DNA from: a virus
Length of the DNA: 64,000 nt
IMG/VR virus record: IMGVR_UViG_3300036826_000357
Coordinates: 21,017 to 85,016 of that record
Direction: 5' to 3' (one strand)
The notes beneath the pieces were generated by a model that saw only the letters and a list, made by a program, of their open reading frames with translations, had not been told where the DNA came from and ran no database searches. A program made the position numbers and the translations under genes. Below are positions 1 through 64,000 of this stretch, one piece after another; the first letter of the stretch is position 1, and each line of letters opens with the position of its first letter.

Positions 1-139
1 TATCGAGAATGACGAGTCGCCCACTCGTACCGGGTCTGAGCCAGAAGCGGCGAATCATGCGGCGCTTATGCCCGCTCTTCGCTGCCGCTTCCTGATTCGC
101 TGACCAACCTGACTTGTACCAGCCCATCACCGCCTCTTT

Positions 140-589
140 TCAGGCGACCGCTGGCTTTTGCTCCGTCGTCTCCGCGAGTGTCTTTTTCCGGTCGCCGATC
201 TTCAGCGTTGTATCGCGTTTCGTGTGCTCTTGACAGTGCCGATCGTACAACGTCTTCGTCAGCACCGCTTTGGCACGGCCGAGTGGCACTTCGGCAATGG
301 AAAAGAACACTGCCGAATCGCACGCCTCGTCCTTGTAGAGCGCTTCCGCATCAATGGCATGGAAATGCTCATGTTCAAGGATCGCGGTATGCTTCTCGCC
401 GAGCACCAGGACATCGGCTCCCTTCTCGGCAAAGAGCAACGGCTCCAACTGCGCTCGCGCCTCGTCGTAGGCTTTCTTCGCGGTAGACGCCGCAATGCGC
501 AGTGCGCCAGCCCGATCAATCAGGGTGGCAAGCAGCTTGTCGGTGTTTACTCTGGCACGCTTCTTCGATGGTGTATCCTTCCGGCTCAT
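140..589 (-). CDS. hypothetical phage protein (149 aa)
   Basis: C-terminal part of the 241-aa ORF; ATG at 589 has GGAGG upstream and overlaps the stop of the upstream gene. Confidence 0.7.
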   Translation of the reverse strand: MSRKDTPSKKRARVNTDKLLATLIDRAGALRIAASTAKKAYDEARAQLEPLLFAEKGADVLVLGEKHTAILEHEHFHAIDAEALYKDEACDSAVFFSIAEVPLGRAKAVLTKTLYDRHCQEHTKRDTTLKIGDRKKTLAETTEQKPAVA

Positions 590-1059
590 GTTACCTCCCA
601 GCACTCCAACGGCACGCCCCAGCGTTTGCCGATTCCGGCATCGTACCAATGCCCCGCATCGCGTGCCGTCTGGAACGATGTGCGGTAGACCCGATTCGCT
701 ACTCGGTCGACCATTTCGAGGTACTGAATGTGACGACCCAACGGGCCGCACAACTGCTCCCACAGATCGGCTTGGAAGGTAACCAGCCGCTCCTTCCAGT
801 AGATGAAATCCTCGGCTTCGCCGCCCCCCTGATAGAGATGAGCACTCGAATCGATGTACCCACATTGCGCCATATGTCGGCTCCTTGGCTTCCGCGCCTG
901 CACTGGTATCGTGTACCGATGGTCGAGCACCGTGCCGGCTCGTTGTGCGCCCGGGACAGGAACACGGATCGGCGGGATCGGTGCAGCCGGCGGGATCGGT
1001 GCCGGCAGCATCCCCGGGAACACGCCCTGCTCATCGTCGCGCTTCATAAATTTGACCAC
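586..1059 (-). CDS. hypothetical protein
   Basis: ORF coupled to the downstream gene; start either GTG 1059 (inside the palindrome) or ATG 1047. Confidence 0.6.
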   Translation of the reverse strand: MVKFMKRDDEQGVFPGMLPAPIPPAAPIPPIRVPVPGAQRAGTVLDHRYTIPVQARKPRSRHMAQCGYIDSSAHLYQGGGEAEDFIYWKERLVTFQADLWEQLCGPLGRHIQYLEMVDRVANRVYRTSFQTARDAGHWYDAGIGKRWGVPLECWEVT

Positions 1060-1068
1060 GTGGTCAAA
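1051..1068. repeat. 18-bp perfect palindrome TTTGACCACGTGGTCAAA, copy 1
   Basis: read directly; identical copies at 17287, 27144, 53963, 57463. Confidence 0.95.
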
Positions 1069-1320
1069 TCAGCCATGACGGCTCAGACTCCCTTTCCTGA
1101 TCGGCAGACGGCAAAGCCCCCGACCAGGAATCCAAGGGTTAGGAGTCAAAACCGTCATGGCTGACTCGACCAAAGAAGAAGGCCCCCACGGGGGATCCAT
1201 GGGAGCCTTCTCCGGGTGCGCCCGGTCTCGCGCGAACACTGGACGCGGTTTACCTGTAGGACAGGATCGGCCATCTGAGAGGGGGATCTCATTGGCAGAC
1301 AGCCAGCACCACCCCACATC
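1061..1320 (-). ncRNA. putative structured non-coding RNA or leader
   Basis: 31-nt imperfect inverted repeat (1061-1091 / 1142-1172) plus inner stem; mismatches mostly G-U on the minus strand; further hairpins 1183-1320; promoter directly upstream. Confidence 0.5.
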
Positions 1321-1327
1321 ACCGCTG

Positions 1328-1356
1328 GGTATAGCCGGTCATTCCCTCTTTGTCAA
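1328..1356 (-). promoter_or_regulatory. sigma70-like promoter TTGACA-N17-TATACC
   Basis: TTGACAAAG extended -35 shared with other promoters in the window. Confidence 0.65.
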
Positions 1357-1359
1357 CGG

Positions 1360-2202
1360 TTAGATGCGGGGCGTCATTGGCTCGAAGTCGAACTTCTCGC
1401 CGCTCCGGCAGGGCCAGAAGACGTGCTCGAACAGATCCTTCGAGACGGTGTAAACCTCGTCGTAGTCGTCGCCGGGATTGATCTTCGTGTAGCAGGCAGC
1501 GACGCGCTGCGGCAGTCCGTCGTGCAGATTCAGATCGATCATGGTCGAGCAGACATCGCACGCCACCCACGCGCCCTTCGGCATGAACGGCCGGCGCGAC
1601 TTCGACGCAGCCGGCGTGTACGGCTCCGTCTGATTCACCGGATACCGCCACCGTGGTGCCGTGCTGTGACAGAAGTCACAGGATGGACCGGACGGACGGA
1701 CTTGACCGACCACTCTGGCGCTGCCACCGGCCGCTTCCACTTCGGCAACCATGCCGGCGCACTCCGAGCCATGTACCAGCCGAAGCTCGATCTGAAACGG
1801 CGCGAGATTCGTGTCGGGTACGGCGACTTCGTAGCGTCCCTGATCGTCATCGAGGAGCGAGACCGTCACTTTCCCGCGTGTCACCGCCAGTGCCAGTGCG
1901 GTCACGAAATGACCGGTTGCCTTCGCTTCCTTCCGACCTTCGGCAGCAGGAAGATGCTCCGATGCCTGGAGCAGAACGGAACTGACGGCAAGTAGTTGCA
2001 CGACGAACTTGCAGACATCCATGTCGAGCTTGTCGACTTCCACCCGCAAGGCATCCATATCGATGGTTCCCGGGGGCCGGATGGTGGCAAAGAGCCAGGC
2101 CCGCCAGAAATTGAAGTTCTCCGGCGAGCATTGTGCGATCTTGAATACGAGTCCCTGATTCTCATCTGAGACTATCTCAGCAGCCACTACTTCTTCAGCC
2201 AT
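1360..2202 (-). CDS. hypothetical protein with CxxC..CxxC C-terminal domain
   Basis: 280-aa ORF, GAGG RBS, CDFC and CDVC motifs. Confidence 0.75.
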   Translation of the reverse strand: MAEEVVAAEIVSDENQGLVFKIAQCSPENFNFWRAWLFATIRPPGTIDMDALRVEVDKLDMDVCKFVVQLLAVSSVLLQASEHLPAAEGRKEAKATGHFVTALALAVTRGKVTVSLLDDDQGRYEVAVPDTNLAPFQIELRLVHGSECAGMVAEVEAAGGSARVVGQVRPSGPSCDFCHSTAPRWRYPVNQTEPYTPAASKSRRPFMPKGAWVACDVCSTMIDLNLHDGLPQRVAACYTKINPGDDYDEVYTVSKDLFEHVFWPCRSGEKFDFEPMTPRI

Positions 2203-2331
2203 AAATCATACGATTCCTCGACTTTCTTTTGGGTTAGGAGAAGGGGCCGGGAGCACCGCCGCGCACTGTGGTGACGCCAGATCGTCGGCGGCAAGTGGAC
2301 TGGCGGATACTTACGCTCCCGGCCCGGAGGT

Positions 2332-2360
2332 AGGATAGCGACGCGGTGATTCTTTGTCAA
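2332..2360 (-). promoter_or_regulatory. sigma70-like promoter TTGACA-N17-TATCCT
   Basis: near-consensus -35/-10 upstream of the gene starting at 2202. Confidence 0.7.
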
Positions 2361-2566
2361 GCCTGGTGTGGTTGAACGGAGCCCGTACCCGGAGCCAGCG
2401 CTCCAGCCGGCGCGGCTCGCGCGTCTCGGCATGGGCAGCGACGCGGACCCGGCGGGCGATGTACTTCAGCCCAGCCGGCGTACCGAGCCAGGCACGAAAC
2501 TGCTGCACGATCGGCTCCATGATGGAGCTAATCAGCGCCTGGATAGCCCTTTGTCAAGGTCCGCGC

Positions 2567-2619
2567 AAAAGAAAAAGCCCGGTCCGGCTGGAAGTTCGCA
2601 CCTTCCAGCGAGACCGGGC
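2567..2619 (-). terminator. intrinsic terminator
   Basis: GC-rich hairpin followed by TTTTTCTTTT on the minus strand. Confidence 0.75.
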
Positions 2620-2652
2620 GGGTAGGGGGACCACGTGGCCGAGTGGGGCCGT

Positions 2653-2889
2653 CTACGACGGTTCAAGCCTGACGCGACCAGGATCGGCTGTCAAGCGCGC
2701 ATGTTTCACGCCGGGCTCTTTCAACTCCGGCACACCGTCCCGGGCGATCTTCTCGCGTAACGCATCAATGATAAACTGCTGGATGGTCGTCTCGTTTTCT
2801 GCCGCCATCACCCGCACCTGTTGATAGAGCACCCGGGGAATGTGCGCACTGGTGGGTTGCGTCGGGCCATTACGCCGCTGTCTCACCAT
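2653..2889 (-). CDS. ribbon-helix-helix DNA-binding protein
   Basis: TSAHIPRVLYQQVRVMAAENETTIQQFIIDALREKI fits the RHH pattern; start uncertain. Confidence 0.65.
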   Translation of the reverse strand: MVRQRRNGPTQPTSAHIPRVLYQQVRVMAAENETTIQQFIIDALREKIARDGVPELKEPGVKHARLTADPGRVRLEPS

Positions 2890-3379
2890 TGCGCTTCTCC
2901 AGCATCCGTTCGAGCACTTCGCGCAGACCACGATTGGGAATCGCAGACACCGATGCCCGGACTTCCTCCGTGGTCGGAGCCGGCTTCTCCTCGATCACCA
3001 CAGGCGTACTCTTCTGCTTCCGGCGCTGCACACTGAACTCCGCTGCAATCCGGTCCCGGATCGCATGGAAGCTGCGCAGGGTCGGAATCGGCGGCAACCA
3101 CTCCATCCCGCGTGTGGCCCGGAGATACTTCCAATGCCGGATGCCGAAGTCGAGCAGCTTGAGCACATCGGCCACCGGCACACGCGTCACCATCAAGCCG
3201 ATCAAGCCGTAGTCCGCAGTAGACCACGGCAACACCATCGTGCCCGGGTAGACGTCTTCGAGCAGTTGCCGCCACTGAATCTCGACGGCGCGGAGTGTAC
3301 GCGGCTGCTCGACGGCGCAGAGCGCGCGACGCGCAGCCACCTTCGCCGCTAAATCGACTGCCTCGAATGGCGTCTTCAT
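2870..3379 (-). CDS. hypothetical protein
   Basis: C-terminal 169 aa of the 254-aa ORF; ATGA coupling at 3379. Confidence 0.6.
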   Translation of the reverse strand: MKTPFEAVDLAAKVAARRALCAVEQPRTLRAVEIQWRQLLEDVYPGTMVLPWSTADYGLIGLMVTRVPVADVLKLLDFGIRHWKYLRATRGMEWLPPIPTLRSFHAIRDRIAAEFSVQRRKQKSTPVVIEEKPAPTTEEVRASVSAIPNRGLREVLERMLEKRNGETAA

Positions 3380-3440
3380 CGCGCCATTCCCATCGACGGT
3401 GATCGTTTGTGCAATGTGCCGATCCATGCCAATCGCCAGT

Positions 3441-3758
3441 TCATCGTGTACTCCTATCCTGACACCAGTTTTGATGCAGGACAAGCCACTCTTGATGCAG
3501 GACAAGCCACTCCGCCATCGGGACGAAGCAAGGCCCGTCGCCGTCCACCCAGCGAAACCACCCCCCGGTTTGGACTGCAAGCCACCGAAGGGATTCACTG
3601 ACGGCATCCGACCCAAGCGTACTCCATAACCCATGCTCCCAACCGTCTTGCCATGTAGCGCACCATTGCTCCTCTGACAGCGCAGACATGACGAAGAGCA
3701 GCAAGAACCGAGCCGGATCTAAGCCTTGCAGCCGGCTGTCGTCGCTGGAAAACGCCAT
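3441..3758 (-). CDS. Trp-rich hypothetical protein
   Basis: MSxLSEExWCAxW..GGW motifs; contains an in-frame 21-bp tandem duplication at 3471-3512. Confidence 0.55.
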   Translation of the reverse strand: MAFSSDDSRLQGLDPARFLLLFVMSALSEEQWCATWQDGWEHGLWSTLGSDAVSESLRWLAVQTGGWFRWVDGDGPCFVPMAEWLVLHQEWLVLHQNWCQDRSTR

Positions 3759-3818
3759 CTGATTCAGCGTGAGGACCTGCGCGATCACGATCAACCGGGC
3801 GTCATCGCTATCCTCCGA

Positions 3819-4292
3819 TCATTCAAAACGCTGACCGTGATACAGGGGGAGACCCCCCTGACAGCATGTGCATTGGAGTGTCCCCGATATGAATGCCGTT
3901 TTCCCTCCATCCGGAAGATTGGTGATATTCAGACCGATGGGTCCGGTACACACACCATCCATGTGTATCACTTCCGGAAGACCGGGAGCAGATTCGCCAT
4001 GCAGTGTATACCCGGAACAACTTCCCTCCATCGCCCAATACGCATCGATGATGCTCTTGCGCACAGAGATGTCGTCTGGGTGTTCGAGCCGAGTGACCAG
4101 GAACGGAGTCGGACAGGTCGTAAACGTTGTGTACGGTCCCGGGCTCGTGGTTGTCGTGGTATCCGCCGCCGCGCAATCCGCATTCTTTAGTTGCTTCTCC
4201 AGTCGAGCACAGCGACGCGCGGAGAAGGCATCCGATGCGAAGGTCGGAGTTACGAAGAGAATCAGAACACAAATCCGAATTAGGTGCTTCAT
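3819..4292 (-). CDS. secreted Cys-containing protein
   Basis: GGAGG RBS; signal peptide MKHLIRICVLILFVTPTFA; poly-Thr linker. Confidence 0.7.
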   Translation of the reverse strand: MKHLIRICVLILFVTPTFASDAFSARRCARLEKQLKNADCAAADTTTTTSPGPYTTFTTCPTPFLVTRLEHPDDISVRKSIIDAYWAMEGSCSGYTLHGESAPGLPEVIHMDGVCTGPIGLNITNLPDGGKTAFISGTLQCTCCQGGLPLYHGQRFE

Positions 4293-4301
4293 TTTCCTCC
4301 T

Positions 4302-5028
4302 TTACTGCCGATAGCGACCGGGTATCCAAGGACACAAATCATCCCCACGCGCGTTCGTACAACTCTTTTCAGCGTCCCAGGCCAGGAAATCCCACGCGAT
4401 AAAACACCCCGTTGAGACATCCGTGACCATGAAGGAGTTATGGATATACCGTGGGCCACCTGGATAATCGTTGATGTACGCGAGCGTGTAGTACATGTAT
4501 ACATTCGGCATCGTGTACGGATCAGGTCTGATCTGGGCATACCAGTTCCAGATCACGTAATGGAACTTCTGCGGAGGGTTTCCAAATTCCTCATCCGCTT
4601 CGTCGTAGTCGACGTACGAGTATGGCACAGGACTCGCCGTCGCTCCGATATCGGGATAGTCCGCAGACTTGGACCATCCCCACGGCGTCGCCGGAATCAA
4701 GAACAGCACCGGCAGGTTCACGCGGAGAGGGCCTCCCTCATACGCTCGCTTGGCAGCGTGCGCGACCGGATTCCCGTCCTTATCCAGGTACCACGCCGGC
4801 CACGTAAAGGATATCTCCATCCCGTCCATGACTCCCGGATTCGCCAGAAAGCGTAAGTTCCCCGGAAGGGATTCCGAACAGTACGTTCGAGTCGGATCGC
4901 CCCCGCCTGTGCGAATACCTTCGTTCTCTGCCCAGAACAAAGGTGGGATCACAGGACATCCAGGCACGACATTTGCCATGAGAAACAGCGGAGAGGTTAA
5001 CACGATATACCGTAAATACCGCTTCATG
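4302..5028 (-). CDS. putative exported/lipoprotein, Tyr/Trp/Pro-rich
   Basis: MKRYLRYIVLTSPLFLMANVVPGC N-terminus resembles a signal or lipobox. Confidence 0.65.
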
Positions 5029-5106
5029 GACTGAACCTGCTTCTCGTCCCGGATGCGGCCCCCCACATCCTGAGACGTGTTGGAGTATCTCCCCGGATAC
5101 TGCTTC

Positions 5107-5328
5107 TTATGGTCTATTCATCAGTACCAAGTTCACCGTCAGGACCAGTTGCACTAAATCGCCGAGTAATTCCTGTTCCTCCTCCCGGCTCACAGACGCC
5201 AGTTCGTGTGCCACCGCGCGATGCAGGGAATCGTCGGCTGCGTCGGAGTCACCAACCTGGTGCCGTGCCCCAACTCGCGCGATGAACTCGTAGACCGTCA
5301 TGCAGCGCGCGTTGCCTTCATTCACCAT
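5107..5328 (-). CDS. hypothetical protein
   Basis: 73-aa ORF coupled (TGATG) to the upstream gene. Confidence 0.5.
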   Translation of the reverse strand: MVNEGNARCMTVYEFIARVGARHQVGDSDAADDSLHRAVAHELASVSREEEQELLGDLVQLVLTVNLVLMNRP

Positions 5329-5759
5329 CAGTCGTACCCGAGAATCGCATTTAATGCGGCCACCGCTTCCGCCGCCTTCCAGCCACAGTCGAGCTTGTGC
5401 TTCACAGCGACGAGTTGGGCGATGTCACACGCCTTCTCGTAGGTGTCGTTCTCCATGGCAATCTCGCTTCCAGCCACGAGCGCGTCCTGCATGTCGCACA
5501 CGTCCCATCGCCAGGAGCCTTCCACGGGTCGGCCGACCTTCACGGCATGATCGCGCATCCGCGCCCATTCGAGAATCTCGTACCGGGTCCGTTCGAGCAC
5601 GTTCCGCTCAAGCTCCCGGTAGACAACGGTCTCCCGCCAGATCCGATCGATCGTCAGGAACAACGACCGTTCGAGCCAGGAACACTCATCCCACCAGCGC
5701 AGCCGCGCTTCCGCTAACTGCGTATCGGTCAATTCCCGGGGCGGATCGTGAGTGTCCAT
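5328..5759 (-). CDS. hypothetical protein
   Basis: ORF with TGATG coupling at both ends. Confidence 0.65.
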   Translation of the reverse strand: MDTHDPPRELTDTQLAEARLRWWDECSWLERSLFLTIDRIWRETVVYRELERNVLERTRYEILEWARMRDHAVKVGRPVEGSWRWDVCDMQDALVAGSEIAMENDTYEKACDIAQLVAVKHKLDCGWKAAEAVAALNAILGYD

Positions 5760-6043
5760 CAGACTTCGTAGCCATGGAGCCGGCAATACGCACGCCAGAC
5801 TTCCTGCTGCTCCACGGTGGACGGGGCCTCGAACTGCTGCTCACACGCGTTGTACCCGGCAACGAACCAGGGATGCCACCACCCACAGGGATAGAAGCCG
5901 GGATCGGCTGCCTGCGCGTAGGATTCCCCGAGCGCCCGGATGAGATACGGCTCGACGTGACTCACATACGGCGGTTCCCACTCACCCATCGACTCGTCCG
6001 GCATCGAGTCGCATAGCTCCGGCGGTGTCCATTCAGGACTCAT
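5759..6043 (-). CDS. small protein with DPGFYPCGWWHPWFVAG motif (copy A)
   Basis: 94 aa; the motif is shared with 6107-6322 with only synonymous changes. Confidence 0.75.
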   Translation of the reverse strand: MSPEWTPPELCDSMPDESMGEWEPPYVSHVEPYLIRALGESYAQAADPGFYPCGWWHPWFVAGYNACEQQFEAPSTVEQQEVWRAYCRLHGYEV

Positions 6044-6067
6044 CGGTTCCCTTCCTCTTTGTCAACT

Positions 6068-6085
6068 TTTGACCACGGGGTCAAC
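6068..6085. repeat. degenerate copy (2 mismatches) of the 18-bp palindrome
   Basis: TTTGACCACGGGGTCAAC, intergenic, next to a TTGACAAAG element. Confidence 0.6.
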
Positions 6086-6106
6086 TGCCCACCCTGACGC
6101 AAAGCG

Positions 6107-6322
6107 TTACAGTTCATGGACCAACTCCTCCACCCTCTCCCAAGCAGTTGCCCAGCCGGCCACGAACCACGGATGCCACCAGCCGCACGGATAAAAACCG
6201 GGATCGTCGGCTATCCAATCGACTGTCCACCCAAATCTGTCTCCGGACTCCGGGTCTTCTACCGTAAAAGCCTCCGGGTCCGGTCTGTTCCGTTCCGGCT
6301 CCGGATGGTCCTTCGCTCTCAT
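6107..6322 (-). CDS. small protein with DPGFYPCGWWHPWFVAG motif (copy B)
   Basis: 71 aa; GAGGGAG RBS; shared motif. Confidence 0.75.
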   Translation of the reverse strand: MRAKDHPEPERNRPDPEAFTVEDPESGDRFGWTVDWIADDPGFYPCGWWHPWFVAGWATAWERVEELVHEL

Positions 6323-6397
6323 TTCCGGTCTCCCTCACATGGATATTAAGATCTTCTCCTCGGACGGAAGGGATCCGGAACGGATCCCGGAGTCCAC

Positions 6398-7114
6398 TTA
6401 GTATGACATGGCAGAATTGCCATGTGTAGGCTTCGGCTTCGTTGTCAAGCCAGGAACTCGGTACGCTTCCCACGCTGGTTGGTCAGGATGAGCCGCCTGC
6501 CAGGCTTTGATGGCGTCCCGATAGGCCGGATCGGTTTCCTCCGGCGGCGGCTCTGGAGGCGGGATGTACTTCGGGACAGTCGGTTTCCGCCGGCCCATGA
6601 AACATTGCCCGAGCTTTTCCTGCACGAACTGCTCGAACTTTTTCACACGATCCCGCACACGAACGAAGCGCTCTTTGTTTCGCATGGCGTAATGCACACC
6701 CAAGAGCTTCGTGAGCAGCAGCGGATTCAGCCGTATCTCCGAGCATCGGTGGAAGCGTCGTTTCACTTCAAAGATGCCGGCGGCAACAAACTCGGCAACT
6801 CCACGACATACCCAGCTTTCGCTTCTGCTCAGTTTCTCCGCCATGGTTTGCCGGCGCATCCGGAACGCTCGATGCTTAAATCCGCCGTCAGAAAACGTAT
6901 GCGCGACGACCAAGTTGAAGATCGTCATGAAGCGACCGATTCTCCCACGCATCAGTTCCGGATTCAGTGTCACCCCGTAGCAGTTGGAGCCACAGAGATT
7001 CTCCACATCCGATCCGAGACTGCCATCTGGGACGGCGAAGGCTTCAGCCAGAACTGGCTGAAGGGCATCCGCTACGTCGACCAGGGTTTCCTGCCATCCA
7101 CTCCACTTCCCCAT
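6398..7114 (-). CDS. winged-HTH protein, putative replication initiator
   Basis: RQTMAEKLSRSESWVCRGVAEFVAAGIFEVKRR is a phage Rep-type wHTH pattern; GAGGAGG RBS. Confidence 0.65.
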   Translation of the reverse strand: MGKWSGWQETLVDVADALQPVLAEAFAVPDGSLGSDVENLCGSNCYGVTLNPELMRGRIGRFMTIFNLVVAHTFSDGGFKHRAFRMRRQTMAEKLSRSESWVCRGVAEFVAAGIFEVKRRFHRCSEIRLNPLLLTKLLGVHYAMRNKERFVRVRDRVKKFEQFVQEKLGQCFMGRRKPTVPKYIPPPEPPPEETDPAYRDAIKAWQAAHPDQPAWEAYRVPGLTTKPKPTHGNSAMSY

Positions 7115-7216
7115 CGCATCCTCCTCACCTGCTGGACACGAGGCTGCGGGCGTGGTAGACGGGGCCTTAAGACACTGCCACGTCGCGACCCGCAGCCGCG
7201 ACGAACCATCGCATAG

Positions 7217-7254
7217 CATAGAGCCTCGGTCTTGAAAAGGATCGGGGCTCTATG
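7217..7254. terminator. inverted repeat / hairpin upstream of the Rep-like gene
   Basis: CATAGAGCC...GGCTCTATG stem. Confidence 0.45.
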
Positions 7255-7407
7255 TGTTTCAGGGGTCGCTCGCTCAGCGGCAGATCAGGTACTCCGTCAG
7301 GTACCGGCCCGCGACCATGCCAAGGTAGAAGAACACCCCGGCGATCTTCCACCACTCCGGCACTTCGCGTCGTGGTCGCGATTGCACCGTCCGGAGTCGA
7401 CCGTTGT

Positions 7408-7602
7408 TCATCGGCGTCGGACGCTATCGGCAAGGATCAGCGTGAAGCCCATCGCCATCAGGATCGCACCAGCGATCAAGCGGCGCGTGGGTTCGGGCAC
7501 CGCATCCATCGGAACGCTCCAGTTCAGCAGGATGCCGACAAGCATCGCCCCGACGCCGCAGGCAACTATCATAGACGATTTTTGGGCTAGGTTACTTGGC
7601 AT
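7408..7602 (-). CDS. small two-TM membrane protein
   Basis: 64 aa with two hydrophobic segments. Confidence 0.55.
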   Translation of the reverse strand: MPSNLAQKSSMIVACGVGAMLVGILLNWSVPMDAVPEPTRRLIAGAILMAMGFTLILADSVRRR

Positions 7603-7632
7603 CGGGCCGCGCGCCCCGCGTCGAGGGCGGTC

Positions 7633-7743
7633 TTAGCCATGGACGTACCATCCCAACGGCGTGGCAATCAGCCAGGCGACGCCCAGGATCAGGGCGCAGA
7701 AGATCACGAGGATCAGGATGCGGGCTCCGTCCAAGCCGTCCAT
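7633..7743 (-). CDS. small single-TM protein (36 aa)
   Basis: MDGLDGARILILVIFCALILGVAWLIATPLGWYVHG translated by hand; TGATG-coupled. Confidence 0.5.
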   Translation of the reverse strand: MDGLDGARILILVIFCALILGVAWLIATPLGWYVHG

Positions 7744-8102
7744 CACGTCTCCGCGCGCCCCGCATCGAGGGCAGCAATCAAGCCCTGCTCCCAGTCCTGG
7801 TATGGCGGGTCAGGGAAGTTCTCTCGCACTTCCTGCGCCGCTTTCGCCACACGTTCCAGCCACTCCCGCTCGCGTACCAGCGCGGCGATGTCGGGGGCGT
7901 CGAGCAGTGCGTCGAGTGAGTCGAGTACCTGAGCAGACCCACCGACCCGCGCGATCATGAACACGCGACGGATATACTCACGCGCATCGGATGCCACTTT
8001 CACCAACGCCGCGACGTGGGCTTCCAGCGCCGCGATGCGCTCTTGCTGCTCTTTCGTGCCGGGCGTGCGCCGATACTTTCCTGACTGCATGCCTTCTGCC
8101 AT
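7743..8102 (-). CDS. modular coiled-coil phage protein (Ead/Ea22-like mosaic type)
   Basis: shared blocks LEAHVAAL, LLDAPDIAALV, ALDAGRAE. Confidence 0.7.
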   Translation of the reverse strand: MAEGMQSGKYRRTPGTKEQQERIAALEAHVAALVKVASDAREYIRRVFMIARVGGSAQVLDSLDALLDAPDIAALVREREWLERVAKAAQEVRENFPDPPYQDWEQGLIAALDAGRAET

Positions 8103-8680
8103 CACTTCTCCGCGCGCCCCGCGTCGAGGGCTCGAAGGGCGTCAACCGCGTCGTCCAGCACGAAGTACCATTCTTGCGCTTCAGCCTCGCCTTTGGCGCG
8201 GTCAAATCCCGACTCGGCGCGGTCCTGAATCCGCTCCAGGGCCGCGATCACCCGCTGCTGTCGATGTATCAGCGCGGCGATGTCGGGAGCGTTGAGGAGG
8301 GCCTTGATTCGCAGACACCTGGGCCTCCGGTGACAGACCCCCTCGTTTCCGTCGTCGGTACACCAGCACAGACCAGTCGTCTGGAATTCTTGTGGGGCAC
8401 AATCCTGGAGCGCCTGCGCCAACGCCGCCACGTGGGCCTCCAGTTGGTTGCACCGCTCTCGAAGCTGCTCTGCATCGGCTAGGGCACAACCCTCGATGTA
8501 CTCGGCCCCCCTGTGCGCTTCCTGCGCCGCCGCAAGCTGCGTGCGGAGCGTGGCGCGCTCCTGCAGACCCCGCTGGAGATTCAGGCCCAACGCATACGAG
8601 CCACACGCAGGGCACGGCTCCACATCGGGTGGCGGGCTTCCGGTGTTCATCTCATCCAGCGGGCGCGGCATATCAGCCAT
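8102..8680 (-). CDS. modular coiled-coil phage protein
   Basis: same shared blocks plus LRTQLAAAQ; TGATG coupling. Confidence 0.7.
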   Translation of the reverse strand: MADMPRPLDEMNTGSPPPDVEPCPACGSYALGLNLQRGLQERATLRTQLAAAQEAHRGAEYIEGCALADAEQLRERCNQLEAHVAALAQALQDCAPQEFQTTGLCWCTDDGNEGVCHRRPRCLRIKALLNAPDIAALIHRQQRVIAALERIQDRAESGFDRAKGEAEAQEWYFVLDDAVDALRALDAGRAEK

Positions 8681-9228
8681 CACTTCTCCGCGCGCGGGAA
8701 ATGCACCCAGCTTCCACCGTCTACGCCGCTGGGCGCTCGTGGACCGCCACATGCCGGACAGACTGGCCCGTCCGGCAATTGAGCATCCGCACAACGCGGC
8801 TGCTCCGCGCGCCCCTTCGCGCGCTTGATGTAGGCGTCTCCCGTCGCGCGAATCTGTTCGGCGGTCGCGTGACTCTCGCAGCTTGGCTCCGAGCGCCCCG
8901 CGTCGAGGGCGGCAAGCTCTGTCAACGCCTCACGCAAGTACTTCATGTGGGCACGCGGGTTGCGCTGGTAGTGGTCGTGGTCTGCCCACTCCACATTGCG
9001 CGCCGCTCCCTCCACCTTCTCGACCGCTTCCTGCCGCCGCACCAGCGCGGCGATGTCGGGGGATTCGAGCAGAGCCTTAATACGCTCAAACGCGACCGTG
9101 CCGATGATTGCCCAGATGCGATGCTGCTCGTCCTCGCGATTGACCAATGCGCGCAGTTCCTGCGCCAACGCGGCGACGTGGGCCTCTAAGCTGGCTATGT
9201 ACTGGTGTTCAGCGCGATAACTAGCCAT
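8680..9228 (-). CDS. modular coiled-coil phage protein
   Basis: same shared blocks; three successive segments ending GRSE/GRAE/RAEK. Confidence 0.7.
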   Translation of the reverse strand: MASYRAEHQYIASLEAHVAALAQELRALVNREDEQHRIWAIIGTVAFERIKALLESPDIAALVRRQEAVEKVEGAARNVEWADHDHYQRNPRAHMKYLREALTELAALDAGRSEPSCESHATAEQIRATGDAYIKRAKGRAEQPRCADAQLPDGPVCPACGGPRAPSGVDGGSWVHFPRAEK

Positions 9229-9650
9229 CACTTCTCCGGAATGAACGGCAGACGCGGTGGGGCCAACTTCAACTGTGCTGCCTCCAGCCGCTTGATTTCG
9301 GCCTGCGCCTCCGCAAGCTGCGCCTGGCTTTCCAGATAAAGCCGCGTGCGGAGCGTGACATCCTTCTCCGTCTCCGCAAGCTGCGTGCGGAGGGTCTCAA
9401 TTGTTTCCCCCGCCGCTGCCTCCCACTTCACGTTATGGCCTATATCGAGTCGAAGCTGCTCGTTCTCCCGCTGCGCCGCCGCAAGCTCAGCCTTCACCTT
9501 CACGAACAGATCGGCCAGTTCATTGTCGGCCTCGATCCGTTCTCCAAGCTCCCGTTGGGTATTCGTCAGCTGTGTGCGCAGGGCGCGATACTCATCGAGC
9601 AGCCCTGCCCGGGAAAGCAGCCCTGCCTGGTCATCGCTCAGGAGACTCAT
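9228..9650 (-). CDS. coiled-coil protein with LRTQL repeats
   Basis: GGAGGAG RBS; heptad-rich. Confidence 0.65.
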   Translation of the reverse strand: MSLLSDDQAGLLSRAGLLDEYRALRTQLTNTQRELGERIEADNELADLFVKVKAELAAAQRENEQLRLDIGHNVKWEAAAGETIETLRTQLAETEKDVTLRTRLYLESQAQLAEAQAEIKRLEAAQLKLAPPRLPFIPEK

Positions 9651-9853
9651 CGGCTCCTCCATTTCGGCGCGACCGCGCGCAGCAGCTTCCACCACCACGG
9701 CTCCGGTTCCGGCGTCCGTCCGAACGCACGCCGGGTGATAATCTCCTCGATGGCCTCGCAGAGCGGACAGCCTGCTACCGGCTTGTACGGATCAGGGTCC
9801 AGCCGGGGATGATTGTGCTCCAGCGGTTCGAGAACAATGGTCGGATCGGTCAT
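9647..9853 (-). CDS. hypothetical protein
   Basis: ATGA coupling; CPLC motif. Confidence 0.5.
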   Translation of the reverse strand: MTDPTIVLEPLEHNHPRLDPDPYKPVAGCPLCEAIEEIITRRAFGRTPEPEPWWWKLLRAVAPKWRSR

Positions 9854-9857
9854 AGCT

Positions 9858-10079
9858 TCACCCCGCGCTTCCTCCGGATACCGGTGATGGTCCCTTCGGG
9901 GCATGTCCCAGATGCCAAAAGCCGCAGAAGCCGCACCGATACGCATGCAGCCGCGTCTTCCCACGTTCCGTTAAGCCGTACTGCTGGCGCTGCTGCCGCG
10001 CACGATCCTTTGCTTCCCGCCCACTCGTGAACACGCGCTTGCCATCACAGCCGGATTCCCGTGTGCCGATCTTCCGCAC
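9858..10079 (-). CDS. small zinc-binding phage protein
   Basis: CDGKRVFTS..A and AYRCGFCGFWHLG motifs. Confidence 0.65.
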   Translation of the reverse strand: MRKIGTRESGCDGKRVFTSGREAKDRARQQRQQYGLTERGKTRLHAYRCGFCGFWHLGHAPKGPSPVSGGSAG

Positions 10080-10252
10080 TCACCCTCGTTTCTCCAGCCG
10101 CTTCGCGAGCCGGGTCCGTTCCTCCACTGCCGCGCAGCCGAGCAGATCGAGTCGCCGGAGTTGTCCCAGATCGCCGCGTTGCCGGCGCAGATCTGTCCGA
10201 TGCCTCGCCTCTGCCTGCCGCTGCTGCCGGCGGCGCTCGAAGTTGGCCCGCT

Positions 10253-10636
10253 TCATGCGGCCGTCTTCTGCGCTTGCTTCACCAGTGCGAGCACCTGCCG
10301 GTGTGTGCGACCCGGTGCATCGTTGTAGTGCACCGCATCGCCAATTTCTGCCGGCTTGTCGGGGGAGACCGCATCGAGTGCATCGAGCAGCCCGAAGTGG
10401 ATCCGCGACGACAGATCCAGTTCGCAGGCCACACGCCCCACGGCACCGACCACGCAAAAGCAGACGGCATCTGGGACACACGGATCCGGAAGGGCCGTCC
10501 CATCGGCCAACCGTGCGGATGCCCTCTGCGTCCACCGATCCTTCGGCCTCAACAAGTCCAGCAACGCCTGGAATGCTCCAGCCAGCGTCTTCGGATACTT
10601 CTTCGTCAGCAACCGATCCTTCTTCAACAGTTTCAT
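10253..10636 (-). CDS. DUF6197-like phage protein
   Basis: WTQ, CFCVVGAV and YNDAPGRTHRQVLAL motifs. Confidence 0.7.
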   Translation of the reverse strand: MKLLKKDRLLTKKYPKTLAGAFQALLDLLRPKDRWTQRASARLADGTALPDPCVPDAVCFCVVGAVGRVACELDLSSRIHFGLLDALDAVSPDKPAEIGDAVHYNDAPGRTHRQVLALVKQAQKTAA

Positions 10637-10854
10637 ATGCGTCGATATCGACTGAGCCGGAATTGCTCTGTCGGATTTCCTTTCTGCATCGCGTCTAAGA
10701 GTGTCGATGCGGTGGTGTCGTCATCGTGATAGATCATCAGATGCGGCATCCACGACCCGTCTCGTTCTTGGATTTCGATGACGGGTATTTCCACGATGGT
10801 CTGTTCGCAGAGTGGGCAGCGTTTCGGATGTGGGAACGGGACGAGCTTCCCCAT
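10633..10854 (-). CDS. hypothetical protein
   Basis: coupled ORF with CPLC. Confidence 0.5.
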   Translation of the reverse strand: MGKLVPFPHPKRCPLCEQTIVEIPVIEIQERDGSWMPHLMIYHDDDTTASTLLDAMQKGNPTEQFRLSRYRRI

Positions 10855-11054
10855 CACAGCACCGGCTCCTTCGTGCAGGCATCGTCGGTACAACCGGCCA
10901 ATCGACACGGCAGACACCGATCCCCTTCCCAGAGGTAGCGGGTATTCGTACATCGCGCGCAGGGACAGCCGACCACATCGCGGAGCTTCGATGGTACCCA
11001 ATAGCCGCGAAGCCGCAGATATCCGATCCGCTGCTCCTCGTCGGACATGAGCAT

Positions 11055-11489
11055 TTATGTGCCCACCTTCGGGTTGTCGCAGTCTTCCGGCGGCAGTAAC
11101 GGCTCAATGGGAATCCTGAATCGCATCGTTTGCCCGGGATACAACGTCATCCCCTCATGATACGGCACGTAGGCTGGGTAATCGCCGTAGATCGGATGAT
11201 GAATGATCCCATCGGCGTCTGGTTGCAGATCGGGGAGCAGGATATGCAGAAATCCCCAGACCAGCGTTCCCGCCAGCAGGAGCACCGCGATGCCACGGAG
11301 CACCCAAGCGCGATGGATCGGCCGCGAGCGCGTGTACTGCCACCAGCCATGAACAAACCCGAAGAGGTTACAGGCGAGCGCGCCAAGTTGGACGGCGAGT
11401 CCCCACGGCGAGTCCACCTGGTACATGAGCCAGGCGAGATACACGAACACCGGGACCAACACGCCATTGACGATCCAGGGATACGCCAT
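11055..11489 (-). CDS. three-TM membrane protein
   Basis: three hydrophobic segments; TGATG coupling. Confidence 0.6.
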   Translation of the reverse strand: MAYPWIVNGVLVPVFVYLAWLMYQVDSPWGLAVQLGALACNLFGFVHGWWQYTRSRPIHRAWVLRGIAVLLLAGTLVWGFLHILLPDLQPDADGIIHHPIYGDYPAYVPYHEGMTLYPGQTMRFRIPIEPLLPPEDCDNPKVGT

Positions 11490-11726
11490 CACTCCGCTCT
11501 CCACTCGATGCGCTCGCTGGTACCGTCCGCGCAGAGCGTCTCGTAGATCGTCTTCCCGTTCGTGTGTGCCGACATTCGCCATGAGCACCCATCCGGTAGC
11601 TCGCCGCAGTAGTTCCGATGGTCGGCAATCGGCGGCAGGCCGGTCAGGTGCTGCACGTCCACGTCCGCGCGGTCGCCACAGCTCACCAGCACGCAGAGCA
11701 CCGCGATCACCACGCGGTGTGCACGG

Positions 11727-11999
11727 TCACTCAGTGTCCTCATCAGCCTTTCGCAGCCGCTCCACGGCCCGTGCGGCCCGCCCACGGCGTCGATGCCCCG
11801 CCCAGAGCGATTCGCTGACCATGAGTGACGCGGCGATGCCGACCGGGAGCCAGATCTTAAACAGCAGTCCAGCCCACCACAGCATGAAAAAGATGCCGGC
11901 TAAGATGACAGCATTGAATGCGTAGAGCAGAATCGCGCCGGAGAATGTCTTCCCGTACACACCCTGTTCGAGCAGATCGGCCAGCAACTTTCGCCTCAT
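11727..11999 (-). CDS. membrane protein
   Basis: 90 aa with two hydrophobic segments. Confidence 0.6.
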   Translation of the reverse strand: MRRKLLADLLEQGVYGKTFSGAILLYAFNAVILAGIFFMLWWAGLLFKIWLPVGIAASLMVSESLWAGHRRRGRAARAVERLRKADEDTE

Positions 12000-12024
12000 C
12001 GAGTCATTACTTCCTTGTGTTGAG

Positions 12025-12097
12025 AGCCGGCTGGCGGAATCGAACCGCCGACTTGCTGATTACGAATCAGCTACTCTGCCGTCTGAGTTAAGCCGGC
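12025..12097 (-). tRNA. tRNA-Thr(CGT)
   Basis: cloverleaf: GCCGGCT/AGCCGGC acceptor, GCTGA-TTCGTAA-TCAGC anticodon arm, TTCGATT T-loop. Confidence 0.92.
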
Positions 12098-12585
12098 GCA
12101 TCAGACTTCACGATCAATGGGAATCCCTCGAATTCGGCCGGATCATGTACGCCGTTCGCGTAGGTCGGACTGACAATCAGCACCAGCGTCGCCTGTCCTT
12201 CGTGGATGGTCACGCCGGACATCCTGAACCACGGCTCCAAATGATACCGCTGATACAGCCGCGCATGTGCCATCATGATCTTCAAATCCGTCATCATGCT
12301 TTCCGCTCCGTGGAGAAACGCTGCCATGTTCTCGATCCCCGTCTGTGCCTTCTGCACGTCTGCATCGCGCTCGCGGACCAGTGCCCGTAACGCGCGATTG
12401 TCGATTTCCAGATCGTCCAGCCGCTGCCGGGTCATGTCGGCTGCCAGTGCTTCCCCGAGAATCTGGCGGAGGTAGAAACTGGCCTCGTCCTTTTTCCGGC
12501 CATGCGGGATGGCGTTCTCCAGGTAGGACTGAATCTCGTCATGCATCCGGAGCAGACGATCGGCCTCAGTCGGAACTGGCATCAT
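12088..12585 (-). CDS. coiled-coil hypothetical protein
   Basis: 165 aa; stop TAA falls at tRNA-Thr positions 8-10. Confidence 0.65.
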   Translation of the reverse strand: MMPVPTEADRLLRMHDEIQSYLENAIPHGRKKDEASFYLRQILGEALAADMTRQRLDDLEIDNRALRALVRERDADVQKAQTGIENMAAFLHGAESMMTDLKIMMAHARLYQRYHLEPWFRMSGVTIHEGQATLVLIVSPTYANGVHDPAEFEGFPLIVKSDAPA

Positions 12586-13184
12586 CAGCGCTTGTCCTCC
12601 GGCGGCGGATAGGGAAATGGCCAGGAATACAAGTCCTCGTCCGGCCGGTGATTCGACGGCTCAGCCTCTGCCGATGCGATCACGCCGTAGTCTTTGATCG
12701 GCTCGTCGTCGTCTTCCTCGTCGCCCATGGTATTCGGCGCTCGCGATACGATCGTCCGGAGAATGGTCGGTGTCGCTTTCGGACGCGGTAAGACCACCAC
12801 ACTCTCCTGCACCACGCCCTGCCACATTAGGTCGAAGTACCCTTTGGTCTCCTCCAGCGCTGCCGTGCCAGACGGTGTGATCCGATACAGGGAGAGCTTA
12901 TCCCCGCGTCCCTGGACTCGCTCCTCCGGCTGCACGCGCCGCGAGCCGATGCGCACGAAGCCTTCCTCAGCAAGCGAGCGCAGTACCTTGTAGACTGACA
13001 CGACGACACACCCATGGAGCCGCCGCGTATTGACTTCTCGCGTTACCTCCTCGGCCGTTCCTTTCTGCAACCTGGACAGGGCACACAGCACATCCAGGCG
13101 CAGAAAGTGACGGGACGGAACCAGCCGGCCCGCCAGGGAATCATCGGCATCAACAGTCACAGCCGCTGCTCCTTTCCACCCCAT
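12585..13184 (-). CDS. PadR-like winged-HTH transcriptional regulator
   Basis: SVYKVLRSLAEEGFV..LYRITPSGTAALEE. Confidence 0.75.
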   Translation of the reverse strand: MGWKGAAAVTVDADDSLAGRLVPSRHFLRLDVLCALSRLQKGTAEEVTREVNTRRLHGCVVVSVYKVLRSLAEEGFVRIGSRRVQPEERVQGRGDKLSLYRITPSGTAALEETKGYFDLMWQGVVQESVVVLPRPKATPTILRTIVSRAPNTMGDEEDDDEPIKDYGVIASAEAEPSNHRPDEDLYSWPFPYPPPEDKR

Positions 13185-13185
13185 C

Positions 13186-14091
13186 TTACTCCGTCAGCGT
13201 GATGCCTGCCTTCCCCGCCTTCACACTGGCCTCGAACCGAGCCTGCCAGTCGAGAGTCGACCGCTCGACTCGCTTGAGTGCCCGCAGCGCTTCCTCGAAC
13301 AGGAGCCGCCCGATGCCCTCATTCAGTTCTCCGTCCTCCACCGCTTCGATCACCTTCTTGAAGCGCTGGACGTTCTTCTGCGTCAGGACGCGGCACTGCA
13401 TCGCCGTATCCTTCTTCCAGAACGTGAACTTCGTTTCGGCAGACTTGTCTGTCTTCTTGCCACGAAGCTCGTCACGGAGTGTCTGCTCCTTGACGGTGAA
13501 CTCCCGCGCCGCGCGCGGCACGGTGTACTTGTGATCCGTCACCGCCAGGACGGCCTTGCGGAGCCGAACCTTTGCCTCCTTCGAGGCGATGTCGTTCAGG
13601 TACCGGCGCACGATCGGACGCGCCAGAATCATCGATCCGAACAGATCCTTCTGATCGAGCAGGTCCATGATGCGCTTCGGGGTCAGCCCCTGCGCCTGGA
13701 GGAGCCGGATAGTGTGCTCGAAATCGTCGCTGGTGGGCGGCAGTGCCCCACCCGTGTTGGCGCGGAGCGCGTACACGATCATGTCTTCGGTGGAATCGAA
13801 TTCCTTGACGATGCACTCGGTCTCGATGTACTGCCCCTTGTGCAGATCGGCGAGCACTTCCAGCCCGCCCTTGCGGTGCCGGCCATCCACGGTCTCGAAG
13901 TGAATTCCGTCCTCGTCCTCGACTTCTGCAACTTCGATCGGCGGGACGGGGATCCCGTTCTCGTACAGTTCTGCGAACATCTGCATGCGGTCGTCGTCAG
14001 GCTTCACCCGCACGTAGAATGTCGTACGCAGATCAGCGACCTTGACGGTAACATGCCGATCCGCAGACCGCTTCTTGGCTGCTTCGGCCAT
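13186..14091 (-). CDS. ParB/Srx N-terminal domain protein with HTH(s)
   Basis: PPIEV..VDGRHR and YALRAN..G.P motifs; C-terminal Psq-like HTH AVLAV..TVPRAAREFTVKEQTLRDEL; ATG 14091 with GAGG RBS. Confidence 0.85.
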   Translation of the reverse strand: MAEAAKKRSADRHVTVKVADLRTTFYVRVKPDDDRMQMFAELYENGIPVPPIEVAEVEDEDGIHFETVDGRHRKGGLEVLADLHKGQYIETECIVKEFDSTEDMIVYALRANTGGALPPTSDDFEHTIRLLQAQGLTPKRIMDLLDQKDLFGSMILARPIVRRYLNDIASKEAKVRLRKAVLAVTDHKYTVPRAAREFTVKEQTLRDELRGKKTDKSAETKFTFWKKDTAMQCRVLTQKNVQRFKKVIEAVEDGELNEGIGRLLFEEALRALKRVERSTLDWQARFEASVKAGKAGITLTE

Positions 14092-14146
14092 AAATCTATC
14101 CTCTACTTTCTGTCCCATTTGGTTTTTGGTTTTTGGGGACGGGTCC

Positions 14147-14174
14147 AGAGTAGTCACCCTTTCCCTTTTGTCAA
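14147..14174 (-). promoter_or_regulatory. promoter TTGACA-N16-TACTCT for the ParB-like gene
   Basis: near-consensus -35/-10. Confidence 0.7.
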
Positions 14175-14372
14175 TCCCCCTGGGATGGACACTCCGGTGG
14201 GATCGAGCATCGGACTGTAGCCGTTGTCGATGCGAATGCTCATTCCACCCATGACAAGCGCATGGTTCTTGCCCATCACCTGAGCAAGATACTGCTGAGA
14301 CCATCCACGGGCCTCAAGCTCCTCCCGAATCAACTGACCCGGCGGGTACGCTTCAACTTCGAGAATCCCCAT
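14154..14372 (-). pseudogene. truncated HigA-like (XRE HTH) antitoxin
   Basis: YPPGQLIREELEARGWSQQYLAQVMG matches the HigA N-terminus; similarity then stops. Confidence 0.6.
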
Positions 14373-14377
14373 GTCAG

Positions 14378-14800
14378 TTACTGCGGGATCGTGACCCAGC
14401 CAGCCGGGGTCCGCGTGAACAGCTTCGGACGCCAGGTCAGGGTGTTGGCCACGATCGTCGTGGTCAGATTGCACTGCCCGGCAATCACACTCGGCCACGC
14501 CGGCTCGATGTCCTTGAGCGTGTCGTAGACAAGTTGCGCTCGCGCGATACTCTGCGTCTTGGTGATCGGGACGCCACGCTTCCCCTGCCAGCACTCGGTC
14601 TCCGTCTGCTTGGCCCGCTTCGCCCGCTCGAACTCCACATCGAGCACCGGCAGAAGCTCGTCCCGACACTGCGGACAGAGATAGGCCGTCGCGGGCTCGC
14701 TATGCCCGTTCTGGCCAAGCTCGCGGAGTGTCACCGCGTAGCGCACCAGCCGCCGATGCTTCTGGCATCGCAGCGGGATCAGTTGTTGGTTCACATTCAT
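14378..14800 (-). CDS. hypothetical protein (CxxH..CxxC)
   Basis: 140 aa, AGGAG RBS. Confidence 0.6.
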   Translation of the reverse strand: MNVNQQLIPLRCQKHRRLVRYAVTLRELGQNGHSEPATAYLCPQCRDELLPVLDVEFERAKRAKQTETECWQGKRGVPITKTQSIARAQLVYDTLKDIEPAWPSVIAGQCNLTTTIVANTLTWRPKLFTRTPAGWVTIPQ

Positions 14801-15003
14801 TCTCCTTCTGTTTCTTCGAGTTGCCGAATCGTCACTTCGATGCGGTCAACATGTCTCCCCCACCATCTGCGCACGTACAGGCTCCCAAGCAACCCTTTCA
14901 TGGTGGAGTCGACTTCGCGGTAGACCACGGATTGCTTCGTGCCGTGGCTTCTGACCAGCACGCGGACGGCCAGCGCACCGGGGACTTCTCGGGATCGCGC
15001 CAC
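14797..15003 (-). CDS. hypothetical protein
   Basis: 68 aa coupled ORF. Confidence 0.45.
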   Translation of the reverse strand: MARSREVPGALAVRVLVRSHGTKQSVVYREVDSTMKGLLGSLYVRRWWGRHVDRIEVTIRQLEETEGE

Positions 15004-15033
15004 AAGACCAAGCCCCCTTTCCGAATGGGAAAA

Positions 15034-15630
15034 TCACTTCGGAGCGAGTTTCTTCGCCACCTTCCTGGCCACCGACTCCGGAACGGCCTGCGCCGGCAGC
15101 TTGAGCGGTTTGAGCTTCGGCTTGTACCGCATCCAGGGACCAATCCCCTGCGTCTGCACCTGTCCATGGGACCGCAGCCAGGCGAGGACACGCTGCGACG
15201 TATGCGTCCGCGTCTTCGAGACTTCCTGAATCTGTGACCGGGTCACCCACCGATCGCCAAGCTTCTCCAAGGCAGCCAGAATCTTTGCCTCGATCGGCGC
15301 GTAATGCGCCTGGTTGTAGCGGTGCAGATCGTAGCCGCGACTCCGGGGCAGACTCACTGCCACCGGAGCCATCGCCAGCAACCGCGCCGGCCGGCGCATC
15401 TTGAGCAGATGCTCATCATCGCCGAATGCCGGGACGCCTTTGAGCCCGTTCTCCCGCGTCAGCCCAAACAGCCGGTCGGCACGGTCAAGACACTTCCGAC
15501 ACAGATCACGAACCAGGGGTTTCCCGTTCGCGTCGATTACCGGCTTCCCGTGTTCATCGAACACCGCTCGCTGCCCAACTGCCGGCACTGCGCCGACATG
15601 CCAATCACACGCAATAATATCAACTTTCAC
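15034..15630 (-). CDS. Lsr2-N-like/Zn + C-terminal winged-HTH protein
   Basis: CD..H/DLC..C N-terminus; ILAALEK..TRSQIQE..SQRVLAWLRSHGQV wHTH. Confidence 0.6.
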   Translation of the reverse strand: MKVDIIACDWHVGAVPAVGQRAVFDEHGKPVIDANGKPLVRDLCRKCLDRADRLFGLTRENGLKGVPAFGDDEHLLKMRRPARLLAMAPVAVSLPRSRGYDLHRYNQAHYAPIEAKILAALEKLGDRWVTRSQIQEVSKTRTHTSQRVLAWLRSHGQVQTQGIGPWMRYKPKLKPLKLPAQAVPESVARKVAKKLAPK

Positions 15631-15639
15631 TGGTAACGA

Positions 15640-15957
15640 TTACCCTCCAGCCGCCCGCTTCAAGCGGACGACGCCTTTCTCTTTTGCTTTCACTTTCACA
15701 GGTTTCCGCGCCGCCAGGATACTCATCCGCGCGTCGGCACGGGAATCAGTCGCGGCGAGATACGCGCGGTAGCCCTCGGAGCGCCGGTAGGTACGCGGGC
15801 GTAATCGCCGGCCGGTGCCGGACCAATACAGCCACGCGTCGCCGTCACAGACGGGACAGTGCACCGCGACCCGAAACTGATTCGGGCCAATTTCCTCGGT
15901 CGCGCCTTCCTTCGCCCACGCGTGATTCGCACCAAAACACCACTCGTAATTCGGCAT
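15640..15957 (-). CDS. hypothetical basic protein with CPVC
   Basis: 105 aa. Confidence 0.6.
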   Translation of the reverse strand: MPNYEWCFGANHAWAKEGATEEIGPNQFRVAVHCPVCDGDAWLYWSGTGRRLRPRTYRRSEGYRAYLAATDSRADARMSILAARKPVKVKAKEKGVVRLKRAAGG

Positions 15958-15981
15958 CAGTTCTGGTCGACTCCCTTTCTC

Positions 15982-16365
15982 CTAGGGACTGTACTCACAG
16001 GCGATATCAAGAAACTCGTCTTCATCCGTTTCAAGTAAGAGCTTCAGCGCCAGCATGTTGTCTCCAGCGGGTGGATGTCGCCGCACGGCGATCCCGTAAT
16101 ACTGATCGGGTACCCGCGTGTGCGGATGCAACCGTGCAACGACTCCACTCCACCAGATGTTGTAGAGATTCCCGTGTTGCGATCGGATGGTGACGTACAT
16201 GACACGCTCGTACTGTCGTGCTTGCCGTGGCGTCAGATAGCTCAGGAGCAATCGCTCCGCGCGAGCTTCGGCTTCGGATCGAGGCATCAGTGCGATACGC
16301 TTCTCGATGGCGGAATCCGGGAAGAGCCACTGTCGGAGCCAGCGTCGAAGCCGCCACAGCACCAT
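15982..16365 (-). CDS. hypothetical protein, paralog B (GDxMLAxKLLLETxE family)
   Basis: shares LL.SYLTP.Q and GD.MLA.KLLLET.E..F with 16368-16838. Confidence 0.8.
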   Translation of the reverse strand: MVLWRLRRWLRQWLFPDSAIEKRIALMPRSEAEARAERLLLSYLTPRQARQYERVMYVTIRSQHGNLYNIWWSGVVARLHPHTRVPDQYYGIAVRRHPPAGDNMLALKLLLETDEDEFLDIACEYSP

Positions 16366-16367
16366 GG

Positions 16368-16838
16368 TCAGATCTTCACCCCCATATATCGTGCCGTCGC
16401 GAAAAACGCGGGCTCGTTCGTCTCCAGCAGTAACTTCACTGCCAGCATGCGATCCCCGTACGGGGGCGCTCCATCAGGATGGATACAGTACCGCACGCGC
16501 TGCGGCTGTTTCCCCTTGACCGGCTTCAGATGCTCCGTCCACGTATGCCGGACGCGGAACTTCCCACCCCGCGAGCCGGTGACTGCGAATTCCCCGTGCG
16601 CTTTGAGTGACCGCTTCTGTGCCGGCGTCAGATAGGACACCAGTAGCTGCCATGCGCGATCCGACTCCGCCGACAGTTTGGCCTGGTACTCTTGCCACCA
16701 CGCTTCATTGACCGGTTGATAATAGGTGCGTGGCGCGGCGATCAGCCGGTCCTGCTCGACGGTGATGGTGAAGTCAATGAACGGATCCCGGTCGAATCGG
16801 AACTCCAGCACACCGTCACCAGTTCGGATTCGCGCCAT
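16368..16838 (-). CDS. hypothetical protein, paralog A (YCIHP motif)
   Basis: same family motifs plus Cys-x-His-Pro. Confidence 0.8.
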   Translation of the reverse strand: MARIRTGDGVLEFRFDRDPFIDFTITVEQDRLIAAPRTYYQPVNEAWWQEYQAKLSAESDRAWQLLVSYLTPAQKRSLKAHGEFAVTGSRGGKFRVRHTWTEHLKPVKGKQPQRVRYCIHPDGAPPYGDRMLAVKLLLETNEPAFFATARYMGVKI

Positions 16839-17117
16839 TCACCCGCCAACGAACGGCCGCGAGAACAGAATCCGCTTCGCCGTGGGATCGAACTCGCGGA
16901 TCTGATCCGGATGCTGACCCTGCTCGTCCGTCTCGAACGCCAGATGCTGCGCCTTCAGCATCGCGTCGAATAACTCGCCGGCCACCCGGACACTCTCGGC
17001 GTCACCTTCCTGCCAGGACAGGCGCGCGTCCCCGCCGATCCACTCGACTTCGGGAAACTGCGCCACGACGGTGCGAGGGAAGCTCTGTGCCGTCCCGATA
17101 ATATTGAACTGTCCCAT
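16839..17117 (-). CDS. small protein ending in Gly-Gly (possible ubiquitin-like modifier)
   Basis: 92 aa ending FDPTAKRILFSRPFVGG-stop, followed directly by the ATG of the next gene. Confidence 0.75.
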   Translation of the reverse strand: MGQFNIIGTAQSFPRTVVAQFPEVEWIGGDARLSWQEGDAESVRVAGELFDAMLKAQHLAFETDEQGQHPDQIREFDPTAKRILFSRPFVGG

Positions 17118-17286
17118 CAGATCGACTCCTTCACCATGCGGTTCGATGTGATTGACGGAATCCCCTTCCCCCGGCCCGTTTCGGGGATCCCGTCACTGCT
17201 TCGTACACTGAGTGCCAGTTCCAATTGCACGACGCCGTGTGCGGCGCACGAACGCCGGCCGGTCCCCGGGGGTGCACCCATTCCGA

Positions 17287-17304
17287 TTTGACCACGTGGT
17301 CAAA
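17287..17304. repeat. 18-bp palindrome copy 2
   Basis: exact match; supplies the TGA stop of ORF 17300-17530. Confidence 0.95.
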
Positions 17305-17530
17305 TGCCTGTCGCGATCCCTGCCGCGCGCAGAAAGCCTGCCGCTAGCTGCCGGCAATGCTCCTTGGACAACGGACTCGTTGCCAGCCGCCGCGTCGGTA
17401 AGCCGGCTCCGCGTTGCACGATCACCAGCCGCGCCGGGAACACGCCATCCGGGGCGATGATTTCCACCTGCCGGCCATCCAGATCGGTCAAGATCGTGAT
17501 GTAGGTGTCGCCCGTCAGTGGATCGTTCAA
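17300..17530 (-). CDS. hypothetical protein
   Basis: AAGGAGG RBS; 76 aa. Confidence 0.65.
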   Translation of the reverse strand: MNDPLTGDTYITILTDLDGRQVEIIAPDGVFPARLVIVQRGAGLPTRRLATSPLSKEHCRQLAAGFLRAAGIATGI

Positions 17531-17559
17531 CGCTGCCTCCTTCCATACGAGTCCAGGTA

Positions 17560-17588
17560 CAGATAATGCCGACTCTGCCTTTTGTCAA
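17560..17588 (-). promoter_or_regulatory. promoter TTGACA-N17-TATCTG
   Basis: TTGACAAAAG -35; would drive 17530 and possibly the GG operon. Confidence 0.55.
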
Positions 17589-17815
17589 CACCCGGGATGG
17601 TGGCTCTGTAAGTGCAGAGCAATCACCAGCCAATCCGCCCCCGCCGCCTGTTCCGCCTCGGTTCCAATCTCGCCGGCACTGAGCTTCCCGAGTGTGGCGA
17701 CCGGGATCATCCGCGTGACGAGACGTTGCCAGCACAGCCGGCAGTACACCGTCGCATGCGGCGGCTCGTCGGTGACGATGATTTGGATCGGCAGCAGATC
17801 GTCGTTCTCAGCCAT
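17585..17815 (-). CDS. small Zn-binding protein (CxxC..HxxxHH)
   Basis: coupled ORF. Confidence 0.55.
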   Translation of the reverse strand: MAENDDLLPIQIIVTDEPPHATVYCRLCWQRLVTRMIPVATLGKLSAGEIGTEAEQAAGADWLVIALHLQSHHPGC

Positions 17816-17986
17816 CTTCGGGCTTCTCCACCAGATCGAGGACTTCGCAGACAAGCTTGTAGGCTTTCCGCAGCCGCTCCAACACGGCCTTGTTCCCAGC
17901 CTTCGCTGCCAGTCCCCGCGCCAGGACAATATCCGTTCCGGCGTGCGAGACGTAGCGCTCGATCGATTCCTCCTTCAGTACGTTCT

Positions 17987-18280
17987 TCATCGGTCCTGCT
18001 GCCGTTCCCATTCCATCCACGCCTCTGCTTCGCCGAGCTTCACGCCCCCGCACGTCTTGCAGGTATGCGGATTCTCACTCAGCGTCTTCGCCATGGACGG
18101 CGGGGAGCCGCATGTCGGGCAGTCGTCGCGATCGTCCCGGTACACAAAGCGGGGCTGCGGGCTGTGACCGAGTTTGGTCTCGATCTTCACGAGCGTCCGC
18201 TCGATGCGATCGAAGGTCTCGTTGAGTCGCCGAATGCTCTGCTGGATTTGCTCCATGAGCCTGAATTCTTGTGGGGTCAC
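17987..18280 (-). CDS. coiled-coil + CxxC zinc ribbon protein
   Basis: GGAGGAG RBS; CPTCG..CKTCG. Confidence 0.6.
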   Translation of the reverse strand: MTPQEFRLMEQIQQSIRRLNETFDRIERTLVKIETKLGHSPQPRFVYRDDRDDCPTCGSPPSMAKTLSENPHTCKTCGGVKLGEAEAWMEWERQQDR

Positions 18281-18516
18281 TTGTTCTCCTCCTTCCCTGG
18301 TATCTGGCAGGCACACACCGTCCCGCCAGCCACCTGTCCGCGTGCATACTCCCGCTCGATGTCGCCATCGGCGTAGAGCGTCACGTTCTCGCCGGCTGCA
18401 CGTCCCTGGTTGCGATGCGACTGCCAGACGTACTCCCAGAAGCATCGCACAGCCGCATCGTGATCGGTCCCGGTGTGTACGGTCCCGATGTTGCCAACGA
18501 CCACTTCGTAGGTCAT
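18277..18516 (-). CDS. hypothetical phage protein
   Basis: YEVVVGNIGTVH..GRAAGENVTLY.DG motifs. Confidence 0.65.
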   Translation of the reverse strand: MTYEVVVGNIGTVHTGTDHDAAVRCFWEYVWQSHRNQGRAAGENVTLYADGDIEREYARGQVAGGTVCACQIPGKEENK

Positions 18517-18618
18517 CCGCCAAGCCCTCTCATCGCGGGTTCAGGTCGTCGCGATCCGCGAGTGCGACCAGTCCAACCACCGCGAGCGTACCGCCCACGG
18601 CAATCATGCCAAGTATCG

Positions 18619-18888
18619 TCAAGGCTTGTCCTCCTTTCGTTGCTCAGTGTTCCGCCGCAACGCGAGTGCCAGGTTCCGGAACACGGCGTGTGCCTCGGAA
18701 TGGAAATCCCGCTGCGCTTGCCTCGCCAGATTCAGCAATGCGATCGGAAGTCCCGGCCCCTCGTACTCTCCGGAGACAACGCCCCGGAGATACTGAATCA
18801 GGCTCCAGCGCGATGCCTGGTCGAGCTTGCCCGCAGCTTCGAGCAAGCCGGCAAACTGCGCTGGAGTCATGGATGGAATCAGTGTCAT
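18619..18888 (-). CDS. hypothetical protein
   Basis: 89 aa ORF. Confidence 0.55.
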   Translation of the reverse strand: MTLIPSMTPAQFAGLLEAAGKLDQASRWSLIQYLRGVVSGEYEGPGLPIALLNLARQAQRDFHSEAHAVFRNLALALRRNTEQRKEDKP

Positions 18889-18910
18889 AGGTTGGTGATC
18901 GGTCCTTTCT

Positions 18911-18938
18911 GCCCCCGGAGGGGGAATCCCCCGGGGGC
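18911..18938. terminator. GC-rich hairpin after the DUF932-like gene
   Basis: GCCCCCGG..CCGGGGGC stem; weak U tract. Confidence 0.5.
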
Positions 18939-18954
18939 GGTTATGGGTTGGTGG

Positions 18955-20061
18955 TTAGTCAACGAGTTCCCCGTCGACATCCTCGGCCTTGCCGAGCGTG
19001 CCGTCCACGATCTGACCGGCCATCCGCTCAAGCTCCAGCCGGCGAACCGGCGTGACCGTCTTCGCCTGCGCGATCCAACTCAGCGCGTTACTCGCGCGCC
19101 ATGTCGTCTCGCCTTCAGGCAGGTTCACGATGTCCGGCCCGTTGAAGGCATCCTCTGCCTGCCGGTACTCCTCCTTCGAGAGCAGCGTCTTCAGATGCGC
19201 CAGGCCCTTGAACGTGATCCCGGAGTCTGCCGCCTTCTTGATGCGCGCGACGATGCTGTCTCGCCGCTCCTGACTGAAGACCGCCTTGACGGCATCGAAC
19301 GTGGCCGACTTGGTGGTCTCATGGTCCAGCCGGTAGGTCTCCGCCGAGAACACGATGTCCTCGGTGAGCTTCCGGCCCAGATGCACCTGGCCGAACACGT
19401 CCTCGGTGGTCATGCCGTTCAGACACACCAACCGCTCGAAGAACGCGCGGATGCTGTTCTTCCCGTCGCCGAATTCGCTGTTGCTCCACTCGGCTCCGAA
19501 CACGCCCCACTCGCCAGGGAGTAGCTCGATCACGTCACTGCCGATGGCGCGCAGCGACACGCGGGTCTCGGTCACGAGCCCACCGTAGGGCTGGGCACCG
19601 ACCGCCTGCATCGCGTTGACCACCGCGTCGAGCAGTGGCCGCGAGTCGATGCGGCGGAACTTGTCGGACAGCACGCCGAGCGCCTGCCCGTTCACGCGCC
19701 GAACCAGGTAGCTCGACGGTGAGTGATGATAGGTCTCGTTGAGGATGTGGATGAGGAGTTCACGCTGCCATGCGGCACCGTCGAAGAGCTTGCCGGCATA
19801 CCGGCCGTCCACGCCACCCTTCTGGAACACCTGTGTCCGCGCGTGCGGATGCAGCGGCGCAAGGAAATCCTGCGGGCCGCGTAGCACCAACTCGCGCGTC
19901 GTCTCGTCTGCCGTGCCGTACTGCATGGCGCGACCGGCGATGAGGGAGTCCTGAATCATGCGCTGCCCCGTGGCCTCGATCACAGCCTGCGAATTCCGGA
20001 GGCGCTGATCGATGGTCGCACGAAGCTTCGCTTCTGCTTCCCTTCCATTGGTAATGTTCAT
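18955..20061 (-). CDS. DUF932-like protein
   Basis: GVLSDKFRRID, SNSEFG.G and RLVCLNGM motifs. Confidence 0.8.
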   Translation of the reverse strand: MNITNGREAEAKLRATIDQRLRNSQAVIEATGQRMIQDSLIAGRAMQYGTADETTRELVLRGPQDFLAPLHPHARTQVFQKGGVDGRYAGKLFDGAAWQRELLIHILNETYHHSPSSYLVRRVNGQALGVLSDKFRRIDSRPLLDAVVNAMQAVGAQPYGGLVTETRVSLRAIGSDVIELLPGEWGVFGAEWSNSEFGDGKNSIRAFFERLVCLNGMTTEDVFGQVHLGRKLTEDIVFSAETYRLDHETTKSATFDAVKAVFSQERRDSIVARIKKAADSGITFKGLAHLKTLLSKEEYRQAEDAFNGPDIVNLPEGETTWRASNALSWIAQAKTVTPVRRLELERMAGQIVDGTLGKAEDVDGELVD

Positions 20062-20114
20062 TGCTTGTCTCTTTCTCTTCTTTCCGCCCACTCGGGGGCC
20101 TGTTTGATGATGTG

Positions 20115-20143
20115 AATCTGGGTCCGGTTGTGGTCTTTGTCAA
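20115..20143 (-). promoter_or_regulatory. promoter TTGACA-N17-CAGATT
   Basis: TTGACAAAG -35 upstream of the DUF932-like gene. Confidence 0.55.
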
Positions 20144-20167
20144 GGGTCTGGTCTCGTCTCACTTTCC

Positions 20168-20194
20168 GCTCCGGGGAGGGTCGCTCCCCGGAGC
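20168..20194. terminator. 11-bp perfect hairpin
   Basis: GCTCCGGGGAG/CTCCCCGGAGC. Confidence 0.6.
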
Positions 20195-20353
20195 TTTCGG
20201 TTGTCCGTTACCCGAACAGGAGCCAGTCGATGGCGGGGATCAGTGTCGGGGCCATGCAGGCCATTGCCGCGACGAGCGCGAGCCCAGCGGCCATCGTGTC
20301 ACTGAACGCCTTCCCATCCTTCTCCCATGCGGGAGTCTTCGTTGGACGTGCCA

Positions 20354-20560
20354 TTAGCTGACTACCTCCGTAGTAGTAACCTCGGTCGGGTGATGCTCGA
20401 ACACTGCATTGAGCACCGGCACCTTCGCGATCAGCGTCCCGGCCAGGATCACCGGCAGAACGCGCATCGTCGCTTCGGCAGCGACCAGGATGAGAAACTC
20501 CGCGAACCGATCACGGGCTTTCTCATGCTTCTTCGGAACGTGATGCCGCACCTTACTCAT
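20354..20560 (-). CDS. small membrane-associated protein
   Basis: hydrophobic central segment. Confidence 0.5.
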   Translation of the reverse strand: MSKVRHHVPKKHEKARDRFAEFLILVAAEATMRVLPVILAGTLIAKVPVLNAVFEHHPTEVTTTEVVS

Positions 20561-20684
20561 TGAACCTACTGTACCTTTCTTTTTGGCATGCGATTGGAGC
20601 CGCATGCGGGGGTTGGATTTCGGTCGGTTCCAGCCTCTCGGTTGTTGTCCCTGTCTCGTCCTCCTTTCCTTTCTCTCTGACCCC

Positions 20685-20712
20685 ATTGTAAGGCGGGTCG
20701 ATTCTTTGTCAA
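20685..20712 (-). promoter_or_regulatory. promoter TTGACA-N16-TACAAT
   Basis: near-consensus. Confidence 0.75.
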
Positions 20713-20722
20713 GGCCACCGAA

Positions 20723-20909
20723 CTATCGAACGTTGCTGGCCTTTTGCGGCTCACACGCCGCGCGGAAGCGTACCTCATCGAAACGTGGTCCGAACTTCCC
20801 GGAAGAGCGCACAGTACGCCTCCATGGCCAGGTCCGCGTGCGTGCGGTCAGTAACGGTGTGGTACCAGCGGACTTGCTCCGCCGCCCACTCGAAGTGTTG
20901 CTTTGTCAT
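20723..20909 (-). pseudogene. small leaderless gene with an apparent 1-nt frameshift
   Basis: MTKQHFE..LFR continues as KFGPRFDEVRFRAAC in the +1 frame. Confidence 0.5.
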
Positions 20910-20915
20910 ACCCCT

Positions 20916-20943
20916 AATCTAGTCACCTTCTGTCCTTTGTCAA
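20916..20943 (-). promoter_or_regulatory. promoter TTGACA-N16-TAGATT, leaderless ATG 6 nt downstream
   Basis: read directly; left member of the divergent pair. Confidence 0.75.
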
Positions 20944-20997
20944 GGACGCTGTTTTTCCCCTGACTTTCCGCCAGGTTGACCCGAAGTTAAGGCCCCC

Positions 20998-21025
20998 TTG
21001 ACGAAAGTCAACCCCGCCTTACCAT
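20998..21025 (+). promoter_or_regulatory. promoter TTGACG-N16-TACCAT
   Basis: right member of the divergent pair; ATGACAAAG at 21034. Confidence 0.7.
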
Positions 21026-21033
21026 GGGGAGCC

Positions 21034-21222
21034 ATGACAAAGAATCAACGGAGCACCGCGATCGAGGTACTCGGAGAAGCCGAGCGATTACGGGTACTTG
21101 TGGCCAAGCTCCTGGCCGCGCCAACCGTCGTCACGCCCACCGCACTAGCCTGTGCGCGCGGGATCGTGGCCCGGCTCGAAGCCCTGGACCAGGCCAATTC
21201 CTCAACGAAGTCGCGAGCTTAA
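21034..21222 (+). CDS. small early protein
   Basis: starts MTK immediately after the promoter. Confidence 0.6.
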   Translation: MTKNQRSTAIEVLGEAERLRVLVAKLLAAPTVVTPTALACARGIVARLEALDQANSSTKSRA

Positions 21223-21230
21223 AGTGGGTA

Positions 21231-21258
21231 TTGACAAAGGACGATGGGTGCTTACATT
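21231..21258 (+). promoter_or_regulatory. promoter TTGACA-N16-TACATT
   Basis: ATGACAAAG 6 nt downstream. Confidence 0.75.
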
Positions 21259-21437
21259 AAGGCCATGACAAAGAGTGACCCAGAAGGAGGCTGTGCGATG
21301 TTCGACTTTGGCGCGGCGGGCTACATCGTGATGGAAGCTCTCGAAGCCTACTTGATACGTTTCCGCGCTGGGACCGAGACAATCGTGTTCATGGACCCAT
21401 GGATGGAAGGTGCACACCGATGAAGAAGGAGGCTGCG

Positions 21438-21857
21438 ATGACGCTGTGCAGAATTTGCCAAGAGCATCCCGCATTCGACAACACGGGCGTATGCCGGTGG
21501 GAATCGTGCGAGCGTGAAGCTCAGAAGGTAGCCATAAAGCTCGATGACGCGATCAAGAGCTTCAGGAAGGCGCAGCACGACTACGCCGACTACGGCGCGG
21601 GCGATACTGAGCCCGACACCGAATTCGAGCACAGTCTCATGCGCGCGTACCACGGGACGGAAGATGTCCCGACAACGGCGGATGCCTGGCAACTCTACCA
21701 CGAGATGAAGTGCGGCCGGGCCGCGAAGGCACTGAGTAGTGCCACACGTCGCTGCGTGCGACTCATCCTGAAGGCTCCGATGAAGGACCGCGCCGCGATC
21801 CGGAAGACTCTCGAAGCGAACTTGTGGCGACTCACCGACAGCCTGAGGGACCGATGA
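21438..21857 (+). CDS. hypothetical protein
   Basis: AAGGAGG RBS; YADYGAGDTEP motif. Confidence 0.7.
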   Translation: MTLCRICQEHPAFDNTGVCRWESCEREAQKVAIKLDDAIKSFRKAQHDYADYGAGDTEPDTEFEHSLMRAYHGTEDVPTTADAWQLYHEMKCGRAAKALSSATRRCVRLILKAPMKDRAAIRKTLEANLWRLTDSLRDR

Positions 21858-22233
21858 CCGAACGATTCGAGGACTGGTTCGAGCGTATCTCGAAGCTCTC
21901 GCCGACACGCGAGTTCCATTGCGTGATCTGCAAGACGCGACTGCTCGCCAAGCAGACCTGCTTCGATGAGAAGGCGCGACCATTCTGCAACGACCACATC
22001 GGGCTGCTGCCCGGAAAGGAAAATCGATGACCTACGAGGACGGCCGCATCCGCGTAATCCGCCCGTCTGACCGCTCCGTGTACTTCGCGAAGCGTGTCAC
22101 GGCTCGCGCTCCACATCGGTGTTCGTTCCTGTCACCGCGTGATTCCGACACGGGAGACCTACGGACGGACCCGACACTTCCACTCGTCGCGCACCGCCGA
22201 CTACCGCGTGTGCCGCGACCATTGGGTGACTGA

Positions 22234-22527
22234 ATGAAAACCCGCATCGCCGCTCGCATCAACTGGCTGGTCGATGCGGAGACCCGCGAAGTCTACGCCA
22301 CCACCAGCACCGCGCCGGCTGAGAACGCGCCGACCATGTGCTGGCGCTGCGGCGGGAACGGCTTCGCGGACCATGGCAACCGCCGCGCCGTGTACTTCTC
22401 CGTTCGAGACCGCAACTCGAAATGGAAAAACCTGTCGACACACGTCATACATCTTGGCTGCGTGCCGACGCGTGATTATACTACCAAAGGAATCCCCGCA
22501 CGAAAGGCGGGGGGAAGGAGAATTTGA
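22234..22527 (+). CDS. hypothetical zinc-binding protein
   Basis: CWRCG..HLGC. Confidence 0.55.
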   Translation: MKTRIAARINWLVDAETREVYATTSTAPAENAPTMCWRCGGNGFADHGNRRAVYFSVRDRNSKWKNLSTHVIHLGCVPTRDYTTKGIPARKAGGRRI

Positions 22528-22531
22528 ATTC

Positions 22532-23062
22532 ATGTCCAACGACAACGACTACAATTACCCGGAGCTTCGACAAGTGTTCCGGGAGGAAGCCTGGAAGCTC
22601 GCGCAACTACTGCACGAGTACACTGCCAGCTTTGACGAGGGATCGACCGACTCGACTCTGCGCCTGAACAATCGCCTGCGCTACTACCGCATCGAAGCCC
22701 GCTGGATCCGTCACCCGGGTCTGGTCAAGCTCATCGGAGCCGGCCGTCCGAAGACCCTCACCTACAAGCTCGCGAACTTCGCGGAGAAGATCGCCAAGCG
22801 CATCACCGTGATTGCGCTGAAGCGCCGGCAGGAAGACCTGGCTCGCGCGGCACAGCATGCCGAGTACGAGGCACTCGAACGGACCTGGAAGGATGCCTTC
22901 GGACCACTGCTCCGCGTCGTAGACGAGGATGAGCGCCTGTACCTCGGCTCCGAAGCGAAGGATGGCGATGTGTTCCTCAGCCTGCGCAACCTGACCTACG
23001 AGGAGGCGAAGAGCGTCATCACCATGATCCACAAACCAAAGGAGGATACACATGGAGCGTAA
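22532..23062 (+). CDS. hypothetical protein
   Basis: AAGGAG RBS before ATG 22532. Confidence 0.7.
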   Translation: MSNDNDYNYPELRQVFREEAWKLAQLLHEYTASFDEGSTDSTLRLNNRLRYYRIEARWIRHPGLVKLIGAGRPKTLTYKLANFAEKIAKRITVIALKRRQEDLARAAQHAEYEALERTWKDAFGPLLRVVDEDERLYLGSEAKDGDVFLSLRNLTYEEAKSVITMIHKPKEDTHGA

Positions 23063-23315
23063 ACGGCCCGAACAGATCGTCGGCGAGCGGCTCGCGAAGA
23101 TCATCTTCGACCGGCGCAGCCGCAAGCAGCGCAACGTCGAGATTCACATCACCGAGCGCGACCTGGCTGCAATCCTGGCCGAAGCATTCGCCATGGGACT
23201 GGTCCAGGCAGAGCCGCCAACTCGACCGGAGCCGACCGATCATCCGACCTGCTGCGACTTCCATGCCGGGGGCGGCGCGCTGTCTCATCCGCATGGGTCG
23301 GGACTGAACGTATGA
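23052..23315 (+). CDS. hypothetical protein
   Basis: GGAGG RBS. Confidence 0.6.
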   Translation: MERKRPEQIVGERLAKIIFDRRSRKQRNVEIHITERDLAAILAEAFAMGLVQAEPPTRPEPTDHPTCCDFHAGGGALSHPHGSGLNV

Positions 23316-23424
23316 CACGACGACTCAACCTGAAGACACTGCTCCGCGACCCTGTGTTGCGCGCAGACATCATCGCCGCCGCCGTCGCGTTCATCGTCGC
23401 GGTCGAAGCCGGGGAGCGTGCTCG

Positions 23425-23634
23425 ATGACCCGCTTCTCGAAAGCCGTCCTGAAAGACGGCAAGCTCGTGGAAACGGACGTGCGCGAAATCGCACAGTCCG
23501 ATCTACTCGCCTGCCCACACACGATCCTCATGGCCGAGCACTACCGACCGGACGGCTCGTGCCGTTGCAACGACCCGGAGCACACCATCATGCGCGAGTG
23601 GGGATACCGCTGGAAGGATGGAGCCTGGTCTTGA
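23425..23634 (+). CDS. small Cys/His protein
   Basis: CPH..HYRPDGSCRCND motif. Confidence 0.65.
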   Translation: MTRFSKAVLKDGKLVETDVREIAQSDLLACPHTILMAEHYRPDGSCRCNDPEHTIMREWGYRWKDGAWS

Positions 23635-23659
23635 CAAAAACACATCCACTCCTTACCTT
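23631..23659 (+). promoter_or_regulatory. promoter TTGACA-N17-TACCTT
   Basis: ATG 7 nt downstream (23667). Confidence 0.7.
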
Positions 23660-23798
23660 ACCCGACATGAACACTCCGAATGGATACACCAAGTTCCCGC
23701 TGGGGAAGGTGGTCATCTGCGAAAGGCTGATGAGGACACCGCGCAGCAGTCCGGGTACATGACGCGCTGGCAAAGCTGACCCTCAGGAGGACCACGCG

Positions 23799-24122
23799 AT
23801 GGCACAGCACTATAGCGACCCGAAACGCGAAAGCGATCCACACGCATTGCCGGATATTGAAGTCTGGCACCATTCTTGTGGATTCGATGCCAGCATGCCA
23901 GCGGGAATGGATGAAGCGGACTGTGAGTATCGGTCAGGCTGGTACTGGTGGTCCTGCTTCCCTGGATGCCTGCCCGATGGCGAGCCTAGCGGGCCGTTCG
24001 AGACAGAGGCAGATGCATTGGCGGATGCGCGGGACGGATTATGCGATGACCTGCACTGCCGGGCTTGTTGCCCCATTTGTAAGAGTGGTGAATTGTACGA
24101 AGAAGAAGGAGAGACGCGATGA
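23799..24122 (+). CDS. hypothetical phage protein
   Basis: GWYWWSCFPGCLPDGEPSGPFETEADALADAR; GGAGG RBS. Confidence 0.75.
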   Translation: MAQHYSDPKRESDPHALPDIEVWHHSCGFDASMPAGMDEADCEYRSGWYWWSCFPGCLPDGEPSGPFETEADALADARDGLCDDLHCRACCPICKSGELYEEEGETR

Positions 24123-24166
24123 CCACGGCGAATGCCGAAAGAAAACTCACCGAGTGGAGGATCTAA

Positions 24167-24427
24167 ATGGACGAGCACACCATCACTGTCGACGTAACGG
24201 TCGCCGGCATCTTGGACCGCGAACTCGACTACCTTGTGGGAGCGCTGACGCCCCGGCACGCCGCCATCAGTATCGGGCCTGTCCGGGGCATCGAGCGCGA
24301 CCTGAACATCCGCATGACCATCGAGGGACAGCATGCACTGGTCTACGCGGTTCGCGAAGTCGATGCGATCCTGCGCGACATGGGCGTCTGGCACCAGTTC
24401 ACGCGCGCGGAAGAATTGGTCGAATAA
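24167..24427 (+). CDS. hypothetical protein
   Basis: GGAGG RBS, TAATG coupling. Confidence 0.6.
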   Translation: MDEHTITVDVTVAGILDRELDYLVGALTPRHAAISIGPVRGIERDLNIRMTIEGQHALVYAVREVDAILRDMGVWHQFTRAEELVE

Positions 24428-24837
24428 TGTTCCCATCCCTCACCAACTGCCGCATCCGCATCTACTGGAACATCCGGAAGAAGTGCTACTCGATGCTCAA
24501 CCCGGAGACCGGCCGCGTCATCGGACACGCGTCCAACGTCTACCTGCGTGACGCACGCTTCATCGTCAATGCCGCCGGCCGGGATCGCGTCCGCAGCGAG
24601 CGCCGGAAGAATGTCCACGCTTTCGTAGACGGCCGGCTCACCGAGCCGCCTCTCACCGCCCTGGAACGATTCATGCCGATCCGCGTGAACTACAATCCAT
24701 ACCGTGACGACGGCTTCGTAGCCAACCCGGTCGATGCACCATGGTTCCCCAACCACACCGTCACCGACGCATGGCACGTCGCCGGCATCACCGACCGACG
24801 CGGCCGACCCGTGATTCGAGCGGGAGGCATCATATGA
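24427..24837 (+). CDS. conserved phage hypothetical protein
   Basis: IYWNIRKKCYS, RKNVHAFVDG and VNYNPY motifs. Confidence 0.75.
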   Translation: MFPSLTNCRIRIYWNIRKKCYSMLNPETGRVIGHASNVYLRDARFIVNAAGRDRVRSERRKNVHAFVDGRLTEPPLTALERFMPIRVNYNPYRDDGFVANPVDAPWFPNHTVTDAWHVAGITDRRGRPVIRAGGII

Positions 24838-25232
24838 AGGAGGAAACTGAAACCATGTCTGACAACGTTTGGACTACACCACCCGAGTCGGAGACTGGAC
24901 CGCCGGTCTACCCGACAGACGGCTTCATGTTCCGCCCGCTGAGTGACGACGAGGCAGAAACCTTCGCCGCACATGCGCGCGAGCATGGCCCCGAGAAACC
25001 CGACTGGCGTCTGTACCATCCGGTCTGCCGCCGCGAACGCGGGTATCGTCCCGCAGAAAGTGAGAAGAATCATGCCTGAGAAAGGAACACACCTGGAGAA
25101 AGCACCGACCATCCGCCCGTGCGGCTGCACACATCCCGCACAGGACAAGTGGTATGGAGCCGGCAAGCGCGTCCACAATCCGACTGCGGAAGGATGGCGT
25201 TGTACGGTCTGCGCCACGGAGAAGAAGGTCAC

Positions 25233-25484
25233 ATGACCAAAGGACCAATCGCAAAAAAGTCCATGGCGGAATTCCGCCGCGAGCTTCAGGAAGAGGAGGA
25301 CAAGAAACAGCGACGCATCCGTGCACTCAATGAAATGATCGAGCACGAAGCGAACAAGCTCAAGAGTATCTGCGAGAACATCGCGGCGTGTCCACCGGGA
25401 CTCTGGTGCCGCGACGACTTCCGCAACACCGCTCGCCGGCTCAACGCGCAACTCCTGCTTCGAGACAGCGAGGGACTAGAATGA
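25233..25484 (+). CDS. coiled-coil hypothetical protein
   Basis: ATGA-coupled C-terminal part of the 121-aa ORF. Confidence 0.5.
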   Translation: MTKGPIAKKSMAEFRRELQEEEDKKQRRIRALNEMIEHEANKLKSICENIAACPPGLWCRDDFRNTARRLNAQLLLRDSEGLE

Positions 25485-25894
25485 CCGACACCGAATACAT
25501 CGCGCAACTCGAAGTCATTATCGATGATGCCCTCGAACTCGCAGCCGGCTACACCGATGTCGATTGCGTCGGCGATCCGCCCCGGTTCGTTCCCAACAAA
25601 TGGATGCAGTGGTCAATCAACGCGCGTGCGACGCTGGGAACACCCGCACTGGAGCCGTCTCTGCTCGAACACACCACCGAGATACTCGAAGCGCATCGAG
25701 CCGGTGACTGCAAAGGCCCCCGCTGCCCGCTGCACAAGCGGACCGACCATCACATGCGTGACTGGCCACAACACTGGCGCGGGGATCGCCACATCATGGA
25801 GCGCATCTGTCCACACGGCTGCGGTCACCCCGATCCAGACGATATCCTGGCCCCAGATACCGTTCATGGCTGTGATGGATGCTGCAAGACATGA
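25481..25894 (+). CDS. Cys/His-rich metal-binding phage protein
   Basis: C..H..SDHHM-like, MERICPHGCGHPDPD and HGCDGCC motifs. Confidence 0.7.
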   Translation: MTDTEYIAQLEVIIDDALELAAGYTDVDCVGDPPRFVPNKWMQWSINARATLGTPALEPSLLEHTTEILEAHRAGDCKGPRCPLHKRTDHHMRDWPQHWRGDRHIMERICPHGCGHPDPDDILAPDTVHGCDGCCKT

Positions 25895-26133
25895 TCGCGT
25901 TCTGGATTGCCGGCTGGTTTACGCCGTTCTGGATTGCCGGCTGGTTGTTTACGCTTGGCATTGTCGAGGCACACGAACCCCCAGAGGACAAGATAGCGAA
26001 GGGAAGATGGGGCTTCTGGGTATTCACAGCGCTATTCTTGTTTTCGCTCTGGCCGTTTGTGCTTGGACAAGGGTTCGGCGAAGCGAAGTTCAGCCGGACA
26101 CGGAAGGAGCGCGATGAAATCCTGCCTGGTTAA
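25891..26133 (+). CDS. small membrane protein
   Basis: two aromatic hydrophobic segments; internal FWIAGW repeat. Confidence 0.55.
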   Translation: MIAFWIAGWFTPFWIAGWLFTLGIVEAHEPPEDKIAKGRWGFWVFTALFLFSLWPFVLGQGFGEAKFSRTRKERDEILPG

Positions 26134-26479
26134 TGCCGTCGTGCTCTGCCTGCTGACTGCCGCACTGCTACTCGCCGGCTGTAGCCCACACCGGATCCCC
26201 CTGCAACCACTCGATGGACAATCCGTCGAGCAAATGCACCGGGATGCCGACTACTGCACCGATGTCGCTTCGGTCTATCCACCCGGCTGGGCAAAGAGCG
26301 CTGCCGATGTCATCACCCTTGGGACACTCGGGACCAGCGTGGGACTCGGCGCGGCCGGCGATGCACGCGCTCTCGGAGTCGGCGTGGCCGGACTTGGCAT
26401 GGAGTTGACCAGCGACTCCACACCCGCGAATCGCGAAAGCGTCTACCTCCACTGTATGCATGAAAAGGGCTACGAATGA
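26114..26479 (+). CDS. lipoprotein with glycine-zipper-like segment
   Basis: lipobox LLAGC; D..YC and Y..CM..KGY motifs. Confidence 0.7.
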   Translation: MKSCLVNAVVLCLLTAALLLAGCSPHRIPLQPLDGQSVEQMHRDADYCTDVASVYPPGWAKSAADVITLGTLGTSVGLGAAGDARALGVGVAGLGMELTSDSTPANRESVYLHCMHEKGYE

Positions 26480-26651
26480 GGCTGAACGATGATGCGAGAC
26501 CTGTACGACATCTGGGTAGAGCTTGCGCTGAATGAACGCATCCGCCGCGAGTGGCTGGTGAGCGTGTTTCAGTCTGAGGAATCGGCACCGCGCATCCGGC
26601 GCTGTCTCGGATGCGGGAAGCCCCTCGCCGAAGATCCAACGGAGCACGGCG

Positions 26652-26853
26652 ATGGCTGACCCGCGCAATTGGGAACCAGACGGCTTCTACCGCGTCATCG
26701 GTCAGCACTTCGTCGCCGGCATCGAAGTCCGCTACGGCATCGTCGTCCGCACCGCCCCGATCCTCGACTGGCTCGTCGCCTGGAAACGGGAGTGGCCACT
26801 CCATCGGCTCCAAGTGTACGCCCTGCGACGAGGCTGGAAGGTGGAGCACCTGA
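26652..26853 (+). CDS. hypothetical protein
   Basis: HFVAGIEV..G.V.R.APIL.W motif; ORF track gives the stop at 26858. Confidence 0.55.
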
Positions 26854-26854
26854 T

Positions 26855-27055
26855 ATGAAGCACGTCACCGCCGAAGAGTACCGACAGATCGAAGAGGCAG
26901 ATCGCGAGTACCGCCGCACGCACAAGCGCTGCCCGTGGTGTTTCGGCGGTATCGACGTTCGCCGCAGATGGTTCCTGCTTCCAGGCTGGTGTCGGTATTG
27001 CGGCGGTACAGGACAACTGATTGTCAGATCAGACTCGCCCGAAACGTCTACCTGA
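26855..27055 (+). CDS. small DnaJ-type zinc-finger protein
   Basis: CPWCFGG..CRYCGGTG. Confidence 0.6.
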   Translation: MKHVTAEEYRQIEEADREYRRTHKRCPWCFGGIDVRRRWFLLPGWCRYCGGTGQLIVRSDSPETST

Positions 27056-27103
27056 TAGAGGCAGTTCTCTCCCCGGCTTCGTGCCCAAGGAGTCTTTCGA
27101 CGC

Positions 27104-27146
27104 GGGCGGGTCAGCCACCAAGTGTGGCCCCGCCCAGCCTCTTTTT
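27104..27146 (+). terminator. intrinsic terminator at the convergence of early and late transcripts
   Basis: GGGCGGG..CCCGCCC stem, then TTTTT running into the palindrome. Confidence 0.55.
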
Positions 27147-27161
27147 GACCACGTGGTCAAA
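27144..27161. repeat. 18-bp palindrome copy 3
   Basis: exact match; contains the TGA stop of the collagen-like gene. Confidence 0.95.
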
Positions 27162-27951
27162 TCGCGCAGCGCACGATCGCGATCAGCGTCGCTTGACTGA
27201 CCTGCGCCGTCGCCGTCACTTCGCTCGTCCAGCCAGTCGCGCCATCCGGTGCCGAGTTACTCAGCAGCAGCTTTTTCTCGTCCTGCGGTTTCGCCGTGAC
27301 AACCATGAAGCCGCCACTGACGACCTGCTCGCCTGCGAGACAGACCGCCGTCGCTGTCAGGGACTCGCCACCCTTGATCGATGTCCCCTCTGCACTCGCC
27401 GTCCGCGTCACCAGAGTGAGACTGCCGCCACCACTCCCGGTCGGTCCGGTCGCACCTGTTGCGCCGGTCGCCCCGGTCGGACCCCTGGCCCCGGTCGGCC
27501 CCATCACTCCCGCCGGCCCGGTCGGTCCCAGAGCCCCGGTTGCCCCGGCCGTCCCGGGCAGTCCCATTGGTCCGGCCGGTCCCGGCGATCCTTGAGCACC
27601 CGGCGTTCCTGGCAGTCCCGGAGCACCTGTCGGTCCCGGCATCCCCGCCGCACCGTCTACCCCGGTCGCCCCGGTCGCTCCGGTTAGCCCAGTCGGCCCG
27701 GTCGGTCCCGGCAGACCATCCCAGCCCATGGTTCCCGGTGGCCCGGGTGGCCCAGTCGGTCCAGGTGATCCCGGTGGTCCCGGTGGTCCAGTCGGTCCCG
27801 GTGGTCCAGGCTCGTTGAGACCGCCAGCCGACTTCTCCCCCTTGCGACATTCCTCCGCCCGGAGAGTCACCAGGCCATTTTTCTTCTGGCAGAAAACTGC
27901 CGCATCAGCCTGAGTCAGCGCGAGCAGCACCAGAAACGCAATCACCGCCAT
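27157..27951 (-). CDS. exported collagen-like (Gly-X-Y) protein
   Basis: signal peptide, long GPP/GPT/GAT tract, C-terminal C..G...VSGGF domain. Confidence 0.85.
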
Positions 27952-28415
27952 TTGAGCGCCGCCGGATAACTCGTTGTTGTCCACCGCGACCGACTCGGTT
28001 TTCCCGGTCGCCACCGACGCAAATACTGCCGCCAGGCTTCCTCTTCATCCCCAATCTCCGGCAACGGCTTCTTCTCCAACCACAGCACCGAGCGCGCCAT
28101 GATGCAGGCTAGCGTATCGGCACCCTGCCCAATGGCAATCGCCGTCCGCGCACGACTGATCGGGAAATTCAGTGCCTGTGCCGCCTTCCGGAACGGCGCT
28201 AGCTCTGGCCGCATCTCGAATTCCGCGCAGCCACCAGCTACCTCGAACTGCCACAGACCCCGTGCCGGCCCACCCGATTGTGTTCGATGCGAGAAATGCG
28301 ATTCCTGCATCCCAATCGCAATTAACATCACCACCGCTTCGAGGGAGTCATAGGGTTCCCCGAGCCATTTCAGCGGCGGCTTGATAATCAGGTCCGAGGC
28401 AATCTCAGGAGTCAC
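27942..28415 (-). CDS. endolysin, lysozyme/lytic transglycosylase-like
   Basis: [20 protein letters not shown] and Y.R.WRPGKP motifs. Confidence 0.8.
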
Positions 28416-28563
28416 GACGGCTTATACACTCCCAGCAAATCCAGTCCGGGTAAGGATCCGGGGGATCGCGTAAGTCAATCACCACGAGCTTGACGGTGCA
28501 CTTCGCACAGCGGACTTCGTGGGTCCGTAGCTCATATTCTTCCGGAATGTCGTCCCGACTCAC
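28405..28563 (-). CDS. small CxxC..CxxC protein (52 aa)
   Basis: translated by hand; GTGA-coupled to the upstream gene. Confidence 0.5.
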   Translation of the reverse strand: MSRDDIPEEYELRTHEVRCAKCTVKLVVIDLRDPPDPYPDWICWECISRRDS

Positions 28564-29327
28564 ACGTACTCCTCGATCGCGATGCTGGCATCGAAGGTAA
28601 CGAGCCCACGCGCGACAGATACATCATCCGTATCGCGTTGCCCGATCACGAACTGCGACGTATCCCCGAGATTGTCGTACCAGACCACCGGGGATCCCTT
28701 GCCGACATTCACCAGGGTAAACACATCAGTTCTCACCGTGGCATTCTGATAGAGAAACTCCGGGTTACCTGGAGCGCCACGCAAATATGGCGGGCCATCC
28801 TGATTAATCTCGCCGCCGCCACCCTCGTACGTGATCTTCGTCGCCGCCTGCTGAATGATCCATGTCAGCGGTGCCCCGATCGGATCGGTCCACGTCCGCA
28901 CCGTCACCAGAATCAGAATCGTCCCGATTTCCACGAACGTTGTCGCCCCTAAGCTCTCCGCAGAAATACGCACGTACCGAGCGGAGAATGCGGTATCCTG
29001 CCAGAGCTTTTTGACGTTCGTGCGCTGATCGGTCGGAATGGTAATCAAGCCGAGATTCGTCGGCCAGGTACTATTATCGTTCCCAGCCTCGATTCGTAAC
29101 TGCGTCGGTCCAGTCACATCCTGAATCACCACGGCAGCAACTGCCTGTGTCGTCCCCAGATCAAACGTCAGACGCTCCGTATGTGTGCCGCCGGCAGTGG
29201 TGGAACGCCAGACACGTGCCGGCCGCGTTATCAACCCCACATTTGACGCGGGAAACCCTGGCTGTGCCGTCGTTGCCGTAATGAGCGGGGTCGGAAACGT
29301 GGTGGCGACCTTCGGTCCAATGGCCAT
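28560..29327 (-). CDS. minor tail protein with galactose-binding/discoidin-like domain
   Basis: VWRS..LTFDLG..ARYVRI motifs; position in the tail module. Confidence 0.7.
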   Translation of the reverse strand: MAIGPKVATTFPTPLITATTAQPGFPASNVGLITRPARVWRSTTAGGTHTERLTFDLGTTQAVAAVVIQDVTGPTQLRIEAGNDNSTWPTNLGLITIPTDQRTNVKKLWQDTAFSARYVRISAESLGATTFVEIGTILILVTVRTWTDPIGAPLTWIIQQAATKITYEGGGGEINQDGPPYLRGAPGNPEFLYQNATVRTDVFTLVNVGKGSPVVWYDNLGDTSQFVIGQRDTDDVSVARGLVTFDASIAIEEYV

Positions 29328-29329
29328 GG

Positions 29330-32300
29330 CTACGTCACCAGTACCGGGTACGGTCCAAAGGTTCCAATTAGCCGATCTTGAATGTCGTACATGCGGAATG
29401 TGTAGTAGTACGGATTCGGGTCAGTCGCCGGAACCACATCCACCATTGTAAGCAGCGGCAGCGTGTAATCGGAGGGCGTAGTCTCGGCCAGTAATGCCGG
29501 CGTACTCGTGGCTGGTCCCTGCCGCCATATCCGCATCGTTCTGAAGTACCGTGGCAACGGCTCGCGTTGCGTAATCGTCACCTTCATCTGGGTAATCATC
29601 GCAGCGCCGATGGCATCCTGCGTTTTCGGCACCACACCCCAGAACATGTTGCCGACATCATTCACCTGCCACGGACGATTGATGTACGGATTCTGCGGAT
29701 AGCTCCAGATGAGGTTGGAATATGTCGCCCCAACTAAGAAAGAGGTTGCATCGATTCCTGAACCTCCACCGACAAGACTGCCGTACTGCGCGGCATATCG
29801 CTCCGTTCCGGAGCCCGCATTAACCCGCATCCGTGTCAGGAAATCGACATTGGAAATCTCCGCTCCTGAAGCGAGCCCTGCACCAGCAAATCGCATCTTC
29901 ACAGCCGCATTCGCATCACCCGCGATGTACGTTGCATCAGCATCGGGCGGATCTTCATCGATACACTCAGGATTCGTGGCTGGTGGCGGAGGCGTACCAC
30001 CCGGAATGAACCCATGGTTAAAGACTGGATTCGGTGGCGGATCGATTTCCTGTACCGGATACCAATTCGTGACACGGCCAGGAATTATCGTCACTGTGAC
30101 AGTCAGACCATCCACCCGACTTGTCGCTGCCATATTCCCGAATGCCGTTGCTGGCCCCGGAGGCGCGGACGGATCCGCCGGCAGTGGCAACGGATCGTAC
30201 ACATAATCCGCTGCCGTGTAGGGTGTGACCGTGACCTGATTCGCCGCCGACACTCGATTCGACCGCCGGACCCGGGCATCGAATGCCGTCCCAGACCGGA
30301 GTGTTACCTCGATCACTCTCCCCGGGACGATATTCCTTGCCTCGTGTCCCAGCGCTAACTCGATGGTTGCATCATCAGTCTTCCGGCGCTTCGCCCGATA
30401 GCTCCGAATGATATCCGCTGTGACGGGATCGTAGACTAACTGTGTCTGTACTTCCTCGATCTGCTGTCCGACTCCATTGACATCCCCATCGGCAGAACTG
30501 AGCAGGAAGTTGATGACGCGTCCTGTCTCATCCCGCACAGGTTGAAATCTGACCCGTGTCTTGCCGATCGTCTCAGCCAACGATGCGCGAGCTATCCCAC
30601 CGACCTGCGCGATATTCCGCCACGGATCACCAATGGAGAAGGCAGCGTCTGCAATGGAAACTGCCTGGTCGACAGCAGCCGTGACCAGTCCCGCCGATGT
30701 CAACGAATAGCGCAACCCGCGAAATGTACGGAAGTTGTCCATGACTCCATCGGAGCCATCGATGGTTGCAGCATCGGTAAATGCTCCGTCACAGCGGAGC
30801 CCGTGATTTTCAATGCCGGCCGCATCATCTTCTGCGGTATCCCAACTCGTCGGATCGAGTGCCATCCCGGATACGTCGAGTGCTTCCCGCAGACACGTCA
30901 CGAAATTCCGCCGTCCGAGATAGTGTGCACGGCGGTAATACGCGAGGCCGCGTGCCCCACTACTGAATCGGACTGGCCCAAGATCACCTTGCGCACCCGC
31001 CCCGATGGTCGAACTACCACCAAGAATCATCGGATCGGTCGCTTCTGGATCGATCGAGTCTCGCCCGTACTTCACATATCCCCGCCCCGATCGAGGCGTA
31101 GACTGAATCAAGACGCCATTGATGTAGAGGTCGACAGTCGTTGCACCGACATCGACCCCAATGTGCATCCACGTATTCAAGGTAACGTTGGCAGTTTGGA
31201 GTGTAAGTGTCAGTGGACTTGCCCACGTCGCTGGATTTGTCGTGATATCGATGGTGAATTTGATCTTGTTCAGATCGTGGAATAACTGCCAGCCATCCCG
31301 GGGTCCATCGACAATCGCCCCGGTCTCATCCGTCCGCAGCAGGAACCAGACTTCGAGCGAGAACTGATGCAGCGCATACGCATCCCGCGCTGCTACCGAC
31401 TCTGCCATCATCGCTCGCAACGCATTGCAGCGGATGGCTCCATTCCCGTACCGAGATATGCCTGCTACCAGATGACTGGTATTCGCCGTATTCCCAGCCA
31501 TCGCGATGGCATGATGACCGCCGATGTCATCGTAGAGCCCGCGTTGCCAGTCCCATTCACTGACTACCCGCGCATCCACATCCGCCATGAGCCGCTGCCC
31601 ATCGACTACCAACGAACTGACTCCGGCATCCTGCCCGCGAGGATCACGTCCCAGCCGAATAGCCGTCTGATATCTGCCCCCCTGCAAATACGTTCGCTTG
31701 ATGACCTGATAATCCCCTGCTCCGAGTGGTAATCCACCTTGCCGAACTGCCTGCACATGCAGGTTCCCATGTAACACCACAAAGTCGTACAGATCGGCGA
31801 TATTCGACGGTAACCCGCCGAAGATGATTAACTGCCCACTCCCATCGGTCGAAATGGTAATCGGCGCATTCGTGAATGCTTCAGACTCCTTCGCTGCCAA
31901 CTGAAACGTATCGTCATCCAGCACAATCACCCAATAATCCTTGTCAACCACCAATCCTGTGGGCAGCGTCCCATTCACTGCCATCACATGGTACGGTCCA
32001 TTCCCGGTTTGGAAGCCATGTGCGCGCGAACTGAACGAGTCATTCGTGGCCAGGCCGGTGAATCCAATCCGGATTTCCTTGTTCTCGTCGTTCCGCGCCC
32101 GCGCGTATCTGCCCGGGAGTCCCCGATTCACGCCCCACCCATGCGGTACGACGGAGCCGAGACCACCACTCGGCGATCCGTCAGCCGGCGCATACGGATG
32201 CTCCAGCGAATTAATCACGTAGGCAGGGAATACCTCGTTGACTTTGGCAGGATCGAGTGCCGCACAGAGTAACTGAATGGTCTGATCGTCATGTGCCACA

Positions 32301-32776
32301 GCCGCAATGCGGCCCACGGCGATGTTCAGTACCGTCGTATCCGTCAGCACATCGTAGGAATGCACGTTGACCAACCAGCCCCGGACTTCCGTCGATCCGA
32401 TCCAGTTCGTGATGTCCGGCGTGGCAGTCTCGATTGCCCGTAGCCGCAGCCGCACCGTGAACTGCTGCTGCTGAAGATTCCCACCGAAGGAATCCGGCTC
32501 CTCAAGCGTAATGGAAATCGACTCGACTACACGTTTCTCGAAGAGTGCCGGCCCGAATGCCGTGGGATATACGTCCCGCGATGCAAACCGCAGTGGCGGT
32601 AAGGACAAATCCACCGGGAGATTGAGTGTGGTCGAATCCTGGTAGTGAATCTCAACGAGAAAACAGAGACTCGGAGCCGTCAGTAACGGATTCGCTGCGA
32701 CGGGAAGTAATCCACCACCGTCCGCAATACCCCAATCGAATTCTCCCCAGCCCGGACCCTCACCCCATCCAGCCAT
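29330..32776 (-). CDS. tail hub/tip protein with LamG (ConA-like) domain
   Basis: 1148 aa; FSLEVWF..WMHIGV..LYINGVL LamG pattern; downstream of the TMP. Confidence 0.75.
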   Translation of the reverse strand: MAGWGEGPGWGEFDWGIADGGGLLPVAANPLLTAPSLCFLVEIHYQDSTTLNLPVDLSLPPLRFASRDVYPTAFGPALFEKRVVESISITLEEPDSFGGNLQQQQFTVRLRLRAIETATPDITNWIGSTEVRGWLVNVHSYDVLTDTTVLNIAVGRIAAVAHDDQTIQLLCAALDPAKVNEVFPAYVINSLEHPYAPADGSPSGGLGSVVPHGWGVNRGLPGRYARARNDENKEIRIGFTGLATNDSFSSRAHGFQTGNGPYHVMAVNGTLPTGLVVDKDYWVIVLDDDTFQLAAKESEAFTNAPITISTDGSGQLIIFGGLPSNIADLYDFVVLHGNLHVQAVRQGGLPLGAGDYQVIKRTYLQGGRYQTAIRLGRDPRGQDAGVSSLVVDGQRLMADVDARVVSEWDWQRGLYDDIGGHHAIAMAGNTANTSHLVAGISRYGNGAIRCNALRAMMAESVAARDAYALHQFSLEVWFLLRTDETGAIVDGPRDGWQLFHDLNKIKFTIDITTNPATWASPLTLTLQTANVTLNTWMHIGVDVGATTVDLYINGVLIQSTPRSGRGYVKYGRDSIDPEATDPMILGGSSTIGAGAQGDLGPVRFSSGARGLAYYRRAHYLGRRNFVTCLREALDVSGMALDPTSWDTAEDDAAGIENHGLRCDGAFTDAATIDGSDGVMDNFRTFRGLRYSLTSAGLVTAAVDQAVSIADAAFSIGDPWRNIAQVGGIARASLAETIGKTRVRFQPVRDETGRVINFLLSSADGDVNGVGQQIEEVQTQLVYDPVTADIIRSYRAKRRKTDDATIELALGHEARNIVPGRVIEVTLRSGTAFDARVRRSNRVSAANQVTVTPYTAADYVYDPLPLPADPSAPPGPATAFGNMAATSRVDGLTVTVTIIPGRVTNWYPVQEIDPPPNPVFNHGFIPGGTPPPPATNPECIDEDPPDADATYIAGDANAAVKMRFAGAGLASGAEISNVDFLTRMRVNAGSGTERYAAQYGSLVGGGSGIDATSFLVGATYSNLIWSYPQNPYINRPWQVNDVGNMFWGVVPKTQDAIGAAMITQMKVTITQREPLPRYFRTMRIWRQGPATSTPALLAETTPSDYTLPLLTMVDVVPATDPNPYYYTFRMYDIQDRLIGTFGPYPVLVT

Positions 32777-32779
32777 AGA

Positions 32780-33106
32780 TCACGGATTCTTCGGTGGGCA
32801 TTGCGATAGCAGGATTTTACACGATCCCAGATCGATCTGCGGATCACGCGGACGTAACTTCTTCCGTTTCTCGGTAAGCTCATTCAGCTTTGTGTTACAG
32901 GGGTCGAGGAGCGTACAGGGTCCGGGACGCCCGGCACACATCTGAAGCGCCGCTTGGACACACTCGTCAACACGAATCTGCTCCAGAAGGATCTGCTCCT
33001 CCAATTCCAGACCCCAGACCTGCGCACCACAGACATCGTAGACACGCTGGCACACACCCTCATTAAACGTCGCGGCCAGGAGAATCCCTGCGAGAATCAT
33101 CATCAC
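32780..33106 (-). CDS. small Cys-rich exported protein
   Basis: hydrophobic N-terminus, 8 Cys. Confidence 0.6.
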   Translation of the reverse strand: MMMILAGILLAATFNEGVCQRVYDVCGAQVWGLELEEQILLEQIRVDECVQAALQMCAGRPGPCTLLDPCNTKLNELTEKRKKLRPRDPQIDLGSCKILLSQCPPKNP

Positions 33107-36100
33107 ATCACCGTGTCAAAGCTAACATAGAGAGCACACGAAGCAGCAGTAGCAGCCAACGATGTACCGACCACGGAGACCTGTTTCATGGTAAAGCGAT
33201 CCCCAAGTGCAAATGCAATCGGTGCACTCGCTGAACCCGCTGCTGGTGTACACTGCTGAACACCCGCAGTCATCTGACAGAGCATGGTTGTATCAGAACT
33301 GCCACCTGCACTGCCTCCAGTACCCTTCCGCACAGTAAACGTGCGCGTGGACGTACCACCGGGAGTATCACTCGCGGTGCAGGTCATCTTCCAAATAGTT
33401 CCTGCTCCAACAATCACACTCCGGAAGTTGTTCTCCGTCGCATTGTTGTCGTTTCCCCACAACGAGCTAAACAACGTCTGCGCCGTGGTCAGCAGAATCG
33501 GGAAGTCAGTCCGCGCGATCGAGCCATTCCGCAACGAGATCGATCCGAACGATCCCTGGTAGTTGGCAATCGAGCCCACAGATGCTGGTGTCGGCCACCG
33601 ATAAAAGCCATTGTCTGCGACATCAACGTTAACGACATTCGCTGTACCCGCAGTCGGGAACTTGATTGCCGTTGAATTCGTGCTGTTCGATCCATCGAAA
33701 ATATTGCTGACGATCTGGCTGCCAGTAATCACCATATTGCCAAGAGATTGTGGCCCAACCATGTCAACTCCAATGATACTGTCTACAGTACCACCAGGAA
33801 ACACGGTATTCAGCGCAATATTCAGATTCGTGTGCGGGCTGGTAGCGCCGTAGTCAGACAAGCGGAAAAACGCAGTCGGCGTCCGAGCCAAGCAGCTACC
33901 AGCAGTACAGCAATATTTGCCCGCCTCAGATCCAGTCTGACAACAGGTGATAGCACCACCAGGGCAACCACCTAATGTGCCGGTACTACACGTCGCACCA
34001 CCATTACACGTAGACGTGGCCGTCTCACATAATTGTCCCGCCGGGGTCGTACCACACTGCTTCACAGGCTGCTGCGACGGCATGAACACCACATTCTTTG
34101 CGTACGTGTTATGCGTCGTCCCACAACCACCACCAGTACATCCCGCATGACCAATCCACGCGAATGCCGGCTCTGGTACACACTTGAAGGTCACCGAGCA
34201 GGTACCACAATCCGCGTCGCTATTGCACTGATTCCCACGGTTTGGAACAGCGCAGGATGGATCACATGTCGTCGTCGGCCGCACGGAATTACTTGAGTTA
34301 CAATAGTTCCCATCTACGAAGACACCTGCACCACCGAGATTGAAGCAGGCTCCTGCCTGCGACACAATACGATTCGCAACGTACTGTGTATTATTCAATG
34401 ATCCACTCGGCGCGTTTTCAGCCGTGATGCCACGCCACCCACCTTGAATATGATTCAGCCCAACACGATTCTGCGATCCCGCTGAGCCCAGCTTTATACC
34501 GATCCCATGAGCAGCCGGTAATTGAGTCCCCTGCGAAAACCCTATCCTATTATTGGAAATCAACGCATTCGCCGTATCATGATTGCTGATTCCGATCTGG
34601 TTACCAATCACACCATTATCCTTGATCGTGTTATCAGCGATGAGAACATCAGTTCCGGTGCTCTCGATGCCTATTCCATTCCCACCAAGCTCTTTGATCG
34701 TGTTACTGACAATGTGCGAATTCACGGCGGTCGAATCGATCCCCTTCGCATAAGACTGCAAGCTATTACTCCCCAGCTTATTGGCAATCACTCCTGCATC
34801 GTCACCAGTCAGCGAAATCCCCGTGCATCCAGTCCCAAGATTCAGCGCCTGCGATTTAGCGACCTGTCCGTATGTACTGATAACGAAGCCACAGGCAGCC
34901 GTCCCAGGCCCATTGAGAGATGGAGGCCACACCGTCGACTCATCAATACGTGTCTGCGCAGCAGCATTGAATGAGAACGACTTCCCACGAGCGTACGTAC
35001 GAATCAGCTGAGAGTCAGACCCGACCTTCATACCGTAAAACACATTCGTGGTCGGCTGCGTGTTGTTCTTGTTGGCTGCTGCGAACGCATTGTTCGCAGC
35101 ACCGTAACAGCACGTTCCACCATTCAACCCTGCCGACAGACACCGAGAATCTGTCGGTGTCGCGAATGGTGACGTACAGTCCGTCAGTTCCCGCGCTGCA
35201 TTCACATTGACTAGTGTCGACTGATTTCCCACACTAAGTGAGAAGCCCGAAGAACTGTTCGGCGTGACGAAATGATCGTAGATGCTGACATTCGTCAGCT
35301 TCGCATTCGTGGTTGATGTCAAATCCAGCGGGATGATATTCCCCGGTCCCGATGGCGAGAGCGGAGCACCAGTACACGATCCACCACCCGTCGTGCAATT
35401 CATCTTCGACAGATCGCAGGTACCCGATATACAGTCACCATTCACATCACATCGTGCTCCTGGCAATGTCGACCCCGTAGAACATTCCTGCCGGCACGGC
35501 TTCCCAGGATTCGAGCCACCCACACAGCGCTGGAACGGATCGGCCTGAGCCGCCCAGATCGAGCAGTTCTCAATGAAAATGTCGCTCGATGCTCCTCCAC
35601 TATCCTTCAGCATCGTGTAGGTCTGTCCCGCAGTCGGTGCGAAACACGTTGTTGCCGTACACGCAGCACCTGCTCCTGCTCCGAAACTGCTCACACACGT
35701 TCCAGAGCCAGGGCAATCTGCGTTCGTATTACATGTCGCACCACCGAACGGAGCGAAGGCACTCGCACTCGCCCCGAATGTACCCGTCGAACAATACTGC
35801 TGCTGCGCGAAGAAGCCGGCACTCTGATCTGCACACACAATGTGCACGTTGTTCGGGATGAGAATGGACGCTGCTCCTGCACCAGGAGACTTCAACCCAA
35901 GCTTGCAGCCACCCGGTATGTAGATAGTCGCTCCAGTCGACCCCAGCGCGTTCAGGGCTGCCTGCACTCCAGCCGTGGAATCTGTCAGGCCGGAACAATC
36001 AACTCCAGGCGTTGCCGTGATACTGGTCGTAGAAATGGTATCCCACTGCAATACATCGCCGGTATGCCAGACAAGTACATCACCATTGATCGGGACATCG

Positions 36101-37344
36101 GATGGCAACTGATACGTCCGATTGGCTGTGAGACTGGCAGTCGCCGGAGCCTTCAACCCGACAAAGTTCGAGTTATCGGTATCCCGCCAGCGAAACTCCC
36201 CACCACCCTGAACAGTCGGTGTGGAGCCACTTGAAAAGGTCACTCCACCACTGCCACCAACAGCAATAGCATCCGTCGTCCCAGTGCTATCACGGATGAC
36301 CACGTTGTCCCCGACGAGAAACCGAGCAATACCACCCTCATCATGGATCGAACAGGTCGAACTGACACTGCCATCACCATTGCACCGGAACCGCGTTGCG
36401 CCGTCGTTATCACGGATAACGGTATCGCCACTGTTGTTCACTGAAAACCGCGTTGCAGCTCCTCCATTAGTAATCACGCGGAACTGTCCAGTACCGGGTG
36501 CTAACTGAACGTCGAAGAGACCGTTGGTAGCAGAATTAATGCGGATCGACGCCAAGGCGAAATTCAATCCCGTGCTCTGCGAGACGGTAAATTCATCGTT
36601 GTTGTTCGTATCGTTGCCAACTGACCATACGTTGTCACCGGCAAAACGAATCTCTGCATTCACCGTTGCCGGCGTTGCCGATGTCACTATCAGCGGATTG
36701 GAGACTCCACCACCAGTTCCACACGGCTGCCAGGCAAACGTCGTCCCGGTCGCCTCATACGTTAGACAGTAGCCATCGACCTGTCCCGCCGACTTGATCG
36801 CATTCGGCGTCACGAGGTCGTTGGCCAGACTGCATGTACCGCCGATCACACCCAGATCGGAAATCGTGCACGTCGCATTGTCGATAACGTTCCCCGTCGT
36901 CCCGTTGAACCTCGCAATCTGATTGTCAACATACGTCCCCGCTAGACTCTGCACATCAGCAGCAGAATTCCCGAAACAGCCAACTGTCGTCCAAACCTGG
37001 CTGTCATTGATGTACGTCAAACACGTTGTTCCCGGCGTTCCCGTCCCTGCCGTGCACGCAGTCGTCGTGCAGTCAGTGACAATGTAGACCTTCGACAGCG
37101 TCACACTCGATGCAGTCGGCCGGTTCACAAACAGACCTGCTTGGAACCGACGCGACTCGTCCTGATTCGCCCAGTTCCAGTAATACTGCGGATACGATGC
37201 TGCCGGTACGCCAACACCGACCTTCGGAATGCGTAGAATGTCGGTAAACGACACCGTGCCAGGACTGGGATCCGGGTCCGCTCGCGCGTACCCAACCACC
37301 AGCACCATCACCAGCAGGATAAGCCCCCTAAATCGGGTCCACAT
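33103..37344 (-). CDS. large Cys-rich right-handed beta-helix protein (tailspike/adhesin-like)
   Basis: DSTAGVQAALN..G.TIYIPGG pectate-lyase-like start, NxI/GI repeats, Cys repeats, N-terminal signal-like segment. Confidence 0.75.
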   Translation of the reverse strand: MWTRFRGLILLVMVLVVGYARADPDPSPGTVSFTDILRIPKVGVGVPAASYPQYYWNWANQDESRRFQAGLFVNRPTASSVTLSKVYIVTDCTTTACTAGTGTPGTTCLTYINDSQVWTTVGCFGNSAADVQSLAGTYVDNQIARFNGTTGNVIDNATCTISDLGVIGGTCSLANDLVTPNAIKSAGQVDGYCLTYEATGTTFAWQPCGTGGGVSNPLIVTSATPATVNAEIRFAGDNVWSVGNDTNNNDEFTVSQSTGLNFALASIRINSATNGLFDVQLAPGTGQFRVITNGGAATRFSVNNSGDTVIRDNDGATRFRCNGDGSVSSTCSIHDEGGIARFLVGDNVVIRDSTGTTDAIAVGGSGGVTFSSGSTPTVQGGGEFRWRDTDNSNFVGLKAPATASLTANRTYQLPSDVPINGDVLVWHTGDVLQWDTISTTSITATPGVDCSGLTDSTAGVQAALNALGSTGATIYIPGGCKLGLKSPGAGAASILIPNNVHIVCADQSAGFFAQQQYCSTGTFGASASAFAPFGGATCNTNADCPGSGTCVSSFGAGAGAACTATTCFAPTAGQTYTMLKDSGGASSDIFIENCSIWAAQADPFQRCVGGSNPGKPCRQECSTGSTLPGARCDVNGDCISGTCDLSKMNCTTGGGSCTGAPLSPSGPGNIIPLDLTSTTNAKLTNVSIYDHFVTPNSSSGFSLSVGNQSTLVNVNAARELTDCTSPFATPTDSRCLSAGLNGGTCCYGAANNAFAAANKNNTQPTTNVFYGMKVGSDSQLIRTYARGKSFSFNAAAQTRIDESTVWPPSLNGPGTAACGFVISTYGQVAKSQALNLGTGCTGISLTGDDAGVIANKLGSNSLQSYAKGIDSTAVNSHIVSNTIKELGGNGIGIESTGTDVLIADNTIKDNGVIGNQIGISNHDTANALISNNRIGFSQGTQLPAAHGIGIKLGSAGSQNRVGLNHIQGGWRGITAENAPSGSLNNTQYVANRIVSQAGACFNLGGAGVFVDGNYCNSSNSVRPTTTCDPSCAVPNRGNQCNSDADCGTCSVTFKCVPEPAFAWIGHAGCTGGGCGTTHNTYAKNVVFMPSQQPVKQCGTTPAGQLCETATSTCNGGATCSTGTLGGCPGGAITCCQTGSEAGKYCCTAGSCLARTPTAFFRLSDYGATSPHTNLNIALNTVFPGGTVDSIIGVDMVGPQSLGNMVITGSQIVSNIFDGSNSTNSTAIKFPTAGTANVVNVDVADNGFYRWPTPASVGSIANYQGSFGSISLRNGSIARTDFPILLTTAQTLFSSLWGNDNNATENNFRSVIVGAGTIWKMTCTASDTPGGTSTRTFTVRKGTGGSAGGSSDTTMLCQMTAGVQQCTPAAGSASAPIAFALGDRFTMKQVSVVGTSLAATAASCALYVSFDTVM

Positions 37345-38278
37345 AACCCCTCGCATACAATGCCACAGTGTTTCCACCGCCCGTCCCGTTCCACTGCGCC
37401 CGAAATATCTGTGTTGAATCCACTTCTATATCGATTACATACGACACCAATATGGGCGAGTTTGTGTGGATCATCCCCCAGGTACCAGTACCAGCCGTTC
37501 CATTCAGTACGTTACACTGCTGGCCAGCATTCGCATTCGCAATCGGCACCACAAAAATCGTGGCTATGCGCGATGTCGGCGGAATGTACTTCTTGACGTC
37601 GACATTTTGCACCGTCGAGACAGTATTCGTTACATTAACGCTGTAGCTTGAATTCGCATCTGTACCGTCCATTCGATAATACACATGGTCATCTTCCTGA
37701 ATGAACTGAAGGAAGTTGCTCGACGCATTGTTCCGAACGGCTCCAACTCGGACCCATTTCGTGTACCCCGTCACTGTCGCATGCGTGAGTACCAACCCCG
37801 CCCGTGTGTTCTGCTTCGAGAGTAGGAAGCCGATGTTCCCGGCCGCATTCACACCGACCCAGACATAGTACCAAAAATTGGCATCCTCTGGATCGGCACC
37901 GAGATTATCAAACCCATTCAATCCATTGACCGTAATATCAACTGATCCACTAACAGCCTGTACGATCGTACCTTCGATCCCGAGTAGGTCTGCCGTAATG
38001 TCGAGCTTACTGTTCGGCGCAGCATTGTTATTGACAATCCGCAGTGCCCGGCGTCCCACACGAGAATTCAGTATCAACGCACTCTGTGCCGCCTGAATCC
38101 GTGCACCGACATCGGCATACACAGTTCCATCCACCGACGAAATGTGCGGATTCGCCCCCAACGTGGCGAGTGCTGCGAACAACTCCTCGACAACCTGTAG
38201 CCAATCTGCCGGCGTCACCTGCGCATCCTTCAATGCCGCAGAAGCAGTCGGAACAATCGGTGGATATTGCGCCGCCAC
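37328..38278 (-). CDS. minor tail / fibre-like virion protein
   Basis: G.NG.D..WYYVW..GYT...RVGAVR motifs seen in phage fibre proteins. Confidence 0.7.
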   Translation of the reverse strand: MAAQYPPIVPTASAALKDAQVTPADWLQVVEELFAALATLGANPHISSVDGTVYADVGARIQAAQSALILNSRVGRRALRIVNNNAAPNSKLDITADLLGIEGTIVQAVSGSVDITVNGLNGFDNLGADPEDANFWYYVWVGVNAAGNIGFLLSKQNTRAGLVLTHATVTGYTKWVRVGAVRNNASSNFLQFIQEDDHVYYRMDGTDANSSYSVNVTNTVSTVQNVDVKKYIPPTSRIATIFVVPIANANAGQQCNVLNGTAGTGTWGMIHTNSPILVSYVIDIEVDSTQIFRAQWNGTGGGNTVALYARGYVDPI

Positions 38279-41200
38279 TTACCCCCTCCCCCCCGCGCGC
38301 CGCGTGATTCCCGGCAACGCCTGCTTCACCTGTGCACTGAACCCACTACTCGCCGACCGACCATACAGCTTCGCCTCTGCCATCGACTTCGGCTGCGGCA
38401 TGACAATCGTCGGCTGGAAAATAAACGTGGGCTCATGCGCTCCCCCATTACGCGGTACCGGCCGATCCAATCCCAACAATCGCCGACCCCGTGGACTCTC
38501 TAGCGGAATGATAACTTCAGGCTTGTTCCCCTCTCCTGCACGAATGATCGAATCCCGCAGAATAATCCCACCTTCCGCCGCTGCTGCCGTCGTCCGATGC
38601 CGTTTTCCCGGCCTCGGCGGGATGTTCAGACTCTTCGAGAAACCCTCCAGGTAATCCTCGATCGACTGCAACGTCTCCAACTGCGCCTGTGCCAAGAAGG
38701 CTTGTAACGAGGACGGATCGTTAATCAGCGCATCGATATCGGTTCCCGGCGGAACGATTGCCTTCAACTGCTCGCGAAGATTGCCGATTTGCGCCTGCAT
38801 CAACGGCACCGCCTTATCAGACCAAATCTTCAACTGTGCGGCCAATTTCTGGTTCACTTCATCGATCTTTTCGGCTTGCGCTTTGGCAATCGCCCGGTCG
38901 GCATCATCAAGTGGCTTCCGCTTGTCATCGATAATCTGCTGCGCATCAGCCAAATCACGGAGCCGCTTCGTATGCCCCTCGATCTTCTCGTTGTCTTCCT
39001 TGATCTTCTTCTGATAGCCCTTGATTTCCTCCTGAATTCCCTTGGCTTCCTCATCGATGCTCTTAATATCGGCAAGTATTTTCGTGCGCTCGTCCTCTGC
39101 TGCCTGCGCCGTTTCGAGCACCCCTTCGATGGCTGCAAGCGATTGCTGCCGGAGCCGGGTCAAATCCCGGGAGCCTACGGAGTAGAGTTTCTGGCCTTGC
39201 TCGACTGCCAATCCAGCCAGCCGCTGCACTTCCGCCCCAGCAGTTGCTTTCTTTTGCAGATCGGTCTCGCCCTGGAACTGCGCGACGGCTTCCCCGAGCT
39301 TCTGCCGGGTCTGTGCCAGTTCCGCGAAGCCGCCTCCCTTGATTGTGCCGGTGAGCGACTCCTTCATCTGCTTCAGACCATCAGTCAGGTCTGCCAGCGG
39401 ACTAATGTCACTCAGCCGATCCTGTAGCTTCGATCGCCGATCAGCTAGCTCATCGAGCTTATCCTGCCGTGTCTCGATTTCCTTCTGATTCTTATCGATA
39501 TCATCCTGTAGATCGCGAATGGCACGCTGCTCAATCCGAGATTCCCGCTCGATAGCTTCGGTATACGCATCCAACACATCCCGTTGCCGCTGAATGGCAT
39601 CGTGATATGCCTGCGCCTGCTCATTGATGTCCTGAATCGTTGCCTGCGCCTGTGCCTGCAACAACTGCAATTGCCGATTCACCAACTCCAACTGCGCGCC
39701 GGCACTCGATCCAGCCGTGACCAGATCGTTGTATTTCTTCTCGTTGTCGTCCAAGAACGACTGGTATTTCTGCCCGGTATCCGTCGCACCAGTCAGTCCA
39801 TCAATCGTCTCGAACATCTGAATCTGGAAGTCTTGGAGCCCGCGCTCTGCCTGCCGAATCTGATCCACCAGATCACTGACGGTCTTCGCCCATGCTTCCG
39901 TGGCCTGCTTGAGCGCCTCCATCTGGTCTTTCGCTTCATCAAGTGCCTCCTGCTTCCTCTTCGTCTTCTTCAGCTTTGGCACTTCCTCCTGAAGCTGATC
40001 CAGCCGCTTGCGAGCACGCGCCGCGTCTTCCGTGGCCTGCTTCGCCTGCACAACTGATGTCGTCCCGGTCAATTGACCGACAATCATTTCCCGCGTCCGC
40101 ACGACATCGCGCTCCTGATCGAGCAGTGTCGTGGCCAATGCCGTTCGCCGCTCCCGCCGTGCCCGCGCCTTCTTCCCGCCACCACGCTTCGTCTGGACTC
40201 GATCCACGTAGTCTTCGAGATTCGTCAAGAAGTCTGCGGGAAGCTCCGTAACGTCAAGCCCACGCGCTTCCACCAGCGTCTTCACCGTCATGGCTTTCCG
40301 GACTTCTTTCGATATCTCCTTCACGGTAATATTCGGGTCGTTTTTCCGTAGCTGATCCACCAATGCGGCGACAGCCTTCGGATCACCCGTTGCCTTCCCA
40401 AAAGCGGCCACAATTTTGAGTACCCGATCACCGAGTCGATTCGCCTCCTTCGTGGTAAACTCGGCACCATCCTCGATCGCCTGGAGCACCGCATCGCGGG
40501 TCTGCTTGCGAACTTCGGGCATATTCACGCCGCCCCGTTTGTTCACATTCGCAGCAAAGATGGCTCCCAGATCCACGCCGGCAATATCGAATGCTGCCCC
40601 GAACTGTTGATACCCTATACGTCGCTTGGCGAGCACTGCTTCCGGCCGGTCTTTATCGCCCTTCCCCTTCATCTTGGCGACGGCAGCCTCGTAGGCATTC
40701 GCCTGGTTCAGCACGTTATAGATGGTACCGAACTGCAACCTCGTGAGATTCCGAATCGCTTTATTAACCGCTTCCTGATCTGCTCCACGGCGCGCGAGGA
40801 CATTGAAAATCATGTTCTCGAAATTGCCCGCTAAATCCGGTCTGCGGAGTGCCACCGGCCCCATCGATGCAACTGTCGCACGCCCGAACAGCCCAATGGC
40901 TCCCCCACCCGCCATATCGACCCGTGCCTTCGCTTCCCGGCCGGTGATGTATTGCCCCTTATCCACCCCCGTCTTAATCCGTACCCGAGTCGGCACGCCT
41001 GCGCCTTTGTAATCGCCCATGGATGGCGTGACATTGGCACCCATAATGGTGCTGAGCCGTTCAGCGAACTGCTCCTTCAATAGTTCCCGAATATCCGGCT
41101 TCGGTGCAGTCGCACTGATGATCGCGCCAATAATCGCCAGCACCGCCGCGATGACCCAGCCAATAACCGGCACAATCCAAATCGCCGCCGCGACCGCGAA

Positions 41201-44200
41201 CAATCCCGCTGCTGCACCAATTGCCGCCCCGGCTTTGCCTTGTGACGTTTTTGCCTCGATGGCCCCCTTGATCCCCAGCCCCAACCCAGCGAGACCGCCA
41301 ACAACACCCACCGCTCCCAGAGCAGACCCAGCCGCCGACCCCCCTGCCGCTCCCGCAGCAGCAGCACCGCCCTGCGCCGCTGCTTGCCCAGCCGCCGCAG
41401 CTGTCGGTGCCGCAATCACGCCCACCGCTTGCCCAATTGCCTGCGCAGCTGCTTTGACGGCGACCACTAAAGAATCGAGCACCGGCCCAATCACCGGAAT
41501 CTTGCCGAAAATACCGGCTGCGCCCGCTATTCCCCCTCCCTGACCTGAGAAACCCAACGCATTCAGAAGCAGGTTGGCCCCTAAGTTCCCTGGCGTCGCA
41601 GACAACCCCGAGATACCCGGACCGACCTGCGACAGCACACCAAGCTCGGACAGGAAATTGCCAAGACCTTGCACACCACCGAGTATGCCGAGTGCAGCAC
41701 CGCCGGTATCGAGAAGTCCACCCTTCCCTTTCATCAGGGTGAAGACTCCCCCGACGATACTCAGCAATGGCCCGGCGATCTTGATAACGGTCTGGATTCC
41801 ACTGAAAAGCTTATCTAATCCAAGACCCTTGAATCCGTTCTGAATCCCCTCCGAAACAGCACTCCCGAACAGCTTTTCATCAACGAAACTGGCCGTCCCG
41901 AGAACACCCGGTACCCTTGCCGCCCCCGCGAGAACTCCGCCACCACCAGTCCGCTGAGCAACGGCTGCCGCACCACCACCACCACCACCGAACAGACTCG
42001 ACACCAACGTCGCGACCCCACCGAGTGCACCGACAATCGATCCCCCACCCGATCCACTGAGTAGCTTCAGGAATCCCGCTGCGAAGCCGATCAGCTTCTC
42101 GAACACCGACTTCCCCGTCGAAATAAGAAAGTCGAAGAAGCTGCCCCAGCCACCCTGCGCTTCCGTACCGGCATCACTGACTGCCTGCGCCGCCTTCTCG
42201 GCAGTCGGTCCGACCGTCTCCAATGCCTCCGCAGCTTGCTTCACTGCCGGCTCGACCGTCAGAATAGTCTTGCCGGCCGCGTCGGTACTCGACTTTACGA
42301 CCCCAACAATGTTCGTGAAGGTCTCTTTCGTATCTTCTTGGATGAGACCCAACGCAACGCCGAACTGATGGACGAGACCTTTCTGGTCGGTGAAGAGGTT
42401 TTTGGAAATAATCCCTTCAAAATCGAGCTTGTTCTTGATCGTGGTGGAGAAAATGCTCTTCAGGATACCGATCCCGGAGTCGGCAAACTTCTTCAGCGTG
42501 TCCTTCGACTTCCCGAAATCGAACAATCCCTCGGTAATCAGATCACCAAATGCATCCTCGATCTGCCGGCCAACCTCCGCCGTCTCCTTCCCCAACTCCT
42601 TCACATGGTCGAGTTGGGCATCGAGCACCGGAATCCCAGCCTGAAGAATCGCCAGCCGCTTCTGATCCTGCTCGACGGCAAACTTCGTCTGCTCCACCAG
42701 TGCCGGAGCAATAGTCCCCGCCCTGAGATCCTCTTGCGTGCGCGCAATCGAATTCTGCAACGCCTGGATATCGATCTGTAACGCCGCCTTCTTCAACTCG
42801 ATGATGCGCCGCTGAATATCTTGCCGCTGCGTGATCGAATGCTCTTCCTCCAGCCCAAGCTGAAGAATCTCAACGGCATTCCCAATCTGCGTCTTCGTGA
42901 GATCGGCGGTTTGCTGCTCCGCTTGCGCTGCCTGTGTCCGGACCCGAGCAGCCTCCTGATACCGGCTCTGAAGGATGGCATTCTGATCGGCGGCTGCCGT
43001 ATTGGTCTGTAAATCAACGGCCAGTGCCTGCCGCTTCAGTCGCAGTTGCTGATCCAGCTTCTCCACTTCGGGCTGCTGACCCAATGCCGCCGCCTGTGCC
43101 CGGAGGTTTTCCAATGACTTGATCTCGTTCTGAAGTTTCTCCCTTCCCAAATCCCGCAGATTCGCTTCGAGCCCCTGAATCCGCTTCATTACATCTTCGC
43201 GCTGTTCCTGTGTCTGGACATTCTGTAGCTGAATCTGCGCATCAGCGATGGATTGCCTCACTCCCGCTGCACGAACATCAACTTCACCCTGCGTAACTGC
43301 CAATGTCTTGTCGGCTGCGTCTTTGATGTCGTTGTATTTCGCCAGTGATTGATCGAGTAGGCCCACTTCGACGGTCTTTGCCTGGTTCGTACTGACCTGT
43401 GTCTGGAGTCGGCTCTGCTCCGCACGCAACCGGGTCTCTTCCCGATCCAATGCCTCCGGATCAATGGGTGGCGGCTGTAATCCCTCCAACGGTAACCGTG
43501 CGAGTGCCTCCCGCTTCTGACGAATATTCTCCAATGCCTCCGCTATCTTCACTAACCGTGGTGCTGCATCCGTGCCGATCTTCTGCGTCGCTTCGTCAGT
43601 CTTCCGCTGAATCGTCCCAATCGCCCCGGCAATGCGCTCCGTGCGTGTCCCAAATGCCGCGATCCGCGCATCGAGATCTGCCGCCGAATCCTGCAATTCC
43701 AGCCGCAACCCACGCGCCTGCTGAATCGCGTCCCGCACACCGTCATTGAATTTCCGGAAATCGAGTCCCAACGCATCCCGCGTGACTTTGGAAATCGTCT
43801 GGCCGAGATAGCCAAACTCCACGTTCATCTCTCCGGTCGATTGGGCGGTCTCCTTCTGCTGCAAGTTGACTTCATTGAGTACCAGCAGCCACGTCTTGAG
43901 ACCTTCCTCCGTCCGCATCCCGGAATCACGCATTTCCCGATTGTGCGCCGTAGCGAGCTTCGCAGATTCCACGAATTCCTTTCCAAGAATCCGCGACACT
44001 TCCATCGTCGCCACACCCAACAACTTCTGATGCTCCGCTAACCGCGCATTCGATTCCCCCCAATCCGCCTGCACTTCAACTAACTGCCTCTCCTCCTCCT
44101 GAAGTGCCGTCAACTGACTCTGCAATTCCGCGATGTGCTGATCGATGACTTGGACCTGATTTCCGACAACCTCCGGGCCAAGACCAATCGCGATCTGCCG

Positions 44201-45847
44201 AGTCTGCGATGCCTTATCCAACTCCACCTGCAACTGCTCGATTGCCTGCCGGATCTGCTCCAACCGTGGCGTGCCACGCTGTAACTCTGCGAACCATTCC
44301 GTCACTGCCGACGTGTTTTCCCGTGCCTTGTCCGCAAGAGCAGTTGCAGCCCGCTCGAATGGGCCACCAATCACGCCCGCTGCATTGCGGGTACTCGCCC
44401 ATAACCGCTCCATTGCCACACCAAGTGTTGTCGAGCGGATATTGGCAGCGGTCTGTGCTTCATTGTTCCGGCCCATACTCTTCGTCAGTTCATCAACCTT
44501 CTCCCGATTATCAATCAGTGCCTGTACGACCTGCGCAGACTGCTGCCCACCAAACCTCGCCTGAATCTCGATGAGCGATAGATGCTCATTCGCGAGATTC
44601 TCCAAGGCTTTCGAGAGACCCACGACAGCGGGATTCGTCTCCTGCGATCCCGACTGCAATCCCTGGAAGAACTGCTGCAATCCCGTAGAGAATCGCCGCA
44701 GCGGAATATGCTGCAATGATAATGTCGTCAGAATCGCCGATGTCTCTTCGAGTGAAAGCCCAGCATTCCCGGCTATACTCCCGACTTGCTCTAACCGCCG
44801 ACCAAATTCAGGCAATGAACTGGTACCAGCCTGCACACTCGCTGCCAGAACGTCGGTCACATGTCCCGCTTCCTTTGAAGACAACGAGAACTGACCGAGT
44901 GCAGCCGTCATGACATGCACCGCAGTCGGGATATCCTGACCCGTCGCCTCCGCAAGGACGACGGCGTGATGCGTGACTTCCTTCAGCGCATCGACATTCT
45001 TGAGTAACTCGGGCCGTGCAACAGCGACTTCCTCGAATCCCTTAACGACTTCCTCGAAACTCCGTCCGGTCTCATCCGAGAATTCGATCGCCGCAACCTT
45101 CAGATCACCAAGCAAATCCGCCGTGGCATTCGTCTGAATCTGCAAATTCTTCAGGGCAGTATCGAAGTCGGCTGCCACCTTCGTCGCAAAGGTCAGCGCA
45201 GAAATGACCGTCGGAACCACAGCGGCCAGACTGCCCAACGCAACTTGGAATATACCCGCCGTTTCCGCTGCCGCTGAAATCCCCTTCGTCAGATTCGCCA
45301 ATCCCCGAATTGCCTCTCCTTTGGTCACTGCCTCCAGAGACACACCAATGTTGGCGAATGCCTTCCCAACGGAATTCCCTGCTGCCTGCGAGAACCGCGC
45401 AAAATCGGTAATCGCCCGCGACGCCTGTGCCAACGCCTGCGCCGTCACAACCGACTGCGGAACGGCTGCTGCACGAGCCGCTGTCCGAGACAACTGCTCC
45501 GCAATCCCACTCGGAGCCGTCAATCCCTTCGATTTATTCGCGATGTTGGTAATAGTCTTCGTCGCTTGTGCTTCGAGTGTCTTTAACTCACGTTGCCCTT
45601 GCTGTGATGCCTCCCGCAGCTTGTTCACGATGGAATTGCGCGTCGCCGTCATGTTCTGATCGACGCTGGTTTTCATCTTGCCAGTGATCTGCGTCAATTG
45701 CGCAAAATTCTGCTGGAACTGCGTTTGCAGTTGCTTGACTGACGTCCCGAGATTGCTGGCGAGCTTCTCGACGGTCTTCAGCGCCGCCGATGCGTCTTCC
45801 TTCGCCCGGATGACAATGGCTAATTCTGCCGTAGCAGCCGCTGCCAT
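38279..45847 (-). CDS. tail tape measure protein (2522 aa)
   Basis: TP901-type core, long coiled coils, Gly/Ala TM region, AEGGI..AGE..PEVIIPL motif. Confidence 0.95.
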   Translation of the reverse strand: MAAAATAELAIVIRAKEDASAALKTVEKLASNLGTSVKQLQTQFQQNFAQLTQITGKMKTSVDQNMTATRNSIVNKLREASQQGQRELKTLEAQATKTITNIANKSKGLTAPSGIAEQLSRTAARAAAVPQSVVTAQALAQASRAITDFARFSQAAGNSVGKAFANIGVSLEAVTKGEAIRGLANLTKGISAAAETAGIFQVALGSLAAVVPTVISALTFATKVAADFDTALKNLQIQTNATADLLGDLKVAAIEFSDETGRSFEEVVKGFEEVAVARPELLKNVDALKEVTHHAVVLAEATGQDIPTAVHVMTAALGQFSLSSKEAGHVTDVLAASVQAGTSSLPEFGRRLEQVGSIAGNAGLSLEETSAILTTLSLQHIPLRRFSTGLQQFFQGLQSGSQETNPAVVGLSKALENLANEHLSLIEIQARFGGQQSAQVVQALIDNREKVDELTKSMGRNNEAQTAANIRSTTLGVAMERLWASTRNAAGVIGGPFERAATALADKARENTSAVTEWFAELQRGTPRLEQIRQAIEQLQVELDKASQTRQIAIGLGPEVVGNQVQVIDQHIAELQSQLTALQEEERQLVEVQADWGESNARLAEHQKLLGVATMEVSRILGKEFVESAKLATAHNREMRDSGMRTEEGLKTWLLVLNEVNLQQKETAQSTGEMNVEFGYLGQTISKVTRDALGLDFRKFNDGVRDAIQQARGLRLELQDSAADLDARIAAFGTRTERIAGAIGTIQRKTDEATQKIGTDAAPRLVKIAEALENIRQKREALARLPLEGLQPPPIDPEALDREETRLRAEQSRLQTQVSTNQAKTVEVGLLDQSLAKYNDIKDAADKTLAVTQGEVDVRAAGVRQSIADAQIQLQNVQTQEQREDVMKRIQGLEANLRDLGREKLQNEIKSLENLRAQAAALGQQPEVEKLDQQLRLKRQALAVDLQTNTAAADQNAILQSRYQEAARVRTQAAQAEQQTADLTKTQIGNAVEILQLGLEEEHSITQRQDIQRRIIELKKAALQIDIQALQNSIARTQEDLRAGTIAPALVEQTKFAVEQDQKRLAILQAGIPVLDAQLDHVKELGKETAEVGRQIEDAFGDLITEGLFDFGKSKDTLKKFADSGIGILKSIFSTTIKNKLDFEGIISKNLFTDQKGLVHQFGVALGLIQEDTKETFTNIVGVVKSSTDAAGKTILTVEPAVKQAAEALETVGPTAEKAAQAVSDAGTEAQGGWGSFFDFLISTGKSVFEKLIGFAAGFLKLLSGSGGGSIVGALGGVATLVSSLFGGGGGGAAAVAQRTGGGGVLAGAARVPGVLGTASFVDEKLFGSAVSEGIQNGFKGLGLDKLFSGIQTVIKIAGPLLSIVGGVFTLMKGKGGLLDTGGAALGILGGVQGLGNFLSELGVLSQVGPGISGLSATPGNLGANLLLNALGFSGQGGGIAGAAGIFGKIPVIGPVLDSLVVAVKAAAQAIGQAVGVIAAPTAAAAGQAAAQGGAAAAGAAGGSAAGSALGAVGVVGGLAGLGLGIKGAIEAKTSQGKAGAAIGAAAGLFAVAAAIWIVPVIGWVIAAVLAIIGAIISATAPKPDIRELLKEQFAERLSTIMGANVTPSMGDYKGAGVPTRVRIKTGVDKGQYITGREAKARVDMAGGGAIGLFGRATVASMGPVALRRPDLAGNFENMIFNVLARRGADQEAVNKAIRNLTRLQFGTIYNVLNQANAYEAAVAKMKGKGDKDRPEAVLAKRRIGYQQFGAAFDIAGVDLGAIFAANVNKRGGVNMPEVRKQTRDAVLQAIEDGAEFTTKEANRLGDRVLKIVAAFGKATGDPKAVAALVDQLRKNDPNITVKEISKEVRKAMTVKTLVEARGLDVTELPADFLTNLEDYVDRVQTKRGGGKKARARRERRTALATTLLDQERDVVRTREMIVGQLTGTTSVVQAKQATEDAARARKRLDQLQEEVPKLKKTKRKQEALDEAKDQMEALKQATEAWAKTVSDLVDQIRQAERGLQDFQIQMFETIDGLTGATDTGQKYQSFLDDNEKKYNDLVTAGSSAGAQLELVNRQLQLLQAQAQATIQDINEQAQAYHDAIQRQRDVLDAYTEAIERESRIEQRAIRDLQDDIDKNQKEIETRQDKLDELADRRSKLQDRLSDISPLADLTDGLKQMKESLTGTIKGGGFAELAQTRQKLGEAVAQFQGETDLQKKATAGAEVQRLAGLAVEQGQKLYSVGSRDLTRLRQQSLAAIEGVLETAQAAEDERTKILADIKSIDEEAKGIQEEIKGYQKKIKEDNEKIEGHTKRLRDLADAQQIIDDKRKPLDDADRAIAKAQAEKIDEVNQKLAAQLKIWSDKAVPLMQAQIGNLREQLKAIVPPGTDIDALINDPSSLQAFLAQAQLETLQSIEDYLEGFSKSLNIPPRPGKRHRTTAAAAEGGIILRDSIIRAGEGNKPEVIIPLESPRGRRLLGLDRPVPRNGGAHEPTFIFQPTIVMPQPKSMAEAKLYGRSASSGFSAQVKQALPGITRRAGGRG

Positions 45848-46186
45848 CTACCCGATCTTCCCTGGTGCCCGGGAGCGCTTTTCCAGATGGTCACGCTCGA
45901 CCTTGGCAAACTCCGCACCGATCACTTGCATCGCGCGGACGTACTTATAGGGCTGGGCGGAGATTCCGCCCTCGTAATACAGAAACCCCTGCTTGTAGTG
46001 CGAGTAGAGGCCGATCAACTCGTGAGTGCCAGGATCGATATTGCGCAGGGGACATCCGTAACAGTCCCGTCCTTCATACATGTATGAGGGAATCTGCGGG
46101 AATCGAGTGCACTCACATTCATTGGGATTTACGCAGCTACGGTCCCAATATCCGCTGACCCAGATTGCGAATTCGAGGGCTTTTCT
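45848..46186 (-). CDS. tail assembly chaperone, frameshifted (GT-like) extension
   Basis: -1 frame open from AGAAAAG (46180-46186) through ORF 45848-46081; CP..GFL..GGI..QP motif. Confidence 0.7.
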   Translation of the reverse strand, partial: RKALEFAIWVSGYWDRSCVNPNECECTRFPQIPSYMYEGRDCYGCPLRNIDPGTHELIGLYSHYKQGFLYYEGGISAQPYKYVRAMQVIGAEFAKVERDHLEKRSRAPGKIG

Positions 46187-46575
46187 TTCGCTTCCCCCAA
46201 GTCGCTGTCACCTAAAATGGCCTGTGCCAGTTCGCGACGCCATGCCGGCTTGAGGTACGACAGGAACTTCATCTTGTTGTTCTTGTCCCGACCCTCGGGT
46301 ACCTGTAGCTCCGTCCCATCCTCGTCACGGAAATTCTCGCAGCGAATCAACCCCTCGCACAGAATGGTCGATTCCTGACTGCCAGATAACACGATGGTCC
46401 GCTGATCGTCGGTCTTCGGATCCCCGCGAAACTCCACGAGACCATCCTGCGACCGCACGTAGGCATCGTAGCGGAGCAACTTGAAAAACCACCGCGTCTG
46501 CTGATCCACCGGCAATTCCCGGTCTTCCTTCAGCAAAAACACCCGCTCCTTCTCCGGATTCAACCCAATTGCCAT
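46129..46575 (-). CDS. tail assembly chaperone (G-like)
   Basis: between tail tube and TMP; ATG 46575. Confidence 0.8.
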   Translation of the reverse strand: MAIGLNPEKERVFLLKEDRELPVDQQTRWFFKLLRYDAYVRSQDGLVEFRGDPKTDDQRTIVLSGSQESTILCEGLIRCENFRDEDGTELQVPEGRDKNNKMKFLSYLKPAWRRELAQAILGDSDLGEAKEKPSNSQSGSADIGTVAA

Positions 46576-46595
46576 CCCATCATCCCCTTCTTCGT

Positions 46596-46877
46596 TTAAC
46601 CATGCCCACACATCACCAAGCGATGTGACGATGATTCATTTCGCCGTAGGCGCTTTTCCTCTACGGTCAACCCGCCGGGGTTTCCCCATCGTTTCCAGCC
46701 ACCTCGCCGCATATTCTCTCGGGCTTCGGGAGAAACCGGCACACCCGCCCGATGATCGTTTTTCCGCCCAGCGTAAAAGCACGCTTTGGAACAGAAGAAC
46801 CGATCCTCACGCCGTGCCTCACACGGCTTGACGAGAAACGGATCGTCACATTGCCGACAGTTCAGCCAAACTCTCAT
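46596..46877 (-). pseudogene. N-terminal remnant of an HNH/NUMOD homing-endonuclease-like gene
   Basis: CRQC..F..FCSKAC zinc motif and NUMOD3-like segment; no HNH core. Confidence 0.5.
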
Positions 46878-46897
46878 AAGTATGCGAAAAGATTGAA

Positions 46898-47965
46898 CTA
46901 ACTGTATGTAAATACCACCTCGTCATCGCCAGCATCAGTTGCTGCAACGCAACTGAATGGCAATTCCATGGTCAAGACACCGTTCCGATCACCATACGAC
47001 GGTAGACGGAATTTCGCCTTCGGGACGTTGACCGTTATCACTTGTCCCGGCTGTGTAGTCTGATCGCCGATCACGACAGTTAACGCGCCGGTTGTACCGT
47101 TCTGCCACCGGAGCCACCAGTCAGTTGGCGACGATGCCGTTCGAGCGATCATTTCCGGATTACACGTTCCCTGCGGATTCCGGCTCCCGAGAATCGATCC
47201 AATGACACCCGTGGTCTGCTGCATGTCCGGCCGATACGTGACCTGGTTGTTCATGTTGACCGTCACCGACTGCAACGTCAGGCTGGTTGACGCTGATCCG
47301 TGCAACACCACCGTCGTCGCGCTGCCGTACTTCAAGACCGGCAACGGGAAGAGCGACTGATCCAAGAATCCCGGTGTCGGCATGGTCACTTCCACGAAGC
47401 CACCGGAGTTCGCCGTCGCGACGGCATCGTAGACTCCCGTAAACGTCCACTCCTGCCGGCCAAACTGCCCCGACTCCATGATGGTGTTCACGTTGCCACG
47501 ACACCCACGAATCCGGTGCAACATGCCATCGAGGTTGGCGTAGATCGTACAGGTTTGCAGGTTGCTCGATACCGGCTTGTAAATCACCGACGAGCTATTC
47601 GCGGCATAGGTCGGTGAGAATGCACAGGCCCGCATGAGCGGATCCTGCCGCAACATGTTGGTCGATGTGTTGTCGAATACCGCCGTGGACCGGCCACGCA
47701 ACTCGGTGGTAAACGCAATCTCACACCAGCGATTGCCGACAACGTGTCCTTGCGGCGAGAGAGTCGACAGAACTATGTTCCGATCGATTTCCTCAGCCTG
47801 CGGGGTAACCGTCAGTGCGGAGACAAGGACCGCGTTAACCAACGCTGCCGCCGTATACGAAGCACCAGGCGTCCCGCCGGTATCGATAGAATCGGTACCT
47901 TCCGTCGCCTCGACCTTCGCGAGAATGAGTGCGCGGCTAGTGAGCTTCAACCCTGTCTGTGGCAT
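46898..47965 (-). CDS. major tail tube protein
   Basis: ILAKVE..GTD, GCRGN and YGDRNG motifs; position before the chaperones. Confidence 0.85.
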   Translation of the reverse strand: MPQTGLKLTSRALILAKVEATEGTDSIDTGGTPGASYTAAALVNAVLVSALTVTPQAEEIDRNIVLSTLSPQGHVVGNRWCEIAFTTELRGRSTAVFDNTSTNMLRQDPLMRACAFSPTYAANSSSVIYKPVSSNLQTCTIYANLDGMLHRIRGCRGNVNTIMESGQFGRQEWTFTGVYDAVATANSGGFVEVTMPTPGFLDQSLFPLPVLKYGSATTVVLHGSASTSLTLQSVTVNMNNQVTYRPDMQQTTGVIGSILGSRNPQGTCNPEMIARTASSPTDWWLRWQNGTTGALTVVIGDQTTQPGQVITVNVPKAKFRLPSYGDRNGVLTMELPFSCVAATDAGDDEVVFTYS

Positions 47966-48989
47966 GTATGCCTTCCCCCTGTTCGATTTCCCTGAGCACC
48001 GCCATCAACCGCCGCCCCGCCTTCAACCAGGAAAAGCCTTGAGCATGCCGCCAGGCGCGAAGACCAATGCGTTTCGCCTCGGCCCAATGCCGCATCACCC
48101 ACTCCATCTTCCGCACTAAATCATCTACCCGAGCCACGTCCACTGTGACAAGCAAAGCCTGGTTCTTCTGCACTAGCTCCGGGTCTTTACTCTCCTGTGC
48201 TGACAGTTCATCCATGGCAAGAAGCGGCTGACGCTCAGACCGAATTGGGATACAAACGGAATCGTTGGCAAATGCTGTGATTCCGGTATTCAAGATCGTC
48301 AAACACGGCAGCCCGGTTGCCATCGCTTCGAGCAATGGTAATCCCCATCCCTCTCCACAACTCGGAAAGACAAATGCATCCGCTTCCGCGTATAACGCGA
48401 CCATACCGTCGTCATTGAGCAGCCGGGAATCGACAATCACATTCGCTCCTTGCACCACATCCCGCCGCTGATCCGTAGTCTTCAAATACAACTCGCAGTC
48501 GTCTCGATTGATAAATCCACCTTCCTCCCACGCCGCCAGAACTTCCTTCCAGCCCTTCCGCAGATTATGGGCACCACACCAGAACCATCGGAATGGCTTA
48601 TGACGAGGACGCGGGCGATTGACTCCAACGAATTTGTCCGTATTCACTCCCAACGGCGAAACATAGATTGGAGTCTCGCAGACTTCTCGAAATACCTGCG
48701 CGTTCCATTCCGTTGGCGTAATCACCGCATCTGCCTGCTCAAGAGACTCTGGGAAATACCCGGGCATGGTCTCATTCTCATACATCGTGAACAGGCAATT
48801 GATTTTCCCGAACCAGGGGAAGAATCGACGCGGCATCTGCATGTGTACCGCCAGCTTCGCTTTCCGACTCTCCACCGCGCCGGCTGCTTGCAACGCCGCT
48901 CGTAAGCACCAGTTGGCGCGGGTGTAGCCGACAGCGTTGCCAGACATCGCTGTCTGCTCGATCACCCAGATGTAGCTCAGCGGGTCCAT
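47937..48989 (-). CDS. glycosyltransferase, GT-B/GT4 family
   Basis: RKG..; ADAFVFPSCGEGWGLPLLEAMATGLP. Confidence 0.92.
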   Translation of the reverse strand: MDPLSYIWVIEQTAMSGNAVGYTRANWCLRAALQAAGAVESRKAKLAVHMQMPRRFFPWFGKINCLFTMYENETMPGYFPESLEQADAVITPTEWNAQVFREVCETPIYVSPLGVNTDKFVGVNRPRPRHKPFRWFWCGAHNLRKGWKEVLAAWEEGGFINRDDCELYLKTTDQRRDVVQGANVIVDSRLLNDDGMVALYAEADAFVFPSCGEGWGLPLLEAMATGLPCLTILNTGITAFANDSVCIPIRSERQPLLAMDELSAQESKDPELVQKNQALLVTVDVARVDDLVRKMEWVMRHWAEAKRIGLRAWRHAQGFSWLKAGRRLMAVLREIEQGEGIHATDRVEAH

Positions 48990-49729
48990 GCCAGCAGGTA
49001 CCAATGCGATCCCAGATCGCCCAGCTTCGCCCACTGATATCCCGCTCCCGCCAACGTGGTTTTCACCTGATCGGCAATGTGCGCGCCGTAATACCGATCA
49101 TGCATTTCCACGAGGATACGAGGATGCTCGTCCCGCAGTATCCGATTCATCCCCCGCAACACATGCGCTTCTGCGCCTTCCACATCGATCTTGACAAAGC
49201 CGACTGGCGATTCCTGCACAATCTCATCGAGTGGCTGCGCCTCCACCTGAAGCTTCGTCTCCCGATTCACGACCGTCACACCGCCGGAATACGAATGTGG
49301 CTCTGCTCCGAACAGAACCGGCGGTAATCCGACTGCCTCGTCATGCGTCGGCGTATCCATGAACACCATCGCCGGCTCCGACCACGCCGCCACCTGCGCA
49401 ATCCGTACCCGATGCGCCACACCATTCGACGCCACATTCGACCGCAACGCCTCCGCCGTATCCCCATGCGGCTCGACGGCTACGACCATCAGTCCATCCA
49501 CCGCTGCGCGAATCGACCAGTGGCCGACATGCGCACCGACATCCACGAAGATGCCGCCGTACTCCTTGCAAATCTCCCACTCCTCCAAGAACGCACCAAG
49601 TAACTGCGCCTCGTGGGAACCCTCCATCAATGCATCGTGGTACCGGCCAGGACGCTCGACGTACTTCAGATGCGTCTTGATTTCCGCAGCACCAGGCCCT
49701 GCCTGATACAACCCATCATCTTTCCCCAT
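48977..49729 (-). CDS. FkbM-family methyltransferase
   Basis: FVDVGAHVG, AVEP and KIDVEGAE motifs. Confidence 0.92.
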   Translation of the reverse strand: MGKDDGLYQAGPGAAEIKTHLKYVERPGRYHDALMEGSHEAQLLGAFLEEWEICKEYGGIFVDVGAHVGHWSIRAAVDGLMVVAVEPHGDTAEALRSNVASNGVAHRVRIAQVAAWSEPAMVFMDTPTHDEAVGLPPVLFGAEPHSYSGGVTVVNRETKLQVEAQPLDEIVQESPVGFVKIDVEGAEAHVLRGMNRILRDEHPRILVEMHDRYYGAHIADQVKTTLAGAGYQWAKLGDLGSHWYLLAWTR

Positions 49730-49734
49730 CAGCC

Positions 49735-50205
49735 CTACCTCGGTACAACTGTCGTCGGATCGAACTTCGTGAACCGATAGTGAATCGTGAAGAACACGAT
49801 CACGCCGGCTTCTCCCTCTCCACTCTCATTGATAATCGGCGGTGAGATATCCGTCAGTTCCGTATCAATCGCCAGTTGGTTGCGATTCGGCTTCTCCAAG
49901 ACTGCCGTCTCGATATCCGCCAGCAGCAAATTCAGATCGGTTGCCAGCGATCCTTTGCGCGTCTCCTTGATCCAGCCCTCGACCACGACGGTCAGGAACC
50001 GCTCATAGGTGAAGTAGTTGTCGATGCCACCGCGCTCGTCTCCCTCGTAGACCGAGACCACCGGGAAGCGTTTGTTCTCGAACGGACCAGTGAGCGCCCG
50101 CGACACATCGTAGGCCGTGAAGTTGTAGCCAGACTCGCGCTTAATCCCTCGGATGGCCTCGAACACATCCTGCATGATTAACTCGCGAAGTGGCGGCGCA
50201 GGCAT
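49735..50205 (-). CDS. tail terminator/completion protein
   Basis: RE.I..I....GY; LLADIE.A; position. Confidence 0.75.
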   Translation of the reverse strand: MPAPPLRELIMQDVFEAIRGIKRESGYNFTAYDVSRALTGPFENKRFPVVSVYEGDERGGIDNYFTYERFLTVVVEGWIKETRKGSLATDLNLLLADIETAVLEKPNRNQLAIDTELTDISPPIINESGEGEAGVIVFFTIHYRFTKFDPTTVVPR

Positions 50206-50820
50206 TTAGAGCGCCCTGTTCAATGCCGTCACGAGTTGCCGCGCGATTCTCGGGAAGAACATTTCCGCAGTCGGCCGGAGAAATGGACGCGCAGGCATCC
50301 GCACTTCACGCTTCAAGGAATACAACGGCTCGATACTTGCCGCCCGGCGTCGCACCAGCAGCAGGTTTCCCGCACGCGACCGAATGGTAAACAGTCCAGC
50401 AATCTGCCGTGCGCGCCGCTGCCGTGCTTCCATGGTCAGCGGAATGGTCAGGAACTGCACATTCTTTGCCCGGATCGTTCCACCAAACTCATGGATGCGC
50501 GCGTACACACGGGCCTTGAACCGCTGATCCTGCCGAATCTCACCGACCACTTCATCCTGCTTGCTCTGCACCCGCACTTTCCACGAGTGCGCGAGACTCC
50601 CACTCAACTGTCCTAACGGCTCCGCATCCGGCTTCTTGAATCCAGGCCGGGACGGCGATCCCGACAATCGATGCGATATCATCCACTGCAACGCATCGTT
50701 TAATCCCCGATCGAGAATGATCGCGACTTCCCGTTTCAGTCGAATCGGGAATTTCGCCAGACGCACATCGAGTGCTTGCGCCTGTTTTTGATCGACTTCG
50801 ATTGCAATACGAATTGCCAT
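50206..50820 (-). CDS. neck / HK97 gp10-like morphogenesis protein
   Basis: SGSL..S, YARIHEFGG and MPARPFLRP motifs. Confidence 0.8.
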   Translation of the reverse strand: MAIRIAIEVDQKQAQALDVRLAKFPIRLKREVAIILDRGLNDALQWMISHRLSGSPSRPGFKKPDAEPLGQLSGSLAHSWKVRVQSKQDEVVGEIRQDQRFKARVYARIHEFGGTIRAKNVQFLTIPLTMEARQRRARQIAGLFTIRSRAGNLLLVRRRAASIEPLYSLKREVRMPARPFLRPTAEMFFPRIARQLVTALNRAL

Positions 50821-50824
50821 CAGT

Positions 50825-50852
50825 TTGACAAACTCTGAATCGTGATTATATT
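50825..50852 (+). promoter_or_regulatory. promoter TTGACA-N16-TATATT with leaderless ATG
   Basis: ATG at 50859, 6 nt after the -10. Confidence 0.75.
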
Positions 50853-50858
50853 AGGTTT

Positions 50859-50987
50859 ATGACAACGAGAGAATACAGTGAATGTCGCGTATGTGGCGGC
50901 GAAGGATGGCTCCCGTCGCTACCCGAAGGAAACAGCCAGTGTCCGTACTGCAACGGCACGGGACGAATTGAACGAACTGAAAAGTGA
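50859..50987 (+). CDS. 42-aa DnaJ-type zinc-finger protein
   Basis: CRVCGGEG..CPYCNGTG translated by hand; GTGA-coupled to the next gene. Confidence 0.65.
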   Translation: MTTREYSECRVCGGEGWLPSLPEGNSQCPYCNGTGRIERTEK

Positions 50988-51430
50988 AGATCATAAACAA
51001 AACCAACTACGACACGAAGACGCTACGAGCGATGGTCAAGCTCGTAGCGTCGGAAGAACTCGACCCTGGCCAATTGAAGTTCATGCACATCACCTTCATG
51101 CACAAGAACGCGCGTGGCGCGCGGAACGACCGCTGGAATCGACGCATCTACCCCATCGGTGCCGGCCTGAAATACAATCGCTTCAACGTCACGCTCAGGA
51201 AGGAGACCAACTGGCTTGGAAGGGAACCTCTCGATTGGCCTGCCACAATGCTCGCCCACGAATTCGCCGAGTGCCGTGGGAAACGCCATGCCGATATGAA
51301 GGGCGGTAGCTCCCGCTACGGCTACGGCAAGAAAGGATCGTATTGGGGAAAACGACTGAAGGAGGCGGGCATCAGGCTCAACTCCACCAGTAGCTCAGCA
51401 CGTCCGTCGCTCCCGTCCCAACAACCGTAA
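50984..51430 (+). CDS. basic protein with zincin-like LAHEFAE..G..H motif
   Basis: 148 aa, antisense to the morphogenesis operon. Confidence 0.6.
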   Translation: MKIINKTNYDTKTLRAMVKLVASEELDPGQLKFMHITFMHKNARGARNDRWNRRIYPIGAGLKYNRFNVTLRKETNWLGREPLDWPATMLAHEFAECRGKRHADMKGGSSRYGYGKKGSYWGKRLKEAGIRLNSTSSSARPSLPSQQP

Positions 51431-51983
51431 AACTCTTCGGGGCTAAGAACGTGCGCGGTGCACCGACGACTAATTTGAATGCTCCGTAGTCGTCGGTCAC
51501 CGTCGCTGCCGGCGCGGCAGGCATACCCCCCAAAGTATGTGTCCCGGATCCGTTTGTCGTCAGATCAACCACGACCGGCAGCGGCGTCGTTTTTGCATTC
51601 GCCTCACTCAACGCCAACTTCACGTTGTCGGCATCGACCTTGTAAATCCAGTACAGGGTCGCATTGGTCAGAGGCGCAGGTAACGTCCCGGTGGTACTCA
51701 CCTTGTACGGTCCATCCCCCGTCGACAATCCATGCGCGACCATGTTCAACTGATCGGTCCCGGACGTAGCCGTGAATGTCCGCGCCTTGTAATCCCCCGG
51801 CCGAATCCGGAAACTGTTCCCCGCTGTCCCCTCGGTCTGCATGTGCAGCGTCAAGTACCGCGCACCAGAGGGACGCGTGACAACCGTCTCCGTCACCCCC
51901 ACGATGTGGCCGATACTGCTCGTCAGCGGAAGCACATCGACTGCTCCATCTGCACCACTGTTGGCTCCCTGATACTTCCCCAT
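51378..51983 (-). CDS. virion protein with AHG..TGDGPY beta domain
   Basis: domain shared with 52692-53624 and the hub protein. Confidence 0.75.
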   Translation of the reverse strand: MGKYQGANSGADGAVDVLPLTSSIGHIVGVTETVVTRPSGARYLTLHMQTEGTAGNSFRIRPGDYKARTFTATSGTDQLNMVAHGLSTGDGPYKVSTTGTLPAPLTNATLYWIYKVDADNVKLALSEANAKTTPLPVVVDLTTNGSGTHTLGGMPAAPAATVTDDYGAFKLVVGAPRTFLAPKSFTVVGTGATDVLSYWWS

Positions 51984-51985
51984 CG

Positions 51986-52603
51986 CTACATCCCCCGCCC
52001 TTCTGCCGTGAAGATGATGAGCTTCCGAAATGGTGCCAAGATCCCCACTGCCGATACCGGCAGCCCCGATGCACTGTCCATCAATCCCCGCTGCCGCTGA
52101 AATGCTCCCGCCGATGCCGATGCCAACACCGGATCGCGACCACGCTGGGAGAACAGCATCGCCGTAACCACCTTCACAGCCTCCGACACTGGTGGCGGTA
52201 ACGTCGCGTACCCACCCGTGTACGAGACCAGCACATTATGTGCCCCCTTCGGAAACTGCGTGTAGGTGGGAAACCCGCTGATGCCGGTGCTGGCTACTAA
52301 CTGAATGATCCCGGAGCCGGCATAGACGACGATATCCGATGCCGCCAAGGTTCCCACCGTCGATATCTTCACCGTTACCGACTGGCTGGTATCAATCGGC
52401 GGATTCGTCACCCGAACGATTGTCGAGTTATTGCCGTCAATCGCCTCGTCGGTATAGACTGTCTTCGCAAACGTTCGCCGACAATGCGTCTCGACCAACA
52501 TCGATGCACTATCCAGCATCGACGCAATCACCGCATCAATCGACGTATCTGCGGGATCCAGATCAGCCCACGCTTTGTACTCGGTAACAGAGACGAGCGC
52601 CAT
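51986..52603 (-). CDS. head-tail connector (gp6-like)
   Basis: LVSVTEYKAW..D..I..AS..VE.HC.R.F; VSYTGGY. Confidence 0.85.
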   Translation of the reverse strand: MALVSVTEYKAWADLDPADTSIDAVIASMLDSASMLVETHCRRTFAKTVYTDEAIDGNNSTIVRVTNPPIDTSQSVTVKISTVGTLAASDIVVYAGSGIIQLVASTGISGFPTYTQFPKGAHNVLVSYTGGYATLPPPVSEAVKVVTAMLFSQRGRDPVLASASAGAFQRQRGLMDSASGLPVSAVGILAPFRKLIIFTAEGRGM

Positions 52604-52691
52604 GATACGAAACGGGGACTGCCAGCATTCCCTGACAGTCCCCTCTCCGCTGTATTACCCCCACTTCGCTGCCGCCGCAGCGAAGATCGAT

Positions 52692-53624
52692 TTACGCTGG
52701 TTTCGGCAGTATCAGCAGTCCCACGACATTCGTGTTGGCTGTGGTGAACGTGCCACTGGTCAACACCACCTTGTCCTTGTCCGTCACATCGAAATTCGGG
52801 GATGGTGTTCCCGGCGCGGAGAGATTCACCACTCCAGCAACGTGATCGCCGCGACGGACTCCCGTCACCGTCACTTCGCCGGCTCCAGTAGTCATGGCCG
52901 TCGCATTCTGATTCACCGGCCGCTGCTCCGCATTCGTCGTATCCAGATCATCGACCCGAACATACTCCGATGCCCGGTAGCCCTCTCCACCCGTGTTGAC
53001 CACCCGCTCGACCCAGCGCTTGTGCCCATTGACCATCGATAGCCGCTGGAACCGCTCCGCGATCATCTTGGTGTAGCTCTGCGTTCCGGTCCCATCCGTG
53101 GTGATGTCCACCACCGTGCCAGCAATGGCATTGGCCCGGGTCAGCGCGAGCTTGAAGGTGTTCACGCCCGTCGCGATGATGAAGTACGGTGTCGTAGCCG
53201 TCACTCCCGTAGGGAGTCCACCACCGGAATTGCTCAGAAGGTAGGGACCGTCTCCAGTCCGCAACCCATGTGCGTTCTTCGTGAACGTATCCGTCGCATT
53301 CGCAATCGATGTGATTGCCACAGCCGTTGCGAGTTGATCCTTCACGTAGATGTTCAAATCGAAATGTGGAGACTCTCCGAAGCCCGCCGTGTTCCGGATG
53401 GTCTCGACATAGATCGCATTCCCATGCTCACCTGCGAGACGGGCATCGACCCTCAGCGTGTTGCCCGTACCGTCACTGATCGTAACAGTCGCCTTCACTC
53501 CTGCCGTGATCGTACCGGCTGCGGTGTAGCTGAGGAGTTTGATGCCACGAAGCTGATCGACCACGCGCCGCGTAGTCGTATCGCTGGTGTATGGCGCTCC
53601 CGTGCTATCGACTAGTGCACCCAT
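52692..53624 (-). CDS. virion structural protein
   Basis: A...G.HGN.I.V pattern plus inserted AHG..GDGPY domain. Confidence 0.7.
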   Translation of the reverse strand: MGALVDSTGAPYTSDTTTRRVVDQLRGIKLLSYTAAGTITAGVKATVTISDGTGNTLRVDARLAGEHGNAIYVETIRNTAGFGESPHFDLNIYVKDQLATAVAITSIANATDTFTKNAHGLRTGDGPYLLSNSGGGLPTGVTATTPYFIIATGVNTFKLALTRANAIAGTVVDITTDGTGTQSYTKMIAERFQRLSMVNGHKRWVERVVNTGGEGYRASEYVRVDDLDTTNAEQRPVNQNATAMTTGAGEVTVTGVRRGDHVAGVVNLSAPGTPSPNFDVTDKDKVVLTSGTFTTANTNVVGLLILPKPA

Positions 53625-53636
53625 GCGTGCTCTCCC

Positions 53637-53945
53637 TTACTGCTCCGATGCGAGCTTGCCGCCACCCGCCAAAATCCCCCCATCATCTGGCATCGAAGTT
53701 GCCGACTTCCCCTTGGCCGCTGGCTTCTTTGGGGCAGGGGTCGGCTCAGGCTCAGACTCCTCGGATTCTTCCTCCGATCCGTCTGTGATCTCGAACGCCG
53801 GTATCGTGTTCCCACGCGCGTCCCGAGACTCCCGGGTCTTCAGAAGCTCCGCATCCTCTTCGGAGACGGTCACCTCCTGACCCTTCACGAACAGAGTGCC
53901 CCGGAACATCCAGCGCTCTCCACCAACCAGCGTCGCTTGCGGCAT
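53637..53945 (-). CDS. YqbF-like small head-associated protein
   Basis: G..W.F.G.LF.KG.EV.VS pattern; directly after an XkdG/YqbE-like capsid gene. Confidence 0.65.
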   Translation of the reverse strand: MPQATLVGGERWMFRGTLFVKGQEVTVSEEDAELLKTRESRDARGNTIPAFEITDGSEEESEESEPEPTPAPKKPAAKGKSATSMPDDGGILAGGGKLASEQ

Positions 53946-53962
53946 ATCACTCCCTCGAAGGA

Positions 53963-53980
53963 TTTGACCACGTGGTCAAA
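53963..53980. repeat. 18-bp palindrome copy 4 (extends to 22 bp)
   Basis: exact match; intergenic, just after the capsid stop. Confidence 0.95.
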
Positions 53981-53984
53981 TCGC

Positions 53985-54905
53985 TCAGGCCAGGTTGATG
54001 ATCTTCACCACTGCCGGCTCTTCCTCATATACGAAGTCGAGTCGCATTGTGAGCACGATGATCCACACCCGGGCGGTAATGTCCTTGTCCGTCTCGACCA
54101 GGACGTTCCGCTGAATGCCAATCACCATGTTCTTCGGGTCGGTGAAGAGACCCTTATCTGCTGGCATGAGCGCCACCGGAATGACCGGCACGCCAAAGGC
54201 AGTGATGGCATTGTTCGTCGTCACCGCCGAGTCGCCACCAGTCGTCTGCCGGTTTCCGAAGGAATCGCGCCACTCAAGCTCGTTGTCGATGGACACGTAG
54301 AAGCGCATTGCCGCCCGGTTCCGTAGATACCGATCCGGCATGGCCTTGATCGCGTTCTTGAACACGGTCTTGTTGATGGATGTCGAGCCGGCATCGGACA
54401 CGTTGGAAATGGCACGCACGAGCGCACCATCCACCAGGTCCAGATACGGATCAGCCGCATCGAGCGTGGTGTCTCCGAGAAGGATTAGCTCCTCGATATC
54501 GAGTGCCGCCCGCTCTGCCATCATCTCCATGATCGTATCGGCAAAGCCGTTCCGCTCGATGTTGTCTTCCAACACATCGTACGGAATCCGAACTTCCGCG
54601 ATCACTTCCTTGGTGGTCAGCGTGACCTTCTCAGTCGTGGGCTTCGACCGATCTGACTCAGTCAATGCCACGTTCGACACACCCGGCTTCAAGATGCGCG
54701 TGCCGAATCCGACCTTGTTGATTTCGCGTTTCGGCGCGTTCATGAAGACCGTCCGCGCCTCCCGCACGATGGTCGGCTGATCGATGAGCTTGCGGAAGAA
54801 TTGATTCTCCTGCTCCGGATTCAGGTAGCCGCCATTGGTTGTCAGGTCACTGACAGCAATGGTCGCCTTCTGAACGAGTTCCTTGTTGCTAACCGTGCTA
54901 CCCAT
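53985..54905 (-). CDS. major capsid protein (XkdG/P2-like, HK97 fold)
   Basis: GGYLNPEQ..F, YDVLEDNIE and AALDIEELIL.GD motifs. Confidence 0.92.
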   Translation of the reverse strand: MGSTVSNKELVQKATIAVSDLTTNGGYLNPEQENQFFRKLIDQPTIVREARTVFMNAPKREINKVGFGTRILKPGVSNVALTESDRSKPTTEKVTLTTKEVIAEVRIPYDVLEDNIERNGFADTIMEMMAERAALDIEELILLGDTTLDAADPYLDLVDGALVRAISNVSDAGSTSINKTVFKNAIKAMPDRYLRNRAAMRFYVSIDNELEWRDSFGNRQTTGGDSAVTTNNAITAFGVPVIPVALMPADKGLFTDPKNMVIGIQRNVLVETDKDITARVWIIVLTMRLDFVYEEEPAVVKIINLA

Positions 54906-54941
54906 TTCCGCCCCTCCGCCGCCTCTCGAATGTGAGGTGTA

Positions 54942-56345
54942 TTAGCTGCCAGTCCGGCCCCAAGGGAACAGATTGTTGAATGTTCCACCTGGCCGATCAT
55001 CTTCCATGGTCTTCCGCACTTCAGCCGTGCCCTGGCGGCGGAGCGTCGTCCGCTCCATCTTCGCCACACGCTCATCCATCTGATCCAGCCGGGACGTGAT
55101 CCGCTCGCCCATCTTGGAAATAGCCTGCTCGACTGGTGTGTCGGCTGGCGTCTCGCCGGGCTGCTTGTCGGTGTCCGGAGCCTCTTCGTCGGCTGGCGTC
55201 TCACCGTTGCTCTTCTTGCCGCCTTCGATCGCGCCAAGCCGGGAATCAATCGAATCGATCTTCTTCCCAATCGACTCGATCATGGCCTCGAACTTCGCGG
55301 TATCCATGTCCACTTCCTCCACTTCACCACCCGCCGCGAGATCGACTACTGCATCGACCACCGTTGCGAGCTTCTCGACTCCCGCCTGCCGCACGCGGCC
55401 AAGCAATTCTGCCTGTACCTGCTGTTCCTGTACCTTCGCAAGCGGCAAAGATTCAATCGAATCGAGCAATGCGTTCTGGAACTTCCCAAGCTCGCCGGCC
55501 ATCTTCTCGCGCTTGTCGCCAATTGTCGTATCGTTCAGCACGTTGAACATCACGCCCTGCATCACTGCGAAAAGATCAAGGACGTTGGGCGATTCGTTCA
55601 TGCCACCCATCGCATTGGAAAAGTCGGTTTGGCCGATGCCGCCGGCACCCATGGTCTTCTTGGTAACGGAACCACCGAGTCGACCAACCGTATCCGTCGC
55701 GCGGAATGGCGGATTTGACAAGCTGAATGCACCTTCATCCGTCCGGACTTTGAACGGATTAAAGCCGCGCAGCTTGGAAAAGCTCTGACTGAGTGCGCTG
55801 CCGCCACTGGTCTCGTTCTTGCTGGAATCTGTCATGGGCAACCCAACCTCCACACTGCTCCGATCCTTCAACGTCCGTGCCCGCTCCCGTTCGAGCAGCG
55901 CCGAAACGCCTTCCCCCAACTCCACCACTTCAAATTCCTCGGTGTCATTGGGAATCTCACCGACCAGACGAATGACTTCATCCGTCTCATCTGCCCATGT
56001 GGCCTTGAATCCACGCTGAAGTGCCCAACTCTCCGCCTGCTTCCGCGTATATGCCTGCTTGTCGAACACCAACGCGCGTACATCCTCCGCCAGAACGGAG
56101 TCAGCCGTGTCGTCGCCACCACCTAACGCTTTGATGATGGTCTTGAGCACACCTAATCGCGCTCTCGCCGACGCGAGTGCACTCGACCGAACATCGCCAC
56201 CCTCTCCTCCTCCACTCGTCTTCACGGCTGCCTCCTGCCTACCGTCCCGCTTGATAATGCGGAACGTTTTCTTCGCCGCCGGCCGATCCACAATCGAGAC
56301 AAACTCGGGATCGGGATCCACAAGCATCTTGACCTGACGGGGCAT
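54942..56345 (-). CDS. prohead protease/scaffold-like protein
   Basis: EFVSIVDRPA N-terminal motif, acidic coiled-coil C-terminus, immediately before the capsid gene. Confidence 0.75.
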   Translation of the reverse strand: MPRQVKMLVDPDPEFVSIVDRPAAKKTFRIIKRDGRQEAAVKTSGGGEGGDVRSSALASARARLGVLKTIIKALGGGDDTADSVLAEDVRALVFDKQAYTRKQAESWALQRGFKATWADETDEVIRLVGEIPNDTEEFEVVELGEGVSALLERERARTLKDRSSVEVGLPMTDSSKNETSGGSALSQSFSKLRGFNPFKVRTDEGAFSLSNPPFRATDTVGRLGGSVTKKTMGAGGIGQTDFSNAMGGMNESPNVLDLFAVMQGVMFNVLNDTTIGDKREKMAGELGKFQNALLDSIESLPLAKVQEQQVQAELLGRVRQAGVEKLATVVDAVVDLAAGGEVEEVDMDTAKFEAMIESIGKKIDSIDSRLGAIEGGKKSNGETPADEEAPDTDKQPGETPADTPVEQAISKMGERITSRLDQMDERVAKMERTTLRRQGTAEVRKTMEDDRPGGTFNNLFPWGRTGS

Positions 56346-56346
56346 G

Positions 56347-56556
56347 TCATCCGTACCAGATATTCAAGCTGCGCATCCCGACCTTCATGCTGCCGGGAAT
56401 GAGCCCGAAGATGGTTAACAACCAGAGCACTACGAGCAGGAGCAGGACGACACGGATGATCTGCTTAATGGTGGGATCGATCGGGAGCAGGGTCTCGACA
56501 ATGTAGAGCAGGATGCCAATGACGATCAGAACGACGACGATCTGTATCAGCGGCAT
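56347..56556 (-). CDS. two-TM membrane protein (Thivi_2564-like; possible holin)
   Basis: LI.IVVVLIVIG.LLY..P.D..IK.II..V pattern. Confidence 0.7.
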   Translation of the reverse strand: MPLIQIVVVLIVIGILLYIVETLLPIDPTIKQIIRVVLLLLVVLWLLTIFGLIPGSMKVGMRSLNIWYG

Positions 56557-56769
56557 TTACTCCCCCTCGTGCTTCGTACACATGGCGCTACTTACGCCAA
56601 ACGAAACTCCCGTCGAGGATTCGGTATTGACGAATGTCGGCCAGGAATAGGAATACGACTGCCAGGACTTTCCCCACTCCGACCGACACGTCGTGCAATA
56701 TACACGCTGACAGTGAGAACAAAACCGTACCTGATCGTGCCTACAATCACAGGAATGAAAATGGGTCAT
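56557..56769 (-). CDS. small Cys/His-rich protein
   Basis: C.H..FC..C..VYC..C. Confidence 0.55.
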   Translation of the reverse strand: MTHFHSCDCRHDQVRFCSHCQRVYCTTCRSEWGKSWQSYSYSWPTFVNTESSTGVSFGVSSAMCTKHEGE

Positions 56770-56808
56770 CGAATTGATCCTAACGTTGTCTGCGCAGCCG
56801 GGGATGTC

Positions 56809-57597
56809 TTACTCGTACCCCACATCGTACCCCTCCAACCCCTCAGCCGACGCAATCAGATTCCGCAATGAGAATGTATGCCGATGTCCATCCGCAACGG
56901 CAGTCCGGACGTTCTCCGTGATGTCGTGCGAATGCCCATCGACAACATCGGTCATCCCCGATGTGACATTCCCCTCGTCGTCCAGCAAGACAGTGAACCC
57001 GTGTACGTGACCATTCGCCGAATTCGTCTGCCCTTGATACTCATTTGCCCCGTCACTTTTCGTATCGACCGTGACAGGAACCTTGCGCACTCGGGCTTGG
57101 AAACTGTATCCAGTTAAATCGCCGCGTTTTACTGCTGCCCAGATTCCATCGTCGTATACTTTTGTACCCAGCACCCAGGCACCGGGTGTGAAATCCGGAT
57201 CCCCTTCGCGCGCAATGAACGACTCCACCACCGCTGTTCCATGGTTGGAGTTTTGGTCATGCATCAGATCGACGTGCCCGGTGAGTTGCTTCAGCATGAA
57301 CCGATGCGCGAGCTTCTCGATTTCCTCGCCGGTCATGAACTCGCCGTGCGTGTCCAGATCGTTCGGCGCGTAGACTTCGCCGAAGACCAGGCGCTTCTCT
57401 GACACCTGTTTCTTGATGGCGACTTCCCGCGTGCAGACCACGAACGGGACCGGCCGCTGGCGTTTGACCACGTGGTCAAATCCCGGGCGTCGGGCCACCA
57501 CGCCAGCCTCCGCCAGGGCCAGGCAGAATGGGCCTAAGCTACGGAAATCCTTGAGCTTTGGCTGGAGCATCCCGCCACACCCTCCCAACCCCATCAT
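56809..57597 (-). CDS. XkdF-like putative serine protease with His-rich C-terminus
   Basis: RLVFGEVYAP..D.HG, VDLMH, VVESFIA and LTGYS motifs; GHVH/GHSH/GHRH repeats; start uncertain, possibly near 57470. Confidence 0.8.
   Translation of the reverse strand: MMGLGGCGGMLQPKLKDFRSLGPFCLALAEAGVVARRPGFDHVVKRQRPVPFVVCTREVAIKKQVSEKRLVFGEVYAPNDLDTHGEFMTGEEIEKLAHRFMLKQLTGHVDLMHDQNSNHGTAVVESFIAREGDPDFTPGAWVLGTKVYDDGIWAAVKRGDLTGYSFQARVRKVPVTVDTKSDGANEYQGQTNSANGHVHGFTVLLDDEGNVTSGMTDVVDGHSHDITENVRTAVADGHRHTFSLRNLIASAEGLEGYDVGYE
57463..57480. repeat. 18-bp palindrome copy 5
   Basis: exact match near the start of the head operon. Confidence 0.95.
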
Positions 57598-57634
57598 TAT
57601 ATGCGGCCGTCAAAGCAGCGGTTTTGGCGCAGCA

Positions 57635-57663
57635 TTGACAAAAGCCAGCCGAACGGCTATGCC
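57635..57663 (+). promoter_or_regulatory. promoter TTGACA-N17-TATGCC for the tRNA island
   Basis: predicted start site about 57670, at the first tRNA-like gene. Confidence 0.6.
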
Positions 57664-57673
57664 CAGCCCCGGG

Positions 57674-57747
57674 TTAGCCGTAGCTCAGTGGTAGAGCGCC
57701 TGGCTCTTGGCTCCGGGTGGACGCAGGTTCAAGTCCTGCCGGCTAGT
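57674..57747 (+). tRNA. tRNA-like RNA with a 9-nt anticodon loop (CTCTTGGCT), identity undetermined
   Basis: canonical D arm and T arm; stem CCTGG/CCGGG closes 9 nt; acceptor extendable to 10 bp. Confidence 0.8.
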
Positions 57748-57756
57748 CCGTTTTTG

Positions 57757-57830
57757 GGTGCCGTAGCTCAACGGTAGAGCGGTTGGCTCTGCAATCCGAC
57801 CGGAAGCAGGTTCAATTCCTGCCGGTGCCC
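57757..57830 (+). tRNA. tRNA-like RNA with a 9-nt anticodon loop (CTCTGCAAT), identity undetermined
   Basis: canonical D and T arms; stem GTTGG/CCGAC closes 9 nt. Confidence 0.8.
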
Positions 57831-57844
57831 CTTCGAGAAGGCTG

Positions 57845-64000: not shown

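Follow-up and report, generated by a model that had tools for sequence, protein, structure and literature searches.

A two-gene module of soil phages with a Gly-Gly-tailed small protein and a Cys-bearing partner: a candidate ubiquitin-like conjugation module

Can a phage encode a minimal ubiquitin-like (Ubl) conjugation module? The question is raised by a locus of three adjacent genes in the stretch of viral DNA analysed here (64,000 nucleotides, hereafter the window). The earlier note on this DNA had interpreted the locus as a modifier with a C-terminal Gly-Gly and two partners, one an active and the other a pseudo-enzyme, or else as a decoy against Ubl defence of the host. The present analysis found the interpretation as a modifier with enzyme partners to be partly supported: the genes may belong to an undescribed Ubl-like/E2-like module, for which conjugation is a candidate function.

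The three-gene locus and its relatives

The features of the locus are listed in Table 1. As the earlier note had claimed, there are three minus-strand ORFs of 92, 156 and 127 aa, the first of which ends in GG. The stop of the 92-aa ORF directly adjoins the ATG of the 156-aa ORF, with zero spacer and in one shared reading frame, and the 127-aa ORF starts 2 nt past the stop of the 156-aa ORF. The 156-aa and 127-aa proteins were confirmed as paralogs by BLASTP (36% identity over 97 aa, E 3e-11). Both carry the motifs LL.SYLTP.Q and GD.MLA.KLLLET.E..F, and RYCIHP in the 156-aa protein is YYGIAV at the equivalent site of its paralog.

Table 1. Coordinates of the features of the locus in the window
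Feature	Position	Strand	Remarks
92-aa small protein gene	16839..17117	-	C-terminus ...RILFSRPFVGG; TGA stop at 16839-16841; Gly91-Gly92 codons 16842-16847
156-aa partner gene	16368..16838	-	N-terminal beta-rich extension (residues 1-36) and conserved C-terminal domain
Conserved domain of the 156-aa protein, residues 45-153	16380..16706	-	Cys118 codon 16485-16487; His120 codon 16479-16481
127-aa paralog gene	15982..16365	-	Same domain; Gly for Cys, Ala for His
16-nt perfect palindrome TTGACCACGTGGTCAA	17288..17303	.	In the 182-nt gap that precedes the locus, at its distal end

The neighbourhood of the pair consists of early/replication-type genes, including a ParB-like gene, an HNH gene, a DNA polymerase A gene and a ligase gene. 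A PRTRC-like cassette was considered and rejected; the ParB-like gene is close by, yet an NCBIfam match was absent. A promoter and terminator scan of positions 15500-17600 gave nothing that exceeded chance. The palindrome that had been reported upstream of the genes was located there; the window has 6 such copies (5 exact and 1 with one mismatch, against 0.01 expected). It is thus a repeated element, and probably the binding site of a regulator. Of the sequencing data sets listed as containing the stretch, none was from RNA, and the two from DNA were soil metagenomes, which may be its source.

None of the three proteins had a significant match in Pfam, PHROGs or NCBIfam, and zero matches were obtained for them with PADLOC. 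Word-index searches with each single protein returned self-matches only. In single-protein scans of viral contigs, no close relative was found for the 156-aa protein or for a nearby 378-aa protein, and tblastn against 50,697 deposited phage records gave nothing for the 92-aa protein, the 156-aa protein, a 370-aa relative or P0004. A full-text search of the literature found no description of a phage protein that ends in Gly-Gly and has a Cys-bearing partner; the supplementary family tables of the Bil, Bub and CBASS papers and of PMC1779556 lay outside this search and could name the family.

A profile built from the two paralogs, on the other hand, matched 5,241 cluster representatives at E<=1e-3, and the genomic linkage of the two families was examined at the loci of such relatives. 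A homolog of the small protein was found directly upstream of the domain gene in 18/19 viral loci and 9/9 MAG loci. The nineteenth viral locus ends 39 nt upstream of its domain gene, and the two families were thus joined in all 27 of the 27 loci having upstream DNA. The intergenic gaps or overlaps ranged from -10 to +88 nt and were mostly <=5 nt. When all ORFs were clustered, no third family common to the loci emerged, and a conserved third gene was therefore ruled out. A fused Ubl-partner protein was likewise rejected (0/148 domain proteins), as was a conserved read-through or frameshift, since the frame relation of the two genes differs among the loci. In 5 MAG genomes, the small family was present only at the domain loci. 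The pair is carried by phages and by conjugative plasmids of cultured Bradyrhizobium strains, and one MAG has three copies; an example is the pair WP_247973535.1 / WP_346732911.1 on plasmid p195_1 of Bradyrhizobium sp. 195. The pair was not found in 200 other genomes of each of two bacterial classes, and its cellular distribution is patchy. With its three genes, the locus exemplifies a two-gene module that has no name and is widespread among soil phages and other mobile elements.

The Gly-Gly tail, the partner domain and their predicted complex

Since 2 of the 92 crudely called ORFs in the window end in GG, the second being the next gene downstream (15640..15957), such an ending alone is unremarkable. 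The small family has a conserved core of ~70 aa, and the tail in the 92-aa protein reads ...SRPFVGG. Among 119 further database homologs, the C-terminus was GG in 105, AG in 5, GG followed by 1-10 residues in 7, PG in 1 and another sequence in 1; GG or AG thus stood at the exact end in 110/119. Among the 24 distinct locus sequences, the ends were GG (22), AG (1) and GGSR (1). The GG of the earlier note is therefore kept in the homologs. That note had named a loss of GG in homologs and a lack of linkage between the two families as refuting observations, and on both counts the outcome favoured its interpretation. The 105 GG-ending homologs have Pro at -6 (98/105), Met or Leu at -4 (80/105) and, in 20/105, Arg or Lys at -3, from which trypsin would leave a Gly-Gly remnant; the tail pattern of the family is P-[P/Q/A]-[M/L]-x-G-G. 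ThiS-family proteins from the same MAGs end in LPAVAGG, FFPPVTGG or LPPVSGG, and the tail of the small protein fits the P-x-hydrophobic-x-Gly-Gly pattern of sulfur carriers of the MoaD/CysO type. A terminal Gly(-Gly) after a hydrophobic strand, a trait of Ubl modifiers and carriers, is present in the small family. The conservation of GG or AG, together with the linkage in every locus with upstream DNA present, is above chance.

The beta-grasp fold that had been suggested for the 92-aa protein received no support from a single-sequence AlphaFold2 model, which was of low confidence (pLDDT 61). With this model, Foldseek gave no match in the PDB at E<=0.001, and the best 50 rows of VIA-align were ferredoxin-, KH- or PII-like, covered residues 1-66 only and included no beta-grasp. 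In the family alignment, the elements succeed one another as strand-strand-helix-strand-strand-strand, an order that a beta-grasp could have. When the small family was aligned with 20 ThiS-family sequences by hhalign, only the last 15 columns were matched (probability 13%, P-value 0.002), and the similarity to ThiS/MoaD is accordingly confined to the tail. In a Pfam search, PF02597 was matched at E<=1 by 0/15 members of the small family, no match was significant and no family recurred; six Pfam families matched one member each with E 0.07 or worse, among them the helix-turn-helix model HTH_56 (E 0.083). A profile search of PDB sequences with the small family found no Ubl.

The partner proteins share a C-terminal domain of ~95 aa, preceded by N-terminal regions that are variable, long and of low complexity. 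Among 150 members of the domain, the Cys is conserved in 148, Asp129 in 150, Pro126 in 145, Lys135 in 141 and His120 in 113, and the conserved motif is Y-C-I-H-P-x4-P-x2-D. The Cys of the Cys-x-His, to which the earlier note had drawn attention, is thus near-invariant. An AlphaFold2 model of the 156-aa protein, made with a 100-sequence alignment, had a mean pLDDT of 84 and exceeded 90 across most of residues 45-153. The domain has the element order helix, helix, four strands, Cys loop, long helix and strand, with modelled elements at H45-68, H72-81, E83-87, E93-97, E104-106, E115-118 and H127-148. In this model, the near-invariant Cys closes strand 4 and the invariant Asp caps the following helix.

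In a VIA-align search of 48,161 chains, which is independent of Foldseek, the sole chain at Z>=5 was Ubc9 (4y1l_C, Z 5.3, rmsd 2.9, 84 aligned), where Z ~8 is the distinctive level of the tool and values below 8 may denote a common arrangement. The remaining whole-domain rows were RWD domains (Z 4.9, 4.8, 4.7, 4.3 and 4.1), which make up 5/7 of these rows, and the UEV-like VPS37A (Z 3.9). UBE2A, UBE2T, CENP-O/P and the C-terminal domain of Mad1 came up again in a further structural comparison. Foldseek with the partner model gave nothing in the PDB at E<=0.001. The matches in BFVD were uncharacterized phage proteins only, including one from Agrobacterium phage Atu_ph07 (E 0.044), and those in the ESM Atlas were clusters of 'hypothetical protein' only. 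The likeness to E2, RWD and UEV domains therefore comprises the only whole-domain structural matches of the model, and as fold evidence it is weak.

Membership of an E2 family was not found at the sequence level. Pfam searches with 100 members of the domain (E<=5) gave no recurring family, and UQ_con, RWD, UEV and Prok-E2 were not among the 25 listed of 85 families; hhalign of the domain against three Prok-E2_B sequences gave a probability of 0.2%, and NCBIfam and PADLOC gave no significant match. In a classical E2, the catalytic Cys lies in a loop ~10 residues after the H-P-N motif. The domain does not have this placement: its Cys precedes the His-Pro by two residues, and the invariant Asp follows the His by nine. 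A displaced Cys has precedents among bacterial E2-like domains (PMC1779556, Table 1, row 6c). Cys was lacking at its column in only two of the 150 members, the 127-aa paralog and P0016; the latter has a Cys four residues later, and the 127-aa paralog is effectively the sole Cys-less member seen among these sequences. The Cys-less second paralog fits the idea of a pseudo-enzyme.

The complex of the small protein and its partner was predicted with a score of 0.93 (0.92-0.93 in three runs; the best of 3 controls scored 0.00), a mark attained by 58/80 solved complexes and 2/110 mismatched pairs. The partner had a pLDDT of 94 in the complex model, and the runs shared at least 98% of the contacts. 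The interface involves residues 54-71, 118-126 and 128-150 of the partner and residues 5-12, 27-30, 61-72, 84 and 86-92 of the small protein, and its ~102 predicted contacts take in most of the conserved residues. The earlier note had asked whether the GG tail would come near the Cys; in the model, residues 86-92 of the tail are set against residues 118-126 of the partner, and Phe89 packs against partner residues 119-121 and 133-137. A position of the Gly-Gly tail on the Cys loop of the partner is thus strongly predicted. The helix residues of the predicted interface are retained in the 127-aa paralog.

Neither ThiF (PF00899) nor Prok-JAB (PF14464) was found in the whole 85-kb record, which extends the earlier remark that the window has no recognisable E1 or JAB gene. 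In the five phage records searched, ThiF and JAB matches were obtained in one only, with PF00899 at ~6 kb from the pair, and both were missing in the other four, one of which was rated 92% complete. ThiF-family genes were detected in 14/14 control genomes. Since E1 and JAB are missing from 4/5 phage records, we infer that any activation must be borrowed.

Candidate mechanism and alternative explanations

We speculated that the pair may act in Ubl-like/E2-like conjugation, with a GG modifier, a Cys-bearing RWD/UBC-like partner, a host E1 and a Cys-less regulator, a reading that we hold to be quite possible, though somewhat short of an even chance. The first gene product would be the modifier, a core of ~70 aa ending in a hydrophobic strand followed by P-x-hydrophobic-x-Gly-Gly, and the second would join a variable N-terminal region to the constant ~95-aa RWD/UBC-like domain. 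The two proteins would pair specifically as a heterodimer, with the Gly-Gly tail in a groove between the Cys loop and the next helix. Since the phage has no E1, a MoeB/ThiF-type E1 of the host is proposed to activate the tail, which would be handed to the partner Cys as a thioester and then delivered to a target picked by the variable N-terminus of the partner. The 127-aa paralog, with the binding helices kept and the Cys lost, could be a UEV-like non-catalytic binder or regulator. A bolder version, which seems to us conceivable but rather doubtful, is a two-protein tagging device on soil phages and some plasmids, in which a MoaD-mimicking modifier would hijack the MoeB/ThiF-type E1 of the host, a mini-E2 with a non-canonical Cys would attach the modifier to host or phage proteins selected by its variable N-terminus, and Cys-less copies would tune the process.

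The extent of the predicted interface also suits an obligate non-covalent heterodimer, which might serve, for example, in regulation, anti-defence or assembly. The Gly-Gly end would then be kept only because the narrow groove admits no more than a slim tail with its carboxylate free, the Cys would be buried with a structural or redox role, and no conjugation would occur. The interface is very large and confident (~102 contacts, 0.93) and spans most of the conserved positions (helix 54-71, the Cys loop and helix 128-150), so that the conservation could reflect such a dimer. No E1, JAB or other enzyme was found linked to the pair, and bacterial operons treated in PMC1779556 hold non-catalytic RWD-type domains thought to bind Ub-like moieties. 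However, the Cys in 148/150 and the Asp in 150/150 divergent members exceed the usual demands of packing, and the 7/119 small proteins with 1-10 residues past GG resemble precursors that need trimming. A GG or AG at the exact terminus (110/119) is, moreover, a hallmark of a chemically used carboxylate, as is seen in Ub, SAMP, ThiS and MoaD. We therefore take the non-covalent dimer to be a serious contender, albeit an unlikely one. A chemically used tail could also belong to a sulfur carrier, with a pair of the MoaD-MoaE, ThiS-ThiG or CysO-CysM type; the tail, turned into a thiocarboxylate by host enzymes, would enter the partner, whose Cys and Asp would help to transfer the sulfur to a small-molecule or nucleic-acid substrate. 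The tail pattern matches the ThiS-family tails of the same MAGs, and hhalign aligned exactly the last strand and the tail (P-value 0.002). The translational coupling of the two genes and the predicted insertion of the tail into the partner resemble carrier-synthase pairs. Nevertheless, the partner domain has only ~95 aa, and MoaE, ThiG, CysM and other synthases are absent among the matches listed. The variable N-termini of the partner look like targeting or adaptor parts, unlike a metabolic enzyme, and the inheritance of a biosynthetic pathway should be more regular than that of a pair not found in 200 other genomes of each of two classes. A sulfur-carrier pair is thus improbable.

The lack of an E1 gene beside the pair has a parallel in E2-CBASS, and an E1-independent acyl transfer of that kind was weighed, in which the Cys domain would be a peptidase that cuts after Gly-Gly and forms a covalent link without ATP. 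As described in PMC12948482, the lone bacterial E2 of E2-CBASS trims CdnG past Gly and becomes covalently linked without an E1. Extensions past GG occur in 7/119 small proteins, and the 92-aa and 156-aa ORFs of the window lie in one frame with the TGA alone between them, so that read-through would yield a fused precursor. In 105/119 small proteins, however, the sequence stops exactly at GG and no peptide bond is therefore available for cleavage; the frame relation of the two genes also varies across the loci, and no fused form exists among the 148 domain proteins, which makes this transfer quite improbable. The gene order, the translational coupling and the tight predicted complex would equally fit an addiction or abortive-infection module resembling a toxin-antitoxin system, in which the small upstream gene would encode the neutraliser and the larger downstream one the toxin, as would the presence of the pair on phages, on conjugative Bradyrhizobium plasmids and thrice in one MAG, and its patchy presence in cellular genomes. 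Yet the small protein is without a significant Pfam match (15 members; best E 0.07) and hence without a DNA-binding domain, a PADLOC match was absent, and the partner had no toxin family or toxin-like fold in the searches made. Nor do the N-termini of the partner, which are long, variable and of low complexity, resemble type II toxins, and we know of no role for a strict Gly-Gly terminus in known antitoxins. Such a module is very improbable, and conjugation by a GG modifier and a Cys-bearing partner is retained as the preferred reading in the following comparison.

Comparison with known systems and significance

To our knowledge, the bacterial Ubl conjugation systems (CBASS Cap2/Cap3, Bil and Bub) are host-owned and anti-phage, and all of them encode their own E1 except E2-only CBASS. 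The E2-only (type II short) CBASS resembles the module in that an E2-fold protein (in the module, a candidate for this fold), without an adjacent E1 gene, acts on the C-terminal glycine region of a dedicated partner encoded by a neighbouring gene, an action that is proposed for the module, and in that a stable complex, predicted for the module, is made through the C-terminal part of the partner (both as described in PMC12948482). However, the CBASS partner described there is a nucleotidyltransferase of ~400 aa whose post-Gly residues are cleaved by the E2 (PMC12948482), whereas that of the module has ~75 aa and mostly ends at GG. The former is a bacterial defence system and the module is mainly phage-borne, and no sequence similarity links them (PADLOC and Pfam without a significant match).

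In Bil (BilABCD) and Bub, a small Ubl-type protein that has a C-terminal glycine is joined by an E2-fold protein (for Bub, as given in PMC11601596), a combination that is proposed for the module, and they also lie on mobile or immunity-related DNA. They encode their own E1 and peptidase, whereas the module has two genes only, with E1/JAB in 1/5 records. Bub uses oxyesters according to PMC11601596, and the candidate nucleophile of the module is the Cys at the end of strand 4. The lambda/T1 proteins TAPI (Ub-like) and TAPK (JAB plus NlpC/P60), as treated in PMC1779556, are likewise phage-encoded, with a conserved C-terminal glycine and an adjacent partner predicted to act on it. In that account, TAPI carries an additional domain as a fusion and is encoded among tail genes beside peptidases, whereas the module lies among early/replication-type genes and is without a peptidase domain.

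The carriers MoaD, CysO and ThiS (PF02597) share with the small protein a similar size and a P-x-hydrophobic-x-G-G at the exact C-terminus, and their genes are coupled to that of a tail-receiving partner, as is predicted for the module. In contrast, the profile likeness is limited to the last 15 columns (13%), with no Pfam match for 15/15 members; the partner does not have a MoaE, ThiG or CysM fold in the matches listed, and no MoeB/ThiF gene is adjacent. RWD and UEV domains resemble the modelled partner domain in their helix, four-stranded meander, short proline-containing loop and long helix, and the RWD motif Y-P-x3-P resembles the H-P-x4-P of the domain. They are without Cys, as is the 127-aa paralog; the Cys is, however, retained in 148/150 members of the module, and the Z scores are low. 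Bacterial RWD-like domains were treated by Iyer, Burroughs and Aravind in 2006 (PMC1779556).

The module has thousands of relatives, mostly in uncultured phages, and is named in no profile library. It has the two hallmarks of Ubl conjugation systems and nothing else, namely a free Gly-Gly tail that is invariant and a partner that is predicted to hold this tail and has a single invariant Cys. Were the tail not used chemically, the pair would still make up a large family whose complex is defined and whose invariant Cys and Asp call for an explanation. Since cultured Bradyrhizobium strains carry the pair on plasmids, the question can be tested directly. If the tagging-device reading were true, the module would be the first Ubl conjugation system of a virus of bacteria and the smallest known. 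If the tail is chemically used, phages would possess minimal machinery of their own for tagging proteins or carrying sulfur, which a host enzyme would probably drive, and the module would bear on the origin of E2 enzymes from RWD-like binders.

Three adjacent genes in the window

The earlier note had proposed a minimal ubiquitin-like conjugation module in which a Gly-Gly modifier is encoded next to a Cys-bearing partner and its pseudo-enzyme paralog. As shown in the table, the three minus-strand ORFs were borne out in their coordinates, the Gly-Gly end, the ATG abutting the stop and the 2-nt spacer. The two partners are indeed paralogous (36% identity over 97 aa, E 3e-11) and both contain the quoted common motifs; Cys-x-His is found in the first only, with RYCIHP of the 156-aa protein aligned with YYGIAV of the 127-aa protein. 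The source virus record is 85,016 bp long with a completeness rating of 69%, the G+C content of the window is 59%, and the stretch was present in two soil-metagenome runs.

Features of the window and of two other carriers (L023 and L064 are retrieved loci; G002 is a carrier-phage record)
Feature	Location	Strand	Remarks
Small-protein gene	17117..16839	-	92 aa; ends SRPFVGG, then TGA
Partner gene	16838..16368	-	156 aa; ATG abuts small-gene stop, same frame
Paralog gene	16365..15982	-	127 aa; starts 2 nt past the 156-aa gene's stop
TGA junction	16836-16844	-	sole separator of small and 156-aa genes
Next downstream gene	15640-15957	-	105 aa; Gly-Gly end (...RLKRAAGG); CPVCDG motif
Palindrome TTGACCACGTGGTCAA	1052-1067, 6069-6084, 17288-17303, 27145-27160, 53964-53979, 57464-57479		16-nt, perfect
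Inverted repeat	17153-17195		imperfect, 13-nt; TGACGGAATCCCC / GGGGATCCCGTCA, 17 nt apart
Three consecutive very long ORFs	29330-45847	-	1,148, 1,424, 2,522 aa
G002 cluster	L023 1127-2580 (G002:C1, about 126.9-128.3 kb)		JAB peptidase 123 aa, 89-aa ORF, ThiF-like E1
Bradyrhizobium sp. 195 plasmid p195_1 pair	NZ_CP082162.1, L064 3650-4333		48-nt gap between genes

Read-through of the TGA would yield a fused small-protein/156-aa protein. The frame relation of the two genes varied among the other loci and is not conserved; the in-frame TGA-ATG junction, the Cys-less second paralog and the shifted tail are window-specific. A Gly-Gly ending by itself is not rare, being found in 2 of the 92 crude window ORFs, the second of which is the gene directly downstream of the trio. 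No homolog of this 105-aa protein was found beside the module in other loci.

The palindrome copy reported upstream of the trio was confirmed at 17288-17303, where it heads the gap before the three genes, and the inverted repeat lies in the same gap, a short way before the start of the small gene. The window has six copies, five of them exact and one with a single mismatch, where 0.01 would be expected by chance, and the palindrome is probably an operator of a phage regulator. A ParB-like gene lies near the trio, and the very long ORFs presumably encode tail or structural proteins.

A widespread and tightly linked gene pair

No significant match for any of the three proteins was obtained in Pfam, PHROGs, NCBIfam or PADLOC, and word-index searches with single proteins gave self-matches only. 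An exhaustive HMM search with the alignment of the two window paralogs recovered 5,241 cluster representatives at E<=1e-3 (610 at E<=1e-10), all of which matched the C-terminal ~95 residues only. Among the best 150 of these 5,241 relatives, Asp129 was kept in all 150, Cys118 in 148, Pro126 in 145, Lys135 in 141 and His120 in 113. The two sequences lacking the Cys were the window's 127-aa paralog and one database relative, P0016, which has an alternative Cys four residues downstream. The N-terminal regions were variable, ranging from 0 to 308 residues. In 63 of 148 relatives (P0004-P0151), they are Ser/Thr-rich and carry 2-4 W-x-x-W motifs, after which there is usually a charged helical linker; the window's 156-aa protein, unlike these, has a short beta-rich N-terminus.

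The pattern scan of IMG/VR gave 19 viral loci (about 15 distinct). A small-protein homolog lay immediately upstream of the domain gene in 18 of them, and the sequence of the nineteenth (L012) ends 39 nt before its domain gene. The scan of species-representative genomes added nine loci (Actinomycetes, Acidimicrobiales and one alphaproteobacterial MAG), and the small gene was upstream in all nine. When all ORFs of all loci were clustered, these two families were the only ones common throughout. Furthermore, the small family occurred in five MAG genomes at domain loci only, with three copies in one genome and one in each of the others. The Gly-Gly tail was likewise conserved. The 24 distinct locus sequences ended in GG (22), AG (1) or GG plus an extension, GGSR (1), and in nothing else (0), and the 119 further database homologs in GG (105), AG (5), GG plus 1-10 residues (7) or otherwise (2, one PG). 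The consensus of the latter is [I/M]-I-[M/L]-[V/A]-P-[P/Q/A]-[M/L]-x-G-G, from which the window tail S-R-P-F-V-G-G departs by a slight shift. Because of these tail and linkage counts, both a non-conserved Gly-Gly and unlinked families are rejected. The two genes form a widespread, tightly linked module that combines a conserved free Gly-Gly tail with a partner carrying an invariant Cys and Asp.

The pair was not found by tblastn in 50,697 deposited phage records, nor was the small family in 200 other genomes from each of two bacterial classes. The domain was present on 12 Bradyrhizobium plasmids; the carriers are cultured strains, and the plasmids with the pair are large. The conjugative plasmid p195_1 encodes a 73-aa protein with the C-terminus FFPRLVGG and, after it, a Cys-bearing partner of 137 aa; the annotation calls both hypothetical proteins. 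Neighbours in the phage loci were of early/replication type (HNH, DNA polymerase A, NAD ligase and phosphoesterase). No description of the gene pair was found by full-text literature search or in the four profile libraries.

Predicted folds and complex

The 156-aa protein, modelled from a 100-sequence alignment, reached a mean pLDDT of 84, with values >90 across most of residues 45-153. The modelled domain comprises two helices, four strands, a C118-I-H-P-x4-P loop, a long helix starting near D129 and a last strand. Foldseek gave no match to this model in the PDB at E<=0.001. When 48,161 chains were compared by VIA-align, Ubc9 was the sole chain at Z>=5 (4y1l_C, Z 5.3, rmsd 2.9, 84 residues); the other domain-spanning matches were RWD domains (2daw 4.9, 7e2k 4.8, 2yz0 4.7, 2dax 4.3, 2ebm 4.1) and, last, UEV-like VPS37A (3.9), the remainder covering the long helix 43-83 alone, and CENP-O/P, the Mad1 C-terminal domain, UBE2A (Z 2.9) and UBE2T (Z 2.6) recurred among re-examined Foldseek candidates, all these Z scores being below the level that VIA-align regards as distinctive. 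No sequence support for an E2/RWD relationship emerged from the family-profile scan of domain members or from hhalign. In classical E2s the Cys is downstream of His-Pro, whereas that of the partner is two residues before it. The partner fold is probably RWD/UBC-like, with weak support from the Ubc9, RWD and UEV matches. The small protein, modelled by itself from its single sequence, had a pLDDT of 61, and no informative structural match was obtained; its size, secondary-structure order and tail make it a candidate beta-grasp protein.

The complex was predicted from domain residues 40-156 and the small protein, each with its family alignment (A2 and A3). Three runs scored 0.92-0.93, compared with 0.00 for the best of three controls; in the calibration, this mark was attained for 58 of the 80 solved complexes and for 2 of the 110 mismatched pairs. 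Contacts agreed between runs to at least 98%, and the partner had a pLDDT of 94. In the model, partner residues 54-71, 118-126 and 128-150 face small-protein residues 5-12, 27-30, 61-72, 84 and 86-92, and Phe89 of the small protein contacts partner residues 119-121, 133, 134 and 137. Therefore, the model sets the tail in a groove flanked by the Cys loop on one side and the Asp-capped helix on the other. The model supports small-protein/partner binding, and a specific heterodimer with its tail on the Cys loop is strongly predicted. The 127-aa paralog keeps the interface helix residues and lacks the Cys and His.

Possible source of an E1 and possible function

The observation that the window has no recognisable E1 or JAB gene held for its whole record, in which the ThiF and Prok-JAB models found neither. 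Of the five carrier phages scanned over their entire records, one had both (G002, 199.6 kb). Its JAB/ThiF cluster lies ~6 kb from its Gly-Gly/Cys pair and adjoins an HNH gene; the 89-aa ORF ends in FGK, and the short ThiF-like E1 (191 aa) matches CBASS E1-E2 models in their E1 part. ThiF-type genes were present in every one of the 14 cellular genomes used as controls, so a host E1 is always available.

There are four rivals to the conjugation reading. The predicted heterodimer may be purely non-covalent, and the two linked genes may be a toxin-antitoxin pair. They may also be a sulfur-carrier pair: ThiS-family proteins of the same MAGs end in LPAVAGG, FFPPVTGG, LPPVSGG and LPPFAGG, a pattern identical to the small-family tail, and in hhalign the last strand and tail alone align between the families (probability 13%, P 0.002). 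Alternatively, the partner may act as a peptidase-type E2 that needs no E1, as described for E2-CBASS (PMC12948482).

In the conjugation reading, the small-protein tail would be activated by a host E1 and a thioester would form on the partner Cys, followed by transfer to targets selected by the partner's variable N-terminus, and the Cys-less paralog may play a UEV-like role.
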